Positions 1 through 64,000 of a DNA stretch of 64,000 nt are shown here, piece by piece. How positions within the stretch are numbered: position 1 is the first letter of the stretch; the number at the start of each line of letters is the position of its first letter. The notes beneath the pieces were generated by a model, which saw nothing but the letters and a program-made list of their open reading frames with translations, did not search any database and was not told the origin of the DNA. A program made the translations under genes and the position numbers. The stretch is from an uncultured Bacilli bacterium (GTDB lineage: Bacteria; Bacillota_I; Bacilli_A; RF39; UBA660): assembly GCA_944331935.1 (NCBI GenBank), contig CALVIV010000001.1:9968-73967 (forward strand), in the 5' to 3' direction.

Positions 1-570
1 TATTTTAATTACTTTGCCTTCTGCTTTCTTATTACTAATTCTCTTAATTATCTCAACTACTACCTTATGTCCATCAACAGCATTAAGACTATTTTCTTTA
101 GCAACTACGATTTCTAGATTAACCTTATCTTCATCTAAAGTAACATAACCAACATTATTCTTAAAGTTAATCTCCCCTACATAAGTATTACTCTCGTGCT
201 TTAAGACTTTAACAATTCTACCTTCTACTCTATCAAGGCCCTTTTTATTGACAAGTTCAACAACCACTAAATCCCCATGCAAAGCCCCATTAATATTCTC
301 TTTAGGAATATAAATATCTACATCACTATTATCTACATCTACAAAGCCAAATCCTTTTTTATTAGAATGTAAAACTCCTTTAAGTAGATGACTATCTTTA
401 AACAACATATATTTATCTTTATTAGTATGATAAACCAAAGTCTCAACTTCAAGTTCTTTAAGTACTTTTAACAATTCCTCTAAATTATCACTACCAAGTT
501 TCTCTTCTATTTCAAAAACAGTAAGACTTTTTCCTGCTTCTTCTAATATTCTAAGTATATCTTCTCTCAT
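1..570 (-). CDS. rnr: Ribonuclease R, N-terminal part (gene continues past the window start).
   Basis: ATG at 570 with upstream GAGGT RBS. The translation MREDILRILEEAGKSLTVFEIEEKL...KKGFGFVDVDNSDVDIYIPKENINGALHGDLVVVEL matches the RNase R HTH and cold-shock/OB N-terminus. The secG-rnr neighbourhood is typical of Firmicutes. Confidence 0.5.
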   Translation of the reverse strand, partial: MREDILRILEEAGKSLTVFEIEEKLGSDNLEELLKVLKELEVETLVYHTNKDKYMLFKDSHLLKGVLHSNKKGFGFVDVDNSDVDIYIPKENINGALHGDLVVVELVNKKGLDRVEGRIVKVLKHESNTYVGEINFKNNVGYVTLDEDKVNLEIVVAKENSLNAVDGHKVVVEIIKRISNKKAEGKVIKI

Positions 571-650
571 TTTATCGACCTCAATTCTTAATACCATTGT
601 ACTCTATATTTAGTATAATGTAAAAGAAAAAAGGCATTATTTCATGCCTT

Positions 651-866
651 TTACATAAATGAATATACTAAACAAATTATAAAGAATGCCGCACCAAGTA
701 CCATTGTTATTCTAGTAATAACTAACTCACTACCTCTTTCTTTTCTATTTTTAAATAAATCAGTAGAGTTACCTGAAAGAATTTGGGCTGCACTTTCAGC
801 TTTACCACTTTGTAATAGTACAATTATTATTAATAGTATTGATATAATTAATAAAGCTATTTGCAT
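651..866 (-). CDS. secG: Preprotein translocase subunit SecG.
   Basis: 71 aa, two TM segments, the LLQSGK motif typical of SecG, and a position next to rnr. Confidence 0.6.
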   Translation of the reverse strand: MQIALLIISILLIIIVLLQSGKAESAAQILSGNSTDLFKNRKERGSELVITRITMVLGAAFFIICLVYSFM

Positions 867-933
867 AGTTTACACCTCCGATAGATTTCTTTTAAACTGT
901 TAATATAATAGCATAAACACCCAATAAATGCAA

Positions 934-1584
934 CTAAGATTTGGCTTTGTTCTTTGTTTTCTCACTATTTTTCATAAGTTCATCATAATCACCAGTCTTA
1001 GAAACAATATTATAACCATGCTCTAATCTAAACTTTTTCCTATCTTCTGCTTTCATAACAAGTACTTCATCTGCAATATCCATATGTAATATTCCATCTA
1101 AATGGTCATACTCATGAGATAAAACGGTCGCTTCAAAGCCTTCAAATATTTCTCTATGTTTATTACCATCAATATCAAAATACTCTAAAGTTATTTTATA
1201 TGGTCTCCTAACATGGCCAAAATTATCTAAACAACTAGCACAAGCTTCCCAATAATCAGTTAACCCTTCTCTAGAAATTATAACAGGATTTATCAAGACT
1301 CTTGCCTCATTATAATTTTTCTCCTCTTCACTAAGAGTATTAGTTTGAATTTTATAAGTAATATCCAAATTTGTATTTTTTAAATATATTAATCGCTTAG
1401 GAATGCCTAATTGTACTGCCGCCATAGCAAGTACTTCATATTCTTTACAATATTTATCTAAAACAGCAATATCTTTTTTTAATGATTTATCATTAAAATC
1501 TACAGGAAGAGAAACTTGTCTTAAATACTCTTCATTATCGGCAATTGTCACTACTTTTATATCACTCATATATATAACCTCCAT
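934..1584 (-). CDS. def: Peptide deformylase family protein.
   Basis: Motifs AMAAVQLG (the G-x-G-x-AA-x-Q variant), WEACASCLD (EGCLS-like) and SHEYDHLDG (HExxH). The true start may be an internal Met. Confidence 0.65.
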   Translation of the reverse strand: MEVIYMSDIKVVTIADNEEYLRQVSLPVDFNDKSLKKDIAVLDKYCKEYEVLAMAAVQLGIPKRLIYLKNTNLDITYKIQTNTLSEEEKNYNEARVLINPVIISREGLTDYWEACASCLDNFGHVRRPYKITLEYFDIDGNKHREIFEGFEATVLSHEYDHLDGILHMDIADEVLVMKAEDRKKFRLEHGYNIVSKTGDYDELMKNSEKTKNKAKS

Positions 1585-1598
1585 ATAAGAGAAAGAGC

Positions 1599-2828
1599 CT
1601 ATTTACTAAGCTCTTCTTCTATTCTCATTAATTGATTATATTTACATATTCTATCTGTTCTAGACATAGAACCAGTCTTAATTTGACCAAGGTCAAGTCC
1701 AACAGCAAGGTCTGCAATAGTAGTATCTTCAGTCTCACCACTTCTATGAGAAATAATAGTTTTATAATTATGAGATTTAGCAAGTTCAATAGTCTCAAGT
1801 GTCTCAGTAATAGTACCAATTTGATTTACTTTTAATAGGATTGCATTACCAGCTTTATTATCAATACCTTTTTGTAGACATTCTTTATTAGTAACAAATA
1901 AATCATCACCAACAAGTTGAATCTTATCACCAAGTAATGCCGTTACTTTACTAAATCCTTCCCAATCATTTTCATCTACTGGATCTTCAATAGAAATAAT
2001 AGGATAAGTATTAACTAAATCTTCATAGTATTTAATTAACTCATCAGTACTAAGTACTTTACCTTCTCCTACAAGGTTATATTTACCATCATTATAGAAC
2101 TCTGATGCTGCAACATCTATTGCATAACAAACATCTTTTCCTGGTTCATATCCAGCACGTTTAACAGCTTCAGTAATTAACTCAAATCCTTCTTTATTAG
2201 TTTTAAGATTAGGAGCAAAACCACCTTCATCTCCAACACTAGTAGCATATCCCTTCTCTTTTAAAACATTTTTAAGACTATGGAATACTTCAGCACCTAC
2301 TCTAACCCTCTCATGAATAGTATCTCTTTGAGGTATAATCATATACTCTTGAAAATCTAATGAGTTATCAGCATGAGCACCTCCGTTAATGATATTCATC
2401 ATAGGTACAGGTAAAGTCTTACCATCTCCAACATACTCATATAACTCTTTCCCACAAGCTTTAGCAGTAGCCTTTAAACAAGCCATAGAAACACCAAGTA
2501 TAGCATTAGCACCTAATTTACTCTTAGTCTTAGTACCATCTAACTCTAGCATTTTATAATCTATTTCTTTTTGTTTAGTAACATCCATTCCAATTAGATT
2601 ATCACGTAAAATAGTATTAACATTATTAACAGCATTTAATACTCCTTTACCATTAAATCTATTTTTATCTCCATCTCTCATTTCTAAAGCTTCTCTTTCT
2701 CCTGTAGAAGCTCCACTAGGAACAGCAGCCCTACCCATAACACCATTATCTAGTATTACATCTACTTCAACAGTAGGATTACCTCTTGAATCTAATATTT
2801 CTCTTCCTATAATATTTTTAATATTCAT
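1599..2828 (-). CDS. eno: Enolase (phosphopyruvate hydratase).
   Basis: N-terminus [18 protein letters not shown] and enolase motifs along the full length. RBS GAGGAGG upstream. Confidence 0.92.
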
Positions 2829-2864
2829 AAAATCATCCTCCTCTTGTCATCTATATTATAACAC

Positions 2865-3302
2865 TTATTTACTATTAACAGAATTATTTTTTCTTTTAAT
2901 TAATCTTTTTCCTACACTTTCTCTATTTTCTAAAGCACTAGAATTATTATCAATATATTCATCTAAATTAACATATCCATCATACATTCTTTTTTCTTCA
3001 TTATAATAGAATATCTTAGGAGAAAATCCTCCTATTCCTTTAAAGAAACCATGTGGTAATGCTTCATCATAACCTAACTCTAAAGAAGTACTAACTAATT
3101 TATCAACTATATCAATACTCTTATCTATAGTCGAATCCTTAGTATCTTTATACACAGGATAAAACTTAGCATTCTTAACTCCTAACAATGATGCCAAATA
3201 CAAATCTCTTTGAAGTTCAGCAACTACAGCAGTATTAGGATTAAATGGATATATCAAGCACATTTTTCTTTCAACTTCTAATTTTTCATTCATTATTATC
3301 AC
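2865..3302 (-). CDS. Hypothetical protein.
   Basis: 145-aa ORF with no recognisable motif. Overlaps the upstream gene by 4 nt, suggesting an operon. Confidence 0.3.
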   Translation of the reverse strand: MIIMNEKLEVERKMCLIYPFNPNTAVVAELQRDLYLASLLGVKNAKFYPVYKDTKDSTIDKSIDIVDKLVSTSLELGYDEALPHGFFKGIGGFSPKIFYYNEEKRMYDGYVNLDEYIDNNSSALENRESVGKRLIKRKNNSVNSK

Positions 3303-4156
3303 CCTTTCAAACTAACATAACATTTATCTTTTAAAAACTGCTTAATCTTATCAGTATCTTTTCCTTCATAATACATAATTAACAGTTTCTTATAATCTTC
3401 CACTAAATCCCCGGGAATAGAGATAATACCTAATCCTCTTGATATCAAATGATGATTAGCAAAAATAACAGCAGTTCTCTTATTACCATCAATAAATATC
3501 TGTCTTTTCATAACATACAGCAATAACTCTATTGCAAGACTAACATCATCTAATTTACTATTTAAAATATCATTAAGCTCCTCTACTACCTGACTTTCTA
3601 TAGGAATACTAGGTATCCAAGTTGTCCCACCTATCTTAGCAGGAGTACTCCTAACCTTACCTGCATTATAATAAAAACCTTCAAGAATTAACTTATTAAT
3701 TTGTAATAAAAAAGAAAAATTCTCTTCAGCCATAATAACATTTTCTTCTAAAACAAATTCCCAAGCATGTTTTAAATTAACAACTTTCATAATATCAGTA
3801 GAAGTCATACCATTTACTTGACCACTGTTTATAATATTATTTACATTTTCATAAGTAGTAACAACACCTTCTAACATCGCTTGATTATAAATAGAATCTA
3901 CTAAGTTTCTCTTAGCAAAATCTATATTAAGTTTAACTTCATCACTAAGTTCACTCTCTTGGTAATTTAACTCTTCCATTTTAGACTCATAATCAGGTGG
4001 AGTATTTCTTCCATAAGTAACAAACACTCTAAATAAATATTTAAGTTCTAACTCTTCCGCTTCCTTTATATCGTTTTCAAAAGTTACTATATCACTGTTC
4101 TTATCAAAAGTAAGTACTAAAGTATTATAATCTTCATCTTCAAATCTAGTGATCAT
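3299..4156 (-). CDS. Fic/Doc-family-like protein with a degenerate Fic motif.
   Basis: The segment RQIFIDGNKRTAVIFANHHL resembles the Fic core HPFx(D/E)GNGR, but the first His is replaced. Confidence 0.4.
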   Translation of the reverse strand: MITRFEDEDYNTLVLTFDKNSDIVTFENDIKEAEELELKYLFRVFVTYGRNTPPDYESKMEELNYQESELSDEVKLNIDFAKRNLVDSIYNQAMLEGVVTTYENVNNIINSGQVNGMTSTDIMKVVNLKHAWEFVLEENVIMAEENFSFLLQINKLILEGFYYNAGKVRSTPAKIGGTTWIPSIPIESQVVEELNDILNSKLDDVSLAIELLLYVMKRQIFIDGNKRTAVIFANHHLISRGLGIISIPGDLVEDYKKLLIMYYEGKDTDKIKQFLKDKCYVSLKG

Positions 4157-4187
4157 ATTTAAACCTCCTAAAAGCTCATAACAAAAA

Positions 4188-4736
4188 TTAATATTTTCTT
4201 TTCCTTCTCTTTTTACAAACAGCCGTTTTAATATATTGATATTTCTTTTCTAAAGCTAAATTATATAACTGCTCTAAATTTAAAAAATAAGTCAAAGATG
4301 CTCCTGTCTCATTAATTAAAGAATTAATTAACATATTTTTTGAATTCTGATAAAATTCCATATCATCTTTAAATACTTCTTTAAAATCAACCTCTTCTAA
4401 TTTTATTGTAATATCTTTTCTTATATTAGTATAAGGTTTCTCACACATTTTATATGCTGCATCCACTGCTATAGAAGCATTAACAAGCTTTTCTTCAGTA
4501 AAGCCATGTTTATTAACAGCAACCATCATACAAGATGCCATTTTATATGTATCTAAGTCTCCCACAACATAATTCTTTCGCAAATATTCACATAGAACTT
4601 TATATTCCAAAATAATATCATGTATTATTGATAAACTATCTTCCTGTACATCTACACTATTTTCATTTGCCACATCAATAAGTAAATTAATTAATTCTCT
4701 ATTTCCTATTTTAGCACCATTTATACTATTTTTCAC
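4188..4736 (-). CDS. Hypothetical protein.
   Basis: 182-aa ORF with a C-terminal basic tail (KKRRKRKY). No recognised motif. Confidence 0.3.
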   Translation of the reverse strand: MKNSINGAKIGNRELINLLIDVANENSVDVQEDSLSIIHDIILEYKVLCEYLRKNYVVGDLDTYKMASCMMVAVNKHGFTEEKLVNASIAVDAAYKMCEKPYTNIRKDITIKLEEVDFKEVFKDDMEFYQNSKNMLINSLINETGASLTYFLNLEQLYNLALEKKYQYIKTAVCKKRRKRKY

Positions 4737-6087
4737 TGTCTTTAAAACTCCTAACTATATCTCTAAATTCATCCCCTCTATCTTCACATTGTTTATATTG
4801 GTCCCATGATGCTGATGTCGGACTAAGTAACACCGTATCACCATCCACCACTACACTATTAATGTAATCCATCGCTTTGTTTAGTTTTTCAAAGGTATTA
4901 GTCTTAATACCAACACTCTCTCCATATTTTTTAACTCTATCACGACACTCTCCAATACCAACTATCTCTTTAACAGGACTAATAAAGTTATCTAAGTCAT
5001 GAAAGTCTTGGCCTCTCTCAAGACCTCCAAGTATTAAGATAACATTCTTATCAAATGATGATAAAGCTATCTGAGTACACTTAGTATTAGTAGCCTCTGT
5101 ATCATTATAATAATCTACCCCCTTAACTTTATCAATAAACTCTAATCTATGTCTAACACCAGTAAATGTCTTTAAAACAGAAACTATTGACTCATTATCT
5201 ACCCCTACTTCTTTAGCAATCATCATGGCCCCAAGAGCATTCTCAACGTTATGATTACCTTTAAGTAGAAACTCATCCCTATTCATAATAAACTCATCAT
5301 AGTAATAAAGTTTATTATCTAACATATAAGCCCCATTTATCTCCCGTTTAGAAGAAAAATACTTAACATTACTCTTAATATTTCTAGTACCTCTCATAAC
5401 TTCATCATTTTCTATATTTAGTATTGCAATATCATCATCACACTGATTTTTAAATAATTTAATTTTATCTTCTTTATAAGCTTCATAACTACCAAAGAAA
5501 TCTATATGAGCTTCTGACAAGTTAGTCATCAATGCAATATGAGGATTAAACTTATCCATATTAGCAAGTTGTTGGCAAGATACCTCCATGACAATAATGT
5601 CACCACTCTCTAATTTATCTAAGAAACTACATAAAGGATACCCAATATTACCTGCTAAATGTACTCTTTTTCCACTCTTTTTTATCATCTCATAAGTAAG
5701 AGTTGTTGTAGTAGTCTTTCCATTAGTACCTGTAATTCCAATCAAAGTAACATCATCTGGTAACAATCTATAAGCCATCTCTGCCTCATTAATAACAGGA
5801 ATACCTAACTCTTTAGCTTTTATTACATACTTATGGTCATTTCTAATACCAGGATTTTTAATAATATAATCAAAGCTATCATCAAGTAAATCATCAGGAT
5901 GACTATCAAATATTAAAGTAACCCCCAGTTGTTCTAACTCTTTAACTTTCTTATCATCTTGTTTATCCCTACTACCACCATCATTTAATATAATAGTATT
6001 ATTATGTTTACTTAAATACTTACATGCTTCATACCCACTACGAGCCATCCCTAATACTAATATTTTTTTATTTTCAAACATAAGCAT
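4726..6087 (-). CDS. murD: UDP-N-acetylmuramoylalanine--D-glutamate ligase.
   Basis: Mur ligase P-loop GITGTNGKTTTTTL. The N-terminal Rossmann segment KKILVLGMARSG is typical of MurD. 453 aa. Confidence 0.75.
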   Translation of the reverse strand: MLMFENKKILVLGMARSGYEACKYLSKHNNTIILNDGGSRDKQDDKKVKELEQLGVTLIFDSHPDDLLDDSFDYIIKNPGIRNDHKYVIKAKELGIPVINEAEMAYRLLPDDVTLIGITGTNGKTTTTTLTYEMIKKSGKRVHLAGNIGYPLCSFLDKLESGDIIVMEVSCQQLANMDKFNPHIALMTNLSEAHIDFFGSYEAYKEDKIKLFKNQCDDDIAILNIENDEVMRGTRNIKSNVKYFSSKREINGAYMLDNKLYYYDEFIMNRDEFLLKGNHNVENALGAMMIAKEVGVDNESIVSVLKTFTGVRHRLEFIDKVKGVDYYNDTEATNTKCTQIALSSFDKNVILILGGLERGQDFHDLDNFISPVKEIVGIGECRDRVKKYGESVGIKTNTFEKLNKAMDYINSVVVDGDTVLLSPTSASWDQYKQCEDRGDEFRDIVRSFKDSEK

Positions 6088-6198
6088 TCCTCATTTCTCT
6101 ACTAACATTATACTAAATTATGGAAATATTTAAACCCTTTAATTGAAAAGTATCTAATATATTGATATAATTTAATAAAGGAAAGGGAAGTAGAGGAT

Positions 6199-7443
6199 AT
6201 GAAGATAATAACTTTAGATGAAATAAGTTTTGATAAATTTGCAAGTACTCATAAATATCGTAACTATTATCAAACATCAGCATATGCCAAGACTATAAAA
6301 AATCATGGCTATGATATTCACTATATAGGTATTATAGATGATTTAGGCAACCTAATAGGAGCATCTCTACTTCTTTATAAAGAGGTATTTATGAACTATA
6401 AAATTGCCTATGCTCCTCGTGGTTTTCTCTTTGACTACACTAATGTTAATAATTTAAAAGAATTAGCATCTAGACTAAAGAAGTTACTAAGTAAACAAGG
6501 CTTTATCTCAGTAACAATCGACCCATATCTTCCTGTTAATATCAGAGATAAAGATGGTAAAATAATGAATATTAATAATGAAGCTAATATCGCTTTAGAA
6601 AACTTAAAAGCCAGTGGTTTTAACTATCTAGGGCCTAATCTTTTCTTTGAAAGTAAAAAACCTAGATTTGAAGCAATTGTAACACTTGATAACGATATTA
6701 AAGACATTTACCAAAGTTTTGAAAAAAGAGTAAGACACAAAATAAAGAAAGCTATTAGAAGTGGTGTTGAAATATATAAAGGCAGTAAAGAAGAATTAGA
6801 ATTATTTTATGAACTTATCAAAAAGAAATATAATAAACCTCTTAGTTATTATATTGATTTATATAACAATTTTGAAAATAATATTGATTTATACTTTGCT
6901 AAACTAAATACCGAAACTTTTGTAATTACAAGTAGATTACAATATGAAAGAGAAATAGAAATAAACAATGATTTAGCCAATAAAATACAAACTACCAATA
7001 ATGCTAATTCTAAAAAGAAATTAATTAATGAAAAGATGGAATCAGACAAATTAGTAAACACATACAAAAAGAACCTTGTCTGGGCTACTAACTTATTAAA
7101 GGATAACCCTGAAGGGTTAATTATTGGAACATCTTTAAATTTAACTTATGATAATGTCTGTTATTTAATTATAGAAGGTTTTAATCAAAGTTTTAAAACT
7201 CTAAACCCCAACTATCTTATAAAATGGAAAATGATAAATGATTACAAAAATAAGAATATAAAATATATAAATTTAAATGCTGTCAGTGGCGAATTTACAA
7301 AGATAAATAAGTATAGTGGTCTTAATGAAATGAAACTAGGCTTTAATTCTTTAGTAACAGAATACATTGGCGAGTTTGAATTAATTATAAGTGCTCTACC
7401 ATATAATTTATATAAGAATCTAAACAAAGAAAAGAAAAAGTAA
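6199..7443 (+). CDS. FemAB-family peptidoglycan interpeptide-bridge aminoacyltransferase.
   Basis: 414 aa. The N-terminal MKIITLDEISFDKF...YYQTSAYAKT resembles FemA/FemX. A coiled-coil insertion sits in the middle, as in FemAB proteins. Confidence 0.55.
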   Translation: MKIITLDEISFDKFASTHKYRNYYQTSAYAKTIKNHGYDIHYIGIIDDLGNLIGASLLLYKEVFMNYKIAYAPRGFLFDYTNVNNLKELASRLKKLLSKQGFISVTIDPYLPVNIRDKDGKIMNINNEANIALENLKASGFNYLGPNLFFESKKPRFEAIVTLDNDIKDIYQSFEKRVRHKIKKAIRSGVEIYKGSKEELELFYELIKKKYNKPLSYYIDLYNNFENNIDLYFAKLNTETFVITSRLQYEREIEINNDLANKIQTTNNANSKKKLINEKMESDKLVNTYKKNLVWATNLLKDNPEGLIIGTSLNLTYDNVCYLIIEGFNQSFKTLNPNYLIKWKMINDYKNKNIKYINLNAVSGEFTKINKYSGLNEMKLGFNSLVTEYIGEFELIISALPYNLYKNLNKEKKK

Positions 7444-7548
7444 AAGACATATAGTAAGTAACAAGTTAAAGCAGTTTTACACTTATTATGTAAAATATAC
7501 TACTAAATTATTAGTATTTATGTTATAAATAAAAAAAGGAGGATAATT

Positions 7549-8181
7549 ATGGAAAGTTTAAATGAACTACAACAACAATTAAGTAATGCAGAAAGTGAAC
7601 TAGCATCAATTAGTATCAAAAAACATAATCCAGTAAATTATGATTATGAAAGAGGCGAAACTTATGGAGAAGAAACTAATTATAATGAATATACAGATCC
7701 AGCTAGAGCTCATTATTTAAGAGAACGTATAGCACGTTTAAATGATAAAATTACAAACTATAATAAGTATGTTGAAGCTGAAAAAGAAAGAGAAGAATTT
7801 TATCAAGAAAAAAGAGATGAAGCAAAACAAAGAGAAATAACTGCTACAGCTCATGATATGTATGAACAAGCACAAAGTGACTATAACAATAAAAGTGTTT
7901 TTGGAAAAATAGGAGCGATCTTTACAGGCAAAAAGCCTAAAAAGTTATATGATAGCGATGATATCATGAAACAATACAGTGAAGCTGCAAAACAAGCAAT
8001 TGATAACGAATCTGTTGATAGACAAATTGCAGAATTAGAACAACAAAGACAACTATATCATGCTAAATTTAGTGGAAACACTCCAAGAGATGAAGCCCAA
8101 AGAGCTACTATGGATGCTCACATAGATAAGGAAATTGCTAAATTAAAAGGAGAAAGTATCTCTAATGGAAAATCAAAATAA
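7549..8181 (+). CDS. Hypothetical coiled-coil protein.
   Basis: 210 aa, rich in charged residues. Strong RBS AAGGAGG. Confidence 0.35.
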   Translation: MESLNELQQQLSNAESELASISIKKHNPVNYDYERGETYGEETNYNEYTDPARAHYLRERIARLNDKITNYNKYVEAEKEREEFYQEKRDEAKQREITATAHDMYEQAQSDYNNKSVFGKIGAIFTGKKPKKLYDSDDIMKQYSEAAKQAIDNESVDRQIAELEQQRQLYHAKFSGNTPRDEAQRATMDAHIDKEIAKLKGESISNGKSK

Positions 8182-8464
8182 TAAAGAATTTAATAATCTA
8201 GTAGAAGCTTATAAAAAACTTACTACTAAAGAAAAACAAGATGAAATTATAAAATTGTTTAAAGAAAATATCGCTGTTTGGGAAAAGTTAAACAATGATA
8301 TAAATAATAATCATAGTCTTTTATTAAATAGAGAAATAATAGATGTAAACAAAGATAATGCTACTTTAGATGATTTTTTAGAAGCTATATTTGTTTATTT
8401 ACATATGCTATCTGATTCTACCGCAAGTTTTGCCGAAAAAATTGCTAATTATTTCTACAAATAA
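8165..8464 (+). CDS. Hypothetical protein.
   Basis: 99-aa ORF overlapping the end of the upstream gene. Confidence 0.3.
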   Translation: MENQNNKEFNNLVEAYKKLTTKEKQDEIIKLFKENIAVWEKLNNDINNNHSLLLNREIIDVNKDNATLDDFLEAIFVYLHMLSDSTASFAEKIANYFYK

Positions 8465-8471
8465 AAATATT

Positions 8472-9152
8472 CTAATCACTAGAATATTTTTTTATATCGT
8501 CTTCATTAAAGCAAAGGCTATCCATTATTTCATTGGCAACTTTTTCCCAATCTTCATAAGTATTAACAGAACAGTTGAACTCAACAGTAACTAATTTATT
8601 ATCAAGAGTAAAGAATCTTATATTATAATATGTATTCGCATCTGTTGCCACTAATCTTGCAAAAGTCTTATCATATTTTTGATATACTCCACTATCTATT
8701 ACAGTCATTCCTGTAAGACCTGCTACTCTATTATTAAGATATGCTTCTAAGCCATCATCAGTCATATCTTCATTAGTAGTACTAACAAAAACATGTTCAG
8801 TATCTGTTTCACTCATAAACACAAGTTCAGGACGATTATTATAATTATATTTACTCTTTAACATCGCTTCATCTAACATTGTAAAAGTATCAGGAACATT
8901 TAAAAAGAAACTACTATCAACTCTATAAGTCTTAAAGTTAATCTCTACTCCATCAACTTCAATTTTTTCTTCCTTCTCTTCAACTTCCTCTTGTTTTATT
9001 TCTTCCTGTTTATTAATTGATTTTATATGATTATCATGAATTATATTAGCAAGAAAGAAAGCAACCACTACTATTACAATAATACCAATAACCCCTAAAA
9101 TAATCTCTTTTCTTTTCATATTTAACACCATAAAAAGTATAACACATAACAA
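8472..9152 (-). CDS. Membrane-anchored hypothetical protein.
   Basis: N-terminal TM helix, a glutamate/lysine-rich linker and a C-terminal globular domain. Confidence 0.35.
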   Translation of the reverse strand: MLCVILFMVLNMKRKEIILGVIGIIVIVVVAFFLANIIHDNHIKSINKQEEIKQEEVEEKEEKIEVDGVEINFKTYRVDSSFFLNVPDTFTMLDEAMLKSKYNYNNRPELVFMSETDTEHVFVSTTNEDMTDDGLEAYLNNRVAGLTGMTVIDSGVYQKYDKTFARLVATDANTYYNIRFFTLDNKLVTVEFNCSVNTYEDWEKVANEIMDSLCFNEDDIKKYSSD

Positions 9153-9154
9153 AC

Positions 9155-9187
9155 AAAAAAAGAAGTCCTAAGACTTCTTTTAAGTTT
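9155..9187 (-). terminator. Rho-independent terminator downstream of tuf.
   Basis: Minus-strand hairpin aagaagtc-ttag-gacttctt followed by a T-run. Confidence 0.5.
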
Positions 9188-9190
9188 CTA

Positions 9191-10381
9191 TTATCCTTCG
9201 ATTTCAGAAACAACACCAGCACCAACAGTACGTCCACCCTCACGGATAGAGAACTTAGTACCTTTTTCAATAGCAATTGGGTGAATTAATTCAACTTCCA
9301 TTGTTACGTTATCACCAGGCATAACCATTTCTACACCTTCTGGTAAAGTAATTACACCAGTAACATCAGTAGTTCTGAAATAGAATTGTGGACGATAGTT
9401 ACTGAAGAATGGAGTATGACGTCCACCTTCTTCTTTACTAAGTACATAAACCTCAGCTTTGAATTTATGATGTGGATGTACACTTCCTGGTTTAGCTAAA
9501 ACTTGTCCACGTTCAACTTGTTCACGAGAGATACCACGAAGTAAAACTCCTGCATTATCTCCAGCTTCTGCAACGTCAAGTTGTTTTCTAAACATTTCAA
9601 TACCAGTAACAACTGTCTTTTGAGTTGGTTTAATACCAACGATTTCAACTTCATCATTAAGTTTTAATTGTCCACGTTCAACACGTCCAGTAACAACTGT
9701 ACCACGACCTGTGATTGTGAAGACATCTTCGATACTCATTAAGAATGGTTTATCAGTATCACGTTCTGGAGTTGGAATCCAAGAATCAACAGCATCCATT
9801 AAATCATAGATAGCTTGAACATACTTAGGATCTCCTTCAAGAGCTTTAAGAGCAGAACCCTTAATGATAGGAGTTTCATCTCCTTCGTAACCATATTCAT
9901 TTAATAAGTCACGAACTTCCATTTCAACTAAATCGATTAACTCATCATCATCAACCATATCACATTTGTTTAAGAATACAACCATACGAGGTACTCCAAC
10001 TTGACGTGATAATAGGATATGTTCACGAGTTTGTGCCATAGCTCCATCTGTAGCAGCAATTACAAGAATTGCACCATCCATTTGAGCAGCACCAGTAATC
10101 ATGTTTTTAACATAGTCAGCATGTCCTGGGCAGTCAACATGAGCATAATGACGTTTTTCAGTTTGGTATTCTACGTGTGCAGTATTAATTGTAATACCAC
10201 GTTCTCTTTCTTCTGGAGCTTTATCAATGTTTGCATAATCTGTAAAATCAGCCCATTCAGGGTTTTTATCATGTAAACATTTAGTAATAGCTGCAGTTAA
10301 TGTAGTTTTACCATGATCTACGTGTCCAATTGTACCAATGTTAACATGTGGTTTTGAACGATCAAATTTTTGTTTTGCCAT
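9191..10381 (-). CDS. tuf: Elongation factor Tu.
   Basis: [28 protein letters not shown]. The likely true start is ATG at 10381, preceded by an AGGAGG RBS. The track ORF extends 9 codons further upstream. Confidence 0.95.
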
Positions 10382-10471
10382 ATTTTTTTCCTCCTCTTTT
10401 AATTTCACTATATATTTTATCTAACAATTAGCAAATTTGCAACTGTTTAGAACTAAATTTATGAGTTTCTT

Positions 10472-12541
10472 TTAATTTCCACTCTTTTTAATGATTTCTT
10501 CAGCAATATTTTTAGGAACTTCTTCATAATGATCAAATGTCATAACAAAGTTTCCTCTACCTTGAGTATTACTACGTAAGTTAGTAGCATATCCAAACAT
10601 TTCAGAAAGTGGAACCATTGCTGATAATTTAACCACATTTCCAAGAGACTCTTGTCCAAGTGGACGTCCACGACGACTAGTTAAGTCTCCCATAACGTTA
10701 CCGAAGTACTCATCAGGTGTCGTAACATCAACTTTCATGATTGGTTCAAGAAGTACTGCTTGACACTTATTCTTAGCTTCTTTTAAAGCCATAGATGCAG
10801 CAATCTTAAATGCCATTTCACTAGAATCAACATCATGATATGAACCATCAAATAATGTTGCTTTAATATCAATCATAGGGTATCCAGCTAAAATACCAGT
10901 TTGCATTGCTTCTTGTAATCCCTTATCAACAACAGGAATATATTCACGAGGAACAACACCACCAACGATTTGATCAACAAATTCATATCCTTTATCAGGA
11001 TTTGGTTCAAACTTAATCCAAACGTGACCATATTGTCCACGACCACCAGATTGTTTAATGTATTTACCTTCACAATCAGCTGCTTGTTTAATAGTCTCAC
11101 GATAAGCAACTTGTGGAGCACCAACGTTCGCTTCAACATGGAACTCACGTTTCATACGATCAACTAAGACATCAAGGTGTAACTCACCCATACCAGCGAT
11201 AACAGTTTGACCTGTTTCATGATCAGTATGTACTCTAAATGTTGGATCTTCTTCAGCAAGTTTTTGTAATGCAAGTGCCATCTTATCTTGATCTGCTTTA
11301 CTCTTAGGTTCTACAGCAAGTTGAATAACTGGCTCAGGAACAATAAGTTTCTCTAAGATAATAGGTTTCTTCTCATCACATAATGTATCTCCTGTAGTAG
11401 TATTCTTAAGACCAACAGCAGCAGCTATATCACCAGTATATACATCACTAATCTCTTTACGAGTATTAGCATGCATCTGTAAGATACGACCAATTCTTTC
11501 CTTAGCATCTTTAGTAGAGTTAAGTACATAACTACCACTAGCTAAATGACCTGAATAAACTCTAAAGAATGTTAAACGTCCAACGAATGGATCAGTCATA
11601 ACTTTAAATGCTAATGCACTAAATGGTTCACTATCACTTGGATGACGAACTTCTTCTTCTCCCTTTAAGTTATGTCCCTTAATAGATGGAATGTCTAAAG
11701 GGCTTGGTAAGTAATCAATAACAGCATCAAGTAATGGTTTAATACCCATATTACCTAAAGCAGTACCACACATAACTGGGAAGAACTTAGCTGCAAGACA
11801 TCCTTTACGAATAGCACGTTTAATCATTTCTACTGTTACTTCTCCACCTTCAAGATATGTTTCCATCATCTCATCATCGAATTCAGCAACAGCATCAAGT
11901 AAATCAGCATGTTTCTCTTCTGCTAAATCTTTTAAGTCTGCAGGAATTTCTATTTCTTTAGACTCTTCAGCCTCAGTACCATCAAAAAGATAAGCTTTCA
12001 TAGTAACTAAATCAATAACACCATGGAACTCAGCTTCAGCACCAATAGGCCATTGTATAGGTTTAGCATTAACTCCTAAACGGTCTTTAATAGTTTTTAA
12101 ACTATATTCAAAGTTAGCTCCCATCTTATCCATTTTATTTGCAAAAATCATTCTAGGAACTTTAAATTCATCAGCTTGTCTCCAAACTGTTTCCATTTGT
12201 GGTTCAACACCAGCTTGAGCATCAAGCAAAGCTACAGAACCATCTAAAACTCTTAAACTACGACTAACTTCGATAGTAAAGTCTACGTGTCCTGGAGTAT
12301 CGATAATATTGTAACGATATCCTTTCCAATATGCAGTAGTAGCTGCACTTGTTATGGTAATACCACGCTCTTTTTCTTGCTCCATCCAATCCATTTGACT
12401 AGCACCTTCATGAGTCTCACCAATCTTATGGATTTTACCAGTAAGATATAGAATACGTTCAGTACAAGTAGTCTTACCAGCATCGATATGAGCCATAATT
12501 CCAAAGTTTCTTGTTTTTTCTAATGACGTATCTCTTGCCAT
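10472..12541 (-). CDS. fusA: Elongation factor G.
   Basis: [14 protein letters not shown] and full-length EF-G similarity. Sits in the str operon context. Confidence 0.95.
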
Positions 12542-12553
12542 AATTTCTCCTTC

Positions 12554-13021
12554 CTACCAACGATAATGAGCATAAGCCTTATTAGCTTCAGCCATTCTGT
12601 GGGTATCTTCACGTTTTTTAACAGCAGCACCTGTACCATTAGATGCATCTATTATTTCATTAGCTAAATTATCAGCCATTCCACGTCCTCCACGTTTTCT
12701 AGAAAATCCAACTAACCAACGTAAAGCTAAAGCTTCAGCTCTTGCTGGAGTAACTTCTTGAGGAACTTGATAATTAGCTCCACCTACTCTTCTAGATTTA
12801 ACTTCTAAAGCAGGCTTAATATTTTCCATCGCTTCATTAAAAGCATCTATTGCATCTTTACCAGTTTTCTCTTTAACGATATTAAAAGCATCATAAACGA
12901 TAGTTTGAGCAACACCTTTTTTACCATCAAGCATAACTGTATTAATAAGTTTAGCAACAGTCTTAGACTTATATATAGGATCTGGTAAAATATCTCTTTT
13001 AACAGCACGTCTTTTACGCAT
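12554..13021 (-). CDS. rpsG: 30S ribosomal protein S7.
   Basis: 155 aa matching S7. Lies between rpsL and fusA. Confidence 0.95.
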
Positions 13022-13045
13022 AATTTATCCTCCTTCCAATTCTAA

Positions 13046-13097
13046 ATATTATTTCTTAGGCTTTTTAGCACAGCTTATTTCTTAGGCTTTTTAGCCC
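13046..13097. repeat. Imperfect 22-26 bp tandem duplication of the rpsL 3' end.
   Basis: ttatttcttaggctttttagcacagc followed by ttatttcttaggctttttagccccg. The first copy lies just past the rpsL stop codon. Confidence 0.6.
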
Positions 13098-13497
13098 CGT
13101 ATTTACTACGGCCTTGTTTTCTATCTTTAACTCCTGCTGTATCTAGTGCGCCACGAATAATATGATAACGAACTCCGATTAAGTCCTTAACACGTCCACC
13201 ACGAACTAATACAACACTATGCTCTTGTAAGTTATGTCCAATACCAGGAATATAAGTATCTACTTCCTTACCATTACTTAATCTAACACGAGCATACTTA
13301 CGTAAAGCTGAGTTTGGTTTCTTAGGTGTCTTAGTACCAACACGAGTACAAACTCCACGTTTTTGAGGAGATGGATTATTTGTTTGTTTTCTTCTAATTG
13401 TATTAACTCCTACTAAAAGTACTGGAGCCTTACTCTTACGAGTCTTACTTCCTCTACCTTTACGAACTAATTGATTTACTGTAGGCATTGTAATCAT
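13075..13497 (-). CDS. rpsL: 30S ribosomal protein S12.
   Basis: [12 protein letters not shown]...KKPNSALRK matches S12. Confidence 0.95.
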
Positions 13498-13627
13498 TAA
13501 CTCCTTTCTTTACACATATCCAGGTGTATCATTTTTACTTCTAAATAAAGTTTTGCCCATGGCAAAACCAAATTTAAATCAGCATACATACTATAACATC
13601 ATACTAAGGCTAATGTCAATAATTTTC

Positions 13628-14821
13628 TCAAATTTTTCTAATCAAGGATTTACCTTCTTTAAAATTACAATCAGAAGCACAAGTATAATCAGGAAAGGTA
13701 CACCTAGCACCTTTAGAATATTTTATGATATCTGATGCTAAAGGATGATTTTTTTCTTCTAAAGCTTTTTTATAATCAAGTAAAGTATCTCTAGTTTGTC
13801 TCATAATCTCAAGTTGAGCAGCAGAACAAAGTCTTTCTTTACATTTTAAAATAAAATCTTCATATTTACCTTCTTCACTAATTCTAACAAGCTCACCTTG
13901 TGGAACAATATCAGAAACACTTTTTATATCATTAAGCCACTCTACAGTTAAAACCTTATCATCACTAATAATAGGTGGAACAAAATAATCTTTTTGTTCT
14001 AATCTCTCCATCTGATAATCAAGTGTTCTATGTCGTTGTGCCTGAGCAAGTTCTGCAAAAGAACCATTATAAACAGTTGAATATACATCTCCAAAATATA
14101 TTTCTTTAGACTCTAAATCATTCCCAAATAAAGATAATGACCGAGCTTTATCATTTTTTAACAATCCTTCTTCTAATACATTTAAATTTCCTAATTCATC
14201 ATAAAAGTCTTGCATTTTACTAGCTAAACTATTTTGAAAATAATCATTCTTATCTGCTTTATCTATATAATTTTTCATAAAAAATGCGATATAATTAATC
14301 TGTCTAAAAGAAGTAGAATAAATCATTTGTGTAGGCATAAATACAGAAACTAAGTATCTTGCATTCTCTTGAGCAAGTTTAGTTATCTTTGAATCATTAA
14401 AAACATCCCCATACTGCTCTTTAATTTTCACTTTAAATATTTCTATCCACTTATTATAAAGTTCTTCTTCCCTTAAAGTTATCGCATCATCTGTTCTAAC
14501 TACAGGAGTATATCTAGCAGATTTTTCACTGGTAGTATATTGATGTTCATTATTAATAACCATCGCTAATATTTTAGGAATATTTTGCATATTAAAATTA
14601 ATTGTAATATGATCATAAACACTATGATGACCATTATTAAGAGTCATATTAACTCGTCTCATTGTCTTTTTTTCATCTTCATTCAAAAGATGAAAAAATC
14701 CTTCCTTATCATAGCAAACCCCAGCAATTTTCCCAGATAGTTTAATAGCACTATCCTTAGCAAAAGTTCCATTCTTTTTCAAAAAATAATTTGGTAAAAT
14801 ATCAATTTTTAGTTTACTCAT
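13628..14821 (-). CDS. ThyX-like (flavin-dependent thymidylate synthase family) protein, divergent and unusually long.
   Basis: GHHSVYDHITINFNMQNIPKILAMVINNEHQYTTSEKSARY follows the ThyX pattern (H-x-S-V..H ... S-x-x-S-x-R-Y), but the canonical RHR is replaced by NEH. A separate QRHR occurs about 150 aa later. 397 aa. Confidence 0.4.
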   Translation of the reverse strand: MSKLKIDILPNYFLKKNGTFAKDSAIKLSGKIAGVCYDKEGFFHLLNEDEKKTMRRVNMTLNNGHHSVYDHITINFNMQNIPKILAMVINNEHQYTTSEKSARYTPVVRTDDAITLREEELYNKWIEIFKVKIKEQYGDVFNDSKITKLAQENARYLVSVFMPTQMIYSTSFRQINYIAFFMKNYIDKADKNDYFQNSLASKMQDFYDELGNLNVLEEGLLKNDKARSLSLFGNDLESKEIYFGDVYSTVYNGSFAELAQAQRHRTLDYQMERLEQKDYFVPPIISDDKVLTVEWLNDIKSVSDIVPQGELVRISEEGKYEDFILKCKERLCSAAQLEIMRQTRDTLLDYKKALEEKNHPLASDIIKYSKGARCTFPDYTCASDCNFKEGKSLIRKI

Positions 14822-14877
14822 AATATATCCTCCCTAAATCTCCCCTATTACTCTTTAATTAATTATATCACAACAAT

Positions 14878-15272
14878 TTAAACTCTTCCATAAGTTTCTA
14901 CATAAGGTTTTTTCAAGTATTCTTTAAAAATTATTTTATTATAAATATTCATTTGTAATTTATAACACTTTCCATGAGAACTATGAGCAAGCCAAGAATT
15001 CCATTCTAACACAGTCTTATCTAAATCAAGAAGACCTCTTTCATATAACATATTCCAACGTCTTACTTTTCTTTTAATCTTTTTAATACTTCTTTTCCTA
15101 AGTAATCTATAACTCTCATATATCCTAAATCCACAAAAATCAAGTCCCATCTTATTAGGATAGTATCTACTTTTATTATTAAGTTCTAAATGAAGTCTTG
15201 TCCCTACATACTTCTCTACAACTTTAAGAACTTCCTTGGCTTCCTCTTTAGTTCTAACAAACATAATAAAGT
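14878..15272 (-). CDS. DGR reverse transcriptase, exon 2 (thumb/C-terminal part). It is joined to exon 1 by splicing of the group II intron.
   Basis: The reading frame is open from 15272 (ac|ttt att atg...). After splicing it reads ...YVRYMD-D-FIMFVRTKEEAKEV..., restoring YxDD and the downstream RT thumb. Confidence 0.7.
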
Positions 15273-17192
15273 ATCGAGTAGAAATCTATGTCACCATATA
15301 TTCCCCTCACGGATCCGTACGTGCAGCTTTCCCGCATACGGCTCTTCATAATATAGATTTTAATTATTCCTCAAATTGCTTCCAAATTCTATCATATATA
15401 TTTACTTTTATATATGGCTTAGGTATATTATATTCAACTAAAAGCTTTTTAAATTCTTCTTTAGTATAACTTCGTCTTTGACTTCTTCTATTTAACCATT
15501 TAAATAGAATTTGTAAAGAACGGTAGTAGAATTTGCAAATAGAATGGTAGTTGTCTGTTATTCCAAAATAATTATAATGTCCAATTAATTTTCTTTTAAC
15601 AGTGTTCATGATATCTTCTATTGGCATAGCTCTATTGTCTTTACACCACATATTAAACTCTACTAGTTTCTTATTAAATTTACTTCGCGAAGTTTTACGT
15701 TTAACTCTAAATTTACCTTTCTTGCTTTTACTACAGTAATGTGTAAATCCTAGAAAATCAAAAGTTTCAGGTTTTCCAACTTTTGTATTATTAAGAGCAA
15801 ACCTTCCAAAGGCAATCAGTCTAGTTTTATCCGGCGCAAGTTCTAATCCTACTTCTTTAAGTCTTTTGGGTAGTAGGACTTTATAAAAGTATTCCGCCTC
15901 ATCCTTATGTTGAAAACAACATATAAAGTCATCTGCATAATTAATTATGCTTGCAAAACCTCTTAATTTTGGTTTGACATATTTTTCAAACCATTTTATA
16001 AGACTGTAGTACATGTAGATGTTCGCTAGTATTGGACTCACTATAGAACCTTGTGGTGTTCCATATTCTGAGACATAGAATTGTCCTTTATCGAGTACAC
16101 CTGCATTAAGAAACTTTCTTACAAGTATCAAAATGTTAGTATCTTTAACATGTAGTTTTAGACATTTCATTAAATTGTCATGATTAATGTTATCAAAGAA
16201 GCCTTTAATATCAGCTTCAACAACATAGCTTGTATAATTCCATTCTATATCATATGCTACTTGTGCTAAGGCTTCATGACAACCCAAGCTTTTCCTAAAG
16301 CCATACATATTATTACTAAATCTCGGTTCAAATATAGCTTCAAGTACTTTCTTCAAGGCTAATTGTACTATTTTGTCCTCAAAATTTGCTATTGCTAAAC
16401 TTCTTAATTTACCATTAGATTTAGGGATATAAACTCGTCTTGATGGCATAGGCTTGTATTCCTTTGTTTTAAGGCTATTTACTAAATTTTCTAGGTTTTG
16501 AGGTAAGTTCCTCAAATATTCATCTTGAGTTACTTTATCAATACCTACTGCTTTATTACCATTTAATTCATCAAAACACTCTTTTAGTAATTCTCTATCA
16601 ATCATATGATAAATTGAAGTAAATATTATTTTATTGTTCTCTTTTGCAATTTGATTTATTCTTGTTATTTTCTGTGTCATTATTTATCACTCCTTGTATA
16701 GTGTAACGTTTCCTTTTAACAATTTCTATATTATGTGAACCCCTTCCCTACTTTGCATTTATTTATGCAATATTAACAGTACTATGAGTTCATCTGACTA
16801 CCTATATTTCATTTGATATATTTATTTCTTATTTCATCATACTCTGTACCAATTGGCTCACTGCCTACTCTTGGACTAAGAGAAAATATAGGTTCTCACT
16901 GTTCATCGAATAAACATTGTATATCATGATTAGGTCTTACAGACTCCGTGGAAGTTTGATAATACTTCCCATAACATATTATCAAATATCGTATTCCGTT
17001 TGGACGACAACGTCTACACTTCCAATCTATATCGATACGTTTCGAAGCTCAATACTAACCCTAATACCTAACTGTCTACGCTTAATCATAAACGTTACCA
17101 TTTATGACCCAAGACTCGTTACTAGATGTGACGGGTATCACTTTCTAGACAGGAGTTCCACCTGCTAATTTATTCGACCTACACAGTCGCAC
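15273..17192 (-). mobile_element. Bacterial group II intron (about 1.92 kb) inserted in the DGR RT gene.
   Basis: The 5' end is GTGCGACTGTGTAGG, matching the GUGYG consensus. A domain V-like GAGCCGTATGCGGGAAAGCTGCACGTACGGATC lies about 60 nt from the 3' end. The intron ends ...CGAT (AY). An RT/maturase ORF sits in domain IV. Confidence 0.8.
15364..16680 (-). CDS. Group II intron-encoded reverse transcriptase/maturase, lacking an endonuclease domain.
   Basis: RT motifs GTPQGSIVSPILANIYM and INYADDFICCF (YADD), and a maturase domain X (LIGHYNYFGITDNY). The 438-aa protein ends right after domain X with no HNH/En domain. Confidence 0.85.
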   Translation of the reverse strand: MTQKITRINQIAKENNKIIFTSIYHMIDRELLKECFDELNGNKAVGIDKVTQDEYLRNLPQNLENLVNSLKTKEYKPMPSRRVYIPKSNGKLRSLAIANFEDKIVQLALKKVLEAIFEPRFSNNMYGFRKSLGCHEALAQVAYDIEWNYTSYVVEADIKGFFDNINHDNLMKCLKLHVKDTNILILVRKFLNAGVLDKGQFYVSEYGTPQGSIVSPILANIYMYYSLIKWFEKYVKPKLRGFASIINYADDFICCFQHKDEAEYFYKVLLPKRLKEVGLELAPDKTRLIAFGRFALNNTKVGKPETFDFLGFTHYCSKSKKGKFRVKRKTSRSKFNKKLVEFNMWCKDNRAMPIEDIMNTVKRKLIGHYNYFGITDNYHSICKFYYRSLQILFKWLNRRSQRRSYTKEEFKKLLVEYNIPKPYIKVNIYDRIWKQFEE

Positions 17193-17859
17193 CATCCATG
17201 TATCTAACATAGTACTTAATATGAAGTTTCTCTTTAACATAATGGTCAAGTTCATTCATATAGATATTAGCAAAGAACTGTGACGTATAATTACCAATTG
17301 GAAGCCCCACTTCTTCACCATCATTATATATAAATTCATAAGTTAAGTCTAAAAGTTTCTCATCTTTAATAAATTTATTCAAAATATTATATAAAACATC
17401 TTTATCTATATTATAAAAAAATCCCTTTATATCACATTTAACAATATAATAAGCACCATACTTATTCTTCATCTTCTGCATATATTCCTGTGCCCTATCT
17501 ACCGCTTTATGGGTACCTCTTCCTTCTATACAAGCATAAGAATCATTAATAAAGCGAGGCACAATATAAGGTTTAATAAATTCATGAATATACCACTGAT
17601 GGACTATTCTATCAACATAAGGTAAAGCTCTAATAATTCTTTCTTTAGGTTCATATATTTTAAACGTTCTATATTTTCCCATTTTATATGTACCATTCTT
17701 TAATTTCTTATAAAGATTAACTATATTAGTCTCTAAATCTACTTCAAACTTTAAAACTTCCCTAGAATATCTCTTAGTCTTACTAGCACGTTCATGTGCC
17801 TCCAACAAAGCTTCAACAGTTAAATGTTTATCAAAAGCATTTCTTATCGTGTGAGGCAT
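17193..17859 (-). CDS. DGR reverse transcriptase, exon 1 (fingers/palm up to YMD).
   Basis: The DGR-specific motif LPIGNYTSQFFANIYMNELDHYV (I-G-x-x-x-S-Q instead of the group II Q-G-x-x-x-S-P), then ...YVRYMD immediately before the intron 5' splice site. Overlaps the avd end by 16 nt. Confidence 0.75.
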
Positions 17860-18239
17860 GACCTAATCCATCCTCCATTAAGATTAGAAATATTAGTAAG
17901 TTTCTTACTCCAAGCTGTATAATTTTTAGAATTAATATACTTTTTCTTATGAGAAACTCTAATCAATACTTTAATAATTTTAAAATTAGCATCAAGCTCA
18001 TTTAAGTAGGAAAGTCTTTTTTTCTTGTCAAACTCTTTCTGAGCATAAATAATATCCTTAAGTCCTTCATAAGTAGCATTTTTAATATCTTGAGCCAATG
18101 AAAAACGTTCACTCTTAGGATATTTCAAAAGTATTGTAAGAGTATAATAAATAAGTTCTACATATTGCTTATAAATAACTAAGCCCTCTAAATCATCCAT
18201 ATAGTCGCCCTCCAAAATATCATATTTTCTAGTATTCAA
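17844..18239 (-). CDS. avd: Avd-like accessory variability determinant (small helical-bundle protein).
   Basis: About 118-131 aa, predicted all-helical and basic. Positioned between the TR and the DGR RT. The track start is TTG; an ATG (MDDLEG...) lies at 18200. Confidence 0.55.
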   Translation of the reverse strand: MNTRKYDILEGDYMDDLEGLVIYKQYVELIYYTLTILLKYPKSERFSLAQDIKNATYEGLKDIIYAQKEFDKKKRLSYLNELDANFKIIKVLIRVSHKKKYINSKNYTAWSKKLTNISNLNGGWIRSCLTR

Positions 18240-18364
18240 AAAATCTACTAACTAGAAAAAATATTACTTCTATTTTTATTCGCAAACGAATTGGAAAAAA
18301 CTCTCTATGATATTTATTTTTTATTATCTAAAATAATAACTTAAATAATCATTACATCATAGTT

Positions 18365-18480
18365 CTCATCACGAGGCGGAACGAGCCATTAACATTAGGA
18401 CCACCATTGTTACCGTTAGTGTTGAAATAGAAAACTCCCGCTATATTACCAGGATTAGAAGAATGGTTACCGCCGCGCAC
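18365..18480 (-). repeat. DGR template repeat (TR unit 1), cognate to the VR at 21261-21378.
   Basis: 108/116 identical to the VR. Seven of the 8 mismatches fall where TR has A on the minus strand (VR has G/T/C there). The TR frame encodes many Asn (AAY) codons; the VR has Y/A/V/S at those sites. Confidence 0.8.
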
Positions 18481-18718
18481 TAATCAATAAAACAAAAGAT
18501 ATATTAAGTTTCTCCCAATAAAAAAGTACCATAAAAATTAAAAGTAAACAATATATTTAAACAAAATTAAACCCACATATTTTCTAGTATTCGTATAACT
18601 ACTAACTAGAAAGATACTACTTCTTTTTTTATTCATAAAATGAATTGGAAAAAACTTTATATGATATTTATTTTTTATTATCTAAAATAATAACTTAAAT
18701 AATCATCACATCATAGTA

Positions 18719-18828
18719 CTCATCACGAGGCGGAACGAGTTGTTACTGTTCACCCCACCAAGTAAAGTGGTACGATTAAAGTTGAATACACCTGCATTAG
18801 TATTATTGTTATAGTTACCGCCGCGCAC
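18719..18828 (-). repeat. TR-like cassette, unit 2.
   Basis: Same boundaries. The inner sequence encodes VRGGNYNNNTNAGVFNFNRTTLLGGVNSNNSFRLVM, with in-frame stops on both sides. Confidence 0.6.
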
Positions 18829-19049
18829 CAACTATTACAAAAGGTTTCACAAATATTTAAAGTTTTTCCCATCTAAAAAGTATCACAATTTAAAATAGAT
18901 TACAACTAAAAATTTCTAGTATTCGTAAACCTACTAACTAGAAATAAATTACTTCATTCTTTCATTCTTATCGAAATGGAAAAAACTCTCTATGATATTC
19001 ATTTTTTATTATATCTATAATAACTTAAATAATTCTTATATCATAGTCT

Positions 19050-19159
19050 CTCATCACGAGGCGGAACGAATTGTTAATGTTACCAGCGGCCTGAGTAGTA
19101 GTACGATTAAAGTTGAAAACACCTGCATTAGTAGTATCGTTATAGTTACCGCCGCGCAC
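19050..19159 (-). repeat. TR-like cassette, unit 3.
   Basis: Encodes VRGGNYNDTTNAGVFNFNRTTTQAAGNINNSFRLVM. The boundary has one substitution (ggaacgaa). Confidence 0.6.
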
Positions 19160-19405
19160 CAACTAAATCATATTACAAAATAACTTTTAAGTTTTTCCCA
19201 ACAAAAAAGTACCATAAATTACTAAGAAAAACAATATATATAAATAAATAATTTTAAACACAATACTTTCTAGTATTCGAAAAACCTACTAACTAGAAAC
19301 ATACTACTTCATTTTTTCATTCATAAAATGAATTGGAAAAAACTTTCTATGATATTTATTTTTTATTATATACATAATAACTTAAATAATTCTTATATCA
19401 TAGTC

Positions 19406-19513
19406 TCTCATCACGAGGCGGAACGAGCCATTGTTGTTACCATTACCAAGATTCCAGGTATTGAAGTTGAAAATACCTGCATTAGAAGTGTTGTTATTGT
19501 TACCGCCGCGCAA
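19406..19513 (-). repeat. TR-like cassette, unit 4.
   Basis: Encodes LRGGNNNNTSNAGIFNFNTWNLGNGNNNGSFRLVM, with 11 Asn codons. Confidence 0.6.
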
Positions 19514-19758
19514 CAACTAAATCACATCACAAAATAACTTTTAAGTTTCTCCCAACAAAAAAGTACCATAAATTACTAAGAAAAACAATCTATATAAACA
19601 AATAGTTTTAAACACATACTTTCTAGTATTCGAAAAACCTACTAACTAGAAATATATTACTTCATTTTTTATTCATAAAATGAATTGGAAAAAAACTCTC
19701 TATGATAAATATTTTTTATTATATCTATAATAACTTAAATAATTCTTATATCATAGTT

Positions 19759-19868
19759 CTCATCACGAGGCGGAACGAGTTGTTACTGTTAGGACCACCA
19801 AGATTAATAGTTGCGTTAAAGTTGAAAACACCCGCATTAGTAGTATTATTATAACCACCGCCGCGCAC
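19759..19868 (-). repeat. TR-like cassette, unit 5.
   Basis: Encodes VRGGGYNNTTNAGVFNFNATINLGGPNSNNSFRLVM. This is the track ORF 19746..19940. Confidence 0.6.
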
Positions 19869-20078
19869 CATAACATAAATAAAACGGTATTTAAAAGTTT
19901 TTCCCAAACAAATTTTATCAAAACTACATAACAAAAACAAGGCTAAGAGCCTTGCCTATGATTACTGATATTCGCCCAAATAAACTACTAACCATCATCA
20001 TATATATAAGTTTACTTATAAAAGTAGGAATTAAATCTCTAGGATATTAATTTTTTATTATATACACAATAACTTAAA

Positions 20079-20208
20079 TTACGATTATATCGTAGTCACG
20101 CTCATCACGAGGCGGAACGAGCCTTACGAGCATCGTATCAAAATAGAGCAACAAAGAATATTGACGAAATCAATTACACAAAAAAAACCACCGCCGCGCA
20201 ACAACCAA
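20079..20208 (-). pseudogene. Degenerate VR remnant (unit 6) with its own downstream hairpin.
   Basis: Carries the VR-type flanks (gtcacgctcatcacgaggcggaacgagcc and ccgccgcgcaacaacca) of the live target gene. The inner 65 bp are unrelated and hit an in-frame stop. A hairpin tacgat-ata-atcgta sits where the live VR has tagtcc-gtaa-ggacta. Confidence 0.5.
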
Positions 20209-20394
20209 AATATTTGGAAGCAACAAAAGAGCGAAGTACCAACATCAAGAGAAAATGGTACAATGATTTAATCCCTATCATCTAATTATTAGATGACAAT
20301 TTCATTGTACAAAAACTAAAATTAAATAACAATGAAAGTTTTTTCCAGTTTTACTATCGGTTAATATGATATAATTAACATTGAAGGAGGAAGT

Positions 20395-21054
20395 ATGGAT
20401 ACAGCAGTTTTAAACAATATTACTTATGGTATGTATATAGTAACTACAAAAGATAATAATAAAAATGTAGGCTGTATTATTAATACAGTAATGCAAATAA
20501 CATCAAAAAATCCTATAATATCTATAAGTTTAAACAAAGAAAACTATACAAATAAAGCATTAAAAGAAAACAAAAAATGTGCAATATCTATTTTAACAGA
20601 AGAAACAAAGCAAAAAACAATTTCAACATTTGGATATTTTTCTTCAAAGGACATAGACAAATTCAAAGATATAGAATGGGAGGAAATAAATAACTTACCT
20701 GTAGTATTAGAAAATATATCAGGATATATAATAGGAGAAGTTATAGATATAATAGATGTTAATACTCATGATGTATTTTTAATAAAGATTAAAAACACAA
20801 AACAAACATCTAATAAAACACCAATGACATACAAATACTATCATGAAGTTTTAAAAGGTAAATCACCTTCTAAAGCACCAACATATAATGAAACAAAGGA
20901 GAAGGAAAATATGAAAAAAGGAAATAAATATAAATGCACAATCTGTGGTTATATATATGATGATGAAAAAGAAGACATAAAATTTGAAGACTTACCCGAT
21001 GCTTGGAAATGTCCAATATGTGGAGTAGGTAAAGATAAATTTATTAAAATATAA
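20395..21054 (+). CDS. Flavin reductase-like domain fused to rubredoxin (high-molecular-weight rubredoxin type).
   Basis: An N-terminal FMN-binding split-barrel flavin reductase-like region, then a C-terminal rubredoxin with CTICGYIYD...[22 protein letters not shown]. Confidence 0.6.
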
Positions 21055-21058
21055 TTAA

Positions 21059-21098
21059 GTCCGTGGCTTATCAAAAGAAAAGCCACGGACTTTTTTCT
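21059..21098 (+). terminator. Rho-independent terminator of the rubredoxin gene.
   Basis: A perfect hairpin gtccgtggc...gccacggac followed by TTTTTTCT. Confidence 0.7.
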
Positions 21099-21111
21099 AC
21101 TTCTTTACAAA

Positions 21112-21162
21112 TAATCAAAAAAAACGAAAATCGCCTCGGGGCAAAAAAGAGGGCCCCGAGGC
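21112..21162 (-). terminator. Rho-independent terminator of the DGR target gene.
   Basis: Hairpin gcctcggggc...gccccgaggc, with a T-run on the minus strand (A-run 21111-21132 on plus). Confidence 0.6.
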
Positions 21163-21238
21163 TAATCATCACGAATAATTCGACAATATTCTTTCTTTCT
21201 CTATTTTTACCATCTTATTTTGCTCAGTGAAGAAGAGT

Positions 21239-21254
21239 TAGTCCTTACGGACTA
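21239..21254 (-). promoter_or_regulatory. GNRA-type hairpin immediately 3' of the VR, embedding the target-gene stop codon.
   Basis: Minus strand tagtcc-gtaa-ggacta, a 6-bp stem with a GTAA loop. The TAA stop is within the loop. The TR copies have no such hairpin. Confidence 0.55.
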
Positions 21255-23125
21255 GTCACGCTCATCACGAGGCGGAACGAGCCATTAACACTAGGACCAC
21301 CACTGCTACCGACAGCGTTGAAATAGAAAACTCCCGCTATATTACCAGCATTAGAAGAATGGTAACCGCCGCGCAACAACCATGGGTACTCCTCACTTAC
21401 CATCGTCCTAGCATCATTATACCATCCTGATGTCTCACTTAATCCATGTGATAAACATTCACTTCCATTACATGCTGTACTAGGATTATTACTTGTATAC
21501 TTGTTATAATACTTTGCTTCTGGCATACTCTCAAATCCACTTGAAGCTACCATATCGTTATAGTTTCCCATAACATACTCCCAAGCTCCTCCTGACATAT
21601 CATATACACCATAGATTGTTCCCGTTGTACTGGCTCCTACTCCTTTTCCTGTCATTCCTTCTTCTGTTCTTATATTATTATCATATGTATATTGACATCC
21701 ATAATCTGTATTTGCATTACTTGGACTTCCATAACTACATCCCGTTATATAACTATCTGATTTATTTTGATATACTTCCTTTTCTGCACCTGTATAGTTC
21801 TCATTTCCTAATTTCCCATATTTACTTTGACTTAAATAACTTACTACTGCCCATTCATTATTTTTCATAGAATGTGAGTTCATATTTGTACTAAATCCAT
21901 ATCTATTCCCAGCCGCACTCACTTTTGTCGCTACTGCATGAATATTACTTACATTTATATTTCTCCAACTTGTTACATTTGGTTTTATCATCGCATCAAG
22001 GTTAGTTACATTTCCTCCGCCATTACTTGCACTTGGATTACTACTACTTGTCTCAAACTTTCCTACCCAAATTCCAGAAAGTTCCTCTCCATCATAAGTA
22101 AATGCATCTGGAGTATACCAATTTTTAGGTTTTTCCGTTGCAAGATATTTTGCAGTACCTGTATCTTTTTCATCTTTACTTATAAACTTAATATCAATCT
22201 CTCCTGGTAAAGCTGCTGTTGGATTACTGTTCAAATACACTCCTCTTTTTCCGTAATAAGTTGTTCCATTCTCACTTGCTATTGTATAACTATATCTCGG
22301 TATCCATACCCACATTGTCTCTACATCATCCATATTTATCTCTGTTCCAACTGGAGCACTTGTGTATTCAGCTAACTTATCACTTTTTACAGTAACAGCA
22401 TTAGCCCATATACCCATATCATAGTTATACCAACCATTACTAGTATCCGTTTTAACCCAATTATAACCATCATGTTTAATTGCAATCATATTACTATCCA
22501 TATCCGGAGCATTAACTGCATCATTTCCTTGTTCAAAATCAGGGTCATCTACTTGTTGTGTTGCAAATACTTTAAGTTGTCCTAAATACACTTTACCCAT
22601 CGCTTCATTAGTAGCATTTATATTTAACCAAACTTTTAACTCTCCATCAATTACTTCTTTAGAATCTATAACTCCATAACTTATAATTGATGAATCAGAA
22701 AGACTTCCTGTAAATGTTCTATCTCCCATTTTAAGTTCATATCTTACATCTCTAGGATCTAACAATTCACAACTTCCTCCATCTGTTGTTTGACAATTAG
22801 ATAAAGCTTCTTCATCATCTACTAATGAAAGTGTATAATATAATCCTATATTACTTTTATTCTCAAGTGAAAACTGATAAGGTGTACCACTTTTTCCATC
22901 ATCATCATATGTTGGAATAACATTCACAAGTTGTATACCATCATTTTTTTCATTTAAGACTAAATCTATATTACCAACTATAATTTGAACATCCTTTTTT
23001 CCTTTTAAAGTTGTCCTAAGCCAAGCATATGAAACACCAATAATTATAATTAAAAGAACTACAAGAGTAATAATAGCCACCTTTTTCTTATTCTCTCTCA
23101 AAGTTCTCCCTATATTTTTAACCAT
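21245..23125 (-). CDS. DGR target (variable) protein. It has an N-terminal signal anchor and a C-terminal FGE-sulfatase/C-type-lectin-fold domain carrying the VR.
   Basis: The N-terminal TM is VAIITLVVLLIIIIGVSYAWL. GVYDMSGGAWEYV is an FGE/CLec-fold hallmark. The C-terminus reads LRGGYHSSNAGNIAGVFYFNAVGSSGGPSVNGSFRLVMSVTSP. Confidence 0.7.
   Translation of the reverse strand: MVKNIGRTLRENKKKVAIITLVVLLIIIIGVSYAWLRTTLKGKKDVQIIVGNIDLVLNEKNDGIQLVNVIPTYDDDGKSGTPYQFSLENKSNIGLYYTLSLVDDEEALSNCQTTDGGSCELLDPRDVRYELKMGDRTFTGSLSDSSIISYGVIDSKEVIDGELKVWLNINATNEAMGKVYLGQLKVFATQQVDDPDFEQGNDAVNAPDMDSNMIAIKHDGYNWVKTDTSNGWYNYDMGIWANAVTVKSDKLAEYTSAPVGTEINMDDVETMWVWIPRYSYTIASENGTTYYGKRGVYLNSNPTAALPGEIDIKFISKDEKDTGTAKYLATEKPKNWYTPDAFTYDGEELSGIWVGKFETSSSNPSASNGGGNVTNLDAMIKPNVTSWRNINVSNIHAVATKVSAAGNRYGFSTNMNSHSMKNNEWAVVSYLSQSKYGKLGNENYTGAEKEVYQNKSDSYITGCSYGSPSNANTDYGCQYTYDNNIRTEEGMTGKGVGASTTGTIYGVYDMSGGAWEYVMGNYNDMVASSGFESMPEAKYYNKYTSNNPSTACNGSECLSHGLSETSGWYNDARTMVSEEYPWLLRGGYHSSNAGNIAGVFYFNAVGSSGGPSVNGSFRLVMSVTSP
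21261..21378 (-). repeat. DGR variable repeat (VR) at the 3' end of the target gene.
   Basis: Matches TR unit 1 (18365-18480) with adenine-specific mismatches. Same boundary motifs. Confidence 0.8.
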
Positions 23126-23198
23126 TAAACTTTATCTACCTCCTTATATTATCAAATTATTCTAATTAAATAATAACATTTTTTGGGAAAATATGAAA

Positions 23199-23240
23199 GA
23201 ATTTTGTCACAAATTTTGTCACAAATTTTGTCGAATTTTA
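23199..23240. repeat. Tandem 11-12 bp direct repeat (aaattttgtcac, 3 copies) in the promoter region of the DGR target gene.
   Basis: ttttgtcacaaattttgtcacaaattttgtcgaatttt lies 70-110 nt upstream of the target start codon. Confidence 0.5.
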
Positions 23241-23249
23241 TTTACTATT

Positions 23250-23281
23250 AATTAACAAAAAGAAAAAGACTCTAAAAGTCT
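23250..23281 (-). terminator. Rho-independent terminator of the kinase gene (23281..24936).
   Basis: Hairpin agactctaaaagtct followed by a T-run on the minus strand. Confidence 0.55.
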
Positions 23282-24936
23282 TAATCATGATAACAACTAC
23301 CACCAATAAACTCTCTTAAAATAGAATCATCTGGAATACTCTCACTTGGTATAGGTAATATAAGCCTTAAGATATTTAAAAGTCTCTTTGCCTCTTCATA
23401 ATAAGCTGAATCTTCATCTACTGAATAAAGTAAAGGTTCAACATAAGTTTTTAATACACCCAACTCATATATTAAAGCTGTATTAATAGTAACATCCGCT
23501 TCATCTTGATAAGGGAATATATATTTCTCTTCTCCACTTCTAACATTATTCCAAACTCTCAAAGTATCTACTACATTATATCCTCTAGTCCTATTATCTC
23601 TAATTATTCTTCTTAAAAGTCTATTATCTGTAGTAGGAAAACGATTATGATAATCTATATTAAGTTCTGTCAAAGCTGATAAATATATTTTATATTTATT
23701 TTTAGCAGGTATTTCTTTTAAAACTTTAGGATTAAGGGCATGTATTCCTTCTATTAATAAAACATCATCTTTATCAAGTTTTAACTCTTTAACAAACTCT
23801 TTAACCCCTTCTTTAAAGTTATAGATAGGAGCCATTACATCTTTACCCTCTAATAATTCATTAACTTGTTTAGTAAGTAACTTATTATCAACCGCTTCAA
23901 AACATTCATAATCTTTCTCCCCTTTTTCATTTAAAGGAGTTTTATCTCTATCTACAAAGTAATCATCCATACTAATCATCTTAGGATTAAGTCCAAAACT
24001 CTTTAAATACATACATAGTTTAGTAGTTGTTGTCGTCTTACCACTAGAAGAAGGACCTGCAAGTAATATAATTTTCTTATCTTTTTTATTATCTACTATT
24101 TTTTTAGCAACACCTAAAAGTCTATTACTCTGTAACGTTTCATCTATTCTAATTAAATCAGCTATTTTACCACGACTAACAACTTCATTTAAATCGGCAA
24201 TAGTCTCTATCTTCATTAACTTAGTCCATTCTCTACACTCTTTAAAGACTTTAAACATATTAGGATGATGGACATAAGTTTTAATTTGATTATGAGAATA
24301 CTCTGTAGGAAATTGAAGTACAAATCCATTATCATCTACATAAGTTAGTTTAAACTCTTTTAAACATGAAGTAGAAGGAGGCATCTTACCATAAAAGTAA
24401 TTATAGTAGTTACCTAATCTATAAAGAGTAATAAATGTATTAGTATTATATTTCATTATCTTAGCTTTCGCTAAATCATTAATACTCTCAAAATAATGTA
24501 TAGCAGATATTCTTTCAACACTAACTTTAGTAATAGATAAATCCATCTCTACTAGTTTTAACATCTTTCTAGCAATTGTTTTAAGAATTGTCTCTGTTAA
24601 AGGAAAACTTGTCTTAATATAAATTCCCTTATCTAATGAATGCATTACTACTATATTAGCATCAAGTCCAAATATCTCTTTAACTGCAACTATAAGTAAA
24701 AAAGTTAATCCTGCAATATGGGCTCTATTACCTATTTTAGAATTTAAATCATAAAAGGTTATTCCACAAGAATCATTAACAACATAACTAAGCTCTCTAT
24801 ATACATTATTAACACTTGCTAAAATAATAGGAAAACGATAATCTTTTTGATACTCTTTACTAAGTTGTAATAAAGTTGTTCCAGAAGGAATAGTCTCTTC
24901 TTTACCATTAATTGTTACTTTAACTTCTTCTATCAT
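23281..24936 (-). CDS. Uridine kinase/phosphoribulokinase-family P-loop kinase with an N-terminal TGS-like beta-grasp domain.
   Basis: P-loop LLAGPSSSGKTTTTTKL with ...ISMDDYF, typical of the uridine kinase family. The N-terminal MIEEVKVTINGKEETIPSGTTLLQL is TGS-like. Confidence 0.5.
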   Translation of the reverse strand: MIEEVKVTINGKEETIPSGTTLLQLSKEYQKDYRFPIILASVNNVYRELSYVVNDSCGITFYDLNSKIGNRAHIAGLTFLLIVAVKEIFGLDANIVVMHSLDKGIYIKTSFPLTETILKTIARKMLKLVEMDLSITKVSVERISAIHYFESINDLAKAKIMKYNTNTFITLYRLGNYYNYFYGKMPPSTSCLKEFKLTYVDDNGFVLQFPTEYSHNQIKTYVHHPNMFKVFKECREWTKLMKIETIADLNEVVSRGKIADLIRIDETLQSNRLLGVAKKIVDNKKDKKIILLAGPSSSGKTTTTTKLCMYLKSFGLNPKMISMDDYFVDRDKTPLNEKGEKDYECFEAVDNKLLTKQVNELLEGKDVMAPIYNFKEGVKEFVKELKLDKDDVLLIEGIHALNPKVLKEIPAKNKYKIYLSALTELNIDYHNRFPTTDNRLLRRIIRDNRTRGYNVVDTLRVWNNVRSGEEKYIFPYQDEADVTINTALIYELGVLKTYVEPLLYSVDEDSAYYEEAKRLLNILRLILPIPSESIPDDSILREFIGGSCYHD

Positions 24937-25061
24937 TCTAACACCCTCTTAATTCTATATATGATTATATCAAAATTAACATACAAAGTCTAATAATTTT
25001 GCCACATCTTGTAAGGTATAATTTAAAGTTTATTTGGATATAGTAGAATTAGGTGATAATA

Positions 25062-25631
25062 ATGAATTTAATACCCATGATTGTTGATAAAGAAATAAAT
25101 GGAGAAAGAAGTTATGATATTTTTTCTAAGTTATTAAAGAATAGAATTATTATTTTAAGTGGAACTATTAATGATGAATCTGCTAACACAATCGTCGCTG
25201 AACTATTATATTTAGACTCCCTAAATCATGAAGATATTTCTCTTTATATCAATTCCCCTGGAGGTTCAGTAACAGCAGGTTTCGCTATCTATGACACCAT
25301 GAATTTAATTAAAAGTGATGTTTCCACCATATGTATGGGCATGGCTGCATCAATGGCTGCTTTTCTTCTATCTAGTGGCAAGAAAGGAAAACGATATGCT
25401 CTTCCTAACAGTGAAGTAATGATACACCAACCTCTAGGAGGAGCGGAAGGCCAAGCGACAGAAATAAAGATAGCCGCAGAACATATCTTAAAGACTAAAA
25501 AAAAGCTAAATAAGATTCTAGCTTCAAATACCAATAAAAAATTAGAAAAAATAGAACAAGATACAGAAAGAGATTATTTTCTAGAAGCTAAGGAAGCTAA
25601 AGAGTATGGACTAATAGATAAGGTTCTTTAA
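25062..25631 (+). CDS. clpP: ATP-dependent Clp protease proteolytic subunit.
   Basis: [10 protein letters not shown]...[11 protein letters not shown] and [19 protein letters not shown] with the catalytic S/H/D context. The track ORF starts 3 codons earlier. Confidence 0.9.
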
Positions 25632-25879
25632 TCTACAAAGACTTTATCCATTAGTTTTTTTATTTTTTTCTTTCTCTGTTTAGTTTTCTTCTTATTAACA
25701 AAGACTTCTTTAGTATCACTATCAATCTCTAAAACATCACCCTCTTTAACAGAAGGAAGTTTATCTATTCGATAAGTCATAACCCTGCCTTTATCAAGTT
25801 CAACTACTACTAAATTATTCTCTATTCTATCAACAATTACTTCCATAGGTTTAACATATTCACTAAATATAAAAAGCAC
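25628..25879 (-). CDS. DUF3006-like small protein.
   Basis: [42 protein letters not shown] follows the DUF3006 pattern. The true start is probably Met at 25846. Confidence 0.45.
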
Positions 25880-26119
25880 CTCCTCTCACACATAATATCT
25901 CTTTCTAAAGACACTATAACAGAAAAGAAATGCTTTGCAAAATTACGATTTTTCTAAATTCAAGACATTTTTCTTAGCAATTTTCAAAATTCCCTAGGAG
26001 AAAATACAATATCTAAGCCTAAATTCATCTAAATATTTAAAATTACAACTTTTTCATTTTTTAGCACATAAAGTCCAATTATCTTCAAGTATTAACTTTT
26101 CCTACTTACAATAAAACTG

Positions 26120-26599
26120 GTGATAAAAGTGGTAGAAAATGGAAACAGAATGGCTATATTACGCCATAATAATGGTTTATTGCAAAAGGACATTGCAAAA
26201 ATTTTAAATGTAAAAGAAAATACTTATTCTAAATGGGAAAAATGCTCTAATGATATACCTTTAGAAAAGATTAATATACTAGCTAATTATTATGATGTTA
26301 ATTTAGATTATTTATTAGGTATATCTAACAAAATAGAACATAGTGAAAAGTTAAAAATTGATTATAAAAAGATATGTGAAAGGCTATTAGAACTAAGAAA
26401 AGAAAATCACTTAACACAAGCCAAATTAAGTGATAAAATAGGCTTCTTTCAAACAACCTATTCTAGTTTTGAAACAGGGGCAAGATGCCCTACTACACAC
26501 AAATTACTATATATAGTAAACTTTTATAATGCTTCTATGGACTACGTTGTAGGTAGAACTGATAGAAAGAAAATATATAAAAGTATTCATCTTAATTAA
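26120..26599 (+). CDS. XRE-family transcriptional regulator with two HTH domains.
   Basis: Two Cro/C1-type HTH segments: LQKDIAKILNVKENTYSKWE and LTQAKLSDKIGFFQTTYSSFE. Confidence 0.6.
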   Translation: MIKVVENGNRMAILRHNNGLLQKDIAKILNVKENTYSKWEKCSNDIPLEKINILANYYDVNLDYLLGISNKIEHSEKLKIDYKKICERLLELRKENHLTQAKLSDKIGFFQTTYSSFETGARCPTTHKLLYIVNFYNASMDYVVGRTDRKKIYKSIHLN

Positions 26600-27957
26600 T
26601 TTTTCAAGCATCCTACAGGAATAACATAAACATCATCATCACGCTTATAAGCATAATTACCAGTTGCAGTTAATACCATCATGAATGATGGTTTTTTCAT
26701 TTTTTCAGTATCTATTTTATTTTGCATTTTAATTAAATTTTTAGCACCTTCATCAATTAGTTTATCGCCACCTAGTTTTATTTCAACAAGTCCATAAGAA
26801 CCATTTCTTAAATGTATAACAGCATCACATTCTAAAGAAGATGAATCTCTATAATGATAAACACTTCCATTTATACTTTCTGCATAAACCCTTAAATCCC
26901 TAACACATAATGTTTCAAATACCAAACCAAAAGTATTTAAATCATTAATTAAATCTTCTGGTCCTATTCCAAGACTAGCAGTTGCAATAGAAGGATCAAT
27001 AAAATATCTAGTATCAGAAGTTCTTATAGCAGTTTTACTTCTTAAATTAGGATTCCATGCTGGAGACTCTTCTATTACAAATATTTTTTTCAAAGCATTA
27101 ATATATGAAAAAACTGTATCTGTATCTAAAGCAAAAGAATCATTATTTATCATATCATTTTTTATTGTTTCTATTGATGCTTGGCTACCAATATTTCTAG
27201 CATAACTTCTCATTAAATTCTTTACTCTAAGAGGATTTCTACTAACACCATCAACTCTGGATATATCAGAATTAACAATTGCATCATAATAATCAAAAGC
27301 TGAGTCTAAAGCAATATCTTTATCTAAAAATATACTTCTTGGCCATCCTCCTCTACAACATAAATAGGCAATATCTTCAAGTGATAGATTATTTATTCCA
27401 TTAACAGTGGACGGGCTATTAAATAAATCTTTAAGACTTATAGTACCAGTTGATTCTCCTGATTCATATAAAGTCATAGGTCTCATTAATAACCATGAAA
27501 ACCTTCCAGTCCCAGTATGTGCGATTTTACTTCTATCTACAGGAACAGCTGAACCAGTAAGAATAAATTGTCCTTCTTCCCCTCTATGATCTACTTCAAA
27601 TCTAATTGCATCCCATAACTTTGGAGCAAGTTGCCATTCGTCAATTAACCTAGGAGTATTGCCAGTCAATAATAAAGCAGGATTGATGTCTGCAAGAGTT
27701 AAATTTTGTTCTTGATTCGCTGGATCAGCCATATATAATACGCTTTTTGAAATTTGCTCTGCTGTAGTTGTTTTCCCACACCATTTAGGTCCTTCTATCA
27801 AAACAGCACCTTTACCTTTTAGTTTCCTTTCTAATATTTCATCAGCAATTCTACTTTTATATTTTTCCATTTTAAGGTCTCCTTTTGAAATAATTTTAAC
27901 ATTAAATAATACTTTTTTCAATGCTTTTCGGTAATTTGTAGACTTTTTATTCGGCAA
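26596..27957 (-). CDS. AAA+ ATPase of the DUF4143 family (COG1373-like).
   Basis: Walker A GPKWCGKTTTAEQ and Walker B LLIDEWQ, with a C-terminal restriction-endonuclease-like region. Paralogous to the gene at 45897..47138. Confidence 0.6.
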   Translation of the reverse strand: MPNKKSTNYRKALKKVLFNVKIISKGDLKMEKYKSRIADEILERKLKGKGAVLIEGPKWCGKTTTAEQISKSVLYMADPANQEQNLTLADINPALLLTGNTPRLIDEWQLAPKLWDAIRFEVDHRGEEGQFILTGSAVPVDRSKIAHTGTGRFSWLLMRPMTLYESGESTGTISLKDLFNSPSTVNGINNLSLEDIAYLCCRGGWPRSIFLDKDIALDSAFDYYDAIVNSDISRVDGVSRNPLRVKNLMRSYARNIGSQASIETIKNDMINNDSFALDTDTVFSYINALKKIFVIEESPAWNPNLRSKTAIRTSDTRYFIDPSIATASLGIGPEDLINDLNTFGLVFETLCVRDLRVYAESINGSVYHYRDSSSLECDAVIHLRNGSYGLVEIKLGGDKLIDEGAKNLIKMQNKIDTEKMKKPSFMMVLTATGNYAYKRDDDVYVIPVGCLKN

Positions 27958-27990
27958 TTTGTGAGCTTTTTATTCGGTAATTTGTAGTTT
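27925..27990. repeat. Three tandem about 22-bp direct repeats (tttttattcggtaatttgtag) immediately upstream of the DUF4143 ATPase gene.
   Basis: ttttcggtaatttgtagac / tttttattcggcaatttgtgagc / tttttattcggtaatttgtag. Confidence 0.6.
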
Positions 27991-28003
27991 TTAAGGTTGC
28001 TAT

Positions 28004-28915
28004 TTAATTATCTAAAAACTTAAGTGCTAACTCTTTAATCTTCCTAAATCTATGATTAAGTCCTGACTTAGTGATTTTTTTACCAGTCTCTAAGCTGATA
28101 ATCTCACTTAGTTCTTTTAATGAAGCCTCTTGATATTTCTTACGATATTCTAAAGCTTCTTTAGTCTTATCATCAAGTAATTCTATCGCCATATTATCTT
28201 CAAGTATCTTAATATAATTTAACTGTTCCATCGCTGAATCTATTACTCTATCCATATTTGCTTGTTCGCAATTATTAAGACGATTAGTTTTATTTTTAGC
28301 ATCCCTATAAACTCTTATCTCTTCATAATAAAGCACTGCCTTACTACAACCAATTATCTTTAAAAAATCACTTATCTTATCAGCTTCTTTAATATATATC
28401 ATAAATCCTTTATCACGACTTAATAATTTAGCATTAAGTGAATAAGTATTAAGAAGTTTCTGAACAAAAACCGCTTCTTCGCTTCTTTCAATTAAAAACT
28501 CTAAATGATATCTACTAGTCTTAGGGTCATTAATACTACCACTACTCAAGAAAACTCCTCTTAAATAACCCCTAACCTCATCATCAGACTCTACTAAATA
28601 ACTAGGAACAACTTCACTATCAATACAAAAAGTTTCTTTAATAAAGTCATATCCTTCAACAATAACTAAAGCTTTAAGTTTATTTTTACTGAAGTTATTA
28701 TTATCTAAAAGCTCTTCACTATAAGATATCTCCTCATAACTATCAAGTAATTCTTTTAAGTATGCTATAACAGCATCATTCTCACTACTAATAGTAATAG
28801 AATCTTTAATTATCTGATAATTATTACGAAAAAAGCCTGAGATTAAAGCTATTTTAGCAGTCTCAGTTATTTTTAATGTAGTTATTTCATTTTTTACTGT
28901 ACCAGTAAAAGACAT
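28004..28915 (-). CDS. whiA: Sporulation/cell-division regulator WhiA.
   Basis: MSFTGTVKNEI is the WhiA-type N-terminus. 303 aa with a C-terminal HTH. Sits next to yvcK. Confidence 0.8.
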   Translation of the reverse strand: MSFTGTVKNEITTLKITETAKIALISGFFRNNYQIIKDSITISSENDAVIAYLKELLDSYEEISYSEELLDNNNFSKNKLKALVIVEGYDFIKETFCIDSEVVPSYLVESDDEVRGYLRGVFLSSGSINDPKTSRYHLEFLIERSEEAVFVQKLLNTYSLNAKLLSRDKGFMIYIKEADKISDFLKIIGCSKAVLYYEEIRVYRDAKNKTNRLNNCEQANMDRVIDSAMEQLNYIKILEDNMAIELLDDKTKEALEYRKKYQEASLKELSEIISLETGKKITKSGLNHRFRKIKELALKFLDN

Positions 28916-28927
28916 AAGACATTCCCC

Positions 28928-29881
28928 CTATTTCATTAAGTAAGAAAAGATTAAAGAACTAAGTCTCTGACTATGATGCTTAAGAGTTCCATCGGCAATA
29001 GTAAGTAAATCTGCTTCAATAAATTCAGTATCTAACTTAGATAAAACTGGATAATCTATTTTAACGGGGTCTTTTCTTTCTTTATTAGAATACCTTAAAG
29101 CCATCTCTTCACTTATTTTAGAGTTAGAAGCAATAACAGCATCAAGCTTGTGTTTACCTAAGTAACTATTTATAAGGTTAACATGGTCACTTACAGTAAA
29201 GTCATCAGTCTCTCCAGGTTGTGTTACGATATTACATAAATACATAATAGGAGCTTTTGTCCTATCTAAACATTCAATAACTTCTGTAGAAATAAGATGA
29301 GGAAGTAAACTAGTATAAATGCTTCCCATACTAAAGATGATTAAATCTGCTTCCCCAATAGCAGTTTTAACTTCTTCTAACACTTTAGGTTGTTTTTTAT
29401 AGAAAAGTTTTTTTACTTTCTTCTCACTCTTAGTGATAGAAGCTTCTCCCTCTACAATACTACCATCCATCATTTCTGCCATAAGTGTTACATTAGCATC
29501 CTCTGTTAATGGTAATACTTTATTTTTAATATCTAAAAGAGTACAAAGTTCATTAATAGATTCTTTTAAACTCCCTGTAATATTTAAAAGAGAAATAAGT
29601 ATTAAGTTACCTAATGCATGTCCATCCAAATCGCTCGTGGTATTAAAGCGATATTCTAACATTTTTTTAATATTATCACTAGTAGAAGATAAACTACTAA
29701 GTACTTGTCTAATATCTCCAACAGCAGGAGCATGAAACTCTTCTCTTAATTTACCTGTACTTCTTCCATCATCAGATACTGTAATAACAGCAGTTATATC
29801 TAAAGGAAAATCTTTAAGTCCTTTAAGCAAATAAGAAAGTCCTGTTCCCCCTCCAAAAACAACTATTTTTTTATTATTCAT
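28928..29881 (-). CDS. yvcK: Gluconeogenesis factor YvcK (UPF0052/CofD-like).
   Basis: KIVVFGGGTGLSYLLKGLK. 317 aa. Conserved yvcK-whiA pair. Confidence 0.8.
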   Translation of the reverse strand: MNNKKIVVFGGGTGLSYLLKGLKDFPLDITAVITVSDDGRSTGKLREEFHAPAVGDIRQVLSSLSSTSDNIKKMLEYRFNTTSDLDGHALGNLILISLLNITGSLKESINELCTLLDIKNKVLPLTEDANVTLMAEMMDGSIVEGEASITKSEKKVKKLFYKKQPKVLEEVKTAIGEADLIIFSMGSIYTSLLPHLISTEVIECLDRTKAPIMYLCNIVTQPGETDDFTVSDHVNLINSYLGKHKLDAVIASNSKISEEMALRYSNKERKDPVKIDYPVLSKLDTEFIEADLLTIADGTLKHHSQRLSSLIFSYLMK

Positions 29882-29888
29882 CTACTAC

Positions 29889-30767
29889 TCATCTCCTTGA
29901 AATCTCTAATGCAACTTTAGCTGCTTCTCCCATAGCAATAACTATTTGATAGTCATATTTATTTAAAGCATCTCCTACGGCATAAACTCCATCTATAGAA
30001 GTCATTAAATTATCATCCGTTTTAACATAACCTCTATCATCTAAAATATCTAATGATGATAAAAAGTTAGCATTAGGAATTTGCCCAATATAAATAAATA
30101 CTCCATCAGTAATTATATCATTACCTTCTTTTGTCTTAATAGTAATTCTATCATCTTTAGAAAAACTTTCTACTTCTCCTCTTACAAAAGAAATATTATC
30201 TATTTTCTTAATCATCTCTTGTAAATAAGCTTTCGCTCTAAACTCATTACGATATAAAACAGTAACAGTTGAGGCTAACTTACTTAAGTATATCGCTCCT
30301 TCAAAGGCTGCATCACTTGCTCCCACAACAACTACATCTTTATTTTTATATAAAGCACCATCACAAACAGCACAATAACTTATTCCTTTAGTCCTAAGTT
30401 CATCTTCACCTTTAACACCAAGTAATTTAGGTTTACGACCAGTTGCAATTATTACATAATCACAGATATACTCACCCTTACTAGTAATAACCTTTTTCTC
30501 TTTATCTATCTTGATATCCTTAACTTCTTCATATTTAACTAAAACACCTAAATCAGTAATCTGTTTTACCATCTTTAAAGCTAAATCACTTCCACTGATA
30601 GATTCATATGAAGGAAAGTTCATAATATTTCCATTATCAACTATCTGTCCTCCCGGCATAGACTTCTCTAAAATAATACAATCAATACCTGCTCTATTTA
30701 AGTAAAGCGCTGCAGTCATTCCTGCCACCCCACAACCTATTATAACTACTTTATATTTATTATTCAT
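29889..30767 (-). CDS. trxB: Thioredoxin-disulfide reductase.
   Basis: FAD site VVIIGCGVAGMTAALY and the redox-active CAVCDG. The likely start is MNNKYK at 30767; the track ORF extends to 30815 and overlaps lgt. Confidence 0.75.
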   Translation of the reverse strand: MNNKYKVVIIGCGVAGMTAALYLNRAGIDCIILEKSMPGGQIVDNGNIMNFPSYESISGSDLALKMVKQITDLGVLVKYEEVKDIKIDKEKKVITSKGEYICDYVIIATGRKPKLLGVKGEDELRTKGISYCAVCDGALYKNKDVVVVGASDAAFEGAIYLSKLASTVTVLYRNEFRAKAYLQEMIKKIDNISFVRGEVESFSKDDRITIKTKEGNDIITDGVFIYIGQIPNANFLSSLDILDDRGYVKTDDNLMTSIDGVYAVGDALNKYDYQIVIAMGEAAKVALEISRR

Positions 30768-31590
30768 AAAGCACATCCTCTCTATATAACTTCTTATTTC
30801 TTCGTAAGAAAACAAAGTAAACTCCTACGATAAACAAGACAACCGATACAAGTTGAGCCACTCTAATAGGACCTAACATTAAACTATCTAGTCTCATCCC
30901 TTCTATTATAAATCTAATAAATGAATACCACATCATATAAAATCCCATTAACTGTCCTGTCTTTAAGTTCTTATAAAACTTTCTAATTAATAAAAGAATT
31001 ATAAAACCAATTACATTCCAACATGACTCAAAGAAAAATGTTGGCATATAGTAATCACCATTAATATACATACCTCTAATAATAAATTCTGGTATATATA
31101 AGCTCTTTAAATAACCATATGATGTAACATATCCATAAGCTTCACTATTAAAGAAATTACCCCATCTACCTATCGCTTGTCCTATAATAAGACCTACTAC
31201 TAGTATATCCAAAAGTTTTAAAAGATTTAATTTATGTTTCTTACTATAATACCAAAGATATAAAAGTCCACCGAGTATTCCTCCATGAATAGCAAGACCA
31301 CCATGCCATATATAAAGTATCTCTATAGGATTAGACAAGTAATATGATAAATTAAACAACACATAATAAGCCCTTGCTCCTAAAAATGCAAAGATAATAG
31401 TATAGAAAAACATATCAAATAGTTCATCTTTATTAACTTTTTCTTTTCTAAGCTCTAAAAAGACAAGGACTCCTCCTGCTATAACTCCTAAAAGAATAAA
31501 AATAGAGTAATAATATATTTTTATAAAGCCTAAATCCAAAAGAACCCTATCCATGATGTTTAACCTTTCTAATAATTGGTTTAATGACAA
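30760..31590 (-). CDS. lgt: Prolipoprotein diacylglyceryl transferase.
   Basis: The Lgt signature GRWGNFFNSEAYG in a polytopic membrane protein of 276 aa. Confidence 0.75.
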   Translation of the reverse strand: MSLNQLLERLNIMDRVLLDLGFIKIYYYSIFILLGVIAGGVLVFLELRKEKVNKDELFDMFFYTIIFAFLGARAYYVLFNLSYYLSNPIEILYIWHGGLAIHGGILGGLLYLWYYSKKHKLNLLKLLDILVVGLIIGQAIGRWGNFFNSEAYGYVTSYGYLKSLYIPEFIIRGMYINGDYYMPTFFFESCWNVIGFIILLLIRKFYKNLKTGQLMGFYMMWYSFIRFIIEGMRLDSLMLGPIRVAQLVSVVLFIVGVYFVFLRRNKKLYREDVLYE

Positions 31591-31975
31591 ACTCTTCTAT
31601 TAAAACATTTGCCACAGAAATTAATATTGATATAGCAAGAGCAACCCATATATCCAAAAGATTAAAATACTTACCTAAAATCCAATCTGTAAGTTTTAAA
31701 ATAAATAAGTTAATAAATGGATAGAAAAGACCAAAAGTAAGAGCCGTCACTGGTATTGTAAATCTAACTAACAAGGGTTTAACAGTCTGATTTAAAATAT
31801 ATATTATAAATGAAGCTAATATTGAAAAAAGAAGAGGATGATGAGGGTCAATATAAAAAGTTTTAAAAAATTTAGAAACTAAAAAGAAGACTATAGAGTA
31901 ACTTGCAAAATACAAAAGCCATTCTAAAAATCTATTTAATCTGATTTTCTCTTTTGTCGTTACAATTATCTTCAT
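31547..31975 (-). CDS. DUF360/YvlD-like small membrane protein (the so-called phage holin family IV).
   Basis: Four TM segments in 142 aa. Located upstream of uvrA, as yvlD is in Bacillus. Confidence 0.4.
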   Translation of the reverse strand: MKIIVTTKEKIRLNRFLEWLLYFASYSIVFFLVSKFFKTFYIDPHHPLLFSILASFIIYILNQTVKPLLVRFTIPVTALTFGLFYPFINLFILKLTDWILGKYFNLLDIWVALAISILISVANVLIEEFVIKPIIRKVKHHG

Positions 31976-31991
31976 AGTCTCCTCCTATAAT

Positions 31992-34808
31992 TTATAACAT
32001 TTTCTTTAAAAATTGTCCTGTATAAGATTCTTTAACTTTACTAATCTCTTCTGGAGTACCAGTAGCAACTACACTACCTCCTCCATCTCCTCCTTCTGGA
32101 CCTAAATCAACAATATAATCAGCACATTTAATAACATCTAGATTATGCTCTATAACAAGTACTGTATCTTTATTATCGACTATTTTCTGTAAAATTGCAA
32201 GTAACTTCTTAATATCCGCAGAATGTAGTCCTGTTGTTGGTTCATCTAGAACATACAAAGTTTTACCAGTTGGCTTTTTCTGTAACTCTTTAGCAAGTTT
32301 AACTCTCTCTGCTTCCCCTCCACTTAGTGTTGGAGCACTTTGTCCTAATTTAATGTATCCTAGTCCTACATCTTCTAATACTTGAAGTTTATTTTTAATC
32401 TTAGGAACATTACTAAAGAATTCTAAGGCCTCACTAACTCGCATATCTAAGACATCAGCAATGTTCTTCTCTTTATAGTAAATGTTTAAAGTCTCTCTAT
32501 TATACCTTGTACCATGACAAACTTCACAAGGAACATAAACATCTGGTAAGAAATGCATCTCTATTTTCTTAACTCCATCTCCTCTACAAGCTTCACATCT
32601 ACCACCTTTTACATTAAAGGAAAATCTATTCTTCTCAAAGCCATACATCTTCGCTTCTTTAGTATTAGTGAAAAGCTCTCTAATATCATCAAATACCCCT
32701 GTATATGTTGCAGGGTTACTTCTAGGAGTTCTACCAATAGGTGACTGTGATATATCAACAAGTTTATCAATATTATTAAGTCCTAATATTTTATCATGCC
32801 TACCAGGCTTAACTTTGGATTTATATAAAGTACTAGAAGCCGCTTTAACAAGTATCTCATTAATTAAACTACTCTTACCACTACCACTAACACCAGTTAC
32901 TAGGGTGAATGTTCCAAGCGGAATTTTAACATCTATATTTTTTAAATTGTTCTCCTTAGCACCTTTAATAGTTATAAACTTACCAGTACCTTTTCTTCTT
33001 GTTTTAGGTACTTCAATACATTCTTTGCCACTTAAATAACGTCCTGTAATACTCTCATCACACTTCATTACTTCATCAGGTGTTCCTGCTGCGACAATCT
33101 TTCCACCTCTATCTCCTGCTTCAGGACCAACGTCAACAAGGTAATCAGCAGCAAGCATTGTATCGGTATCATGTTCTACAACTATTAAAGTATTACCTAA
33201 ATCTCTCATTTCAAGTAAAGAATTAATAAGTCTATCATTATCTCTTTGATGAAGTCCTATACTAGGTTCATCAAGAACATAAAGTACCCCTGTTAAACGA
33301 GAACCTATTTGTGTTGCTAGTCTAATACGTTGTGCCTCTCCACCACTTAATGTTCCCGCACTTCTGGCAAGAGTTAAATATTCAAGTCCTACATTTTTTA
33401 AGAAAGATAGGCGTGATTTAATCTCTTTAAGAATAAGGTCAGCTATCTGCATCTTCTCTTCACTAAGTTTTAATTTATCAAAGAAAGTAATAAGCTCTTT
33501 AACACTCATACACGTTACTTCATAAATATTTTTCTTACCTACTTTAACAGAAAGCACATTATCAGCTAAACGAGCCCCACCACAAACTTCACAAGTCTGC
33601 TCTATCATAAACTTCTCTAACCATTCTCTAATCCAACTACTTGATGTTTCCATATAACGACGTTCTAGATTATTGATAATACCTTCATAGTAATCAGTTT
33701 GATTAGTAACATTACCACTTTTAGATTTATAGTTAAAATGAATTAACTCATCACTTCCATAAAGGATTAAGTCTTTCTCTCTTTCTGTTAACTTTTTAAA
33801 TGGTTTACTAGTACTAATCTTATAATGCTTACACATACACTCAAGTCTTTTATAATAAATATTATCAGTATCATCACCAAGAGTAACAATCGCTCCATCT
33901 TTTAATGATTTACTCTTATCAGGAATAACTAAATCAGGGTCTATTTTTAACTTAATACCAAGTCCTTTACATTCAGGACATGCTCCATATGGAGCATTAA
34001 AACTAAATAGACGAGGTTCAAGTTCTGGTAGTGAAAAATCGCAATATGGACATGCAAAATCTTCTGAGTAAACTACTTCCTTATCGCCAAGAAAATCTAC
34101 TACGACTTTACCTTTACTAAGTTTAGTCGCAACCTCCAAAGACTCAAATAATCTACTTCTAATACCATCTTTCAAAACAATTCTATCAACAATTACTTCA
34201 ATATTAGACTTCTTATTTTTCTCTAAGTTAATCTCCTCAGTTAAATCATGCATTTCTCCATTTACTCTAACCCTAACAAATCCCTGTTTTCTTAAATCAT
34301 CAAGTAAATCTTTATGAGTACCTTTCTCCCCATGAACAACAGGAGCCATAATAACGAGTTTAGTTCCCATATCATGTTCCAATATTTTATTAGTCATCTC
34401 TTCAATACTTTGACTAGTTATCGGAATATTATGATTAGGACAATATGGAACCCCTACTCTTGCAAATAAAAGACGTAAATAATCATATATCTCAGTAACA
34501 GTACCAACAGTACTACGAGGATTCTTACTAGTCGTCTTCTGGTCTATACTAATAGCAGGGCTAAGACCTTCTATAGAGTCAACATCAGGCTTTTCTGTTC
34601 CCCCTAAAAACTGTCTAGCATAAGCAGATAAACTCTCTACATATCTTCTTTGTCCTTCAGCATATATCGTATCAAAAGCAAGAGAAGATTTACCACTACC
34701 ACTAACACCAGTCATTACAATTAATTTATTCTTAGGTAATTCTATCGAAACATTCTTTAAATTGTTTTCTCTAGCACCTTTAACTATTATTTTATCCACA
34801 AATACCAC
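31992..34808 (-). CDS. uvrA: Excinuclease ABC subunit A.
   Basis: 938 aa with two ABC ATPase modules ([10 protein letters not shown] twice) and zinc-finger Cys motifs. Confidence 0.95.
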
Positions 34809-34956
34809 TTCCTTAAAACGTTATATATTATAATACAAAATAATACATTTTTCTACTACCAAAATATACCATAAGTATACTAATTAGTCAAACAAATTTT
34901 CTATAAATAGAGAATAATAAAAGTATAGACCTTGAATTAATCTATACTTTATTAAA

Positions 34957-35928
34957 TTATCCAAAAATTTTATCTTCTAAATCAGAGTATCTATCATACC
35001 CAGATTCTAATTCATAACCATATATAGTTTTTATATCTTTCTCAAATCCCGTTTTAGAATAAGCAAGTCCAACCCAATCATTATAATTACAGCAATGTAA
35101 TATATCGTTTTCATCATCATATCTAATCGTCTCTACATCACTTTCATCAATAGGATATAGTTCTGTACCATCACTTTCAATTATTCCAGTAGAATAAACA
35201 ACATTATTAATTTTTTCACTAAAATGAGAATTATTGGTCTCTGCAATAAAGCAATTATCATGTACAATTTCGTTATTTCTATTAGTTATAGGCTTTATAG
35301 AATGATATTTAAAATCTATTAAAATATCACCATAAGAATCTACCATTCCCATCATACCAGTTGGATCTTTTAATATCATATTACCATTAGGAAGTAATCC
35401 CGTATTGGCATAATGAGAATTTTTAAAAGTTGAACTTTCTGGAACTTCAATACCAGCGGCAGCTGCTAACTCTTGACTTATTCTATCAGCTTCTAACTCC
35501 TCACTAGTCTTAGGAGTTGCAATATACTCTTGAGAAAAATAATATTTATCTCCATTCAAAACAACATACTGTCTTGGAATAGCAAAACCTTTTTGTCTCT
35601 CTGCTTCTGCATCTTGTTCAGTATATATTTCTAACTTTTTTCTTTCATTTGATGTAACATCTTGCCCATATAAATTAGAAGAAGAATCCAATACATCTGC
35701 ATCTTCTTTTTCATCTTCTTTATCCATATTTTTCAATATTTCTCTTAATTCCTCAAGCTCCTGTTTATAAGATTCTGGATCAATATAATCACTCGAATCC
35801 TTTGTTTCATCAACATCATGTGAAGTTCTCATTTCATTAACTTCGTTCTCTCTTAGCCATTGCATATCAATAGCTCTTCCATTTCTTATAGCTCTTCCCT
35901 CTAAAGAACCCATTTTTTCTATCCCCAT
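34957..35928 (-). CDS. Hypothetical acidic protein.
   Basis: 323 aa. The N-terminal half is very acidic, with a conserved-looking C-terminal domain. Confidence 0.3.
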   Translation of the reverse strand: MGIEKMGSLEGRAIRNGRAIDMQWLRENEVNEMRTSHDVDETKDSSDYIDPESYKQELEELREILKNMDKEDEKEDADVLDSSSNLYGQDVTSNERKKLEIYTEQDAEAERQKGFAIPRQYVVLNGDKYYFSQEYIATPKTSEELEADRISQELAAAAGIEVPESSTFKNSHYANTGLLPNGNMILKDPTGMMGMVDSYGDILIDFKYHSIKPITNRNNEIVHDNCFIAETNNSHFSEKINNVVYSTGIIESDGTELYPIDESDVETIRYDDENDILHCCNYNDWVGLAYSKTGFEKDIKTIYGYELESGYDRYSDLEDKIFG

Positions 35929-35947
35929 AAACTCCTCCTTATATTTC

Positions 35948-36649
35948 CTACTTAGCTCCTAATAAGAAAGCAATAATAGGTATTAACAAACTACTAGCAA
36001 TTATAACGAAAGCTAAAGCATAATTCGTAACAAAAGCTGCTATATTATCTTTATTATCTTCATTAGGCAATTTCATAGGAACAATATTGTCATCATCATT
36101 ACCATAATGACCAGTACTCTTAACATAACTTCTACCCTTACCAACTCCACCTTCTTCTTCGAGAGCTTTATTTAACTTAGTGATTTCCTGTTTATTTTTA
36201 ATCTCTAAATAATCACACAAATAAGTATGACCACCATTAACTAATATCATCTGATAATAATTAACTAAATTCTCAGGAATAAATATTTTAAATTGTGAAA
36301 AGTTCTGTTTTAAAAAGTCAGGTCTCAAATAATCTAATGTTTCAGACAAAAGACCTATCTCTAAGAAAGCTAAATTATATATATTATTATTAATTTTATT
36401 AGTTATATCATCATCCATTACATCTAAACTCTTAAAATTAACAAAATCTCTATTATCATTAGTGACCCCTACTACTATATTTTTAGGATTAAAGTTAATA
36501 ACATAATACCCTTTACCATGAATATACTTCATCGTAGAATCCATTACATAAAAAAGACGTGTATACTCATCATTATTATGATAAGTCTTGGTATACTCAT
36601 CTAATGTCTCTTCAAAAGGAAATCTAATTATCTCTCCCATAGGCATCAC
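35948..36649 (-). CDS. Hypothetical protein with a C-terminal TM anchor.
   Basis: 233 aa with a C-terminal hydrophobic helix. Confidence 0.3.
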   Translation of the reverse strand: MMPMGEIIRFPFEETLDEYTKTYHNNDEYTRLFYVMDSTMKYIHGKGYYVINFNPKNIVVGVTNDNRDFVNFKSLDVMDDDITNKINNNIYNLAFLEIGLLSETLDYLRPDFLKQNFSQFKIFIPENLVNYYQMILVNGGHTYLCDYLEIKNKQEITKLNKALEEEGGVGKGRSYVKSTGHYGNDDDNIVPMKLPNEDNKDNIAAFVTNYALAFVIIASSLLIPIIAFLLGAK

Positions 36650-36692
36650 TGCTTTCTATCGTTCTATTCTTATACTATCATTTTATAGCATT

Positions 36693-38198
36693 TTAAGAGT
36701 AATTACAAGTCCGTTTATATTTAAGTATCTTCTCTTTCGCTCTTGTCGTTTTAGCAGAATCCAACCAATAATCTTCAGGACTACCTCCCATTATAAAAGA
36801 GACTCTATCATTATTTTTTAATTGATAATCAAGTGGTACTTCAATTCCATTAACAATCGCTCTATTTAAATTATAACCAGTATTATCACCTTCTAGAAAT
36901 GCTAAATCTATAGGAGTAGAACCTAAAGGCAATTCAATAGCCTTATTATTTTTAGTCCTAACATAAACATTTTCTTTAGCAAATAACTCTTTTTTAACTT
37001 TCTCTACATACAAATCATTTCTTTCAAAGTATTCACTAAGAAAGTTAAGGTCTTTACAAAATTGTAAACTATCTCTTATCTCATCTTGTACTTCCCTAAA
37101 TGGTTTATTCTTAGAATAAATATAATAAGGAAGCCCATAAGTATCAACCATATCCATCTCCTTAGTCCTAATCTGAGCCTGCACTAAACAATTATTAACA
37201 TATAAAACAGTATGTAAAGACCTATATAAATTAGTTTTAGGTCCAGCAATAAATTCTTTAAATCTTGTTGAATCAATATCATACTCTTTATGTATAACAC
37301 CTAAAGCTTTATAACAATCCAAATAATCATCAGTAACAATCTTAAGTGCAAACAAATCATGTATCGCATCTATAGTAACAATACTAGTTTCTTGACTACT
37401 AACTTTTCTTTGCCTTTTATTTAATTTAAGCATCTTTTTATAAGTACTATAAACTTCTTTTACTCTTAACTTAACAACACAATTAATACCATTATCTCTT
37501 AAAACTTTTTCCGTCTTATAAACAACATAATCTAAAGTTTCTTTATTTTCATTTAAATAGTCATTTATTTTTCTTAAAGTATCTTCATATTCCAAAGGAT
37601 TCAATACTTTAAAAGATAAATCCTCTAATCTTTTTTTTATCTCATACATACCAATACGATATGCCAAAGGAACATACAAATCTATTGTCTCAAGAGCATT
37701 CTCTTTTTGTTTAAACTCTGTTTTAAAACCAATAGTTTCCATATTATGTAATCTATCAGCACATTTAATAGAAATAACTCTAATATCTTCATTAATCGCT
37801 CTTAATATCTTAGCCGTATTAGCCTCTACTTTTTCACTCTTACTAGAAAAGTTAAGCCCTTTTAGTTTACTAACTCCATCTACAAGCCTTGCTACACTAT
37901 TTCCAAACATAGACTCTATCTCACTTAAAGTAATATTAGTATCCTCAATAGTATCATGTAAAAGTCCTGCTATTATTGTCTCTACATCGTTATAAGTACA
38001 AGCTAGAATATAAGCGACATGCAAAGGATGAGTTATATAAGGTTCTCCACTCTGTCTAAACTGTCCTTCATGAAGCTTAGAAGCTAGCAAGTAAGCTTTT
38101 TTAATAACTTCTTCTCCTCCTATATTATTCTCTTTAACTTTAGCAAGCACATCATCAATAGTTATCATCATACCACTCCTTCCTAAATTTATATACAA
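36693..38198 (-). CDS. rel: RelA/SpoT-family (p)ppGpp synthetase/hydrolase, short form (HD, synthetase and TGS domains; no ACT domain).
   Basis: HD motif HPLHVAYIL...LLHDTIEDT. Synthetase motif PKTNLYRSLHT. A C-terminal TGS-like segment. Confidence 0.7.
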   Translation of the reverse strand: MYINLGRSGMMITIDDVLAKVKENNIGGEEVIKKAYLLASKLHEGQFRQSGEPYITHPLHVAYILACTYNDVETIIAGLLHDTIEDTNITLSEIESMFGNSVARLVDGVSKLKGLNFSSKSEKVEANTAKILRAINEDIRVISIKCADRLHNMETIGFKTEFKQKENALETIDLYVPLAYRIGMYEIKKRLEDLSFKVLNPLEYEDTLRKINDYLNENKETLDYVVYKTEKVLRDNGINCVVKLRVKEVYSTYKKMLKLNKRQRKVSSQETSIVTIDAIHDLFALKIVTDDYLDCYKALGVIHKEYDIDSTRFKEFIAGPKTNLYRSLHTVLYVNNCLVQAQIRTKEMDMVDTYGLPYYIYSKNKPFREVQDEIRDSLQFCKDLNFLSEYFERNDLYVEKVKKELFAKENVYVRTKNNKAIELPLGSTPIDLAFLEGDNTGYNLNRAIVNGIEVPLDYQLKNNDRVSFIMGGSPEDYWLDSAKTTRAKEKILKYKRTCNYS

Positions 38199-38320
38199 AA
38201 AAACGGCTTACCAAAAAAGCCATTTTATATACAATGATTAAATATATCTAAAAAACCTCTCATAACACCACTACCTCTTCCAAAGATTAGAAAAATAATA
38301 TCAAAAGAAGGAAGAGTTTG

Positions 38321-38890
38321 TCAACAACTAAATTTAAGTTTTTCCCTCATCGCTTTAACAACTCTACTAATATGAGAAGAACTAACATCTAAAAGATTAG
38401 ATATTTCCGAATATTTAAAGTTATTTATTCTTAAAGTAATAATAGCAGAATCTAATTGACTCAAATTATCTAAATAGTCATCTAATTTATTATATATATC
38501 TAAATTATCTATATCATCATATGGATCTACTGCCCTAGAGTCTCTTACTTCAAAATCTAACTCTTTATATTTTAAAAGAGGTCTATTCTTTAATTTAAGT
38601 ATATTTCTATACAAGAGATTAAACCCAGATGACAAGCATACTAATAGAAAGGAATAAAACAGACTTCCTTTATTAGGATCATAGTTTCTAACAGCATTAT
38701 TAAAAGCAATGATACCCTCTTCATAAAAGTCATCCAAAGTAAACCCTGTACACTTATTATCTTTTAAGTAGTTATAATACTCTAAAGCTTTATTATAGAT
38801 AATAGGTTTATACTTATTAAGCATAATATCATAAGCTACTTCATCATTATCATAAATTAAATCTAATAGTTCATAATCATTGTATTTCAT
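38321..38890 (-). CDS. sigH: Sigma-70 family sigma factor, SigH-like by synteny.
   Basis: Region-4 HTH SEISNLLDVSSSHISRVVKAMREKL. Its position after cysS-mrnC-rlmB matches Bacillus sigH. Confidence 0.5.
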   Translation of the reverse strand: MKYNDYELLDLIYDNDEVAYDIMLNKYKPIIYNKALEYYNYLKDNKCTGFTLDDFYEEGIIAFNNAVRNYDPNKGSLFYSFLLVCLSSGFNLLYRNILKLKNRPLLKYKELDFEVRDSRAVDPYDDIDNLDIYNKLDDYLDNLSQLDSAIITLRINNFKYSEISNLLDVSSSHISRVVKAMREKLKFSC

Positions 38891-38895
38891 AACTC

Positions 38896-39600
38896 CTACT
38901 TTCTACTTCGGACTACCTCATATATCAATATACCCGCTGCCACAGATGCATTTAAACTATCTATTTTAGGACTAATAGGAATAGTAACTAAAAAGTCACA
39001 AGACTCTTTAACTAATTTACTCATACCTTTCTCTTCATTACCAATGACAAGACAAGTCTTACCATCATAATTAACATCTCTATAGTCTTCTCCATTCATA
39101 ACCGTACCATATATCCAAAAACCATTATCTTTAAGTGTTTTAATAGTATTATTAATATTAGTAACTAAGACTATATCAATATCAAATACTGCCCCCACAC
39201 TAGTCTTAACAACAGTAGAATTAACAAGTACTTGTCTATCATTAGGAATGATAATAGCATTAAAACCTGCAGCTACTGCTGTTCTAATAATGGCCCCAAA
39301 GTTATGAGGATCAAGAATATGATCTAAAATAAGAACTTTATCATATTCTTTTTCTAATATTTTATTTAAAGGAGTATACTGGTAGTCCTCCATATCGATG
39401 ATTATACCTTGATGATTATCTTTGGTCAAATTATCAATTTCCGATTTTCGAGCCAATTTTATCTTAGATTTTGAAAATTCCCCTAGTAGATTTTGAATTT
39501 TCAAGTAATATTTCTCCTCAATTTTCAATTTTCTAACTTTTTTTAAAAGTTTTTCATCCTTAAATATTCTTTCCGCTACATTTCTTCCATATACTAACAT
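38896..39600 (-). CDS. rlmB: 23S rRNA (guanosine-2'-O)-methyltransferase RlmB (SpoU/TrmH family).
   Basis: SpoU methylase motifs. Lies between mrnC and sigH. Confidence 0.7.
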   Translation of the reverse strand: MLVYGRNVAERIFKDEKLLKKVRKLKIEEKYYLKIQNLLGEFSKSKIKLARKSEIDNLTKDNHQGIIIDMEDYQYTPLNKILEKEYDKVLILDHILDPHNFGAIIRTAVAAGFNAIIIPNDRQVLVNSTVVKTSVGAVFDIDIVLVTNINNTIKTLKDNGFWIYGTVMNGEDYRDVNYDGKTCLVIGNEEKGMSKLVKESCDFLVTIPISPKIDSLNASVAAGILIYEVVRSRK

Positions 39601-40022
39601 AATTCCTCCACTATATAATTCATAACTTCATCAATTCTATTTTCTTTATTCTCAAGTTTTAAATACCCAATTAAAGCCTCAAGAGCCGTTGCCTTTTTAT
39701 ATTCTATCACACTACACCCTTTAGGATTAGGATGGCTCTTAGCATTTCTAGCTCGCCTTATAACACTAATCTCATCTTCATTAAAGAAGTCTCTATCTAA
39801 CATTTTATCTAAGAAAAATGCCTGTCTTTTCGCACTAACATAATTAATAGATTCTCTTTGTAAGTCATTAACTTTCCCTATTTTTTTCTCGACTAAATAC
39901 ATTCTAATATACTCTTCATACACTGCATCACCAAGATAAGCCAGTACTAAAGAATTAACACATCTAATATCCATAAACATCTCCTCTAAAGAAAAAAGAC
40001 TATAAAGTCTAATCTCTATCAT
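39594..40022 (-). CDS. mrnC: Mini-ribonuclease 3.
   Basis: LAYLGDAVYE, the RNase III signature in a 142-aa protein. Confidence 0.75.
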   Translation of the reverse strand: MIEIRLYSLFSLEEMFMDIRCVNSLVLAYLGDAVYEEYIRMYLVEKKIGKVNDLQRESINYVSAKRQAFFLDKMLDRDFFNEDEISVIRRARNAKSHPNPKGCSVIEYKKATALEALIGYLKLENKENRIDEVMNYIVEELC

Positions 40023-40698
40023 TTCCCATAACTATTAATACAAGTCTAAGTAAATCAAGTAATGTTGAAATAAGTGAAGCGACATAAGTCATCGCTGCGG
40101 CCATTAACATAGAACTAGCCATACTTCTTTCACTATTATCAACTATTTTTAATTTACTAAGAAACATTTTACCACACTTTGAAGCATTAAATTCCACAGG
40201 TAATGTAATAAGTTGAAATAAAAGTATTGCCACTAACAAAAATATACCAACCCATGCAAGGTTCATTGCTCCAAAGATAAGACCAATTAAAACTGCTAAA
40301 TAACCAAACTTAGTACTAAAATTAACAATAGGAACTAAGAAAGATCTAAATTTCAAAAAGAAATAACCTTCTTTATCTTGAACAGCATGTCCACATTCAT
40401 GAGCAGCCACACTAACACTTGCAATAGAGTCTCCATTGTAAATATCAGTTGAAAGTCTAACTACTTTCGCTCTAGGGTCATAATGGTCAGTTAAATATCC
40501 TCTAGTCTCTACAACATAAACATTATCAAGTCCATTACTTTTTAATATTTCTCTAGCAACTTCTGCACCTGTCATACCACTTTTAACTTTAACTTTCTTA
40601 TATTTACTATATCTTGTTCTTAAATAGATATCTGCAATAAGAGTTACAAGAAAAGCAATTATAACAAGTCCATAACCAAAATACATATAATAAAACAT
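40009..40698 (-). CDS. Membrane zinc metallopeptidase (YpfJ-like).
   Basis: HECGHAVQD (HExxH) plus TM segments. Confidence 0.5.
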   Translation of the reverse strand: MFYYMYFGYGLVIIAFLVTLIADIYLRTRYSKYKKVKVKSGMTGAEVAREILKSNGLDNVYVVETRGYLTDHYDPRAKVVRLSTDIYNGDSIASVSVAAHECGHAVQDKEGYFFLKFRSFLVPIVNFSTKFGYLAVLIGLIFGAMNLAWVGIFLLVAILLFQLITLPVEFNASKCGKMFLSKLKIVDNSERSMASSMLMAAAMTYVASLISTLLDLLRLVLIVMGNDRD

Positions 40699-40708
40699 TT
40701 AAAACCTC

Positions 40709-42094
40709 CTATATTTTCTCTATAGTAGTACCATTTCTACCATCTATTAATCTAAAACCAATACTCTCTAAATAATCACGAATTCTATCCGCTTCAGCAT
40801 AATCTTTATTTTTCTTAGCAATATTTCTCTTTTCTATTAAACTTTTTATCTCATCATCAATATCTATTATATCATTTTTTAGTAAATCTAAACTTAAAAC
40901 TTTATCAAATTCCCTAATTAAATCTTTCTTAGTCTTATCACTAGTATCAAGTTTTAATACTTCATAAAGAACTGTTAAAGCCATCGCTGTATTCATATCA
41001 TCACTTAAAGCATCTTTAAACTTATCTAAATATGTCTTAACTATCTTCTCATCAAGTTCTCCTTCATCTTTAAGTAAAGATACTCTATTCTTAAGTTTCC
41101 TATAAGCATTCTCTGCTTGTCCCAAAGCTTCATAAGTAAATAATAATGGTTTACGATAATGAGACTCTAAACACATATAACGATAACTTAAAGGATTAAA
41201 GCCCTTTTCTTCTAAAGTACTAACCGTAAGTATATCTCCTTTAGATTTACTCATCTTGCCACTTTTATCATTTAAGTGTTCTCCATGTACCCAATAATTA
41301 CACCATTTATGTCCAAGATAAGCTTCACTCTGAGCAATCTCATTAGTATGATGAGGAAAGATATTATCAACTCCTCCACAGTGAATATCAAGATATTCTC
41401 CAAGATTTTTAATAGCAATACAAGAACACTCTATATGCCAACCAGGATAACCTACTCCAAAAGGACTATCCCATTTTAACTCTTGTGAATCAAACTTAGA
41501 CTTAGTAAACCACAAAACAAAGTCCGCTTGATTTTTCTTATTACTATCAAACTCTACACCTTCACGTACCCCCACAACCATATCATCTACTTTATGATTA
41601 GTTAGAATATAGTAGTCACTAAGTTTAGAAGTATCAAAATAAACATTACCACCTGCTTTATAAGCATAACCTTCATCAAGTAACTTCTCTATCATCTTTA
41701 TATAAGAATCTATATTACTAGTAGCAGGACTAACAATACTAGGCCACTTAATATTAAGTTTCTCAGTATCTTTTTTAAACTCATCAGTATAAAACTTAGC
41801 GATATCTAATACTGATTTATGTTCTCTTTTAGCACTTTTAAGCATTTTATCTTCACCACTATCAGAATCACTTGACAAATGTCCAACATCAGTAATATTC
41901 ATACAACGTTTAACTTTATAACCTAACATATTTAAAGTTTTCTCTAATATATCTTCCATTATATAAGTCCTTAAATTACCAATATGAGCATAGTGATAAA
42001 CAGTAGGACCACAAGTATACATCTTAACTTCATTTTTATCTATTGGTACAAACTCTTCTACACTTCTTGTAAGAGTATTATATAACTTCATCAT
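40709..42094 (-). CDS. cysS: Cysteine--tRNA ligase.
   Basis: Class I HIGN-type N-terminus (CGPTVYHYAHIGNLR) and KMSKS. Confidence 0.9.
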   Translation of the reverse strand: MMKLYNTLTRSVEEFVPIDKNEVKMYTCGPTVYHYAHIGNLRTYIMEDILEKTLNMLGYKVKRCMNITDVGHLSSDSDSGEDKMLKSAKREHKSVLDIAKFYTDEFKKDTEKLNIKWPSIVSPATSNIDSYIKMIEKLLDEGYAYKAGGNVYFDTSKLSDYYILTNHKVDDMVVGVREGVEFDSNKKNQADFVLWFTKSKFDSQELKWDSPFGVGYPGWHIECSCIAIKNLGEYLDIHCGGVDNIFPHHTNEIAQSEAYLGHKWCNYWVHGEHLNDKSGKMSKSKGDILTVSTLEEKGFNPLSYRYMCLESHYRKPLLFTYEALGQAENAYRKLKNRVSLLKDEGELDEKIVKTYLDKFKDALSDDMNTAMALTVLYEVLKLDTSDKTKKDLIREFDKVLSLDLLKNDIIDIDDEIKSLIEKRNIAKKNKDYAEADRIRDYLESIGFRLIDGRNGTTIEKI

Positions 42095-42128
42095 ATCACT
42101 TCTTTCTATTTTTTAATTAAATATATGA

Positions 42129-42854
42129 TTATAAATTTTGAATAACAACACTACATGGAGTTTTAACCTTTTTTAAAATATGTTTATCCTCATCTTCTGT
42201 TATTTCAAAACAAGCCCTTGATATAAATCTTTTTCCCATTGATAATTCTATATTATAATAATTATCTATCACTTCCTTATAATAAGAAGGTAATTCATCT
42301 TTAGGAACTGAAATATCAAACAAATCATACATTTCTTCTAAAGTAACAATACTTCTTTTTTTATAAATCCATATAATATCATCATTTGGAAACTTAAGTC
42401 CTTTAGAACAATAAAGCATATTTAAAGAACTTTTCATCTTAGATATATTATCTAAACATACATGAATAAATCCACTATCAACTTTAATTTTAACAATTTT
42501 ATTGTTTTCTTCAAAACTTGTAAAAAAGTTCATATTCTTAACAAAATCATCTTCTAAAATATTATCTGCCAGCTCTGTAAAGCTATATCTATCTGTAATT
42601 TTTAAATTTAAATCAGATTGATAAAAACCATTTTCTTTATTTAATAAACTATATAAATTTATACAATAATAGTCTTCATAATTAGCTGAATATAAATATC
42701 CTAAATCTCCATTTACAACATTAAAACGCAAGTCCTTATTCTCATCTTCAAGTCTTGAATATTTATTCAACTCTTGTAGTTTTTTTCCAACCCTTTGATA
42801 TTCATTTCTCAAGCCAAATACTACTTCTCTTATTTTATAATAATCTTTACTCAT
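42129..42854 (-). CDS. Hypothetical protein, member 1 of a tandem three-paralog family.
   Basis: Shared N-terminus YKIREVVFGLRNEYQRVGKKLQELNKYS. Confidence 0.45.
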   Translation of the reverse strand: MSKDYYKIREVVFGLRNEYQRVGKKLQELNKYSRLEDENKDLRFNVVNGDLGYLYSANYEDYYCINLYSLLNKENGFYQSDLNLKITDRYSFTELADNILEDDFVKNMNFFTSFEENNKIVKIKVDSGFIHVCLDNISKMKSSLNMLYCSKGLKFPNDDIIWIYKKRSIVTLEEMYDLFDISVPKDELPSYYKEVIDNYYNIELSMGKRFISRACFEITEDEDKHILKKVKTPCSVVIQNL

Positions 42855-42880
42855 TTTATCTCCTTATTAATTTATATATA

Positions 42881-43561
42881 TTATCTATATAGCCTTTTAC
42901 TTTTTTGTAAAACAATACTATTATCTTCATCCATAATTTTAAAGTATCCTTCTCTTCTTATTTTTCTATTCAAAACAAAATCAATATCTTTACATCTATT
43001 AGGGTTTTTATCAATAATGTCTTTATGATACTCTGGAATATCACAAGGCATAGGACTATCTAAAACCATTTCAATATCTTCTTTAGTAAAACTACGTCCA
43101 TAAAAAGAAAGTGAATCATCTATAGACTTATAAGAGACAGAATAAATTTTAGAAAAGTTTTTAGGATATACACAAATTCTACCACAGTCAATAATAGCAT
43201 TAGAACTATCAATATCTTTATCATCAGTATAATCAATATTGTAAAAAAATCTATCTTCTAATGTTTCTTTAGCCAAACTATTAAATTTTTCTCCATCTGT
43301 TATTTCTAAAACACCACCAGAACAATAATCACCATTTTTACGATTAACTAAAGTTCCATTAAGTTCATTTCTTAATAAACTCAAAGGAAACATGCCTTTA
43401 TAAATGTAATTATAACAAAGAACAGTTGAAACACGAAAAGACAGATTATCAAAGCCTTCACTTAACTCTGAATATTCTTGTAATTTCTGCAATTTTTTCT
43501 CAATTCTCCTATATTCATCTCTTAAACCAAATATTACTTCTCTTATTTTATAATTTTCCAT
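42881..43561 (-). CDS. Hypothetical protein, paralog 2.
   Basis: YKIREVIFGLRDEYRRIEKKLQKLQEYS, and a C-terminal ...IVLQKSKR shared with paralog 3. Confidence 0.45.
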   Translation of the reverse strand: MENYKIREVIFGLRDEYRRIEKKLQKLQEYSELSEGFDNLSFRVSTVLCYNYIYKGMFPLSLLRNELNGTLVNRKNGDYCSGGVLEITDGEKFNSLAKETLEDRFFYNIDYTDDKDIDSSNAIIDCGRICVYPKNFSKIYSVSYKSIDDSLSFYGRSFTKEDIEMVLDSPMPCDIPEYHKDIIDKNPNRCKDIDFVLNRKIRREGYFKIMDEDNSIVLQKSKRLYR

Positions 43562-43618
43562 ACAAATTTTTCCTCGCTCATTTTTACTTTATTATTTCTT
43601 ATATTTTTTCACTACAAA

Positions 43619-44329
43619 CTATAACGATTTCTTCTTTTGTAAAACATATTTATCACTTTCTTCTACAATATCAAAATTACAACTATTACTTAAGCTTCGA
43701 TTCATTACTACGTCAACATTTTTATCACAACTACCATCTATTAATTTTCTATGATAACTAGTAAATGCACTTTTAGTCACTAAAACTCCTAACACTCTAT
43801 TAATATCACTTTCAGTTAAAATACCTTTTACTTTTTTAAAATAAATTTCATCTTTATCTGCATAATAAGACAAAACAATTGGTTTTTTCATCTTTAAAAT
43901 ATTTTCTAAACAAATATGAATACTTCCAGAATGGATATTTATTTTAACAACTTGATCTCTAAAAGCTAAATCAGTACGCATTGTAGATAACTCAATATTA
44001 CTACAAAATTCATCATCTAAAATATCTCTTGCCGCCTCATTAAATTTGTCACTATTAATAATTTCTAAAACTTTATCAGAAATAAAATTTCCATTTTTCT
44101 TTTCTACATTAGATCCATACAAAGTACTTGATATCATTCTGTTAGGACTTTTATTCTTACTTGTAAAATCATAATTAATATTTCTGTTATTAAGTGAAAA
44201 ATGCAAATTATCGTATTGACTATCAATCCTTGCATATTTACTTAATTCTTGTAATTTACTTTCCATTCTCTGATATTCACTTCGTAACCCTAAAACAACA
44301 CTACTTATTTCATAAAAACTTGAATTCAT
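43619..44329 (-). CDS. Hypothetical protein, paralog 3.
   Basis: FYEISSVVLGLRSEYQRMESKLQELSKYA. Its KINIHSGSIHICLENILKMK parallels KIKVDSGFIHVCLDNISKMK in paralog 1. Confidence 0.45.
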   Translation of the reverse strand: MNSSFYEISSVVLGLRSEYQRMESKLQELSKYARIDSQYDNLHFSLNNRNINYDFTSKNKSPNRMISSTLYGSNVEKKNGNFISDKVLEIINSDKFNEAARDILDDEFCSNIELSTMRTDLAFRDQVVKINIHSGSIHICLENILKMKKPIVLSYYADKDEIYFKKVKGILTESDINRVLGVLVTKSAFTSYHRKLIDGSCDKNVDVVMNRSLSNSCNFDIVEESDKYVLQKKKSL

Positions 44330-44365
44330 CTTTGCCTCCTTAAATATAATTTTATATTTTATATG

Positions 44366-44710
44366 CTAATCAACATATTTATGTTGTTCACTAGTCCAAG
44401 CAGGTGTACAAGGCACACAAGCTTCAAACTCTCCTTCAAAAGTATAGCATTCATTTTTATCAAGTAAAATAACATCACCAGTTTTAAATTCTATTACCTC
44501 TTCCTTGCCTTTAACTTCTAAAATACCACTACCAGACATGATATAAAGTAGTTCTTTACATGCAGTATTAGTTTGATAACCTACTTTAGGACTTCTACCA
44601 TTTATTTTAATAACAGCAACATTAATGTCTGCATCTGTCATGGGATAATCCATACCAGAATACCCATCACCACTATAAAACTCTGCCTTTTCTTTGCTTA
44701 CATAAATCAT
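44366..44710 (-). CDS. Cupin-domain protein.
   Basis: A 114-aa small beta-barrel pattern with G-x-x-x-x-L...G..H. Confidence 0.4.
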   Translation of the reverse strand: MIYVSKEKAEFYSGDGYSGMDYPMTDADINVAVIKINGRSPKVGYQTNTACKELLYIMSGSGILEVKGKEEVIEFKTGDVILLDKNECYTFEGEFEACVPCTPAWTSEQHKYVD

Positions 44711-44735
44711 AATAAATATCTCCTTTCAAAAAATA

Positions 44736-45698
44736 TCATTCATTATTTTCTATTAGTAATTTCATTTCTTTTAATTTTGTTTCTAATAATTTCTTATCAA
44801 TAAGCTTTAATTTATATTCAGAAATTAAAGTTTGAGACATATTCTTACTAAGTGAGTATTCTACAACATCTTTATCTTTAGAACTACAAAGAATAACTCC
44901 AACACTAGGATTTTCTTGTTCTTTTTTAACATCTCTGTCTAATGCTTCTAGATATAAGTTCATTTTCCCTAAATATTCTGCTTTAAATTCTCCTAATTTC
45001 AATTCAAAAGCTACTAAACAAGATAACTCTCTATTATAAAATAACAAATCTATAAAAAAGTCATGGTTGCCAACTTGAACTCTATACTCATCTCCAATAA
45101 AAGTAAAATCTTTCCCTACTTCTAAAATAAAATCTTTTAAATTTTTAATAATAGCATTTTTTAAATCTTTTTCAGAAAATTCTTTAGGTAAATCCAAAAA
45201 TTCCAAGCTGTAGGTATCTAAAATTCTTGTATTAGGATAATCTTCTTCATCAATAGTTTTTGTAACTGTTGGTAATTGTTTGCCACCAGAAAGCATATAC
45301 CTTTCATAATAAGATGACGTAATCTGTCTATCTAATTCACGTTTAGAATAATTATTCTTTATAGATAATTGTAGATAAAAATGCCTTTCTTCTTTCGTTT
45401 TAGAACCACTTAAAATAAGAAGATTGTTTGTCCATGACAATTGCGTCACCAGTGGTGTCGCAATCTCATCATCTTTATACGTACTATAAAATTGAACCAT
45501 TCGCTCTATATTTCGTTTAGTAAATCCTCGTATATTAGGATAATTATTCTTCATAAATTCGGCAGCTTTTGTAGTAATTTTATCACCATAAGCACTATTT
45601 TGTTTTAATTCGTACAAAAACTTGCCAACTTCTAAATATAGTAAAATCATTTCTTCATTTACTTTTCTATATGCATTATTTTTTCTCTTTTCAATCAT
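44736..45698 (-). CDS. YhcG-like PD-(D/E)xK nuclease-family protein (DUF1016).
   Basis: A C-terminal ...FIDLLFYNRELSCLVAFELKLGEF with the D-x(n)-E-x-K arrangement. Confidence 0.5.
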   Translation of the reverse strand: MIEKRKNNAYRKVNEEMILLYLEVGKFLYELKQNSAYGDKITTKAAEFMKNNYPNIRGFTKRNIERMVQFYSTYKDDEIATPLVTQLSWTNNLLILSGSKTKEERHFYLQLSIKNNYSKRELDRQITSSYYERYMLSGGKQLPTVTKTIDEEDYPNTRILDTYSLEFLDLPKEFSEKDLKNAIIKNLKDFILEVGKDFTFIGDEYRVQVGNHDFFIDLLFYNRELSCLVAFELKLGEFKAEYLGKMNLYLEALDRDVKKEQENPSVGVILCSSKDKDVVEYSLSKNMSQTLISEYKLKLIDKKLLETKLKEMKLLIENNE

Positions 45699-45896
45699 TT
45701 CAATTATCTGGTTAAAATTAGTGTCTAAAATAATAACACCTCCTTTGCATTTACTTACCCATATTATATCTTATTATCATATCTTTTTCTATAACAAATA
45801 AGTCTAAATATATCATTTTTTATAATATTATTACATTATATATATCTACTTTATAGTACACTTTATTCTATACTCAACTAAATAAGCCTCAAGACT

Positions 45897-47138
45897 TTAA
45901 TCTTGAGGCTCACTATAATTAATAACATTCGAAATAGGTATAATATAATTATTTTCATCTAACTTAGTCAAAGTATCATATAAACATATTATTCCTCCAG
46001 TGCCTATTTCTTTTTTAGTTTTCTCTAACTTACTAAAATTCTTAATCATTTCTTTTTTAGGAATAGCAGTCTTTTTTATCTCTAAAGGATATAACTTATT
46101 ATTCTTATAAAATATTAAGTCTATTTCATTTTTCTCTTTATCACGATAATAATAAAGATTAGGAGTAATTCCTCTAGCATTATAAGCTTTAATTATTTCA
46201 CTAACAATAAATGTTTCTAAATAATGTCCTGAACTAGAACCAAGTTGTAACTCTCTTGCACTAGTATATCCTGCTAAATAAGCAGCAAGACCTGTATCCA
46301 TAAATACAATTTTAGGTAAATGAGTTATTCTTTTAAGTTCACTATTCATATAAGGCTCAAGTAAATAAACAAGTCCAGATGTTACTAAAATACTTAACCA
46401 TCTAACAGCAGTAGGAACACTAATTAAAGCATCATTAGCAAGAGCCGTATAATTAAGTTGTTCTCCTGTTCTTGAAGCCACACATACAATAAATTTTCTA
46501 AAACTAAGTTCATTTCCTATCTCTGTCAATTCTTTAACATCACGAGAAATATATGTGTCAAGATAACTATTAAAATAAATATCTCGTGACATATCTTTTT
46601 CCATATAAAGTGTAGGCATTCCACCCTTAAATATTATCTCATATAATTTATTAACATCTATCTTAGGCATAGCTTTATACTCATTTAATTTAGCAGGATC
46701 AAACAATTCTTTCTTTTCATTTTTATCTATCTCGGAATACATAAAACTATTTAAGTTAACAATACCAACACGACCTGCTAAAGACTCACTAACATTTTTC
46801 ATCAAATGAAATTGTTGTGAACCTGTTAACCAGTACATCCCATTTTTATTTTCTCTATCAACATTTATTTTTATATAAGAAAACAAATTAGGAGCATATT
46901 GCACTTCATCAATAAGTAAAGGAGCAGGATGTTCTTCTAAAAATAATTTAGGATCACTCTTCGCTTGTTCCCTTAAAACTTCATCATCCAAAGTTATATA
47001 TTCCATATTATCAGGCTTTAAACTAAGTAAAAGTGTAGTCTTCCCAACTTGTCTTGGCCCTGTAACTAATAAAACTTTAAATGTTTTACTGATATTTTTA
47101 ATTATCTCTTTCGCTTCTCTTGGATACATAATCATCAC
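45897..47138 (-). CDS. AAA+ ATPase of the DUF4143 family, second copy.
   Basis: Walker A VTGPRQVGKTTLL and Walker B LLIDEVQ. Same architecture as 26596..27957. Confidence 0.6.
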   Translation of the reverse strand: MMIMYPREAKEIIKNISKTFKVLLVTGPRQVGKTTLLLSLKPDNMEYITLDDEVLREQAKSDPKLFLEEHPAPLLIDEVQYAPNLFSYIKINVDRENKNGMYWLTGSQQFHLMKNVSESLAGRVGIVNLNSFMYSEIDKNEKKELFDPAKLNEYKAMPKIDVNKLYEIIFKGGMPTLYMEKDMSRDIYFNSYLDTYISRDVKELTEIGNELSFRKFIVCVASRTGEQLNYTALANDALISVPTAVRWLSILVTSGLVYLLEPYMNSELKRITHLPKIVFMDTGLAAYLAGYTSARELQLGSSSGHYLETFIVSEIIKAYNARGITPNLYYYRDKEKNEIDLIFYKNNKLYPLEIKKTAIPKKEMIKNFSKLEKTKKEIGTGGIICLYDTLTKLDENNYIIPISNVINYSEPQD

Positions 47139-47159
47139 TGCCTTTCACTTTAATAATAC

Positions 47160-47292
47160 ATTTAAATATTACAAAAGTCAATATACTTGTGTTAAATTAG
47201 ACAATATATACATATTAAATTAGTCAATAATACCATATTAAAATAGTCAATACTATCATATTAAATTAGTCAACACTATTATATTAAATTAG
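47160..47292. repeat. Four tandem about 30-bp direct repeats with core tattaaattagtca, upstream of the second DUF4143 ATPase gene.
   Basis: catattaaattagtcaataatac / catattaaaatagtcaatactat / catattaaattagtcaacactat / tatattaaattagtcagactg. Confidence 0.6.
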
Positions 47293-49659
47293 TCAGACTG
47301 TTATCTCTTTCTTACCATTATACCAAGCATCAACAATAATAGGAGTAACCACTTCATCTATAACTTTATCAACCCTTCTCGCTCCAAACTTTTCATAATT
47401 ACTTTCCTCTATAACTTTATCCACAATTGTTGGGGATATCTTTATCTTTAAATCTTTCTTTTTAAATCCTTCTATTAACACATTTAATCTTTTTTCCACA
47501 ATTTTGTGAATAACATCACTACTTATATCATTAAAGTAATAAATCTTCCCTATTCTATTAACAAATTCCACACCTAAAAACTCTTCTATATCGACATTGT
47601 TCTTACTCTCTGTAAAACCTATAGAGTCATTAGAATACCCTAAATTAGTAGTCATAAACAAAAACACATTATCAAATCTAACCTTTCTACCTCGAGAGTC
47701 AGTCAAAACTCCTTCATCAAGCACTTGTAAAAACAGTTTCATAACTTCACTAGAAGCTTTCTCTATCTCATCAAGTAATACCACAGAATGAGGATGCATT
47801 CTAATCGTATCAAGAATAGTTAAATGATTATCAAAACCAACATAACCTGGAGGAGAACCAATAATCTTACTAACCGTATGTGCCTCTTTATATTCACTCA
47901 TATCAAGTCTAATAAAATTAGATTCCCCATATAGAAGTTTTGCAAACTCTTTAACTAATAAAGTCTTACCAACTCCAGTTCTACCGCAGAATAAAAAAGA
48001 TTCTATATGCGGTTTTTCTTGAAAACCAAGTCTAACCTTCTTAACCCTATTACACAAATCAGTAATAATCTCATCTTGTCCTAAAACTGCCTTCTTTAAG
48101 TTTTTATCTAAGTCATTTATAATCTTTCTACTACTCTTATTAATCTCATAAACAGGTATCTTAGTCTTTAGATATATAACATCTGCCACCATTTCCTTAG
48201 TAATCTTTTTAGGCTTTCTCTTAGTCATTAAATTAAGTTCTAACTCATTCTTCTTAGTAAGCAGTTCTTTTTCCTTTTCTTTATAAGTAGAAGCTAAATC
48301 AAAGTCTTGTTTAATAATCGCTTTCTTCTTATTACTTATAACTTCTTGAAGCTTTGTATTAATTTTTAAAAGTTCCGTATCATTCTTACTTTCTAATAGT
48401 GATGCCTTAGTACAAACTTCATCTAAGATATCTATAGATTTATCAGGCTGATAATACTCATATATATAAGTACTAGAAAGCTCTACTATTAAATCTATAA
48501 TATCATCACTAATACTAACAAAGTGATATGCTTCATACAAAGGCTTTAGTTTTTTTAATATTTCTTTAGTCTTATCTTTAGTAGGCTCTTCTATCATGAT
48601 AATTTGAAATCTTCTATTCAAGGCTTTATCTTTTTCTATAAAGTTGTGATATTCATAAGTAGTAGTCGCTCCAATTAACTGTATCTTTCCTCTTGCTAAA
48701 GCAGGTTTAATAATGTTAGAGGCATCTATCGCTCCTTCCGCCCCACCTGCCCCTACTATCGTATGTACTTCATCAATAAAGACAATAATATCATCATTTT
48801 CTTCAAGTTCTTTTAATATCTTAGAAACTCTCTCTTCAAACTCCCCTCGATATTTTGTCCCTGCTACTAAATTAGCCATAGGAAGAGAAAGAATTGTTTT
48901 CCCTTTAAGAGGTTTAGGAACATTACCTTCTACTATTCTTCTAGCAAGCTCTTCAACAATAGCCGTCTTCCCTACTCCTGCTTCGCCAATTAGTAAAGGA
49001 TTATTCTTACCTCTTCTACATAATATTTCTATTAGGCTTTTAATCTCATCATCTCTTCCTATAACAGGGTCAACTTCATTACCCACTACTTTTTTATTAA
49101 GATTAACAGCAAAGTCCTCTACAAGTAACTTCTTATGTATCGCTTTATTACTAACTTTAGAATCTTTTGATATAGAATTATATATCTCATCCACATCTAT
49201 ATTAAGACCAATCAAAAGCCTAATCGCTACTCCTTCTCCTTCTTCAAGTATTGCGAGCAACAACTCATTAACACTTACTTCTACTTCACCTTTTTCTTTA
49301 CTATTTAGTATCGCCGTCTCTATTACTCTCTTTAACAAAGGAGTATATAAAAACCACTGATTTGCATTCTTACCAACTCCAACTATTCTTATAAGTTCAC
49401 TCTTAAACACTTCATAAGTTATATTGTAAGAAGCTAGTACTTTAGTTATCTCTAAATCCTTCATTGAAAGTATCGAAAGAAATAAATGCTCACTTCCAAC
49501 ATAAGGATGTCTTAAATTATTCATCTCTTTTTTAGCAAGTATCAAAGCTTTCTGTGCTTCTTCACTAAATCTTGAAAACATAAAATTCCTCCAATCAATA
49601 TTATTGTAAAGATTTTTACTTACTTTAATCAAGAAATAGAAGCCCCAAAAAACTGACAA
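47293..49659 (-). CDS. clpC: ATP-dependent Clp protease ATP-binding subunit (ClpC-like, class I Clp/Hsp100).
   Basis: An N-terminal Clp_N repeat, two AAA+ modules (GEAGVGKTAIVE and GRTGVGKTLLVK) and a ClpB_D2-small C-terminus. The true start is probably MFSRFSEEAQ at about 49578. Confidence 0.8.
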   Translation of the reverse strand: MSVFWGFYFLIKVSKNLYNNIDWRNFMFSRFSEEAQKALILAKKEMNNLRHPYVGSEHLFLSILSMKDLEITKVLASYNITYEVFKSELIRIVGVGKNANQWFLYTPLLKRVIETAILNSKEKGEVEVSVNELLLAILEEGEGVAIRLLIGLNIDVDEIYNSISKDSKVSNKAIHKKLLVEDFAVNLNKKVVGNEVDPVIGRDDEIKSLIEILCRRGKNNPLLIGEAGVGKTAIVEELARRIVEGNVPKPLKGKTILSLPMANLVAGTKYRGEFEERVSKILKELEENDDIIVFIDEVHTIVGAGGAEGAIDASNIIKPALARGKIQLIGATTTYEYHNFIEKDKALNRRFQIIMIEEPTKDKTKEILKKLKPLYEAYHFVSISDDIIDLIVELSSTYIYEYYQPDKSIDILDEVCTKASLLESKNDTELLKINTKLQEVISNKKKAIIKQDFDLASTYKEKEKELLTKKNELELNLMTKRKPKKITKEMVADVIYLKTKIPVYEINKSSRKIINDLDKNLKKAVLGQDEIITDLCNRVKKVRLGFQEKPHIESFLFCGRTGVGKTLLVKEFAKLLYGESNFIRLDMSEYKEAHTVSKIIGSPPGYVGFDNHLTILDTIRMHPHSVVLLDEIEKASSEVMKLFLQVLDEGVLTDSRGRKVRFDNVFLFMTTNLGYSNDSIGFTESKNNVDIEEFLGVEFVNRIGKIYYFNDISSDVIHKIVEKRLNVLIEGFKKKDLKIKISPTIVDKVIEESNYEKFGARRVDKVIDEVVTPIIVDAWYNGKKEITV

Positions 49660-49681
49660 AAAAAAAGACCCCTAAGGGTCA
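49650..49681 (-). terminator. Rho-independent terminator of the transporter gene.
   Basis: gaccc-ctaa-gggtc followed by a T-run on the minus strand. Confidence 0.55.
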
Positions 49682-49688
49682 ATAATTA

Positions 49689-51137
49689 CTAAATTACTAG
49701 TAATAATACTGTAAATACTATAAATGCTAATACAAGTAAAGCTACTAATAATTTCCAAATATACTTAAACCAATCTTTATAAGAAGTATTAGTATAAGCA
49801 AGAGTTAACATAAGTGGAATACTAGTAGGTGCTACTAGCGTAACAATACCATATAAGCTCTGGAATATTACAGCAATAAGTTGATAATTATTAGTATCAG
49901 TAACAACACTTACAAAGTATGGTAACACACTATAGAATGCATAAAGTGGATCACCATTAAAGATACTAGAAATAACTACAACTAAACCAGTAGTAAAGAT
50001 ATTAAATCCTTTAGTTAATCCTAAAATAAATTTATAGATAACTAATTGATATGGATCATAAGTAGTAAGAACTAAACATGTATAGATTAGTAATGCGATT
50101 AAAGCAGGTACTAATGCTTTTTTAACACCTTTACCAAATCCATCAAATACATCATCCCATTTAATTTTATAAACAAATTTAAGGATAATGATAGCAAGTA
50201 ACATTAGAGTTACTAACTCTACTAAAGTCCAATATCCAAAAGCACTGATTGCCCCTAAAATCTTACCAAAGATAGGGAAACCAAATAATTCAAACTCTGT
50301 AATAGCAGTAGTTACATCATCAAATAAAGTTATACCGAAAGCACTATTCCAAGGAATAAAACCTAAAATTGTAACTATTAGCATTAAATCTAAGATTAAA
50401 ACTAATGGCCATACTCTAACTTTATGTTTTTTACCTTTATCTTTGTCTTTAGCTTTCTCAGCCTTAACTTCCTCTGGGATAAATTCTTCTTTATCATCGC
50501 ACTTTTTAGTACTAGCTTTCTTACCAAATTTTAATGTAAATAAAGCTAGCATTACTACACCTAATACTAAAAGAACAATTTTAGCCCAAATCAAATCTGT
50601 AAGTTCTACTGATAAGTATTGTTGTAATACTTGAGTTGTATTATAAGAAAATGTTGTTCCCATTAAACCTACAGCAACACTACCTGCAGTAACAGCAGTA
50701 GCAGCTACTTTATTGTATCCCATCATAAGTACTAAAGAAATAACAAATGGGAATAACATTAACAATGCTAATTGTAGTCCTGCAAATGAAGTTAAAAATG
50801 CAAATAAAGCCATAATAACAACAAGGCATATTACTTCTTTACCTTTAAACTTCTTAACTAGACTATCTAGCATTCTTCTATATGCTCCAGTTTTATATAA
50901 AACACCATAGAAACCACCAACAACTAATACAAATAGAGCAACATAACCAAAGTAACCAAATACAGTTGATTGATATGATAAAATATCGAATAATCCAACT
51001 TGATATCTACCAAGTTCTGTATACTCAGTTTGATAAGTTGCACAAGGTAAAATCCATGTTAATAAAGCAAATAAAAGTAATGTTATAATAACAACTTTAA
51101 GTGTATTATGCTTTTTCATATCTTTCTCTCCTTCCAA
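49689..51137 (-). CDS. Polytopic membrane transporter (YfcC/DcuC-like superfamily).
   Basis: 482 aa, about 11-12 TM helices and a central charged loop KKCDDKEEFIPEEVKAEKAKDKDKGKK. Confidence 0.35.
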   Translation of the reverse strand: MEGEKDMKKHNTLKVVIITLLLFALLTWILPCATYQTEYTELGRYQVGLFDILSYQSTVFGYFGYVALFVLVVGGFYGVLYKTGAYRRMLDSLVKKFKGKEVICLVVIMALFAFLTSFAGLQLALLMLFPFVISLVLMMGYNKVAATAVTAGSVAVGLMGTTFSYNTTQVLQQYLSVELTDLIWAKIVLLVLGVVMLALFTLKFGKKASTKKCDDKEEFIPEEVKAEKAKDKDKGKKHKVRVWPLVLILDLMLIVTILGFIPWNSAFGITLFDDVTTAITEFELFGFPIFGKILGAISAFGYWTLVELVTLMLLAIIILKFVYKIKWDDVFDGFGKGVKKALVPALIALLIYTCLVLTTYDPYQLVIYKFILGLTKGFNIFTTGLVVVISSIFNGDPLYAFYSVLPYFVSVVTDTNNYQLIAVIFQSLYGIVTLVAPTSIPLMLTLAYTNTSYKDWFKYIWKLLVALLVLAFIVFTVLLLVI

Positions 51138-51208
51138 CTATAATTATACGAAGAATTCCTTTAGTTTACAAGCTTTTGACGACTTTTTTTGTGAAACTTT
51201 TGTGAATT

Positions 51209-51889
51209 TTATAATTTATCAAAAAAGGCTTTAAATAATCTCTTAGAATATTTATCATCTAAATTAGATTCAGGATGCCACTGTACACCTAATATAAAGT
51301 TTTTATCTTTAAGTTCCACACCCTCTATAAGTCCATCACAACTCCTAGCACAGACCAAAGTATTATCAAATTCTGGGACATGATAACTATGTCTAGAATT
51401 AACCCATATCTCTTTCTCACCTATAATAGAATAAAGTTTACTATTCTTATCGATAATAACTGAATGAACATAAGTCTTATTAAGTTCTAAATGATTGATA
51501 GAGGTATTATTTTCAATAGTATTATCATAACCAATTCTCTCATCCCCACTTAATACTTTACTTAAAGCTTGCATACCTAAACATATAGCAAATAATGGTT
51601 TATCACACTTAATTGCATAATCAATTACTATTTCATCCAACTGATACCAAGTATCTCCTCCGGGTAATATAAACCCATCACAGTTTTTTAGAACCCTCTC
51701 TAAATCTTTAATCTCTTCTTCACTATAAAGATTTTTACAAGACATCTCATATTTATCAACAGGTAATATTAATAAAGGAATACCTCCAAACTTAGCAACA
51801 GCAAGTCTAACTTCTTCTACACAAATAATATTAGATTCGCCACTATATAACCTTCCTACAATACCAATAATAGGTTTAATATTAATCAC
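51209..51889 (-). CDS. Class I glutamine amidotransferase-like gamma-glutamyl hydrolase (peptidase C26 family).
   Basis: Nucleophile elbow AICLGMQAL and a downstream HHS/WHPE triad. Confidence 0.55.
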   Translation of the reverse strand: MINIKPIIGIVGRLYSGESNIICVEEVRLAVAKFGGIPLLILPVDKYEMSCKNLYSEEEIKDLERVLKNCDGFILPGGDTWYQLDEIVIDYAIKCDKPLFAICLGMQALSKVLSGDERIGYDNTIENNTSINHLELNKTYVHSVIIDKNSKLYSIIGEKEIWVNSRHSYHVPEFDNTLVCARSCDGLIEGVELKDKNFILGVQWHPESNLDDKYSKRLFKAFFDKL

Positions 51890-51929
51890 CTCAAAATAAG
51901 ATATGAAAAAAGATAAGAATATTTAACTC

Positions 51930-52700
51930 TTATCTTAATGTTTTAACTTTATCTTTAAGTATGTTGATATCATAATTAACTCGTTCTTCATCAGATAAAA
52001 ATGGTAAAAACACTTCCATACTAGGTAACATTTCTTTATTATCACTAAATATATATTTTGTAATGTCACTAACAACATCTTCAATAGAAGTATTTTCAAA
52101 AAGATAAGAAACTTCTGAAACACTTAAAACTCCATTATATTTAAGCATTTTTTCTAAATCCATATTATAGAAAATACTAAGATAACAAATTAAAGCTTTA
52201 TATAAATCAGTTTTAACACTACTCAAAAGATCATCTCTTAATCTATATCTACAACTATATTCAGTACTTCCAATAAAACTAGAACTATCAAAATCAATTA
52301 AATGCCCACCATCTTTATCAATTAATAAATTATCACATTGGATATCATTAAAACACATACCATAACTATGAAGTTCATTTAATTGTCTAGAAATATCATT
52401 ACATGCTTTGACTTTTTCTTCTATAGAAAAACTACTAGCTTTTGAAAAAGAAACAGCATCTTTAAAATATTTAGTAACAATACCTTTAAACCTATCATTT
52501 ACAAAAAACTCATCAATAGGAATACCACTACCTAAAATATATATATTATTAATCAAATATTCAAGATTATCTTTTGTTACCCTTTTTAAAAAATAATAGT
52601 TTTTAAAAATTAAGTTTCCTTTTTTTCTAAATTCTGCAGTCCTACTATCAAAAAGTTTTTCTAAACCAGAATACTCTTCTTCACTTAAATTCATAACCAA
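51930..52700 (-). CDS. Atypical protein-kinase-like protein.
   Basis: A catalytic-loop-like DIQCDNLLID followed by DFD (DFG-like). No Gly-rich loop was recognised. Confidence 0.35.
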   Translation of the reverse strand: MVMNLSEEEYSGLEKLFDSRTAEFRKKGNLIFKNYYFLKRVTKDNLEYLINNIYILGSGIPIDEFFVNDRFKGIVTKYFKDAVSFSKASSFSIEEKVKACNDISRQLNELHSYGMCFNDIQCDNLLIDKDGGHLIDFDSSSFIGSTEYSCRYRLRDDLLSSVKTDLYKALICYLSIFYNMDLEKMLKYNGVLSVSEVSYLFENTSIEDVVSDITKYIFSDNKEMLPSMEVFLPFLSDEERVNYDINILKDKVKTLR

Positions 52701-52718
52701 TCCCCCAAATTACAATCG

Positions 52719-54212
52719 TTACTTGCAGGTAGGCTTCATTGTAGGGAATAATATAACATCACGAATACTATCTTGTTCTGTAAAGAACATTATAAGTCTA
52801 TCTATTCCATAACCTACACCACCAGCAGGAGGCATACCATATTCTAAGGCTTCAATAAAGTCCATATCTATATCATTCGCTTCAGCATTACCTAAATTCT
52901 TTTCTTTTAATTGTTCTTCAAATCTATCTAACTGATCATCTGGATCATTTAACTCAGTATAAGCATTAGCCATTTCTCTACCTGCAATAAATAATTCAAA
53001 TCTATCCACAAATCTAGGATCATCTTTATTTTTCTTAGTAAGTGGAGAAATCTCTACTGGATGTCCATATAAGAAAGTTGGTTGAATTAAAGTTTCTTCT
53101 ACATACTTTTCAAAGAAAAGATTTATGATATGCCCTACTGTCTTTTCATGTTCTTGAACTTCAATATTATGTTCTTTTGCAAGTTCTAAAGCCTCATCAA
53201 CACTCATTTCTTTTTTAAAGTCAATGCCAGTCTTCTCTTTAATTGCATCAACCATACTAATTCTCTTCCATGGTCCTTTTAAGTTAATATCTTGATTATT
53301 CCAATGATAATCCATCTTACCAATAACATTCTCGGCAATTTTAACAAACATCTTTTCTGTTAAATCCATCATACCCTCTAAATCAGAATAAGCTTCATAA
53401 ACTTCCATAAGAGTAAACTCTGGATTATGTTTAGGATCCATTCCCTCATTTCTAAAGACACGACCTATTTCATAAACCTTTTCCATACCTCCAACTAAAA
53501 GTCTCTTTAAAGGTAATTCTAAGGCAATTCTAAGGTACATATCTAAGTCTTGACTATTATGATGAGTAACAAAAGGACGAGCTGAAGCACCAGTTAAAAG
53601 TGTTGATAAAACAGGTGTTTCAACTTCAACAAAATCTCTATTATCTAAAAAGCTTTGAATAGAACGAATAATCTTAGGTCTTAAAAAAGCAACACGTCTA
53701 GACTCATCATTCATCATTAAATCAACATAACGTCTTCTATATCTTTCTTCAACATCAGTAAGTCCATGAAACTTCTCAGGAAGTGGTCTTAAAGCTTTAA
53801 CTAAAGGTGTATATTCTAAACACTTAATAGTAACTTCTCCTGTTCTTGTCTTCATAACCTTACCATAAACACCAACAATATCCCCAATATCAGCAGACTT
53901 AAATAATGTATAGATATCTTCTCCTACATCATTAATTGATATATATACTTGAATAGAACCACTCTTATCTTTAATAGAGAAAAATGAAGCTTTACCCATC
54001 TTTCTAATAAACATAATTCTACCAGCCACTTTAACAGTATCAGTCATACTATCAAAAGCATCATGATCTACACTTTCATACTTTTCTTTAACATCATTAG
54101 CATAATCACTTCTATCATATCTACTACCAAAAGGATCATAACCTAATTCTCTTAACTTAAGAGCTTTATCTCTTCTAACTAATTCCTGTTCTGTTAATTT
54201 TCGCTCGTGCAT
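52719..54212 (-). CDS. lysS: Lysine--tRNA ligase, class II.
   Basis: 497 aa with class II motifs and an OB anticodon-binding N-terminus. Lies next to dusB as in Bacillus. Confidence 0.9.
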   Translation of the reverse strand: MHERKLTEQELVRRDKALKLRELGYDPFGSRYDRSDYANDVKEKYESVDHDAFDSMTDTVKVAGRIMFIRKMGKASFFSIKDKSGSIQVYISINDVGEDIYTLFKSADIGDIVGVYGKVMKTRTGEVTIKCLEYTPLVKALRPLPEKFHGLTDVEERYRRRYVDLMMNDESRRVAFLRPKIIRSIQSFLDNRDFVEVETPVLSTLLTGASARPFVTHHNSQDLDMYLRIALELPLKRLLVGGMEKVYEIGRVFRNEGMDPKHNPEFTLMEVYEAYSDLEGMMDLTEKMFVKIAENVIGKMDYHWNNQDINLKGPWKRISMVDAIKEKTGIDFKKEMSVDEALELAKEHNIEVQEHEKTVGHIINLFFEKYVEETLIQPTFLYGHPVEISPLTKKNKDDPRFVDRFELFIAGREMANAYTELNDPDDQLDRFEEQLKEKNLGNAEANDIDMDFIEALEYGMPPAGGVGYGIDRLIMFFTEQDSIRDVILFPTMKPTCK

Positions 54213-54904
54213 AAAACATCCTCCTTCACTGTATCTGCAACTACAACTTCAGTCTTAGCAACTTTATCGTGTAATCCTTGTGCATTCTTAGTAAATGCTA
54301 TCATTATTAAACTAATAATAAGTACTAAATATTGAATACTACTAACAAGACTACTAGCACTTAAAAATATATTTTTACTTAAAAACAGTACTAAAATAAC
54401 ATTAATAATATTAACTAAAATACTATTATTAATCATACCTCTAATAAGTAAATCATTCATAGATAGTTCTGTATCATTAGTTTTCTTAATTTTAATTTTC
54501 ATTAACTTCTTACCAAAAGTCTGCCCATTATTATAACATGGATAAACAACATAGTAAAGTAGACTTATAACAATAGTGACAATAGAAACAATAACTGTTT
54601 GTCTAGAAATATCATAACTTAAGTCTACCATCTGATTAACATATTCTTCCATAGAAACGCTACCTTCAACATAACCTTCTAAAACTCTATTTTGTTCTTC
54701 ATAAAGCTTAGTAGCCGTATCATTAACAGGAACAAACATTGTAATAAGAGAAGTTATTATACTAATAAGTACTAAATCTATTAGAAAAGCAAGTACTCTC
54801 TGACTAAACATTGCCTTAATATCAGGACTTTTCTTAACCTTATTTTCTTTATTAATTTTCTCTTCTTCCTCTTTAATTTTATCATAAACATTTTTCTTCT
54901 TCAT
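54194..54904 (-). CDS. RDD-family membrane protein.
   Basis: RVLAFLIDLVLISIITSLI and 3 TM segments. Confidence 0.45.
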   Translation of the reverse strand: MKKKNVYDKIKEEEEKINKENKVKKSPDIKAMFSQRVLAFLIDLVLISIITSLITMFVPVNDTATKLYEEQNRVLEGYVEGSVSMEEYVNQMVDLSYDISRQTVIVSIVTIVISLLYYVVYPCYNNGQTFGKKLMKIKIKKTNDTELSMNDLLIRGMINNSILVNIINVILVLFLSKNIFLSASSLVSSIQYLVLIISLIMIAFTKNAQGLHDKVAKTEVVVADTVKEDVLCTSEN

Positions 54905-55871
54905 AAAGTTCCTCCTTAAACCCTTCTAATACTTGTAGTATATCACATATCTTAGTCATTTTATAAATTTTATTTTTAATATCATTACTTCCTTTAACAC
55001 CCTTTAGATACCATCCTACATGACTTCTTATTTCAAGTACTGCCTGCTTCTCACTTTTTAAGTCACTTAACATCTTTAAATGTTTAATACACATATCTAT
55101 TTTATCATTAGTTGTAGGTAGTGTATAAGGTTTTCCTTCAAGATATAAAACAGTATTTCTAATAAGCCAAGGATTACCTAAAGCAGCTCTACCTATCATA
55201 ACTGCATCACATCCTGTAAAATCTAACATCTCTTTCGCTTTCTCGGGACTAGTAACATCACCATTACCAATTACTGGAATTTTAACACTATTTTTGACAT
55301 CACGAATTATATTCCAATCAGCTTTACCAGAATATCCTTGACTTCTAGTTCTCCCATGGACAGTAATAGCACTAGCACCTGCTTCTTCACAAATTTTAGC
55401 AATTTCTACAGCATTTATATGATTAGCATCCCATCCACTACGTATTTTAACTGTAACAGGACATTTAACAGCATTTACCACTGCCTTAACTATTTCTTTT
55501 ACTTTACTAGGATCTTTAAGCAAGGCACTACCTGCTTGTGCTCTTAAAGCCACTTTAGGAACAGGACACCCCATATTAATATCGATAATATCAGGTCTCA
55601 TTTCTTTCTCTATATATTTAGCAGCCTCTACAAAGCTATCTACATCACTACCAAATATCTGTTGTGCGATAGGACGTTCAACATCTTCCATATAAAGCAT
55701 TTCAATAGTTTTCTTATTATCATAACATATAGCCTTATCACTAACCATCTCTGCATAAATAAGACCACAGCCCATTTCTTTAACTATCTTACGATATGCA
55801 CTATTACAAATACCTGCCATAGGAGCAAGAACAACTCTATTTTCTATTTCAACATTACCTATTTTCCACAT
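54882..55871 (-). CDS. dusB: tRNA-dihydrouridine synthase B.
   Basis: VVLAPMAGICNSAYR. TIM-barrel FMN motifs. Confidence 0.85.
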   Translation of the reverse strand: MWKIGNVEIENRVVLAPMAGICNSAYRKIVKEMGCGLIYAEMVSDKAICYDNKKTIEMLYMEDVERPIAQQIFGSDVDSFVEAAKYIEKEMRPDIIDINMGCPVPKVALRAQAGSALLKDPSKVKEIVKAVVNAVKCPVTVKIRSGWDANHINAVEIAKICEEAGASAITVHGRTRSQGYSGKADWNIIRDVKNSVKIPVIGNGDVTSPEKAKEMLDFTGCDAVMIGRAALGNPWLIRNTVLYLEGKPYTLPTTNDKIDMCIKHLKMLSDLKSEKQAVLEIRSHVGWYLKGVKGSNDIKNKIYKMTKICDILQVLEGFKEELYEEEKCL

Positions 55872-56237
55872 ATAAAATCACCCAACACTTGCAAAATATA
55901 AACTTTTGTGTTACTATGAATATGTAAAAGAAATTTACATAAACTATTAAGGGAACATTCAACCTTTCCTTGTTGAATGCCTACCCAAAAATATTATTAT
56001 AGGAAGACATTTAATTCATTAGATGAATTAAGTGTCATTTTTTTATTACTATTATCAATATGATAACTAGAGATAAAATGATAGAAATATGCTTAAGTAC
56101 TTTTAATACAAAGATGCATCTATTCATATCTATCAAACCTCCTTTCAAGGAGGTAGACACTCAACGATTGAAGTTCCCTTAGACATATTATATACTAAAG
56201 ACAATTTTGATACAAGTGTTTTTCACAAATTAGATAC

Positions 56238-56684
56238 TTATTTTTTTAATAATTTATTTTCTTTTAACAAATCTCTAATCTCTTCAAGTAACACCACTTG
56301 TTCATCCTTTTTCTTCTCTTCTTTTTTATGTTCAATTCCTAACTTCTTATCTGCTCTATCTCTAATATTAGTAACTATCTTAACCATTACAAATATACAA
56401 ATAGCAATGATTAAAAAGTCAACAATACTCTGTATAAAAGAACCATACATAATAGAAGCATCACCAATTTTTATAGATAAGCCACTAAAGTCAAGCCCTC
56501 CTAATACAACCCCAAGTAAAGGCATAAATATATCATCTACTAAACTACTAACTATTTTAGAAAAAGCACCACCAATAATAACACCAATAGCCATATCTAA
56601 AACAGCACCTCTACTAATAAACTTTCTAAATTCTCCTATTTCTTTTTCAACTGCTTTCTTAGCTTTCATAACTACTTCCTCCAT
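56238..56684 (-). CDS. mscL: Large-conductance mechanosensitive channel.
   Basis: FRKFISRGAVLDMAIGVIIGGAF, the MscL signature. Confidence 0.85.
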   Translation of the reverse strand: MEEVVMKAKKAVEKEIGEFRKFISRGAVLDMAIGVIIGGAFSKIVSSLVDDIFMPLLGVVLGGLDFSGLSIKIGDASIMYGSFIQSIVDFLIIAICIFVMVKIVTNIRDRADKKLGIEHKKEEKKKDEQVVLLEEIRDLLKENKLLKK

Positions 56685-56735
56685 CTTTTTCCACAGTTTA
56701 AGTGGATAACTGCCTTTATAATACAGAAAAAAGAA

Positions 56736-58703
56736 CTATTTTTCAAGTTCTTTTATTAGTTCTGCTTTATTCATCTTAGAGTAACCTTTAACTCCTTTTT
56801 CTTTAGCAAGTTCTTTTAACTTAGTTAGACTCATTTTCTCATAGTTAGTTTCCTCTTCTTCTGGAGGCATCTCTCCATGTTCTACTAAGTAATCAATTTG
56901 TTCTTTAGTTAATGTCTCATACTCTAATAATGTCTTAGCAAGTAAATCAAGTAAATCTCTATTTTCTTTAATTATCTTAGTCGCTTCATCATAGCACTTA
57001 TCAATAATCTTTCTCATTTCTTGATCTATTTCATGAGCTACTTCATTAGAGAAGTTTCTACTCTTAGCATAGTCTCTACCTAAGAAAGCACTACCTTCTC
57101 TTTCTTCTAATTGCATAGGTCCTAAATCACTCATACCATATTCAGTAACCATAGCTCTCGCTATCTTAGTAGCTTTCTCAAAGTCATTTTGAGCCCCTGT
57201 TGTAACTTCCCCAAAGACAACTTCTTCACTAACACGTCCTGCAAGTAAACCTGTAATTTCTTCAAGTAAATCAGTTTTAGTTTTGCAAATCTTCTCTTCA
57301 CTAGGAATCATCATATTATATCCACCTGCAGAACCACGTGGAATAATAGTAACCTTTTGAACGTCGTTAGCACCTTTTAACTTAATACCAACAACAGCGT
57401 GACCTGATTCATGATATGCAACTAACTTACGGTCGGCTTCACTTCTTTTAGCACTAGTCTTAGCAGGTCCCATTAGTACTCTATCACTTGCTTCATCTAT
57501 CTCACTCATTGTAATGGCATCTTTATTACGTCTAACAGCAAGTAAAGCAGCCTCATTAAGTAAGTTTTCAAGGTCTGCACCAGAATAACCTGGAGTTCTC
57601 TTAGCAAGAGCAGGAATATTAACAGAAGGTGCTAATACTTTGTTACGAGCATGTACTTTAAGTATTTCTTCACGTCCCTTTACATCAGGTAAATTAACAA
57701 CAACTTGTCTATCAAATCTACCTGGACGAAGTAAAGCTGGGTCTAATACATCAGGTCTATTAGTAGCAGCAATAATAATGATACCTTCATTTTCACCGAA
57801 TCCATCCATCTCAGTAAGTAATTGGTTTAATGTTTGTTCTCTCTCATCATGTCCACCACCAATTCCTGTACCTCTTTGTCTACCAACAGCATCAATCTCA
57901 TCTATAAAGATAAGACAAGGAGCAGTTCTTTTCGCTTGTTGGAACATATCACGAACACGGCTTGCACCAACACCAACAAACAACTCAACAAAGTCAGATC
58001 CACTAATATAATAGAAAGGAACATTCGCTTCTCCTGCTACTGCACGAGCAAGTAATGTTTTACCAGTTCCTGGAGGGCCATATAAAAGTACACCCTTAGG
58101 AATTCTAGCACCTAACTTTTGGAACTTTTTAGGATTCTTTAAAAAGTCTATTAACTCTTTAACTTCTTCTTTCTCTTCATTAAGACCAGCTACGTCTTTA
58201 AAAGTAACTTTATTCTTATCACTAGAAAGCTTTGCTTTACTCTTACCAAAATCAAGAGAATTCTTACCTCCACCCATTTGTTTAGTTAAAAACCAAAAAC
58301 AAATAAAGGCAAGTAAAGCAATAGGTAAAATATTAACTATTACAAGTAAAATAGTACTAGACTCTGGATCAGCTACACTAGTAAACTCAAAGTCATCCGC
58401 TTCACTCGCTTCCACTAACTTTTTCATTACTTGGTCAGATAATGGAACTCTAACAAAGAAACTTTCATTTTCTTTATAATTGTCTAACTTACCAGTAATC
58501 TCATAAATCTGTGCTCTCTCACGAGGTGTTACAGTAATCTCACTTACTTCCTTAGCCTCTAAATCACTCATAAACTCATCATAAGTTAAAACATTAACTT
58601 TTTGATTAGCAACACTAACAAAGTATATAACTCCAAGCATCACTAGAAGTAAAAAGACATAAGGTAGTAAACCTTTTTTAACAACTTTTTTATTTACATT
58701 CAT
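56736..58703 (-). CDS. ftsH: ATP-dependent zinc metalloprotease FtsH with a C-terminal Rho_N/SAP-like tail.
   Basis: AAA motif [13 protein letters not shown], protease motif HESGHAV, and a C-terminal ...[30 protein letters not shown]. Confidence 0.9.
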
Positions 58704-58721
58704 GGAAATCTCTCCTTTTTT

Positions 58722-60038
58722 CTACTCATATCTCAGTATTATATCATAAAATTCACTATTAGTCTTATCAAATTTAGATTTTTTTAATCCTGGAACAAAA
58801 ACTATTCTTTCACGACTATCAACTACTATAGGCCATAAGTCTCTATCAGCAAGAGGAATCTTACTATCTATAAAAATATCTTTTATTTTTTTATGTCCTC
58901 CTCCCTTAATAGCCATAACATCTCCAAGCTTTCTAGTTCTAACAATTAAAGGCAAAGTTACATCTTTACTAGAAAGTTTTATAATGTTATTACTATTACC
59001 TTTAACAGAATCTAATAATTCTAACTTATGTCCATTAGGAAGTATTACTTTCCTACTTACTTCTATTTCATAACTACTAAGTAAATTAGGATTTCTTCTA
59101 ATAGATAAAGTATTATAACTTTTTACTACTTCAACATCATTAGGAAGATTAACCTTAGCATTACTCTTCTTACTATTAATAAGACTTTCTATTAAATCTA
59201 AATGTTTATCATTGATTAAAATTAAATCATCCTGATAAAAACTAGATATAAACCTCTCTAAAATAATTCTCTTTAAGAATTTATTAATCTCTAAATATTT
59301 ATCTATATATAACTTATTATCTTTAATAACTTTACTAATCGCTTTACTAGCTTCCTCTTCAATAAAATCATCCGCTTGGCTTAATACATTACTAAACTTT
59401 AAATATTTCTTATGAATATCTTTATCTTCACTTTTTAAGAAAGGTAAAACTTCCTTACGATATCTATTCCTCGTATAAACATCACTAAAGTTACTTTTAT
59501 CAACAGCATAAGGAACTCTATTCTTATGACAATAATCTAATAACTCACTCTTAGTTAAACCTATAAAAGGACGATAAATGTAGTAACCATCCATTTTTAC
59601 CAACTTTCTAAAGCCACTATATCCTCTTAAAGTAGAACCTCTAGCAATTCTCATAAGGATTGTTTCCATCAAGTCATCACCATGATGAGCAGTTAAAAGG
59701 TATTTAGCATTATATTTCTTAACTATTTCATCAAAGAACTGATATCTAATATTTCTCGCTTCATTATGAAAGTTATCATCACCATATCTATCTATTTTCA
59801 TATATTCAAAGATTACATTATTTTCTTTACAATACTTCTCTAAATCTTCTTTCTCTTTAGCACTCTCACGTCTTTTATCATGATTAACATGAGCACAGAC
59901 TAATCTAATATCATATTTTTTTCTAAGTTCCAATAAACTTTTAAATAAAGCCATAGAATCAGGACCATAACTACAAGCGAAAACTAAGAAGTCACCATCT
60001 TTTACTTTAATATCTTTATATAAACTTTCAATATTCAT
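58722..60038 (-). CDS. tilS: tRNA(Ile)-lysidine synthetase.
   Basis: PP-loop ACSYGPDSMAL. Sits directly upstream of ftsH. Confidence 0.8.
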   Translation of the reverse strand: MNIESLYKDIKVKDGDFLVFACSYGPDSMALFKSLLELRKKYDIRLVCAHVNHDKRRESAKEKEDLEKYCKENNVIFEYMKIDRYGDDNFHNEARNIRYQFFDEIVKKYNAKYLLTAHHGDDLMETILMRIARGSTLRGYSGFRKLVKMDGYYIYRPFIGLTKSELLDYCHKNRVPYAVDKSNFSDVYTRNRYRKEVLPFLKSEDKDIHKKYLKFSNVLSQADDFIEEEASKAISKVIKDNKLYIDKYLEINKFLKRIILERFISSFYQDDLILINDKHLDLIESLINSKKSNAKVNLPNDVEVVKSYNTLSIRRNPNLLSSYEIEVSRKVILPNGHKLELLDSVKGNSNNIIKLSSKDVTLPLIVRTRKLGDVMAIKGGGHKKIKDIFIDSKIPLADRDLWPIVVDSRERIVFVPGLKKSKFDKTNSEFYDIILRYE

Positions 60039-60370
60039 TACTTACTATCACTTTCCTCTTCATCATCTTCAGGTATTTTTAAGATTAACTCTCCATCTTT
60101 AGAGTAATAATACTTTTCTCTAGCATATCTTGCTATATAATCAGAATCCTGTAACTTATTAACATCAGACTCCAACTCTTCTTCTTTATCTTTTAAGGAA
60201 GCAAGTTCTTTTTTTAACTCTCCCTTTTCCTGATATTTACTATATATCATAGTCCAATATCTAAAAATTGTAAACGTAGTAAAAATAATAACAGCAAAAG
60301 AAACACAAAGCAATAGTACTGGACCTAACTTTTTCTTTTTTCTTCTCTTAGCCATTAAATTTTCACCCAC
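60038..60370 (-). CDS. divIC: Septum formation initiator, FtsB/DivIC family.
   Basis: A single TM plus a coiled coil (LKKELASLKDKEEELESDVNKLQ). yabP-yabQ-divIC order. Confidence 0.6.
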   Translation of the reverse strand: MGENLMAKRRKKKKLGPVLLLCVSFAVIIFTTFTIFRYWTMIYSKYQEKGELKKELASLKDKEEELESDVNKLQDSDYIARYAREKYYYSKDGELILKIPEDDEEESDSK

Positions 60371-60422
60371 TTTCCTAAGATATATTATAAAGTCATAAAA
60401 AAACTAGTTCAATATTAACTAG

Positions 60423-60755
60423 TCACTCTTTACACTTTTGGTCATCTTTTTTAGGCTTTTTCTTAACCTCAGGCACTTTCAATAGTTTTCTAAACTTCTT
60501 AGTAATATTAAAGAAGGTAAAAAAGCCCAAGATAATAAATAAATAAAAATATGGATGAATAACAGCATTATTTATCTTTCTCATAACAAGAAAATAAATA
60601 AGTACTAAATCAAAAATAAATAAAATATTAAATATAATCTTAACAACTCTATTTTTATAAAAGAGAATATTATAATTAAAATTATATAAGACTGATAAGA
60701 CTCCCCCATATATAAAAGAAAAGATTAATGATACTACTTGTTCAACTAAACTCAT
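60423..60755 (-). CDS. yabQ: YabQ-like spore cortex membrane protein.
   Basis: A small 3-TM protein between yabP and divIC. Confidence 0.4.
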   Translation of the reverse strand: MSLVEQVVSLIFSFIYGGVLSVLYNFNYNILFYKNRVVKIIFNILFIFDLVLIYFLVMRKINNAVIHPYFYLFIILGFFTFFNITKKFRKLLKVPEVKKKPKKDDQKCKE

Positions 60756-61087
60756 TATCTAAACAGTCTATTAAAGACACTAGAGCCTTCTTTATCTTTC
60801 TTACCACTATTATCATCCATATAAGAGAATCCCTTTATCAAACCTTTAATAGAAACATTACCTGCTAAAGTATCTAACTTAACAAGTTCCAAATCTTCCC
60901 CTTTAACAGCCAAATAGCCCATAACTGTCTCTAACAAAAACTCTTCATTATCAAAGTTTTCTATTTTCTTAACTCCTGTAATAAGTAAATTCTTTCTTTC
61001 TGTAATAGTAATACTATGATTATAATTATTAATAATTGCTTCCTTGCTTTCCATATCATCACCTACTAAATGATATGCAACAAACAA
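60755..61087 (-). CDS. yabP: Sporulation protein YabP.
   Basis: ITITERKNLLITGVKKIENFDNEEF...LELVKLDTLAGNVSIKG follows the YabP pattern. Confidence 0.6.
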   Translation of the reverse strand: MFVAYHLVGDDMESKEAIINNYNHSITITERKNLLITGVKKIENFDNEEFLLETVMGYLAVKGEDLELVKLDTLAGNVSIKGLIKGFSYMDDNSGKKDKEGSSVFNRLFR

Positions 61088-61098
61088 AAAAAGAAGAA

Positions 61099-61377
61099 CT
61101 AATCTTCTTTAGAATCTTCATCTTTAATGTTATTATAAGCTTCAATAATCTTATCTTGAAACATTGCTCTAACTTCTGGATTAATTGGATGTGCAATATC
61201 CCTATATCCTCCAGCTTGAGTCTTTCTACTAGGCATAGCAATAAAAAGCCCATTGTCACCTTCAATGATTCTAATATCATGAACAGCAAAAGAATCATCA
61301 AGTAATACTGATGCAATACCTTTCATGCGACTACCTTCTTTTTCAATTTTACGTACATTTACAGATGTAATTTTCAT
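61099..61377 (-). CDS. spoVG: Septation protein SpoVG.
   Basis: [11 protein letters not shown]...[33 protein letters not shown]...YRDIAHPIN. Confidence 0.9.
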
Positions 61378-61480
61378 ATGTAACCTCCTAATACTAAGTC
61401 TTATAAGTCAATTCTATACCAGTTAACTAACTTTTGCAAGTCGTTTTTTAAAACTTGTCAAATACTTTACTAATATATAT

Positions 61481-61693
61481 TTATTTAAGTATCTCCAAGC
61501 TAGAAGTAATCAAATCACTATAAGAAAAAGATTTAATATTATTATCTATTAATTTAACAACAAATATTGCTTGATAAGTCTCTATTATCTCCCCTTCAAA
61601 TTCCACTATTTGGTTTCTACTACCATTAAATTTAAAATGAAGCATCTTTCCTTCTTTAGATTTTACTTCATCTCTTACTTTATCAACATTCAT
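61481..61693 (-). CDS. veg: Veg (biofilm-stimulating small protein, DUF1021).
   Basis: 70 aa. Follows the LHFKFNGSRNQIVEFEGEIIETYQAIFVV pattern. Lies next to yabG. Confidence 0.65.
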   Translation of the reverse strand: MNVDKVRDEVKSKEGKMLHFKFNGSRNQIVEFEGEIIETYQAIFVVKLIDNNIKSFSYSDLITSSLEILK

Positions 61694-62478
61694 CTTGGAT
61701 ACCCCACATACATAACACCATTAGTAATAATACCACCCATTCCATTACTACCATAATGAGTCTTAGAAAGTAAACTTATCAAATCAATTTCTTTATTTTT
61801 TGGAGATAAAGCGACAGTACTAGCAATAATAGCAGGGTCTAAAGCATGAATATTAATTCTCTTAGGACTAGAAGCAAAGTTAGCCCCTGCTTTAATTAAG
61901 TCCTCATAAAAAGACTGACAAGCTCCTGCTATAATAATGAGTTTATCTTGATTTCTCTCATACTCTCTAGCTTTCATCGTCGCTTTAACAAAATTAAGAG
62001 AATTCTGATAATTAGCCAAATCACTCTTATCTTTATTCTTCTTAAAAGAATCATGTCCTGTAATAACCAAAATATCCGGATTATACTTTTCTAAACAAGA
62101 AGTAATCTCTTTAGAAAAATCATCTTCATCCAAATTAACCCCATAAGCTTCTAAATGCATATCTTTATAAAAATCTATACATCGCCGCAAATAATCTTTA
62201 TCACCATCAATATGCAAAATCTTTCCTGGCAAATAAAAGTATTCACTTCTATCTAAATTAAGCATATCTTTAATCTTTTTAGCATCATTTCTATCTTTAT
62301 TAGTATCATAATCTACATCAGCTTCTTCTAAATCATCAAGACTACTATCAGCATAGAGCCTAACATCGATACCTTTTAAATAAGCTATATCGTCTTTAAT
62401 ATCAATAATAGTAAATAAAATATCATTATTATAAGAATTTCTAGTAACAAAGTCTCCAATCTTAAACATATAATTCAC
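61690..62478 (-). CDS. yabG: Sporulation-specific protease YabG (peptidase U57).
   Basis: 262 aa, located between ksgA and veg as in Bacillus. Confidence 0.55.
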   Translation of the reverse strand: MNYMFKIGDFVTRNSYNNDILFTIIDIKDDIAYLKGIDVRLYADSSLDDLEEADVDYDTNKDRNDAKKIKDMLNLDRSEYFYLPGKILHIDGDKDYLRRCIDFYKDMHLEAYGVNLDEDDFSKEITSCLEKYNPDILVITGHDSFKKNKDKSDLANYQNSLNFVKATMKAREYERNQDKLIIIAGACQSFYEDLIKAGANFASSPKRINIHALDPAIIASTVALSPKNKEIDLISLLSKTHYGSNGMGGIITNGVMYVGYPR

Positions 62479-62507
62479 CCATTTAATTATATGTAAAGGA
62501 TTTATAT

Positions 62508-63329
62508 TTATGCTCTAGTTAAAGAATTAGCAATATCAACAAATATTTTATAATCTAAAGCCTCCGCTCTCACATTCAAATCATAACCATATTTATTTAA
62601 AACAGTCTCTATAACACTTAAATTATATTTCTTCAAATTATTTCTTAGAGTCTTTCTTCTAAACTGAAAACTATCATGAACAAGCTTCATAAAAAAATCT
62701 TTATCATCTAGCCTCTCTAACTCATCTTTTCTACTAAAAGATACCACAACACTATCAACATTAGGTCTTGGATAAAATTGATTTCTATCAACCACAAATT
62801 CTTTTTTCACATTAAAGAAATAATTAAGAATAACCGTAAGAGCCCCATACTCTTTACAAGATACCTTACTACAAAACCTATCTCCCACTTCTTTTTGAAC
62901 CATCATAACTATCTTTTCAAATCCTAAATTGCTATCTATTAATTTAAAAAGTATAGGAGTCGTTATATAATACGGAACATTACTAACAAAATATAAATTA
63001 TCATATGAATACTCACCTACATCACTAACAATATTTGCTTTAAGAAAATCGTTAAATAATATCTTTACATTATCATAATCTTTAAGTCTACTAGCTAATA
63101 CATCTTCTAAACTATTATCAACTTCATAAGCTAAGATATTACTATCTTTATATAGACTTGCTAAAGTGATAGTTAAATTACCACTACCAGGTCCTACTTC
63201 TATAACTAAAGAATTAGTCTTAATGTCAGCAACCTTTGCAATTTTATCAATAATCGCTTTATTCTGTAAAAAATTCTGTCCATACTTTTTCTTAAATTTA
63301 AAACCGTCCATAATATCACTTTCTTTCAT
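62508..63329 (-). CDS. rsmA: 16S rRNA (adenine1518/1519-N6)-dimethyltransferase.
   Basis: SAM motif LVIEVGPGSGNLT. KsgA-type N-terminus FKFKKKYGQNFL. Confidence 0.85.
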   Translation of the reverse strand: MKESDIMDGFKFKKKYGQNFLQNKAIIDKIAKVADIKTNSLVIEVGPGSGNLTITLASLYKDSNILAYEVDNSLEDVLASRLKDYDNVKILFNDFLKANIVSDVGEYSYDNLYFVSNVPYYITTPILFKLIDSNLGFEKIVMMVQKEVGDRFCSKVSCKEYGALTVILNYFFNVKKEFVVDRNQFYPRPNVDSVVVSFSRKDELERLDDKDFFMKLVHDSFQFRRKTLRNNLKKYNLSVIETVLNKYGYDLNVRAEALDYKIFVDIANSLTRA

Positions 63330-63373
63330 ACTAAAAATTATATTAGTACTTTAAATTTTTGTAAAGAAAAAGC

Positions 63374-63841
63374 CTAAGCTTTCTTAAATTTCTTAGACTC
63401 ATTATTTATTTCACTTTTATTTTTATCCTTTTCTTTAAACATAAATAAAATATTTGATAAAACTAAACCATATAACATAATATTTATATAAGCAAGAAAA
63501 TTATCATAAAAATTAAAATCTATCCCATATCCATACTTACTATTTAATACCATATTAGTATCTAATATTGCTCTTAAAGAAACAAGGACAATAGTAGTTA
63601 GTGCTAAGCAACAAGTAAGATTATAAAATAAACATTTAGTAACTCCTTCTTGCCTAAAAATCATATTTACAAGAAATAAAATTAATAAAAGTAAAAATGG
63701 AACAAACTGAGGTAATACACTAATTATATCTTTATTAAGTCGCATATTCATTCTAATAAAAATAAATAAAGATAAAGCAAAAGCTGCAATCAAAAGAAGA
63801 AACTTAAGTACATAAAACAATCCATTAAATATTTTTTTCAT
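63374..63841 (-). CDS. Hypothetical membrane protein.
   Basis: 155 aa, 4 TM segments. RBS AGGAGG. Confidence 0.3.
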   Translation of the reverse strand: MKKIFNGLFYVLKFLLLIAAFALSLFIFIRMNMRLNKDIISVLPQFVPFLLLLILFLVNMIFRQEGVTKCLFYNLTCCLALTTIVLVSLRAILDTNMVLNSKYGYGIDFNFYDNFLAYINIMLYGLVLSNILFMFKEKDKNKSEINNESKKFKKA

Positions 63842-63844
63842 TTT

Positions 63845-64000
63845 CTAACCTCCTAACACTATACTTCTATACCAATATGAAATTTCAACAAGTAAATCTA
63901 ATGTATTTTGATAACTACTCATTGTACTAGAATAACTATCTTTCACAAGATCAAAAAAGTTATTTTTATTAGAGTCAGTAGTAAAATAATAATGATCAGA
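63845..64000 (-). CDS. Hypothetical protein, C-terminal fragment (gene continues past the window end).
   Basis: An open minus-strand frame ending ...LLVEISYWYRSIVLGG*. Its TAG overlaps the downstream RBS. Confidence 0.2.
   Translation of the reverse strand, partial: SDHYYFTTDSNKNNFFDLVKDSYSSTMSSYQNTLDLLVEISYWYRSIVLGG

Follow-up and report, generated by a model that had tools for sequence, protein, structure and literature searches.

The locus described here, from a gut bacterium, raises the question of why a diversity-generating retroelement (DGR) with one variable repeat (VR) keeps a whole array of different template repeats (TRs). Within the window, the 64-kb stretch of DNA that was analysed, we found a target gene with a C-terminal VR, a TR array, an Avd gene, a DGR-type reverse transcriptase (RT) and a VR-flanking hairpin, all on the minus strand. 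The original prediction of a complete DGR, with a cognate TR differing from the VR by adenine-specific mismatches, was borne out in its parts and their positions. Its description of the element as architecturally unusual was apt but incomplete, since besides the intron-split RT and the 2.8-kb distance between TR and VR, the cognate TR1 is one of six tandem units. Our preferred reading (probability about 0.8) is a multi-template DGR, in which scaffold switching is combined with adenine hypermutation and probably with an OFF state. The target side of the locus contains the following features:

21245 to 23125, minus strand: target (variable protein) gene, an ORF of 626 aa
21261 to 21374, minus strand: VR, 114 nt between conserved ends, written from TR1 in this strain
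21239 to 21254, minus strand: hairpin TAGTCC-GTAA-GGACTA, 9 nt past the GC-rich 3' end common to VR and TRs; a candidate hairpin or cruciform for target recognition
21179 to 21207, minus strand: element E, AAAATAGAGAAAGAAAGAATATTGTCGAA, within the 3' UTR of the target gene; repeats the centre of the null cassette in inverted orientation
21113 to 21162, minus strand: terminator-like hairpin and T-tract, predicted by a terminator scan to end the target transcript
20395 to 21054, plus strand: flavin reductase-rubredoxin fusion gene (Pfam matches), between the VR and the template array

The VR and TR1 (18478 to 18365) are both bounded by the conserved ends GCGCGGCGGT and TCGTTCCGCCTCGTGATGAG and span 114 nt each; the 116-bp TR and 118-bp VR proposed earlier are indeed homologous, but include two to four flanking bases. 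Realignment reproduced the predicted eight mismatches (A>T, C>G, A>G, A>G, A>T, A>G, A>G, A>G), seven of them at TR adenines (26 of the 114 bases; hypergeometric P(≥7/8) = 1e-4) and the single non-adenine one being the C>G. An 18-mer common to VR and TRs occurs seven times in the window (0.01 expected by chance), and only one VR was found in the 64 kb. In related loci the hairpin is kept downstream of VRs, with a compensatory variant (TAGCCC..GGGCTA), and is missing from TRs; the role of such hairpins in Bordetella phage BPP-1 has been described (PMC3240598). Element E is near-invariant about 55 nt after the VR in 11 of 14 related loci, and was found only at orthologues of this target. The flavin reductase-rubredoxin gene, missing in relatives where VR and null cassette lie just 440-650 nt apart, is likely a passenger outside the DGR.

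The target protein, which has more than 4000 unannotated homologues, begins with a membrane-anchor helix, followed by a beta-rich domain and, at the C-terminus, by the variable domain, which ends in ...RGG(variable)SFRLVMSVTSP. AlphaFold modelled a helix (residues 13-42) and the beta domain (55-190, pLDDT 70-83) and left the remainder unmodelled, two runs yielding no usable model of a lectin fold. For the predicted FGE/C-type-lectin C-terminus, the position of the VR stood and the lectin fold is weakly supported: the Pfam FGE-sulfatase model scored 17.4 bits on the target (E 0.0036; cut-off 23.3 bits) and gave matches at E ≤ 0.05, likewise sub-threshold, in 18 of 37 homologues.

The array consists of six tandem units of about 350 bp (Tandem Repeats Finder: 354-bp period, 4.8 copies), with one T-rich null cassette followed by five different in-frame, adenine-rich TRs, TR1 being the last:

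19935 to 20332, minus strand: null template unit, with a promoter-like TTGTTA-17-TACAAT at 20332 to 20304
20275 to 20265, minus strand: leader of the null unit, GGGATTAAATC
20199 to 20101, minus strand: T-rich null cassette, 99 nt, with an in-frame TAA
20037 to 20027, minus strand: spacer element of the null unit, GATTTAATTCC
19957 to 19935, minus strand: terminator hairpin of the null unit
19620 to 19920, minus strand: TR5 unit, with an extended -10 (TGATAAAAT) at 19920 to 19912, leader at 19905 to 19895 and spacer hairpins to 19620
19866 to 19759, minus strand: TR5 cassette, 108 nt, donor of the VR of contig L001
19267 to 19568, minus strand: TR4 unit (cassette 19511 to 19407, 105 nt)
18913 to 19214, minus strand: TR3 unit (cassette 19157 to 19050, 108 nt)
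18581 to 18885, minus strand: TR2 unit (cassette 18826 to 18719, 108 nt)
18226 to 18531, minus strand: TR1 unit (cassette 18478 to 18365, 114 nt), cognate template of this strain's VR

The six cassettes have common ends, and the TR1 spacer extends into the avd ribosome-binding site. The same layout of VR, null cassette and 3 to 10 or more TRs was observed in some 18 loci, belonging to about 15 MAG species (uncultured gut Bacilli, 'Tenericutes', Candidatus Onthousia), with avd and an intact RT after the last TR in loci extending far enough. A stop or frameshift is present in 13 of 14 first-position cassettes of these relatives. Where a related locus includes both VR and array, the VR matches one of its own genome's TRs with adenine-only changes (adenine-site/other mismatches: L005, 17/0; L036, 15/0; L043, 5/0; L047, 15/0).

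Several features suggest that the units act as structured RNAs. An extended -10 (TGnTAnnnT) lies 7-8 nt before the leader and is conserved in at least 50 of 56 units; a consensus promoter scan of the window, whose DNA is 29% GC, performed no better than on shuffled sequence, so it is conservation that points to each template unit having its own promoter and being separately transcribed. In a hand-drawn unit structure 91.9% of cells pair, compared with 46-57% when partners are slid, and 21 pairs change on both sides (8-16 when slid), values reached by none of 500 shuffles. The helix between leader and spacer, mostly an A-run against a U-run, pairs less cleanly than the others (86.6%, with register ambiguity), and is kept in null units via compensatory changes (GGGATTAAATC with GATTTAATTCC, GGGATTAGGTC with GATCTAATTCC). 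RT-associated RNA motifs have been proposed as DGR spacer RNAs, and one of them, RT-10, sits between TR and brt in BPP-1 (Weinberg et al. 2017; PMC5737381). The Rfam model RT-14 gave 36.3 and 33.1 bits with the spacers after TR5 and TR1, under its gathering score of 48.1 bits, and no gathering-level matches in 12 related loci; the window spacers share its ...UAGUAG...CGAAUAC... hairpin and, being sub-threshold, are a relative at best and not a member.

The use of several templates is most evident from VR alleles within the species. The metagenome contig L001 matches the window exactly across 20,681 nt, the one exception being 21284-21364, where the VR interior is of TR5 type and not of TR1 type (12 adenine-site mismatches to TR5, one other); a VR swap is the sole difference between these two 20.7-kb haplotypes. 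An invariant VR had been named beforehand as evidence against a DGR, and the VR in fact differs between otherwise sequence-identical samples, favouring one. The best match is TR1 in L002, as in the window, TR3 in L070 (12 adenine-site mismatches, two others) and in protein alleles P0003 and P0012, and a TR4-type cassette for the 105-nt VRs of L059, L066 and L067 (14-16 adenine-site mismatches, no others). The VRs of L068 and L069 come from a 114-nt TR that the window lacks, those of L074 and L075 from a 102-nt TR found in a related strain and likewise lacking here; no TR2-derived VR was found among the alleles examined. Same-species VR alleles thus trace to seven cassettes: TR1, TR3, TR4, TR5, the two absent TRs and the null. 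Seven independent coding alleles together show 86 adenine-site and 4 other mismatches (binomial P ~1e-46), and coding VRs have 27-67% of their adenines changed. The same scaffold classes recur among the target protein alleles (one 90%-identity cluster, 82 members), which are 622, 623, 624 or 626 aa long, besides truncated forms of 591 and 592 aa.

Copies of the null cassette, which yield a truncated protein, occupy the VR in the same-species contigs L004, L010, L072 and L073 and also in L013, L026 and L048. They carry 0-1 adenine changes each (three changes in seven alleles, ~3% of adenines), and are exact or near-exact in L010, L026, L048 and L072. L026 is a circular long-read (metaFlye) MAG, and the 'tig' contig name of L004 looks like long-read assembler output.

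It is scarcely credible that the locus is an ordinary single-template DGR (TR1 to VR), its other units being decaying duplicates or the swaps metagenome mis-assemblies across repeats. Tandem duplication of a TR with its spacer is the obvious origin of such an array, and short-read assemblers can collapse repeats; however, the units are conserved with covariation over about 15 MAG species, 57 of 59 TR cassettes remain in-frame, stop-free and adenine-rich, and at least one long-read assembly, L026, shows the same phenomenon. Swapped VRs copy no array member but differ from their donors at 5-17 adenines, so mis-joining of array members cannot produce them; together with the L001 haplotype they contradict this explanation.

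The near-exact null copies bear on a different proposal, that RecA-type gene conversion moves silent cassettes into the VR, in the manner of Neisseria pilS to pilE or Borrelia vls, and the DGR RT only hypermutates afterwards, from the TR that is now cognate. Such copies are unexpected if all transfers use an adenine-error-prone RT, and null cassette and VR have 31 nt of 3' flank, longer than in coding TRs, and about 18 nt of 5' flank in common; with so few adenine changes and the longer 3' flank, transfer of the null could be homologous gene conversion. Conceivably scaffold switching in general proceeds in this manner, with the RT only adding mutations later, but we regard this as unlikely. 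The homology arms of coding TRs are very short (10-20 nt), no unmutated donor copy was found among the independent coding VR alleles examined in the species and its relatives, and all three null-VR substitutions lie at adenines (14% of positions). The putative promoter and the covarying RNA structure on every cassette would moreover suit RNA templates and not silent DNA donors, and the RT would still have to use each TR as template. From these end products, we infer that cassettes are transferred by retrohoming and not by recombination.

In several related MAGs, other contigs carry two to four VR-bearing genes whose VR lengths match different cassettes, and surveys mentioning two or more TRs pair each with its own VR (PMC6642488). 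That the extra TRs mainly serve such remote targets, one TR per VR, and are used at this VR by occasional cross-talk is nevertheless very improbable: the window has a single VR, the MAG of a close relative (L010, ~94% identical across the locus) has matches on one contig only, every cassette has ends identical to this VR, and seven cassette types at one VR site in one species amount to routine use and not rare cross-talk. In some relatives, the further VR-bearing genes suggest that the array may partly serve several targets.

In the multi-template reading, a single Avd-RT pair would be served by template RNAs that are each transcribed on their own, of which this strain has one null and five coding ones and relatives up to 10 or more. 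The leader of a unit would base-pair with the spacer element and bracket the cassette, whose invariant ends match those of the VR; by analogy with the Bordetella phage spacer, the hairpins downstream probably bring the RNA into position to prime its own cDNA synthesis. Adenine-mutagenised cDNA of any cassette could then replace the VR interior, with the shared ends as integration homology and the VR-adjacent hairpin marking the VR alone as recipient. The C-terminal loop would consequently change in two tiers, by choice of scaffold (105, 108 or 114 nt in this strain and 102 nt in a related one, with different fixed residues) and by randomising AAY codons. A null cassette written into the VR would truncate the protein, a probably reversible OFF state.

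The enzymes of the element are encoded downstream of TR1:

17844 to 18200, minus strand: avd accessory gene, 118 aa with its ATG start codon at 18200; open frame reaching 18239
17193 to 17859, minus strand: DGR RT exon 1, ending ...YVRYMD and one further base, the first of the next Asp codon
15273 to 17192, minus strand: strain-specific group II intron, 1920 nt, GUGCG...CGAU, in the second Asp codon of YMDD
16680 to 15364, minus strand: intron RT/maturase ORF (group II RT/maturase model TIGR04416, 333.7 bits)
14878 to 15272, minus strand: DGR RT exon 2, starting with the two remaining bases of the Asp codon and continuing FIMFVRTKEE...

The predicted Avd assignment holds, with 81.9 bits to NCBIfam NF033474 (cut-off 80) and matches to Pfam bAvd and PHROG 3206 ('Avd protein of DGR'); the avd gene call in L001 is also 118 aa. 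As had been proposed, the two RT ORFs join into one protein (353 aa) with LPIGNYTSQ and YMDD motifs, which gives 391 bits with the reverse transcriptase family PHROG 1423 and aligns gap-free, at 98% identity, to the uninterrupted RT of a related contig. The intron matches Rfam RF02005 (D1-D4, 138.8 bits) and RF00029 (D5/D6, 52.6 bits), and is missing from the RT gene of L004 and every other related locus that includes an RT. It presumably splices out, and the RT gene of this strain would first have to be spliced; the intron is present in both the window and L001, whose VRs differ, so the intron-bearing lineage still turns its VR over.

The cassette banks of Neisseria pilE/pilS and Borrelia vlsE, which serve antigenic and phase variation through gene conversion, are promoterless DNA donors used by recombination. 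The window locus can be likened to them in logic, with one expression site, an adjacent bank of alternative, partial cassettes, conserved ends and non-functional variants, but is not assigned to their class, its cassettes being RNA-template units adjoining an RT and every coding transfer carrying adenine-specific mutations. With BPP-1, the prototype DGR (mtd-VR, avd, TR, spacer, brt), it shares Avd and a DGR-clade RT, adenine-specific TR-to-VR differences, a target ORF with the VR at its 3' end, a common GC-rich 3' end followed by a hairpin at the VR only, and structured RNA downstream of the TR. BPP-1 has one TR, whereas in the window different TR units stand in tandem along with the null unit, and each has a putative promoter and a spacer copy of its own. 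BPP-1 is also phage-borne, whereas the window element is chromosomal and not evidently phage-borne (one match, unrelated, among the viral contigs searched), and its RT is split by the group II intron. Cellular DGRs likewise depart from the one-TR, one-VR layout, and surveys record DGRs with more than one TR; unlike the window, these have one TR feeding many VRs or TRs as separate TR/VR pairs, and elements in which two or more TRs turned up were checked by hand or dropped instead of being analysed (PMC11661182; PMC6642488). An engineered DGR in E. coli also provides several TRs per RT/Avd pair, but these are artificial and aimed at different regions or genes, with no natural array competing for one VR (bioRxiv 10.64898/2026.07.21.739853). 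In the literature searched we found no account of such a cassette-switching layer in DGRs, whether as competition of many TRs for one VR, as scaffold swaps that alter VR length or as a null cassette.

The DGR locus adjoins ThyX-like, rpsL, rpsG and fusA genes, located where the original prediction had put them. Adjacency to the str operon is correct, but insertion there is not indicated: most relatives have the same placement, so the DGR looks resident at its site rather than recently inserted.

The original prediction placed every listed part of the diversity-generating retroelement (DGR) on the minus strand, and all of them were found there. Two blocks, GCGCGGCGGT and TCGTTCCGCCTCGTGATGAG, bound the variable region (VR) of the target gene, and both recur in all template repeats (TRs); an 18-mer from the common 3' block occurs seven times in the window, against 0.01 copies expected. 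The features are:

Target ORF: 23125..21245, minus strand, 626 aa
VR: 21374..21261, minus strand, 114 nt measured between GCGCGGCGGT and TCGTTCCGCCTCGTGATGAG
Null cassette: 20199..20101, minus strand, 99 nt, T-rich, with an in-frame stop
TR5, TR4, TR3 and TR2: 108, 105, 108 and 108 nt
TR1: 18478..18365, minus strand, 114 nt measured between GCGCGGCGGT and TCGTTCCGCCTCGTGATGAG

The adenine signature claimed for the TR1/VR pair was reproduced when the alignment was tabulated by TR base: seven of the eight differences fall at TR adenines (P ~1e-4), which make up 26 of the 114 bases of TR1, and the only other difference is a C>G change. The Avd-like gene was recovered with the curated NCBIfam model NF033474 (81.9 bits, cut-off 80) and with PF22296 (79.8 bits, cut-off 40). 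The reverse transcriptase (RT), a 353-aa protein after splicing, carries LPIGNYTSQ and YMDD (Pfam RVT_1, 73 bits; PHROG 1423, 391 bits) and was judged as DGR-type by I/LGxxxSQ in motif 4, a YxDD catalytic motif and a length of about 300-500 aa; the profile libraries hold no DGR-specific RT profile, and clade placement was based on motif and context. The VR reaches to within 16 nt of the stop codon, shares a GC-rich 3' end with the TRs and is closely followed by a hairpin, TAGTCC-GTAA-GGACTA (21254..21239), that is not present after the TRs and has a compensatory variant in relatives. The locus thus has the defining features of a DGR, namely an adenine-biased TR/VR pair, an RT, Avd and a VR at the 3' end with a hairpin. 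Its description as a complete but architecturally unusual DGR holds for the core parts, all of which were found, but lacks an array of six template cassettes.

Repeat analysis of the VR-to-avd interval revealed a tandem unit of ~354 bp and six cassettes with VR-type ends: one null and five TRs. The five TRs contain 24-29% A, are rich in AAC/AAT codons, stay in frame and differ from one another in sequence and length. A single TR per element is typical of DGRs, if not strictly defining; here five coding TRs and a null lie in tandem, and no VR besides that of the target was found in the 64-kb window. Between the VR and the template array, on the opposite strand, lies a gene for a flavin reductase-rubredoxin fusion (window 20395-21054, plus strand). 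Several related metagenome-assembled genomes (MAGs) do not have this gene, and their VR-to-null distance is 440-650 nt rather than ~1160 nt; the gene looks like a passenger insertion inside the DGR.

Use of the array was evident from assemblies of the same organism, located by an exact look-up of the RT exon-1 protein. Two contigs (L002, L003) are identical to the window, and a third from another sample (L001) matches it perfectly across 20,681 nt apart from window positions 21284-21364, where its VR carries a 75-nt interior matching TR5 instead of the window's 81-nt TR1-type interior. A template swap at the VR is therefore the sole difference between the two haplotypes, and the VR does vary between samples. 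The 90%-identity cluster of the target protein has 82 members, and the 15 members listed include scaffold classes of 622, 623, 624 and 626 aa as well as truncated proteins of 591 and 592 aa. The arrays of the species supplied 15 distinct cassettes, against which each recovered VR was compared.

VR donors in the window and in compared contigs (L numbers), with mismatches to the donor at adenine sites / at other sites
Window and L002: TR1; 7 / 1
L001: TR5; 12 / 1 (the other being C>G)
L059: TR4 variant; 16 / 0
L066 and L067: TR4 variant; 14 / 0
L068 and L069: 114-nt TR absent from the window; 10 / 0
L070: TR3; 12 / 2
L074 and L075: 102-nt TR at the avd-proximal end of the strain's own array; 14 / 0
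L004, L010, L072 and L073: null; 0-1 / 0

Taken together, the seven independent coding alleles have 90 mismatches, of which 86 fall at donor adenines and four at other bases (25% at adenines expected; P ~1e-46), and the VR donor is present in the same contig wherever that contig is long enough to span the array. Several TRs of the array, or sister-strain variants of them, are donors to one VR. Mis-assembly was rejected as a source of the swaps, the swapped VRs differing from array members at 5-17 adenines. What was observed are end products, VR differences between otherwise identical haplotypes; ongoing RT-dependent mutagenic retrohoming may lie behind them. A C>G change is the one non-adenine change in both the TR1-derived VR (window 21349) and the TR5-derived VR (L001:6518); the remaining TRs have G at window 21349. 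Sister strains carry IS elements: DDE_Tnp_IS240 separates avd from the TR1 unit in the strain whose VR is a null copy (L004:15033-16463), and DDE_Tnp_1 lies upstream of the target in L066 (L066:5662-6480).

The null cassette also reaches the VR. In L004, a related contig with an uninterrupted RT gene, the VR consists of a null sequence that differs from the cassette by one A>T change, and this replacement truncates the target protein to 592 aa. Downstream, both the original null cassette and the flavin-reductase gene persist, so the VR was replaced and not deleted. Deletion between VR and null was likewise rejected as the origin of the 591- and 592-aa alleles in general, given that the flavin-reductase gene is retained downstream of the VR in L004, L072 and L073 and the original null cassette in L004 and L010. 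In further species-level MAGs the VR is the genome's own null, exactly so in L010, L026 (a circular metaFlye chromosome) and L048, and with one A>G in L013. Only three substitutions separate the seven null-derived VRs from their donors, all at adenines, besides differences in T-run length. This bias fits transfer by reverse transcription, although only ~3% of adenines are changed in null-derived VRs compared with 27-67% in coding VRs. Either the null copies reflect single recent events and the coding VRs many selected rounds, or the null travels by a route of higher fidelity. The near-exact copies leave room for homologous recombination as in pilE/pilS-like systems, and the 31-nt 3' flank common to null cassette and VR would favour that route. 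In such systems, however, the donor cassettes are silent and untranscribed, and the conserved promoters and RNA structure of the cassettes argue against silent donors; the null unit itself has a conserved promoter-like TTGTTA-17-TACAAT and a terminator hairpin at its end.

The centre of the null cassette (window 20140-20168) is an imperfect reverse complement of a near-invariant 29-nt element, here called element E (window 21179-21207), ~55 nt downstream of the VR in the target 3' UTR. Of 14 loci, 11 conserve the pair, which is present only at orthologues of the window's target. It could tether the null RNA to the target locus or act as a common element for protein binding or promoter function; it could also be left over from a template switch. 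Read on the opposite strand, element E resembles TCGACA-16-TATTTT. A complete 1.5-Mb MAG chromosome (OZ006970.1) has a second locus (L032:7300-8000) with a coding VR, element E and a null-like cassette that unusually bears a VR-type GTAA hairpin flank; it is separate from the locus with the array, avd and RT (L026).

The array units look like independent template RNAs. An alignment of 56 units revealed an extended -10 promoter 7-8 nt upstream of a leader, GGGAAAAACTT; in its consensus, TGnTAnnnT, every specified base is kept in 46-54 units. After the cassette come a long-range helix, CTATGATAT/ATATCATAG, around a small hairpin, then an element complementary to the leader, AGAGTTTTTTCC, followed by a variable small hairpin, and a last hairpin, TTTCTAGT...ACTAGAAA, with a conserved GTTAGTAG...CGAATA loop. 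RNAalifold returned only a partial structure on whole units, and the helices were drawn by hand and then tested by pair counts: 91.9% of cells are paired compared with 46-57% when partners were slid, and 21 pairs change on both sides compared with 8-16, values reached in none of 500 shuffles. The helix between leader and spacer would clamp both sides of the cassette. Since an A-run facing a U-run makes up most of it, the helix taken alone is weak support, but in null units coordinated changes preserve it (GGGATTAAATC with GATTTAATTCC, and GGGATTAGGTC with GATCTAATTCC in two loci). A consensus promoter scan gave 32 sites against 35.7 in shuffled sequence and was not used as evidence. RT-associated motifs have been proposed as DGR spacer RNAs, with RT-10 lying between TR and brt in BPP-1 (PMC5737381). 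The spacer here matches Rfam RT-14 (RF02921) at 36.3 and 33.1 bits, under the gathering threshold of 48.1, and no RT-14 or other Rfam match at gathering level was found in 12 related loci.

In Bordetella BPP-1 the spacer primes cDNA synthesis. By analogy, every unit would give rise to one template RNA, its spacer would prime cDNA synthesis by the RT-Avd complex, and the adenine-mutagenised cDNA would integrate at the VR through the shared ends. The GTAA-loop hairpin, standing at the VR only, would make the flow of information one-way; in BPP-1 the IMH and a hairpin adjoining the VR suffice to define the target (PMC3240598). The choice of unit would set the scaffold, adenine errors would randomise it, and the null unit would turn the target protein off. 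We give roughly a one-in-three chance to the full reading of programmed two-tier variation, in which scaffold choice and hypermutation are combined with a conserved OFF cassette that is written by the RT and can be overwritten, the conserved complementarity between null RNA and element E serving as tether or guide to the target locus. If true, it would amount to combined phase and antigenic variation driven by a retroelement, with an RNA-guided component in DGR target finding.

The two RT ORFs are exons of one gene. Removing 17192..15273 (GUGCG...CGAU) joins ...YVRYMD|DFIMFVRT... into the 353-aa protein, and this in-silico-spliced product is collinear with the uninterrupted RT of L004 at 98% identity and with no gaps. 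Judged by its sequence, the removed segment is a group II intron, the only one in the window: its ribozyme matches RF02005 (138.8 bits) and RF00029 (52.6 bits) in Rfam, its encoded RT/maturase matches TIGR04416 (333.7 bits, cut-off 300), and its ends, GUGCG...GAU, agree with 5' GUGYG and 3' AY. Precise removal is predicted to restore an intact host gene, for which an empty-site allele exists. The intron was found only in the window and three contigs matching it exactly or nearly, and in none of the other RT-holding related loci; both the window and L001 haplotypes carry it. Its position in the RT catalytic codon offers a natural test of the dependence of DGR activity on splicing. Directly downstream of RT exon 2 lies a ThyX-like protein of 397 aa (window 13628-14821, minus strand) whose Thy1 Pfam match is no more than partial, covering residues 27-174; the corresponding region of L004 has two shorter ORFs.

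A scan of species-representative genomes with the 18-mer identified 60 loci, about 18 of which, from about 15 MAGs, have 4-7 copies spaced at 330-350 bp. The array-bearing MAGs belong to uncultured Bacilli, 'Tenericutes' and Candidatus Onthousia (Bacilli incertae sedis). Locus order is invariant: an A-poor VR followed by the TAGTCC-GTAA-GGACTA hairpin, a first unit, three to ten or more A-rich TRs, and then, where the locus reaches far enough, avd with an intact RT of 353 aa. The first unit is usually null, with a stop or frameshift in 13 of 14, and 57 of 59 TR cassettes are in frame and free of stops. Wherever a locus has both VR and array, the VR matches a TR of the same genome with changes at adenines only. 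In L033 (6067-6407) and L036 the first unit combines a null-type leader and spacer with an ordinary in-frame, adenine-containing cassette in place of the T-rich null.

Some MAGs have two to four further VR-bearing genes on other contigs, so the array may in part exist for the benefit of several targets. These additional ORFs (L007, L016, L054, L060, L040, L031, L020, L029, L045, L062, L044) match at the 3' end of the VR. Some of their 5' ends diverge, their downstream flanks differ and element E is missing; the same arrays probably target them remotely. A scan of JGI metagenomes with a 29-mer from the VR flank returned only one short human-gut contig, and a scan of viral contigs gave one unrelated match and no sign of a phage-borne element.

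DGRs are understood to use one invariant template, with fixed adenine-encoded positions in a loop of fixed length and all other positions, and the length, frozen. In large DGR surveys and recent papers a single TR is the rule, and cases with two or more are either mentioned in passing or removed. Within the searchable literature, mostly outside subscription papers, we found no description of a tandem array feeding one VR, of TR duplication, of scaffold or length switching or of a null cassette; a multi-TR array may have been described elsewhere. A template bank lifts the single-template limit: the binding site can change in length and framework residues and then be hypermutated, so that many times more sequences come within reach and the protein could jump from one ligand class to another. 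The null cassette suggests a DGR able to switch its target off and on, which would tie DGRs conceptually to antigenic and phase variation of the classical kind. The system occurs widely in a little-known clade of gut Bacilli that includes at least one member with a ~1.5-Mb genome. The array provides testable design rules for template RNAs (promoter, leader-spacer clamp, invariant ends and spacer hairpin) and a natural precedent for DGR engineering with multiplexed templates.

The predicted FGE/C-type-lectin C-terminus of the target has sub-threshold matches behind it: FGE-sulfatase scores 17.4 bits, and 18 of 37 homologues show the similarity again at E<=0.05. Neither the C-terminal domain nor the family profile gave a meaningful match in PDB sequence searches. 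AlphaFold reached a pLDDT of 41 for the full protein with 37 homologues and of 32 for residues 326-626 with 42 rows; the N-terminal membrane helix and a beta-rich domain were modelled at moderate confidence, and the C-terminal half remained unmodelled. The motifs GGAWEYV, RGG and FRLV fit the FGE/C-type-lectin class of DGR targets, and such a fold is likely but unproven. Upstream of the DGR, an AAA_14/DUF4143 ATPase gene (window 26596-27957) and an adjoining gene for a double HTH regulator (26120-26599) are kept as a pair in sister strains.

What the first reader, a model, noticed from the sequence alone, without database searches (positions are those of the whole stretch)
15273..17192. Group II intron splitting the DGR reverse transcriptase exactly inside its catalytic YMDD motif (a retroelement nested in a retroelement)
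Exon 1 ends ...tat gtt aga tac atg gat g|GTGCGACTGTG (5' GUGYG). A domain V-like helix (GAGCCGTATGCGGG-AAAG-CTGCACGTACGGATC) and domain VI precede the 3' junction ...CGAT|ac ttt att atg. Splicing would recreate Y-V-R-Y-M-D-D-F-I-M-F..., restoring the YxDD active site and the downstream thumb. The 1.92-kb intron carries an En-minus IEP (438 aa, RT0-7 plus domain X, no HNH). DGR activity is therefore conditional on intron splicing. The chosen site is the most conserved codon pair of all RTs.
Basis: seen in the sequence. Interest (0 to 1): 0.8.

Follow-up and report, generated by a model that had tools for sequence, protein, structure and literature searches.

The report
Mobile intron inside DGR reverse transcriptase
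A self-splicing, mobile group II intron sits inside the catalytic YMDD codons of a diversity-generating retroelement's reverse transcriptase gene, and it belongs to an intron lineage that has recently inserted at this same spot in many different DGRs of uncultured gut Bacilli.

Summary
Window 15273-17192 (minus strand) is a complete 1920-nt group II intron. It has a 5' GUGCG, six domains supported by covariation, a domain V AGC triad, a bulged branch A, and an intact 438-aa RT/maturase without an endonuclease domain. It splits a bona fide DGR reverse transcriptase between bases 1 and 2 of the second Asp codon of YMDD. Removing it in silico gives a 353-aa RT that aligns without gaps to uninterrupted homologues (92% aa identity). 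These include a syntenic intron-free allele with an empty site.

New here: this is not a one-off. The intron's 5' 20-mer occurs in 12 species-level genomes, and in all 12 it directly follows ...RYMD-G. Overall, 21 of 23 distinct flanks are this site. The window's intron is about 99% identical to copies whose host RTs are only 31-33% identical, which indicates recent site-specific retrohoming. EBS1 and EBS2 pair with the R-Y-M-D codons and covary in a sister lineage that targets a Bro-N gene.

Splicing itself, and therefore conditional DGR activity, is inferred and not shown. I found no description of this in the searchable literature.

Side finding: this DGR carries a tandem array of alternative template repeats, which appear to be used in turn.

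The parts
17193..17859 (-). DGR reverse transcriptase exon 1: codons 1-222 plus the first base (G) of Asp223. Contains RT motifs 1-4 including IGNYTSQ, and the Y-M-D of YMDD. If unspliced, it reads through to ...YMDGATV*, a 226-aa truncated product.
17200..17204 (-). IBS2 (GAUAC, exon positions -12 to -8, part of the Arg and Tyr codons). Pairs with EBS2.
   Evidence: read from the sequence
17193..17198 (-). IBS1 (UGGAUG, exon positions -6 to -1, from the Met and Asp codons). Pairs with EBS1.
15273..17192 (-). Complete group II intron, 1920 nt, 5' GUGCGAC ... CUACUCGAU 3'.
16898..17190 (-). Intron domain I. Includes the EBS2 loop (GUAUC, 17034-17038), the EBS1 loop (CGUCCA, 17001-17006) and a candidate EBS3 (U at 17071).
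16796..16897 (-). Intron domain II.
16736..16792 (-). Intron domain III.
15347..16735 (-). Intron domain IV. The closing stem is 16725-16735 paired with 15347-15357. It carries the IEP ORF, with an AGGAG Shine-Dalgarno sequence upstream of the ATG.
15364..16680 (-). Intron-encoded protein, 438 aa: RT domain with YADD plus the X/maturase domain, with no D/En (HNH) domain.
15312..15344 (-). Intron domain V (GAGCCGUAUGCGGG-AAAG-CUGCACGUACGGAUC), with the AGC catalytic triad and a 2-nt bulge.
15273..15311 (-). Intron domain VI. The bulged branch-point A is at 15279, 7 nt from the 3' splice site.
14878..15272 (-). DGR RT exon 2: the last two bases of Asp223, then FIMF..., motifs 6-7 and the thumb, through the stop codon. 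The first base, A at 15272, is IBS3.
17844..18200 (-). avd (DGR accessory variability determinant), 118 aa from the ATG at 18200. Overlaps the RT start.
18365..18478 (-). Template repeat TR1, the cassette that matches the current VR (8 differences, 7 at TR adenines).
18222..20199 (-). Tandem array of TR cassettes (TR1-TR5, period 354 nt, plus a degenerate sixth unit at 20101-20199). All share the VR-flank sequences.
21245..23125 (-). DGR target gene (626 aa) with a C-terminal VR at 21261-21374. A hairpin TAGTCC-GTAA-GGACTA lies at 21239-21254, just after the VR.

Best explanation
This is an active, or very recently active, mobile group II intron. It uses EBS1, EBS2 and probably EBS3 (IIB-like), and its IEP has no endonuclease domain. 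Its homing site is the DNA that encodes R-Y-M-D-D in DGR reverse transcriptases.

Proposed mechanism:
1. The intron RNA recognises the sense strand by base pairing. EBS2 GUAUC pairs with GAUAY, EBS1 CGUCCA pairs with UGGAUG or UGGACG, and a candidate EBS3 U pairs with the +1 A.
2. It reverse-splices between G and A of the second Asp codon.
3. Because the IEP has no nuclease, the intron is probably copied into DNA from a replication-fork primer.
4. After transcription of avd-RT, the ribozyme, helped by its own maturase, should splice out as a lariat. This recreates the YMDD codons and the full 353-aa RT.
5. Mutagenic retrohoming by this DGR therefore depends on, and is probably throttled by, intron splicing.

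The site suits a selfish element. The codons AGA-TAT-ATG-GAT are nearly invariant in AT-rich genomes and cannot change without killing the RT. The intron's own YADD codons (TAT GCA GAT GAC) do not match EBS1, so it does not invade itself.

Shown: anatomy, boundaries, pairings, lineage-wide site specificity and recent spread. Inferred: splicing in vivo, the priming route, and any effect on DGR output.
For: Anatomy and boundaries:
- Rfam D1-D4 and D5/D6 hits sit at the exact ends.
- The IEP scores above the TIGR04416 cutoff.

RNA structure:
- A consensus fold of 15 distinct ORF-deleted relatives gives D1-D6. 98.8% of cells are paired and 60 of 168 pairs show compensatory changes.
- Slid controls give 34-46% paired and 5-12 compensatory pairs. 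Column shuffles reach at most 93.4% paired.

Exon continuity:
- The spliced ORF aligns without gaps to intron-free RTs.
- A syntenic empty site exists.

Site specificity:
- The intron's 5' 20-mer is found in 12 GTDB species genomes, all directly after ...RYMD-G.
- 21 of 23 distinct upstream contexts are TAY-ATG-GAY-G.
- The interrupted hosts L004, L006 and L032 are real DGRs, with TR-to-VR mismatches at TR adenines in 19/20, 15/18 and 16/16 positions.

Recent mobility:
- Intron nucleotide identity to L012 is 99.1% and to L008 is 98.9%, while host RT identity is 31% and 33%.
- Intron and host divergence are uncorrelated (r = 0.08).
- Copies also occur at ectopic sites (L039, L040, L028).

EBS assignments:
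- The sister lineage (IEP 61% identical) sits in a Bro-N gene at GAAUUU-UGGUAUG|C. It has EBS1 CAUACCA(A) and EBS2 AAUUC in the same loops. At intron position 122 it has G where the DGR lineage has U.

Priming route:
- The intron is in sense orientation in a gene on the strand that carries 39 of the 43 long ORFs (over 200 codons, found by a simple regex count).
- GC skew of the plus strand is -0.30.
- This puts the intron in the lagging-strand template, which fits fork-primed mobility of En-minus introns (review PMC4424553).

Dependence on splicing:
- There is no second DGR RT in the window.
Against: - No transcript or splicing data exist for this organism.
- The insertion looks very recent, so intact exons do not prove that the interrupted gene is still under selection.
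- Identity values between intron copies come from short-read metagenome assemblies, where near-identical 1.9-kb repeats can be collapsed or mis-joined. L027 versus L029-31 looks like such a case.
- EBS3 rests on a single covariation event.
- The structural class (A-F, CL, ML) was not determined.
- EBS2 pairing is weak in some hosts, for example L006 with CGC for Arg.
- The window's VR could have diversified before the intron arrived.
Confidence: 0.85

Rival explanations
1. Dead-end insertion. The intron landed in the RT gene but does not splice efficiently in this host, so this DGR is simply knocked out. The arrangement would then be a transient pseudogene state, not a working split gene.
For: Bacterial group II introns often behave as selfish DNA with inefficient splicing and can repress their host gene (Ll.LtrB, PMC6003770, listed). 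The insertion is recent (99% identity to other copies), so intact exons are uninformative. Intron-free alleles are common.
Against: All ribozyme hallmarks and the maturase are intact. Every one of about 20 interrupted host genes keeps both exons open and in frame. The lineage has diverged to about 65-75% IEP or intron identity while staying in this site. That is hard to sustain if every insertion killed a useful gene. Interrupted DGRs have diversified VRs.
Confidence: 0.1
2. Domesticated switch. The DGR host exploits the intron as a regulator, so that mutagenic retrohoming happens only when splicing is permitted, for example depending on maturase level, Mg2+ or growth state.
For: RT production must pass through splicing, because there is no second RT. 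The association recurs across many DGRs.
Against: Close relatives run the same DGR without the intron. The spread pattern (near-identical copies, ectopic insertions, a sister lineage in an unrelated gene) is that of a selfish element. Nothing indicates host control.
Confidence: 0.07
3. Ancient, vertically inherited intron. A single old insertion into an ancestral DGR RT has co-diverged with its host gene, with no current mobility.
For: The position is identical in all hosts.
Against: Intron and host divergence are uncorrelated (r = 0.08). Introns that are 99% identical sit in RTs that are 31-33% identical. The closest RT homologues lack the intron. Ectopic copies exist.
Confidence: 0.02
4. Assembly artefact. 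A repeated intron sequence was wrongly joined into an RT gene.
For: The intron is a multi-copy repeat in these metagenomes. One likely chimera was seen (L027 versus L029-31).
Against: In the window, both flanks match the same intron-free homologue along its whole length (92% aa). The junctions fall to the base on canonical splice sites and restore the frame. The same junction recurs in many independent assemblies.
Confidence: 0.01

Closest known systems
Nested archaeal group II introns (Methanosarcina acetivorans) that home site-specifically into other group II introns; twintrons in general (reviewed in PMC4424553)
   Same: A group II intron whose homing site lies inside another retroelement. 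Insertion is repeated and site-specific.
   Different: There the target is another group II intron with no host gene at stake. Here the target is the catalytic YMDD codons of a DGR RT, a beneficial non-mobile retroelement, and the intron's own YADD is not a target.
Ll.LtrB in the relaxase gene ltrB of lactococcal conjugative elements (PMC6003770, PMC7947834, listed)
   Same: An intron sits in a conserved motif of the key enzyme of another genetic element. The element's function requires splicing, and the intron can dampen host-gene expression.
   Different: Ll.LtrB is IIA with an En-plus IEP and its host enzyme is a relaxase. This intron has no En domain, is IIB-like, and its host enzyme is itself a reverse transcriptase.
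RmInt1 and other En-minus bacterial introns (classes C-F and some CL; PMC4424553, PMC4615759)
   Same: The IEP has only RT and X domains. Homing is by EBS/IBS pairing. Priming is presumed to come from the replication fork, and the strand orientation here fits that model.
   Different: RmInt1 targets an IS transposase gene. Class membership of the present intron was not established.
Homing group I introns and inteins in catalytic motifs of conserved genes
   Same: Same evolutionary logic: the element parks in the least mutable codons of a gene, so the site persists and spreads (my own knowledge).
   Different: The mobility machinery differs (homing endonuclease or protein splicing) and the RNA or protein chemistry differs.
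Sister intron lineage found here (IEP P0230, loci L022-L026) inside a Bro-N domain gene
   Same: Same ribozyme scaffold and IEP family (61% identity). It also sits in a coding sequence, and splicing restores the ORF.
   Different: EBS1, EBS2 and the position-122 nucleotide are re-tuned to GAAUU-U-UGGUAUG|C. The host gene is unrelated to RTs.

Membership tests
Group II intron (mobile, IEP-encoding) | Six-domain ribozyme secondary structure | tested here: met
   Rfam RF02005 (138.8 bits) and RF00029 (52.6 bits). RNAalifold on 15 relatives gives D1-D6 with 60 of 168 compensatory pairs and 98.8% pairing, against 34-46% when slid.
Group II intron (mobile, IEP-encoding) | Boundary consensus: 5' GUGYG and 3' AY | tested here: met
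   GUGCG at 17192 and ...CGAU at 15273.
Group II intron (mobile, IEP-encoding) | Domain V with AGC triad and bulge; domain VI with a bulged branch A 7-8 nt from the 3' splice site | tested here: met
   D5 lies at 15312-15344. The branch A lies at 15279.
Group II intron (mobile, IEP-encoding) | EBS1/EBS2 in domain I complementary to the 5' exon | tested here: met
   CGUCCA pairs with UGGAUG and GUAUC pairs with GAUAC. Both covary with the target in the sister lineage.
Group II intron (mobile, IEP-encoding) | IEP in domain IV with RT motifs and the X/maturase domain | tested here: met
   TIGR04416 at 333.7 bits (cutoff 300), covering model positions 2-352 of 353. YADD is present. Pfam GIIM is only weak (17.8 bits, cutoff 23).
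Group II intron (mobile, IEP-encoding) | Self- or maturase-assisted splicing with lariat formation | not testable with these tools
   Needs RNA data or an in vitro assay.
Group II intron (mobile, IEP-encoding) | Retromobility | tested here: met
   Comparative evidence only. Copies 99% identical sit in host genes 31-33% identical. Empty sites and ectopic copies exist.
Group II intron structural or IEP class (IIA/IIB/IIC; bacterial A-F, CL, ML) | Class-specific RNA features and IEP phylogeny | tested here: inconclusive
   It is not IIC, because it uses EBS2 and a coding-sequence homing site. A candidate EBS3 at intron position 122 covaries with +1, whereas the IIA-type delta position does not, which suggests IIB-like. 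PDB relatives (LtrA, E.r., GsI-IIC, T.el4h) are all equally distant. No reference set of classed introns was available.
Diversity-generating retroelement (host element) | RT of the DGR clade with the (I/V/L)GxxxSQ motif and Y(M/V)DD | tested here: met
   IGNYTSQ and YMDD are present in the spliced protein. The best PDB hit is bRT 8ub7 at E 6.9e-46. Motif definition from PMC3521204.
Diversity-generating retroelement (host element) | TR/VR pair differing at TR adenines | tested here: met
   TR1 (18365-18478) versus VR (21261-21374): 8 mismatches, 7 at TR adenines, no gaps.
Diversity-generating retroelement (host element) | Accessory Avd gene | tested here: met
   NF033474 at 81.9 bits (cutoff 80). 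Pfam bAvd at 79.8 bits.
Diversity-generating retroelement (host element) | VR at the C-terminus of a target protein, followed by IMH and a hairpin | tested here: met
   The VR forms the last ~45 codons of the 626-aa ORF. The hairpin TAGTCC-GTAA-GGACTA lies at 21239-21254. The fold of the target (C-type lectin or FGE-like) was not tested; Pfam gives no hit.
Diversity-generating retroelement (host element) | Ongoing mutagenic retrohoming | not testable with these tools
   Orthologous targets in other samples carry differently mutated VRs. This shows activity in the lineage, not in this intron-carrying strain.

The most novel reading that the evidence does not exclude
The intron is more than a passenger. 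Because every molecule of DGR RT must pass through splicing, the intron and maturase act as a gate that makes hypermutation of the target protein pulsed or condition-dependent. On this reading, DGRs and this dedicated intron lineage co-evolve as a two-retroelement system in gut Bacilli. Recombination between intron copies might also shuffle RT exons between DGRs.
Probability: 0.1. Interest if true: 0.8.

Novelty: new member of a known kind. Interest (0 to 1): 0.6.

Why it matters
- It documents a group II intron lineage whose dedicated homing niche is the active-site codons of another retroelement's reverse transcriptase. This is a clean natural case of one retroelement parasitising another, with evidence of current spread.
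- It has a practical consequence. DGR finders that require an intact RT ORF will report two fragments of roughly 220-260 aa and 100-130 aa, and will miss or discard these DGRs.
- It offers a natural system to ask whether intron splicing limits DGR mutagenesis.
- It provides a compact (~600-nt ribozyme), En-minus intron with a well-defined, covariation-validated target code.

Tried and rejected
1. Viral contigs. The intron 20-mer gave 0 hits. The junction pattern TAYATGGAYGGTGCGAC gave 22 hits, all chance matches inside ordinary genes (mostly a terminase-like ...DEADYMDGATWDV) with no domain V downstream. There is therefore no evidence for this arrangement in phage DGRs.

2. IIA-type delta-delta' pairing. 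The U 5' of EBS1 could pair with +1 A, but it does not covary in the sister lineage, so I rejected it in favour of a candidate EBS3 at position 122.

3. Intron class from solved IEP structures. This was uninformative.

4. Literature. Eight full-text searches were run. I also read the DGR surveys and the group II reviews (PMC5758913, PMC3521204, PMC8934634, PMC4244168, PMC12350094, PMC4424553 and the Roux preprint). None mentions a group II intron inside a DGR RT. Absence from this library is not proof of novelty.

5. L027 versus L029-31. These share the same intron and exon 2 but have different exon 1. One host is an RT without the SQ motif. I treated this as a probable assembly chimera, not as exon shuffling.

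6. dN/dS on exon 2 as a test of continued selection. Not attempted, because the insertion is too recent for the test to be informative.
Full report
**What is in the sequence.**
On the minus strand, an ORF starting at 17859 runs to ...TAT GTT AGA TAC ATG GAT G and then reads through into GTGCGACTGTG. The intron ends ...CTACTCGAT at 15273 and is followed by AC TTT ATT ATG. Exon 1 (17193-17859) is 667 nt and exon 2 (14878-15272) is 395 nt. Joining them keeps the frame and gives a 353-aa protein reading ...KYYVRYMDDFIMFVRTKEEAK.... The split therefore falls after the first base of the second Asp codon of YMDD. Left unspliced, exon 1 terminates as ...YMDGATV* at 226 aa.

**It is a group II intron.**
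- A gathering-threshold Rfam scan of the whole window gives exactly two hits. RF02005 (group-II-D1D4-6) lies at 16932-17158 with 138.8 bits and E 1.9e-39. RF00029 (domain V/VI) lies at 15273-15346 with 52.6 bits, and its last model position falls on the proposed 3' splice site.
- The 438-aa ORF in domain IV (15364-16680) scores 333.7 bits on TIGR04416 (cutoff 300) across the whole model. It has YADD. It hits only RVT_1 and, weakly, GIIM in Pfam, with no HNH, so it is an En-minus IEP.
- I collected 15 distinct relatives, removed their ORFs and computed a consensus fold. It gives the canonical D1-D6 layout: 168 pairs, 98.8% of cells paired and 60 pairs with compensatory changes.
- When the 3' partners are slid by 1-3 columns, pairing falls to 34-46% with 5-12 compensatory pairs. 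Column shuffles never exceed 93.4% pairing.
- Domain V (15312-15344) has the AGC triad and a 2-nt bulge. Domain VI has a bulged A at 15279, 7 nt from the 3' end.

**The host gene is a DGR reverse transcriptase.**
- The spliced protein carries the DGR hallmark IGNYTSQ (definition in PMC3521204). Its best solved relative is the Bordetella phage bRT (8ub7, E 6.9e-46).
- Directly upstream is avd (NF033474, 81.9 bits against a cutoff of 80; Pfam bAvd 79.8 bits).
- TR1 (18365-18478) and the VR at the 3' end of a 626-aa gene (21261-21374) differ at 8 positions without gaps, and 7 of these are TR adenines.
- A GTAA-looped hairpin follows the VR.
- tblastn finds no other DGR-type RT in the 64 kb.

**Intron-free alleles exist.**
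The spliced protein finds thousands of uninterrupted RTs. The best are 92% identical over 100% of its length, and the alignment runs without gaps through YVRYMDDFI. Contigs L001-L003 carry that homologue. L001 shows the same downstream neighbourhood (rpsL, rpsG and an EF-G-sized gene) and L003 has avd upstream. At 89% nucleotide identity they read ...AGATATATGGATG|ATTTTATTATG..., which is an empty site.

**It is a lineage with a dedicated homing site.**
- IEP homologues at 87%, 82% and 70% identity are flanked by an upstream RVT_1 fragment and a short downstream ORF. Avd is annotated upstream for the 82% and 70% homologues. Their genomic neighbourhoods differ.
- Scanning 185,579 species genomes for the intron's first 20 nt, a pattern that contains no exon sequence, returned 12 genomes. 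They are uncultured Bacilli, Tenericutes or Mycoplasmatota MAGs, plus one labelled Clostridium and one labelled Paludibacteraceae. In all 12, the intron is preceded by ...RYMD-G.
- Adding metagenome contigs gives 23 distinct 25-nt upstream contexts. Of these, 21 end TAY-ATG-GAY-G and 2 are ectopic (L039; L040 at ...TCATGGATG|A). A further copy sits in a 4HBT thioesterase gene (L028).
- The host RTs are very diverse. Their SQ motifs include PIGNYTSQ, AIGNVTSQ, PIGGLTSQ and SIGAMTSQ, and one host RT lacks the SQ motif.
- Three hosts examined in detail are genuine DGRs, with 19/20, 16/16 and 15/18 TR-to-VR mismatches at TR adenines.

**The spread is recent.**
The window's intron is 99.1% identical in nucleotides to the copy in L012 and 98.9% identical to the copy in L008. 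The host RTs are only 31% and 33% identical in amino acids. Across 55 locus pairs, intron and host divergence are uncorrelated (r = 0.08). This excludes simple vertical inheritance.
One caveat applies. These are short-read assemblies, and near-identical repeats can be collapsed or mis-joined. L027 shares its intron and exon 2 with L029-31 but has a different exon 1, and I read it as a likely chimera.

**How the site is recognised.**
- The terminal loop GUCGUCCA (EBS1 CGUCCA, 17001-17006) pairs with the last six exon bases, UGGAUG. In hosts that use GAC for Asp, the pairing is fully Watson-Crick. One relative (L019) has CAUCCA instead.
- The internal loop GUAUC (17034-17038) pairs with GAUAC at -12 to -8. 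Most hosts have GAUAU there, which gives a G-U pair.
- The sister lineage (IEP 61% identical) sits in a Bro-N gene, and splicing restores the Bro-N domain. Its target is GAAUU-U-UGGUAUG|C. The same two loops read AAUUC and CAUACCA(A), which is full compensatory covariation.
- One unpaired D1 position (intron nt 122, window 17071) is U in every DGR-targeting copy and G in the sister lineage. This matches +1 A versus +1 C, so it is a candidate EBS3. The nucleotide 5' of EBS1 does not covary.
- The intron thus behaves like a IIB-type intron, but I could not assign it to a named class.
- The intron's own YADD codons (TAT GCA GAT GAC) mismatch EBS1 at two positions, so self-invasion is not expected. 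This is read directly from the sequence.

**Mobility route (inferred).**
The IEP has no endonuclease. Such introns use replication-fork primers (PMC4424553). The window has a plus-strand GC skew of -0.30, and 39 of 43 long ORFs (over 200 codons) lie on the minus strand. The intron is in sense orientation on that strand, so it lies in the template for lagging-strand synthesis, as that model predicts.

**Consequence for the DGR (inferred).**
The only RT available to this DGR must be produced from spliced mRNA. Nothing here measures splicing. The intact ribozyme and maturase, the consistently open exons in about 20 interrupted genes, and the persistence of the lineage at this site down to about 65% IEP identity all argue that splicing works. 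A recent knockout cannot be excluded for this particular strain.

**Comparison with what is known.**
Mechanistically this is an ordinary mobile group II intron. The closest precedents are:
- Nested archaeal introns that home into other group II introns.
- Ll.LtrB in a relaxase gene.
- RmInt1 in an IS transposase gene.

What I could not find described is a DGR RT as the homing niche. I found nothing in eight full-text searches, the DGR surveys, or the group II reviews that I read. The held library is incomplete, so prior description elsewhere is possible. I rate the finding as a new member of a known kind, of moderate-to-good interest.

**Side finding: the TR array.**
- Between the target gene and avd lies a tandem array (18222-19870, period 354, 4.8 copies, plus a degenerate unit at 20101-20199). 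It consists of TR-like cassettes. All start GCGCGGCGG and end TCGTTCCGCCTCGTGATGAG, like the single VR. Their AAY-rich interiors differ by substitutions and indels.
- Intron-free relatives have arrays of 7.5 copies, and of 4.5 plus 3 copies, upstream of avd.
- A 96%-identical orthologue of the target gene (L071) carries a VR that differs from the window's TR3 at 14 positions. All 14 are TR adenines, with no gaps. The same VR differs from TR1 at 42 positions.
- The window's own VR matches TR1.
- Other orthologues show VRs of TR4, TR5/TR2 or TR6 type. Some are truncated variants consistent with the stop codon encoded in the TR6-like unit.
- This suggests that alternative template cassettes overwrite one VR in turn. 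I found no description of this either, and it deserves its own follow-up.

Noticed in passing
window 18222-20199 (array); VR 21261-21374; loci L064, L067, L071: The DGR has a tandem array of 5-6 alternative template-repeat cassettes (period 354 nt). All share the VR's flanking homology, but their interiors differ. A 96%-identical orthologous target (L071) has a VR derived from the TR3-type cassette (14 of 14 mismatches at TR adenines), while the window's VR derives from TR1. Relatives have arrays of up to 7.5 copies. This looks like cassette switching layered on adenine mutagenesis. I did not find it in the literature searched.
   Followed up: partly
window 20101-20199; proteins P0243, P0249, P0287, P0288: The sixth, degenerate cassette is T-rich, encodes ...GGFFCVIDFVNILCCSILIRCS* with a stop codon, and ends with VR-type (IMH-like) sequence, not TR-type. 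Several orthologous target proteins end with this kind of sequence and are truncated (607 aa), or carry it with the stop mutated. It may be an OFF cassette or an orphan VR.
   Followed up: partly
loci L022-L026: A sister intron lineage (IEP 61% identical) sits inside a Bro-N domain gene at ...GAATTTTGGTATG|CAAGAG. Its EBS1 and EBS2 are re-tuned to that site, and splicing restores the Bro-N domain.
   Followed up: yes
loci L027, L029, L030, L031: An identical 1920-nt intron and identical exon 2 are joined to two different exon 1 sequences. One is a DGR-type SQ RT. The other is an RT without the SQ motif (...GIALGVEIAQ...PIERYMDD). L030 also has a small deletion and a duplication at the junction. 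This is either an assembly chimera or recombination between intron copies (exon shuffling).
   Followed up: partly
loci L028, L039, L040: Ectopic copies of the same intron lie outside RT genes: in a 4HBT thioesterase gene, after ...GGTGTATCCG, and after ...TCATGGATG|AC (IBS1-like). This is consistent with occasional retrotransposition.
   Followed up: partly
window 1-64000: There is a very strong strand asymmetry. Plus-strand GC skew is -0.30 throughout, and 39 of 43 ORFs over 200 codons are on the minus strand. GC content is 29%. Relatives are uncultured gut Bacilli (one target homologue is labelled Candidatus Onthousia faecavium).
   Followed up: partly
window 20395-21054 (+): A flavin reductase-rubredoxin fusion gene on the opposite strand sits between the DGR target gene and the TR array. 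The same arrangement is seen in L071 and L073, so the target and the rest of the DGR are separated by an unrelated gene.
   Followed up: no
window 13628-14821 (-): A 397-aa ORF immediately downstream of the RT has only a partial ThyX (Thy1) match (residues 27-174). In relatives L067 and L068, a 392-aa gene at the same position is annotated PF00303 Thymidylat_synt. The gene content between the RT and rpsL varies among relatives.
   Followed up: no

Follow-up and report, generated by a model that had tools for sequence, protein, structure and literature searches.

A tandem array of putative template cassettes in a diversity-generating retroelement of gut Bacilli

Diversity-generating retroelements (DGRs), as they are understood, use one template to rewrite adenine-encoded positions in a fixed scaffold. 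The locus described here lies in the window, that is, the whole 64,000-nucleotide stretch of an uncultured Bacilli genome that was analysed, and it raises the question of what purpose a whole row of template-like cassettes upstream of avd could have at a single variable region (VR). According to the original prediction, these units could serve as a library of alternative templates for the same or for paralogous VRs. As detailed below, we consider it probable that the array is indeed such a library, with functional DGR template cassettes that all depend on a single Avd-reverse transcriptase (RT) pair.

The locus combines Avd, an RT, an adenine-biased pair of template repeat (TR) and VR, a variable-protein fold, a homing motif with a hairpin, and structured RNA, and on these grounds it was assigned to the DGRs. 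The accessory protein gene avd is located on the minus strand at 17844..18200 (Pfam bAvd, 2.5e-22; NCBIfam DivGenRetAVD, 81.9 bits at a cut-off of 80), and its start was corrected from a TTG at 18239 to the ATG at 18200. The RT gene, on the same strand, is split: exon 1 (17193..17859) ends with ...YYVRYMD ahead of an intron of 1920 nt (15273..17192, minus strand), which sits inside the first Asp codon of the YMDD motif, and exon 2 (14878..15272) completes the gene. This insertion is a group II intron, with ribozyme matches to Rfam RF02005 (138.8 bits, threshold 49) and RF00029 (52.6 bits, threshold 40) and with an RT/maturase ORF at 15364-16680 that scores 333.7 against TIGR04416 (cut-off 300), all above the curated thresholds. 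The 5′ end of the intron is GTGCG, and its removal restores the reading frame and the sequence YMDDFIMFV, yielding an RT of 353 aa. Since the intron interrupts the catalytic motif, the RT would be inactive unless spliced, and we infer that it is produced after intron splicing. The intron at YMDD had no place in the original prediction, and the DGR RT of the relatives is uninterrupted. The best PDB match of the spliced RT was 8ub7, deposited as 'Reverse transcriptase' (6.9e-46, residues 5-295), which we take to be the bRT of the Bordetella phage DGR. This match was far better than those to group II or retron RTs and, together with the context, it places the 353-aa RT in the DGR-type clade.

The target gene (21245..23125, minus strand) was delimited by its ORF and translation and encodes a protein of 626 aa with the C-terminus ...SFRLVMSVTSP*. 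At its N-terminus the protein carries a membrane anchor, and at its C-terminus a variable-protein (C-type-lectin/FGE-like) domain, the latter containing the VR. Its sequence had no match in Pfam, NCBIfam or PDB, and it was recognised by fold search only. The AF2 model of its last 299 aa (pTM 0.77, mean pLDDT only 68) had TaqVP 5vf4 as its top PDB fold match (E 1.7e-4, probability 1.00), followed by Mtd 1yu0, and as modelled the C-terminus is a C-type-lectin/FGE-like variable-protein fold, in keeping with DGR membership. An exact look-up of the window's target protein returned no identical record, and the protein search returned no near-identical orthologue, the best being 88% identical before the VR. 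The VR itself (21261..21375, minus strand; 114 nt including the shared boundaries) is followed, 6 nt downstream of its 3′ motif ...GTGATGAG, by the hairpin TAGTCCGTAAGGACTA (21239..21254, minus strand). This target-recognition hairpin is kept beside the VRs of relatives and is absent from TR-type units. The 3′UTR (21133..21207, minus strand) contains a conserved 29-nt element (21179-21207) and, after it, an intrinsic terminator (21133-21162).

Upstream of avd, the minus strand carries five tandem units of ~350 bp between 18206 and 19905, each with one in-frame, stop-free template rich in Asn codons, and the repeat was independently called by TRF at 18222-19870 (period 354, 4.8 copies). All cassettes are on the minus strand. 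U1 (18206..18516) is the avd-proximal one, with its upstream arm at 18506-18516, its template at 18365-18479 and its spacer at 18206-18364, the latter stopping just before the avd ribosome-binding site. It is followed by U2 (18562..18870; upstream arm 18860-18870, template 18719-18827, spacer 18562-18718), U3 (18897..19199; upstream arm 19189-19199, template 19050-19158, spacer 18897-19049), U4 (19248..19553; upstream arm 19543-19553, template 19407-19512, RGGNNNNTSNAGIFNFNTWNLGNGNNNGSFRLVM, spacer 19248-19406) and U5 (19606..19905; upstream arm 19895-19905, template 19759-19867, RGGGYNNTTNAGVFNFNATINLGGPNSNNSFRLVM, spacer 19606-19758). A sixth cassette, U6, lies beyond these and is discussed further below. 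A conserved TNTGNTA motif was noticed ~10 nt upstream of the upstream arm of each unit.

The templates of U1-U5 share with the single VR of the window the 5′ boundary GCGCGGCGG and the 3′ boundary TCGTTCCGCCTCGTGATGAG, and TCGTTCCGCCTCGTGATGAG is the 3′ homing motif at all seven sites (U1-U6 and the VR). The motifs CTCATCACGAGGCGGAACGA and ACCGCCGCGCA each occur seven times in the window, on one strand only, where shuffled sequences lead one to expect none. In U3, the 3′ motif deviates at the 21st base. Read in the VR frame, U1-U5 encode RGG-[N-rich]-AG(V/I)F(Y/N)FN-[N-rich]-SFRLVM without stop codons, AAY accounting for 8-12 of the 34-37 codons and adenine for 29-37% of the interior. Pairwise identity within the array was 77-91% for the spacers as compared to 54-83% for the template interiors. 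The ORF list of the window contained no ORF above 69 aa within the array, and a promoter scan found 22 promoter-like sites there against 21.4 expected, which is not above chance. The cognate TR of the VR is U1: the two differ at 8 positions, 7 of which are adenines in the template (P about 2e-4), and for U2-U5 identity to the VR reaches only 51-58%. Thus, motif counts, TRF and translations bear out the predicted tandem units with VR boundaries and VR frame, and also the claim that the avd-proximal unit alone fits the VR; the predicted total of five cassettes holds for U1-U5 and overlooked U6.

In the explanation that we propose, each ~350-bp unit would be a self-contained DGR RNA in which a template of about 105-115 nt lies between an upstream arm and a spacer. 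A 'stop'-type duplex for cis-priming would form between this upstream arm and the downstream arm in the spacer, and beyond it would come a stem-loop, which has an A-run, and a long 3′ hairpin. This layout agrees with the DGR RNA elements (upstream/downstream stop duplex, stem-loops and A-run) whose definition comes from BPP-1 and which have been predicted in 207 DGRs (bioRxiv 10.1101/2023.10.23.563531). The duplex between the two arms, of 10-11 bp, was found in about 85 units. This stop duplex is 94.7% paired, and both sides change in 8 of its 11 pairs. For the whole fold, 93.7% of the cells in an alignment of 78 units from relatives are paired, compared to 49-58% when the partners are slid, and 23 pairs display changes on both sides, compared to 7-14 with slid partners; these values of pairing and covariation were reached by 0 of 500 shuffles. 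When U1 was folded as a single sequence, the proposed helices were recovered at an energy that was not unusual (z = -0.87), and the structural claim therefore rests on the covariation, not on energy. The covariation supports this fold for the units, each of which would comprise all parts of a DGR RNA module (stop duplex, stem-loops and A-run).

Some RT motifs were previously proposed as DGR spacers, RT-10 being the BPP-1 spacer (Weinberg et al. 2017, PMC5737381). In our data, the Rfam model RF02921 RT-14 matched all six spacers in register with 23.9-36.3 bits, and because these scores are below the 48.1-bit gathering score we refer to the spacers as RT-14-like, and not as RT-14 members. Both hairpins of the model and its conserved GUUAGUAG...CGAAUAC internal loop align in every unit spacer, whereas the matches lack most of the model's 5′ helix.

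Given such RNAs, the cDNA of any cassette could replace the VR of the adjacent target, or those of paralogous targets with the same boundaries elsewhere, since the GC-rich 5′ boundary and the 3′ homing motif are common to templates and VR. Because cassette length varies in 3-nt steps and the non-adenine residues of the scaffold vary as well, diversification would have two layers: the choice of cassette would set loop length and scaffold, and adenine mutagenesis would then act within the chosen cassette.

The architecture is shared by about 20 species-level metagenome-assembled genomes (MAGs) of gut Bacilli, with 3-26 cassettes per array. In total, 71 of 72 TR-type cassettes (62 distinct sequences) are stop-free and in the VR frame, with 33% Asn, and their lengths of 69-90 nt fall into 9 classes separated by 3-nt steps. 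TR-VR mismatches in the relatives were located at adenines in 17/17, 15/15, 16/16, 15/15, 14/14 and 5/5 cases. A contig scan detected 0 matches of the homing motif in viral contigs, and a metagenome scan with the VR 3′ flank returned one unrelated remote-type VR only (L036).

Most informative for the use of the cassettes was the orthologous VR in two relatives, L032 and L003, whose target genes are 99.8% and 98.3% identical to that of the window before the VR. The VR flanks of all three are 100% identical over at least 350 nt upstream and about 200 nt downstream, and the VR between them is of the U1 type in the window (114 nt), of the U4 type in L032 (105 nt) and of the U6 type in L003 (97 nt). 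Between the L032 VR and the U4-type TR of the same genome there are 16 mismatches, all of them at adenines, identifying the U4-type cassette as the donor. L003 is a short-read assembly, in which a k-mer path artefact might in principle have produced the U6-type VR; that the long-read circular genome OZ006970 (L013) has the same state argues against this. Cassette switching thus appears to take place at a single orthologous VR, as judged from the sequences of MAGs, the window itself holding one VR of the U1 type. The switching probably proceeds via retrohoming, and presumably all five window cassettes (U1-U5) are active, the use of U2-, U3- and U5-type cassettes being hinted at on the protein level only. 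From the target to U4, identity reaches 98-100% between genomes that share only 90-93% identity in the flanking genes, and the pattern could be due in part to the locus being exchanged horizontally or to strains with different VRs recombining homologously.

Conceivably, each template might instead be dedicated to its own paralogous VR elsewhere, which would make the array a cluster of TRs with no switching, and the original prediction had named templates for VRs elsewhere as its alternative. This alternative is partly true because relatives do carry remote VRs templated by array cassettes. In CATZLO, the remote VRs L015 and L025 both match TR2127 of L028, with 15/21 and 13/17 mismatches at adenines, and in OZ006970 a VR at 776 kb from the array fits an array TR with 14/14 mismatches at adenines. 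Paralogous target proteins moreover number thousands, and multi-TR, multi-VR DGRs are on record in surveys. Yet three cassette types occupy one orthologous VR in near-identical genes, a single TR serves two remote VRs in CATZLO, CALVQK has 25 TR cassettes (26 units), and in the complete 1.5-Mb genome OZ006970 the cassettes outnumber the detectable VRs, with only 2 VR-type sites against 4 TR cassettes plus U6 in an exact 20-mer census, which VRs with a diverged 3′ motif would escape. As all cassettes keep identical homing boundaries, nothing visible ties a cassette to one VR, and we regard a strict one-to-one assignment as unlikely.

It seems more improbable still that the VR-matching cassette is the only functional one, the others being inert by-products of tandem duplication by unequal crossing-over that slowly decay. 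Tandem repeats do expand easily, array content varies among close relatives, U1 and U2 being without counterpart in L003 or L032, and a few units are degenerate (e.g. L012 at 4376 and L027 at 4228). However, decay is difficult to reconcile with cassettes that remain in frame and stop-free across all length classes, that retain their adenines and AAY codons, and whose spacer helices are kept by compensatory changes. In addition, the donor differs between genomes. Its place in the array varies, being last in the window and in L019/L021 and first in L001; in CALVQK the donor is about the 20th of the 26 units (5/5 mismatches at adenines), and in CALVIR it is a satellite cassette upstream of the target (15/15 at adenines). 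We consider it barely credible that the units are decayed former VRs, left from the 3′ ends of target genes that have died, or that they arose when a hypervariable region was misassembled. The shared VR boundaries and reading frame would fit this idea, as would the VR-type 3′ flank and hairpin of U6, but U1-U5 lack the VR hairpin and upstream target coding sequence, and their TR-type flanks and full DGR-RNA spacers rule out the decayed VRs by which the original prediction could have been refuted. Furthermore, U1-U5 are adenine-rich whereas VRs are adenine-depleted (33% Asn in TR-type cassettes versus 10% in VRs), and the same ordered array recurs in independent assemblies, long-read ones included. 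The TR-type flanks, the three VR types and the remote VRs thus favour the reading in which one Avd-RT pair works with a library of alternative templates.

The sixth cassette departs from this scheme. U6 (19935..20275, minus strand) is an aberrant cassette at the head of the array with the upstream arm GGGATTAAATC at 20265-20275 and a template at 20101-20200 that is adenine-poor, T-rich and contains a stop codon. Further downstream on the minus strand it carries the VR-type 3′ flank CGTGACTA with a hairpin at 20081-20093, the downstream arm GATTTAATTCC at 20027-20037 and a terminator at 19935-19957. Its hairpin is weaker than the TAGTCCGTAAGGACTA hairpin of the VR and has identical spacing, and U6 has a spacer variant and a terminator of its own. 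The 29-nt element in the target 3′UTR and the core of the U6 template are inverted repeats of each other. As an explanation, pairing of U6 RNA with the 3′UTR was considered but not preferred to two inverted copies of one element, because in the window the two arms differ by transversions, which are not wobble-compatible. The candidate P0008, considered as a further truncated U6-type VR, was dropped as uninformative since its contig turns into unrelated sequence right past the 5′ boundary and then ends. A more far-reaching reading, which we put forward tentatively, is a two-layer, RT-driven antigenic variation in this clade, in which each of up to 25 silent cassettes could overwrite one and the same VR, adenine mutagenesis being added to this scaffold switching, and in which U6 is a dedicated head cassette. 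U6 might then be competent as donor and recipient and write a stop-containing null allele into the VR, creating an OFF state or a reset; alternatively, it might act as a guide or regulator through the inverted repeat with the target 3′UTR.

The canonical DGR for comparison is that of Bordetella phage BPP-1, with the order mtd-VR, avd, TR, spacer and brt. Both systems have Avd and an RT, an adenine-specific TR-VR pair, a VR at the C-terminus of a C-type-lectin fold, a GC-rich 3′ homing motif followed by a VR hairpin, and a template between an upstream segment and a structured spacer RNA. However, BPP-1 has one template-spacer module between avd and RT, whereas the window has six upstream of avd; these modules vary in length and scaffold with identical homing boundaries, one of them is aberrant and non-coding, and a group II intron interrupts the RT. 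In surveys, the DGRs of Treponema and Trichodesmium have many remote VRs.

That multi-TR DGRs are not an established architecture, as the original prediction held, was overstated, since Yan et al. 2019 (PMC6642488) describe DGRs with more than one TR, among them Stenotrophomonas sp. SKA14 with two TRs and six VRs. The surveyed DGRs include cases in which several VRs depend on one RT, and a minority with additional TRs; remote targets are found here too. In the survey text consulted, multiple TRs are tied to 'corresponding VRs' and no tandem arrays are given, whereas the present clade has 3-26 tandem cassettes, more cassettes than detectable VRs, and several types at one orthologous VR. Neither full-text searches nor Wu 2018, Roux 2021, Yan 2019 and Dore 2024, as consulted, yielded an account of cassettes in tandem libraries or of their switching, and the literature on tandem or multiple TRs consisted of survey-level mentions of more than one TR. 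The comparison of sequences supports the view that the array is a new form of DGR: multi-TR DGRs were known before, and for a tandem library with switching we found no description.

A different kind of precedent is provided by the pilS/pilE system of Neisseria and the vls/vlsE system of Borrelia, in which the in-frame, stop-free cassettes of a promoterless bank donate their sequence unidirectionally to a single expression site, by RecA-type gene conversion between DNA copies. The present array resembles these silent-cassette systems in being a tandem bank of partial coding cassettes with a recipient site bounded by conserved sequences. In contrast to them, each cassette here has predicted RNA elements for cis-primed reverse transcription by Avd-RT, and the copies carry adenine-specific mutations. 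The array would in this way connect DGR biology with silent-cassette antigenic variation.

The diversity of a classical DGR, with its single template and fixed scaffold, is large, and yet neither the loop length nor the set of non-adenine residues can vary. Templates that are interchangeable and share their homing ends would lift this limit, as loop length and framework residues could change in one step, and a template bank would allow a lineage to go back to an unmutated scaffold at any time. U6 poses the further question of whether DGRs switch targets off or store variants off-gene. One Avd-RT pair that naturally serves many template RNAs would also be relevant to engineered multiplex DGR mutagenesis, and surveys that report one TR per RT may overlook arrays of the kind described here.

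The two boundary motifs occur seven times each in the 64-kb window, in a single orientation, where shuffled sequences predicted none. They delimit, all on the minus strand, the templates U1 (18365-18479), U2 (18719-18827), U3 (19050-19158), U4 (19407-19512), U5 (19759-19867) and U6 (20101-20200), as well as the variable region (VR; 21261-21375) at the 3′ end of a 626-aa target ORF (21245-23125). U1 to U5 form a tandem repeat with a period of 354 and 4.8 copies (TRF), and translation in the VR frame gives RGG-[N-rich]-AG(V/I)F(Y/N)FN-[N-rich]-SFRLVM for each of them, with 8-12 AAY codons, 29-37% A and zero stops; the VR itself has 20% A and 4 Asn. This confirmed the original prediction of five tandem cassettes sharing the boundaries and frame of the VR, although the array is not limited to these five, the seventh motif site, U6, having been overlooked. 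Between U1 and the VR there are 8 differences, 7 of them at template adenines (P ~2e-4), while U2 to U5 are only 51-58% identical to the VR, so that, as predicted, only the avd-proximal unit matches the VR of the window. In every template and in the VR, the 5′ boundary (GCGCGGCGG) is complementary to the 3′ boundary (CCGCCTCGTG), for example 18469-18479 with 18365-18384, and in a single-sequence fold of U1 this helix closes the template into a loop.

The element is a diversity-generating retroelement (DGR) on every criterion that could be tested. Directly downstream of U1 lies avd (17844-18200, minus strand), the product of which scored 81.9 bits on the NCBIfam model DivGenRetAVD (cut-off 80). 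The reverse transcriptase (RT) ORF following avd stops after ...YYVRYMD because a 1920-nt group II intron (15273-17192, minus strand; Rfam RF02005, 138.8 bits; RF00029, 52.6 bits) with its own RT/maturase (15364-16680, minus strand) has inserted at the first Asp codon of the catalytic YMDD motif. Joining the minus-strand exons (17193-17859 and 14878-15272) from 17193 to 15272 restored YMDDFIMFV and a 353-aa RT. Its top match among solved structures was 8ub7 (6.9e-46), deposited as 'Reverse transcriptase', which we take to be the Bordetella phage DGR enzyme bRT. The same RT is uninterrupted in seven relatives; in the window, DGR activity would depend on splicing of the intron. An AF2 model of the C-terminal 299 residues of the target (pTM 0.77) had the DGR variable proteins TaqVP and Mtd as its top PDB fold matches. 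The target protein of the window carries a plain N-terminal membrane anchor, and the homologues P0105 and P0114 have a prepilin-type N-terminal methylation domain (PF07963), which hints that part of this variable-protein family may be displayed on pilus-like fibres. Between the target gene and a kinase-like gene, at 23200-23232 and ∼75 nt 5′ of the target start codon, a 12-nt sequence (AATTTTGTCACA on the plus strand, GACAAAATTTGT on the gene strand) occurs in 2.8 copies at 100% identity, possibly as an operator or a repeat with a regulatory role.

The units are more than bare repeats, each of them being a complete DGR RNA module. In an alignment of the six units, the ∼160 nt 3′ of the templates of U1 to U5 are 77-91% identical, the templates themselves 54-83%. 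Every spacer contains, in register, a weak match to Rfam RT-14 (24-36 bits), and since this is below the gathering score of 48.1 bits the spacer is termed only RT-14-like here. Weinberg et al. described RT-14 in a set of RT-associated RNA motifs that also includes RT-10, the spacer of the BPP-1 DGR (PMC5737381). An arm GGGA(G/A)AAACTT located ∼35 nt 5′ of each template pairs with (G/A)AGTTTTTTCC in the spacer, and ∼85 units across 20 loci have this 10-11-bp stop duplex; units of the U6 type show joint changes in the two arms, to GGGATTAAATC and GATTTAATTCC. A MAFFT alignment of 78 units supported five helices: the stop duplex, P0 enclosing P1, P1 itself, a small hairpin followed by an A-run, and a long 3′ hairpin. 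Pairing was found in 93.7% of cells as compared to 49-58% when partners were slid by 1-3 columns, and 23 pairs had changes on both sides as compared to 7-14; none of 500 shuffles reached the observed values. This layout agrees with that described by the Ghosh laboratory for the RNA of the BPP-1 DGR and predicted for a further 207 DGRs, where a stem-loop directly follows the template repeat (TR), TR-flanking sequences form a duplex, and an adjacent stem-loop is followed by adenosines (bioRxiv 10.1101/2023.10.23.563531). Because of this match the flanks of the units are of the TR type and not of the target type, which rules out that U2 to U5 are decayed VRs. Most TR-type units, in the window (e.g. 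19555-19570) and in relatives (alignment A2, columns ∼36-46), share a conserved T(A/G)TG(A/G/T)TA(A/C) ∼10 nt 5′ of the upstream arm, which resembles an extended -10 element; a promoter scan of the array was overall not above chance.

A search of one genome per species for the 20-nt homing motif gave 34 relevant loci from ∼20 uncultured gut Bacilli/'Tenericutes' MAGs, Candidatus Onthousia included; a 35th, in a Parvibaculum MAG, was an unrelated match. Counted with a spacer profile, the arrays have 3 units (L019, L021), 5-6 units (L001, L003, L008, L013 and the window), at least 9 units (L006) or 26 units on a single contig (the adjacent tiles L023 and L020). Specifically, CALVQK010000020.1 (positions 1-16000) carries one U6-type and 25 TR-type cassettes in tandem, with a varying 3′ motif (GTGATGAG, GTGATGGG, GTGAAGAG and others). 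TR-type cassettes are in the VR frame and stop-free in 71 of 72 cases (62 distinct sequences), with a mean of 33% Asn as compared to 10% in VRs, and the distance between their boundaries ranges from 69 to 90 nt in 3-nt increments. Inert duplicates would not have kept the frame through nine length classes. Judged from these comparisons, the array architecture is conserved and under selection.

The locus of the window is also found in L032 (Ca. Onthousia excrementipullorum) and L003, with the target gene 5′ of the VR being 99.8% and 98.3% identical to that of the window, respectively, the stretch from VR to U6 99.2-99.4% identical, and U5 and U4 of L003 100% identical to those of the window. In a three-way alignment, identity is complete for at least 350 nt before the VR and for ∼200 nt after it, and the sequences between the shared boundaries are unrelated. 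The orthologous VR is of the U1 type in the window (114 nt), of the U4 type in L032 (105 nt) and of the U6 type in L003 (97 nt). All 16 differences between the L032 VR and its own U4-type cassette are at A (16/16; P ~7e-10), which marks this VR as having arisen by mutagenic homing from another cassette and not by misassembly. Donor position varies as well: the donor is last in the array in the window and in L019/L021 (14/15 and 15/15 mismatches at A), the first one following U6 in L001 (17/17), about the 20th of 26 units in CALVQK (cassette at L020 ∼2139; proximal VR, 5/5), and in CALVIR a satellite cassette directly upstream of the target gene (15/15). Such solitary template-plus-spacer cassettes lie outside the main array in L014 (position 1176; CALVIR010000002.1, ∼25.2 kb) and L005 (position 1682). 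Among the target homologues, some proteins, such as P0002, end in VRs resembling mutated U5- or U2-type cassettes, which would hint at the use of these types too. The array cassettes thus probably serve as alternative templates for one VR. This supports the predicted template library on comparative grounds, with all evidence coming from assembled metagenomes and the window genome itself contributing the U1-VR pair.

The original prediction had offered, as an alternative, that the units are templates for VRs elsewhere in the genome, and such VRs were indeed found in relatives. Two VRs on other contigs of CATZLO have one array cassette as their common match (mismatches at A: 15/21 and 13/17), and in the complete 1.5-Mb genome OZ006970 a VR lying 776 kb from the array also has its match there, in a cassette from which it differs only at A (14/14). 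A strict pairing of one cassette with one VR does not fit these data, as both CATZLO VRs match a single cassette and OZ006970 has 2 VR-type sites against 4 TR cassettes plus U6, in a census by exact motif that would miss VRs with diverged motifs. Since remote VRs exist beside switching at one VR, both readings appear to hold in the clade.

The U6 cassette (19935-20275, minus strand; own terminator at 19935-19957) is found at the head of the array in 13 of the genomes examined (the window, L001, L003, L004, L006, L008, L012, L013, L023, L027, L028, L032 and L035). Its covarying stop duplex, spacer variant and terminator are all its own, its 3′ flank resembles that of a VR (CGTGACTA and a hairpin at VR spacing), and its template is A-poor and T-rich, with stops or a frameshift in 12 of 13 versions. 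The proximal-target VR is an exact copy of the genome's own U6 template in L003, L028 and L013 (long-read), and in L006 the copy has a single A-to-G change and a single indel in a T-run. A VR of this kind truncates the target protein, and the lack of changes at 12-14 adenines runs counter to what mutagenic homing predicts. The U6 template core (20140-20168) also forms a conserved 29-nt inverted repeat with 3 mismatches with the target 3′UTR (21179-21207), at a distance of ∼1 kb in the window and 440-650 nt in relatives. Weaker complementarity reaches further (-45 to -66 kcal/mol as compared to shuffle means of -31 to -41), and both arms also resemble sigma70 promoters (TTGACA-like, 16-17 nt spacer, TATTTT). 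In L019 (functional-strand ∼1666) and L021 (∼3360), the cassette at this position has U6-type arms, spacer and terminator and a TR-like template with 16-17 sites differing from TR3 of the array, 11 of them at A; it looks as if this cassette had itself received a mutagenised copy. U6 may work as a null or OFF cassette, as a relay between donor and recipient or as a regulatory pair (antisense or promoter), or may reflect recombination. A flavin reductase-rubredoxin fusion gene of the window (20395-21054, plus strand) separates the VR from the array and runs in the opposite direction; it is missing in relatives with short VR-U6 spacing (L001, L006, L013, L018, L027, L028); this component boundary of the DGR therefore tolerates an inserted gene.

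Compared with L003 and L032, window positions 18206-25000 form an identity mosaic, with 98-100% identity from the target gene through U4 and 90-93% in the kinase-like gene, avd and RT. Because a near-identical block lies in more diverged backgrounds, this suggests that the target-array block was recently exchanged between strains and that the locus itself moves or recombines. Counterparts of U1 and U2 are missing in L003 and L032, suggesting that cassettes are rapidly gained and lost.

The view that DGRs with multiple TRs had not been established was too strong, because surveys already note more than one TR: this applies to ∼20% of multi-VR DGRs, e.g. Stenotrophomonas SKA14 with two (Yan et al. 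2019, PMC6642488). In a non-exhaustive search of the DGR literature (Wu 2018, Roux 2021, Yan 2019, Nimkulrat 2016, Dore 2024, Pfreundt 2014 and full text), we found neither tandem TR-spacer arrays nor DGRs in which TRs outnumber VRs or serve the same VR as alternatives. The element differs from canonical DGRs in the number and arrangement of its templates and in an apparent many-to-one relation of templates to VR. Its closest functional analogy would be antigenic variation from silent cassettes, which proceeds by gene conversion and here would proceed by reverse transcription. What appears to be new relative to known DGRs is a tandem library of TR-spacer units that would provide alternative templates at one VR.
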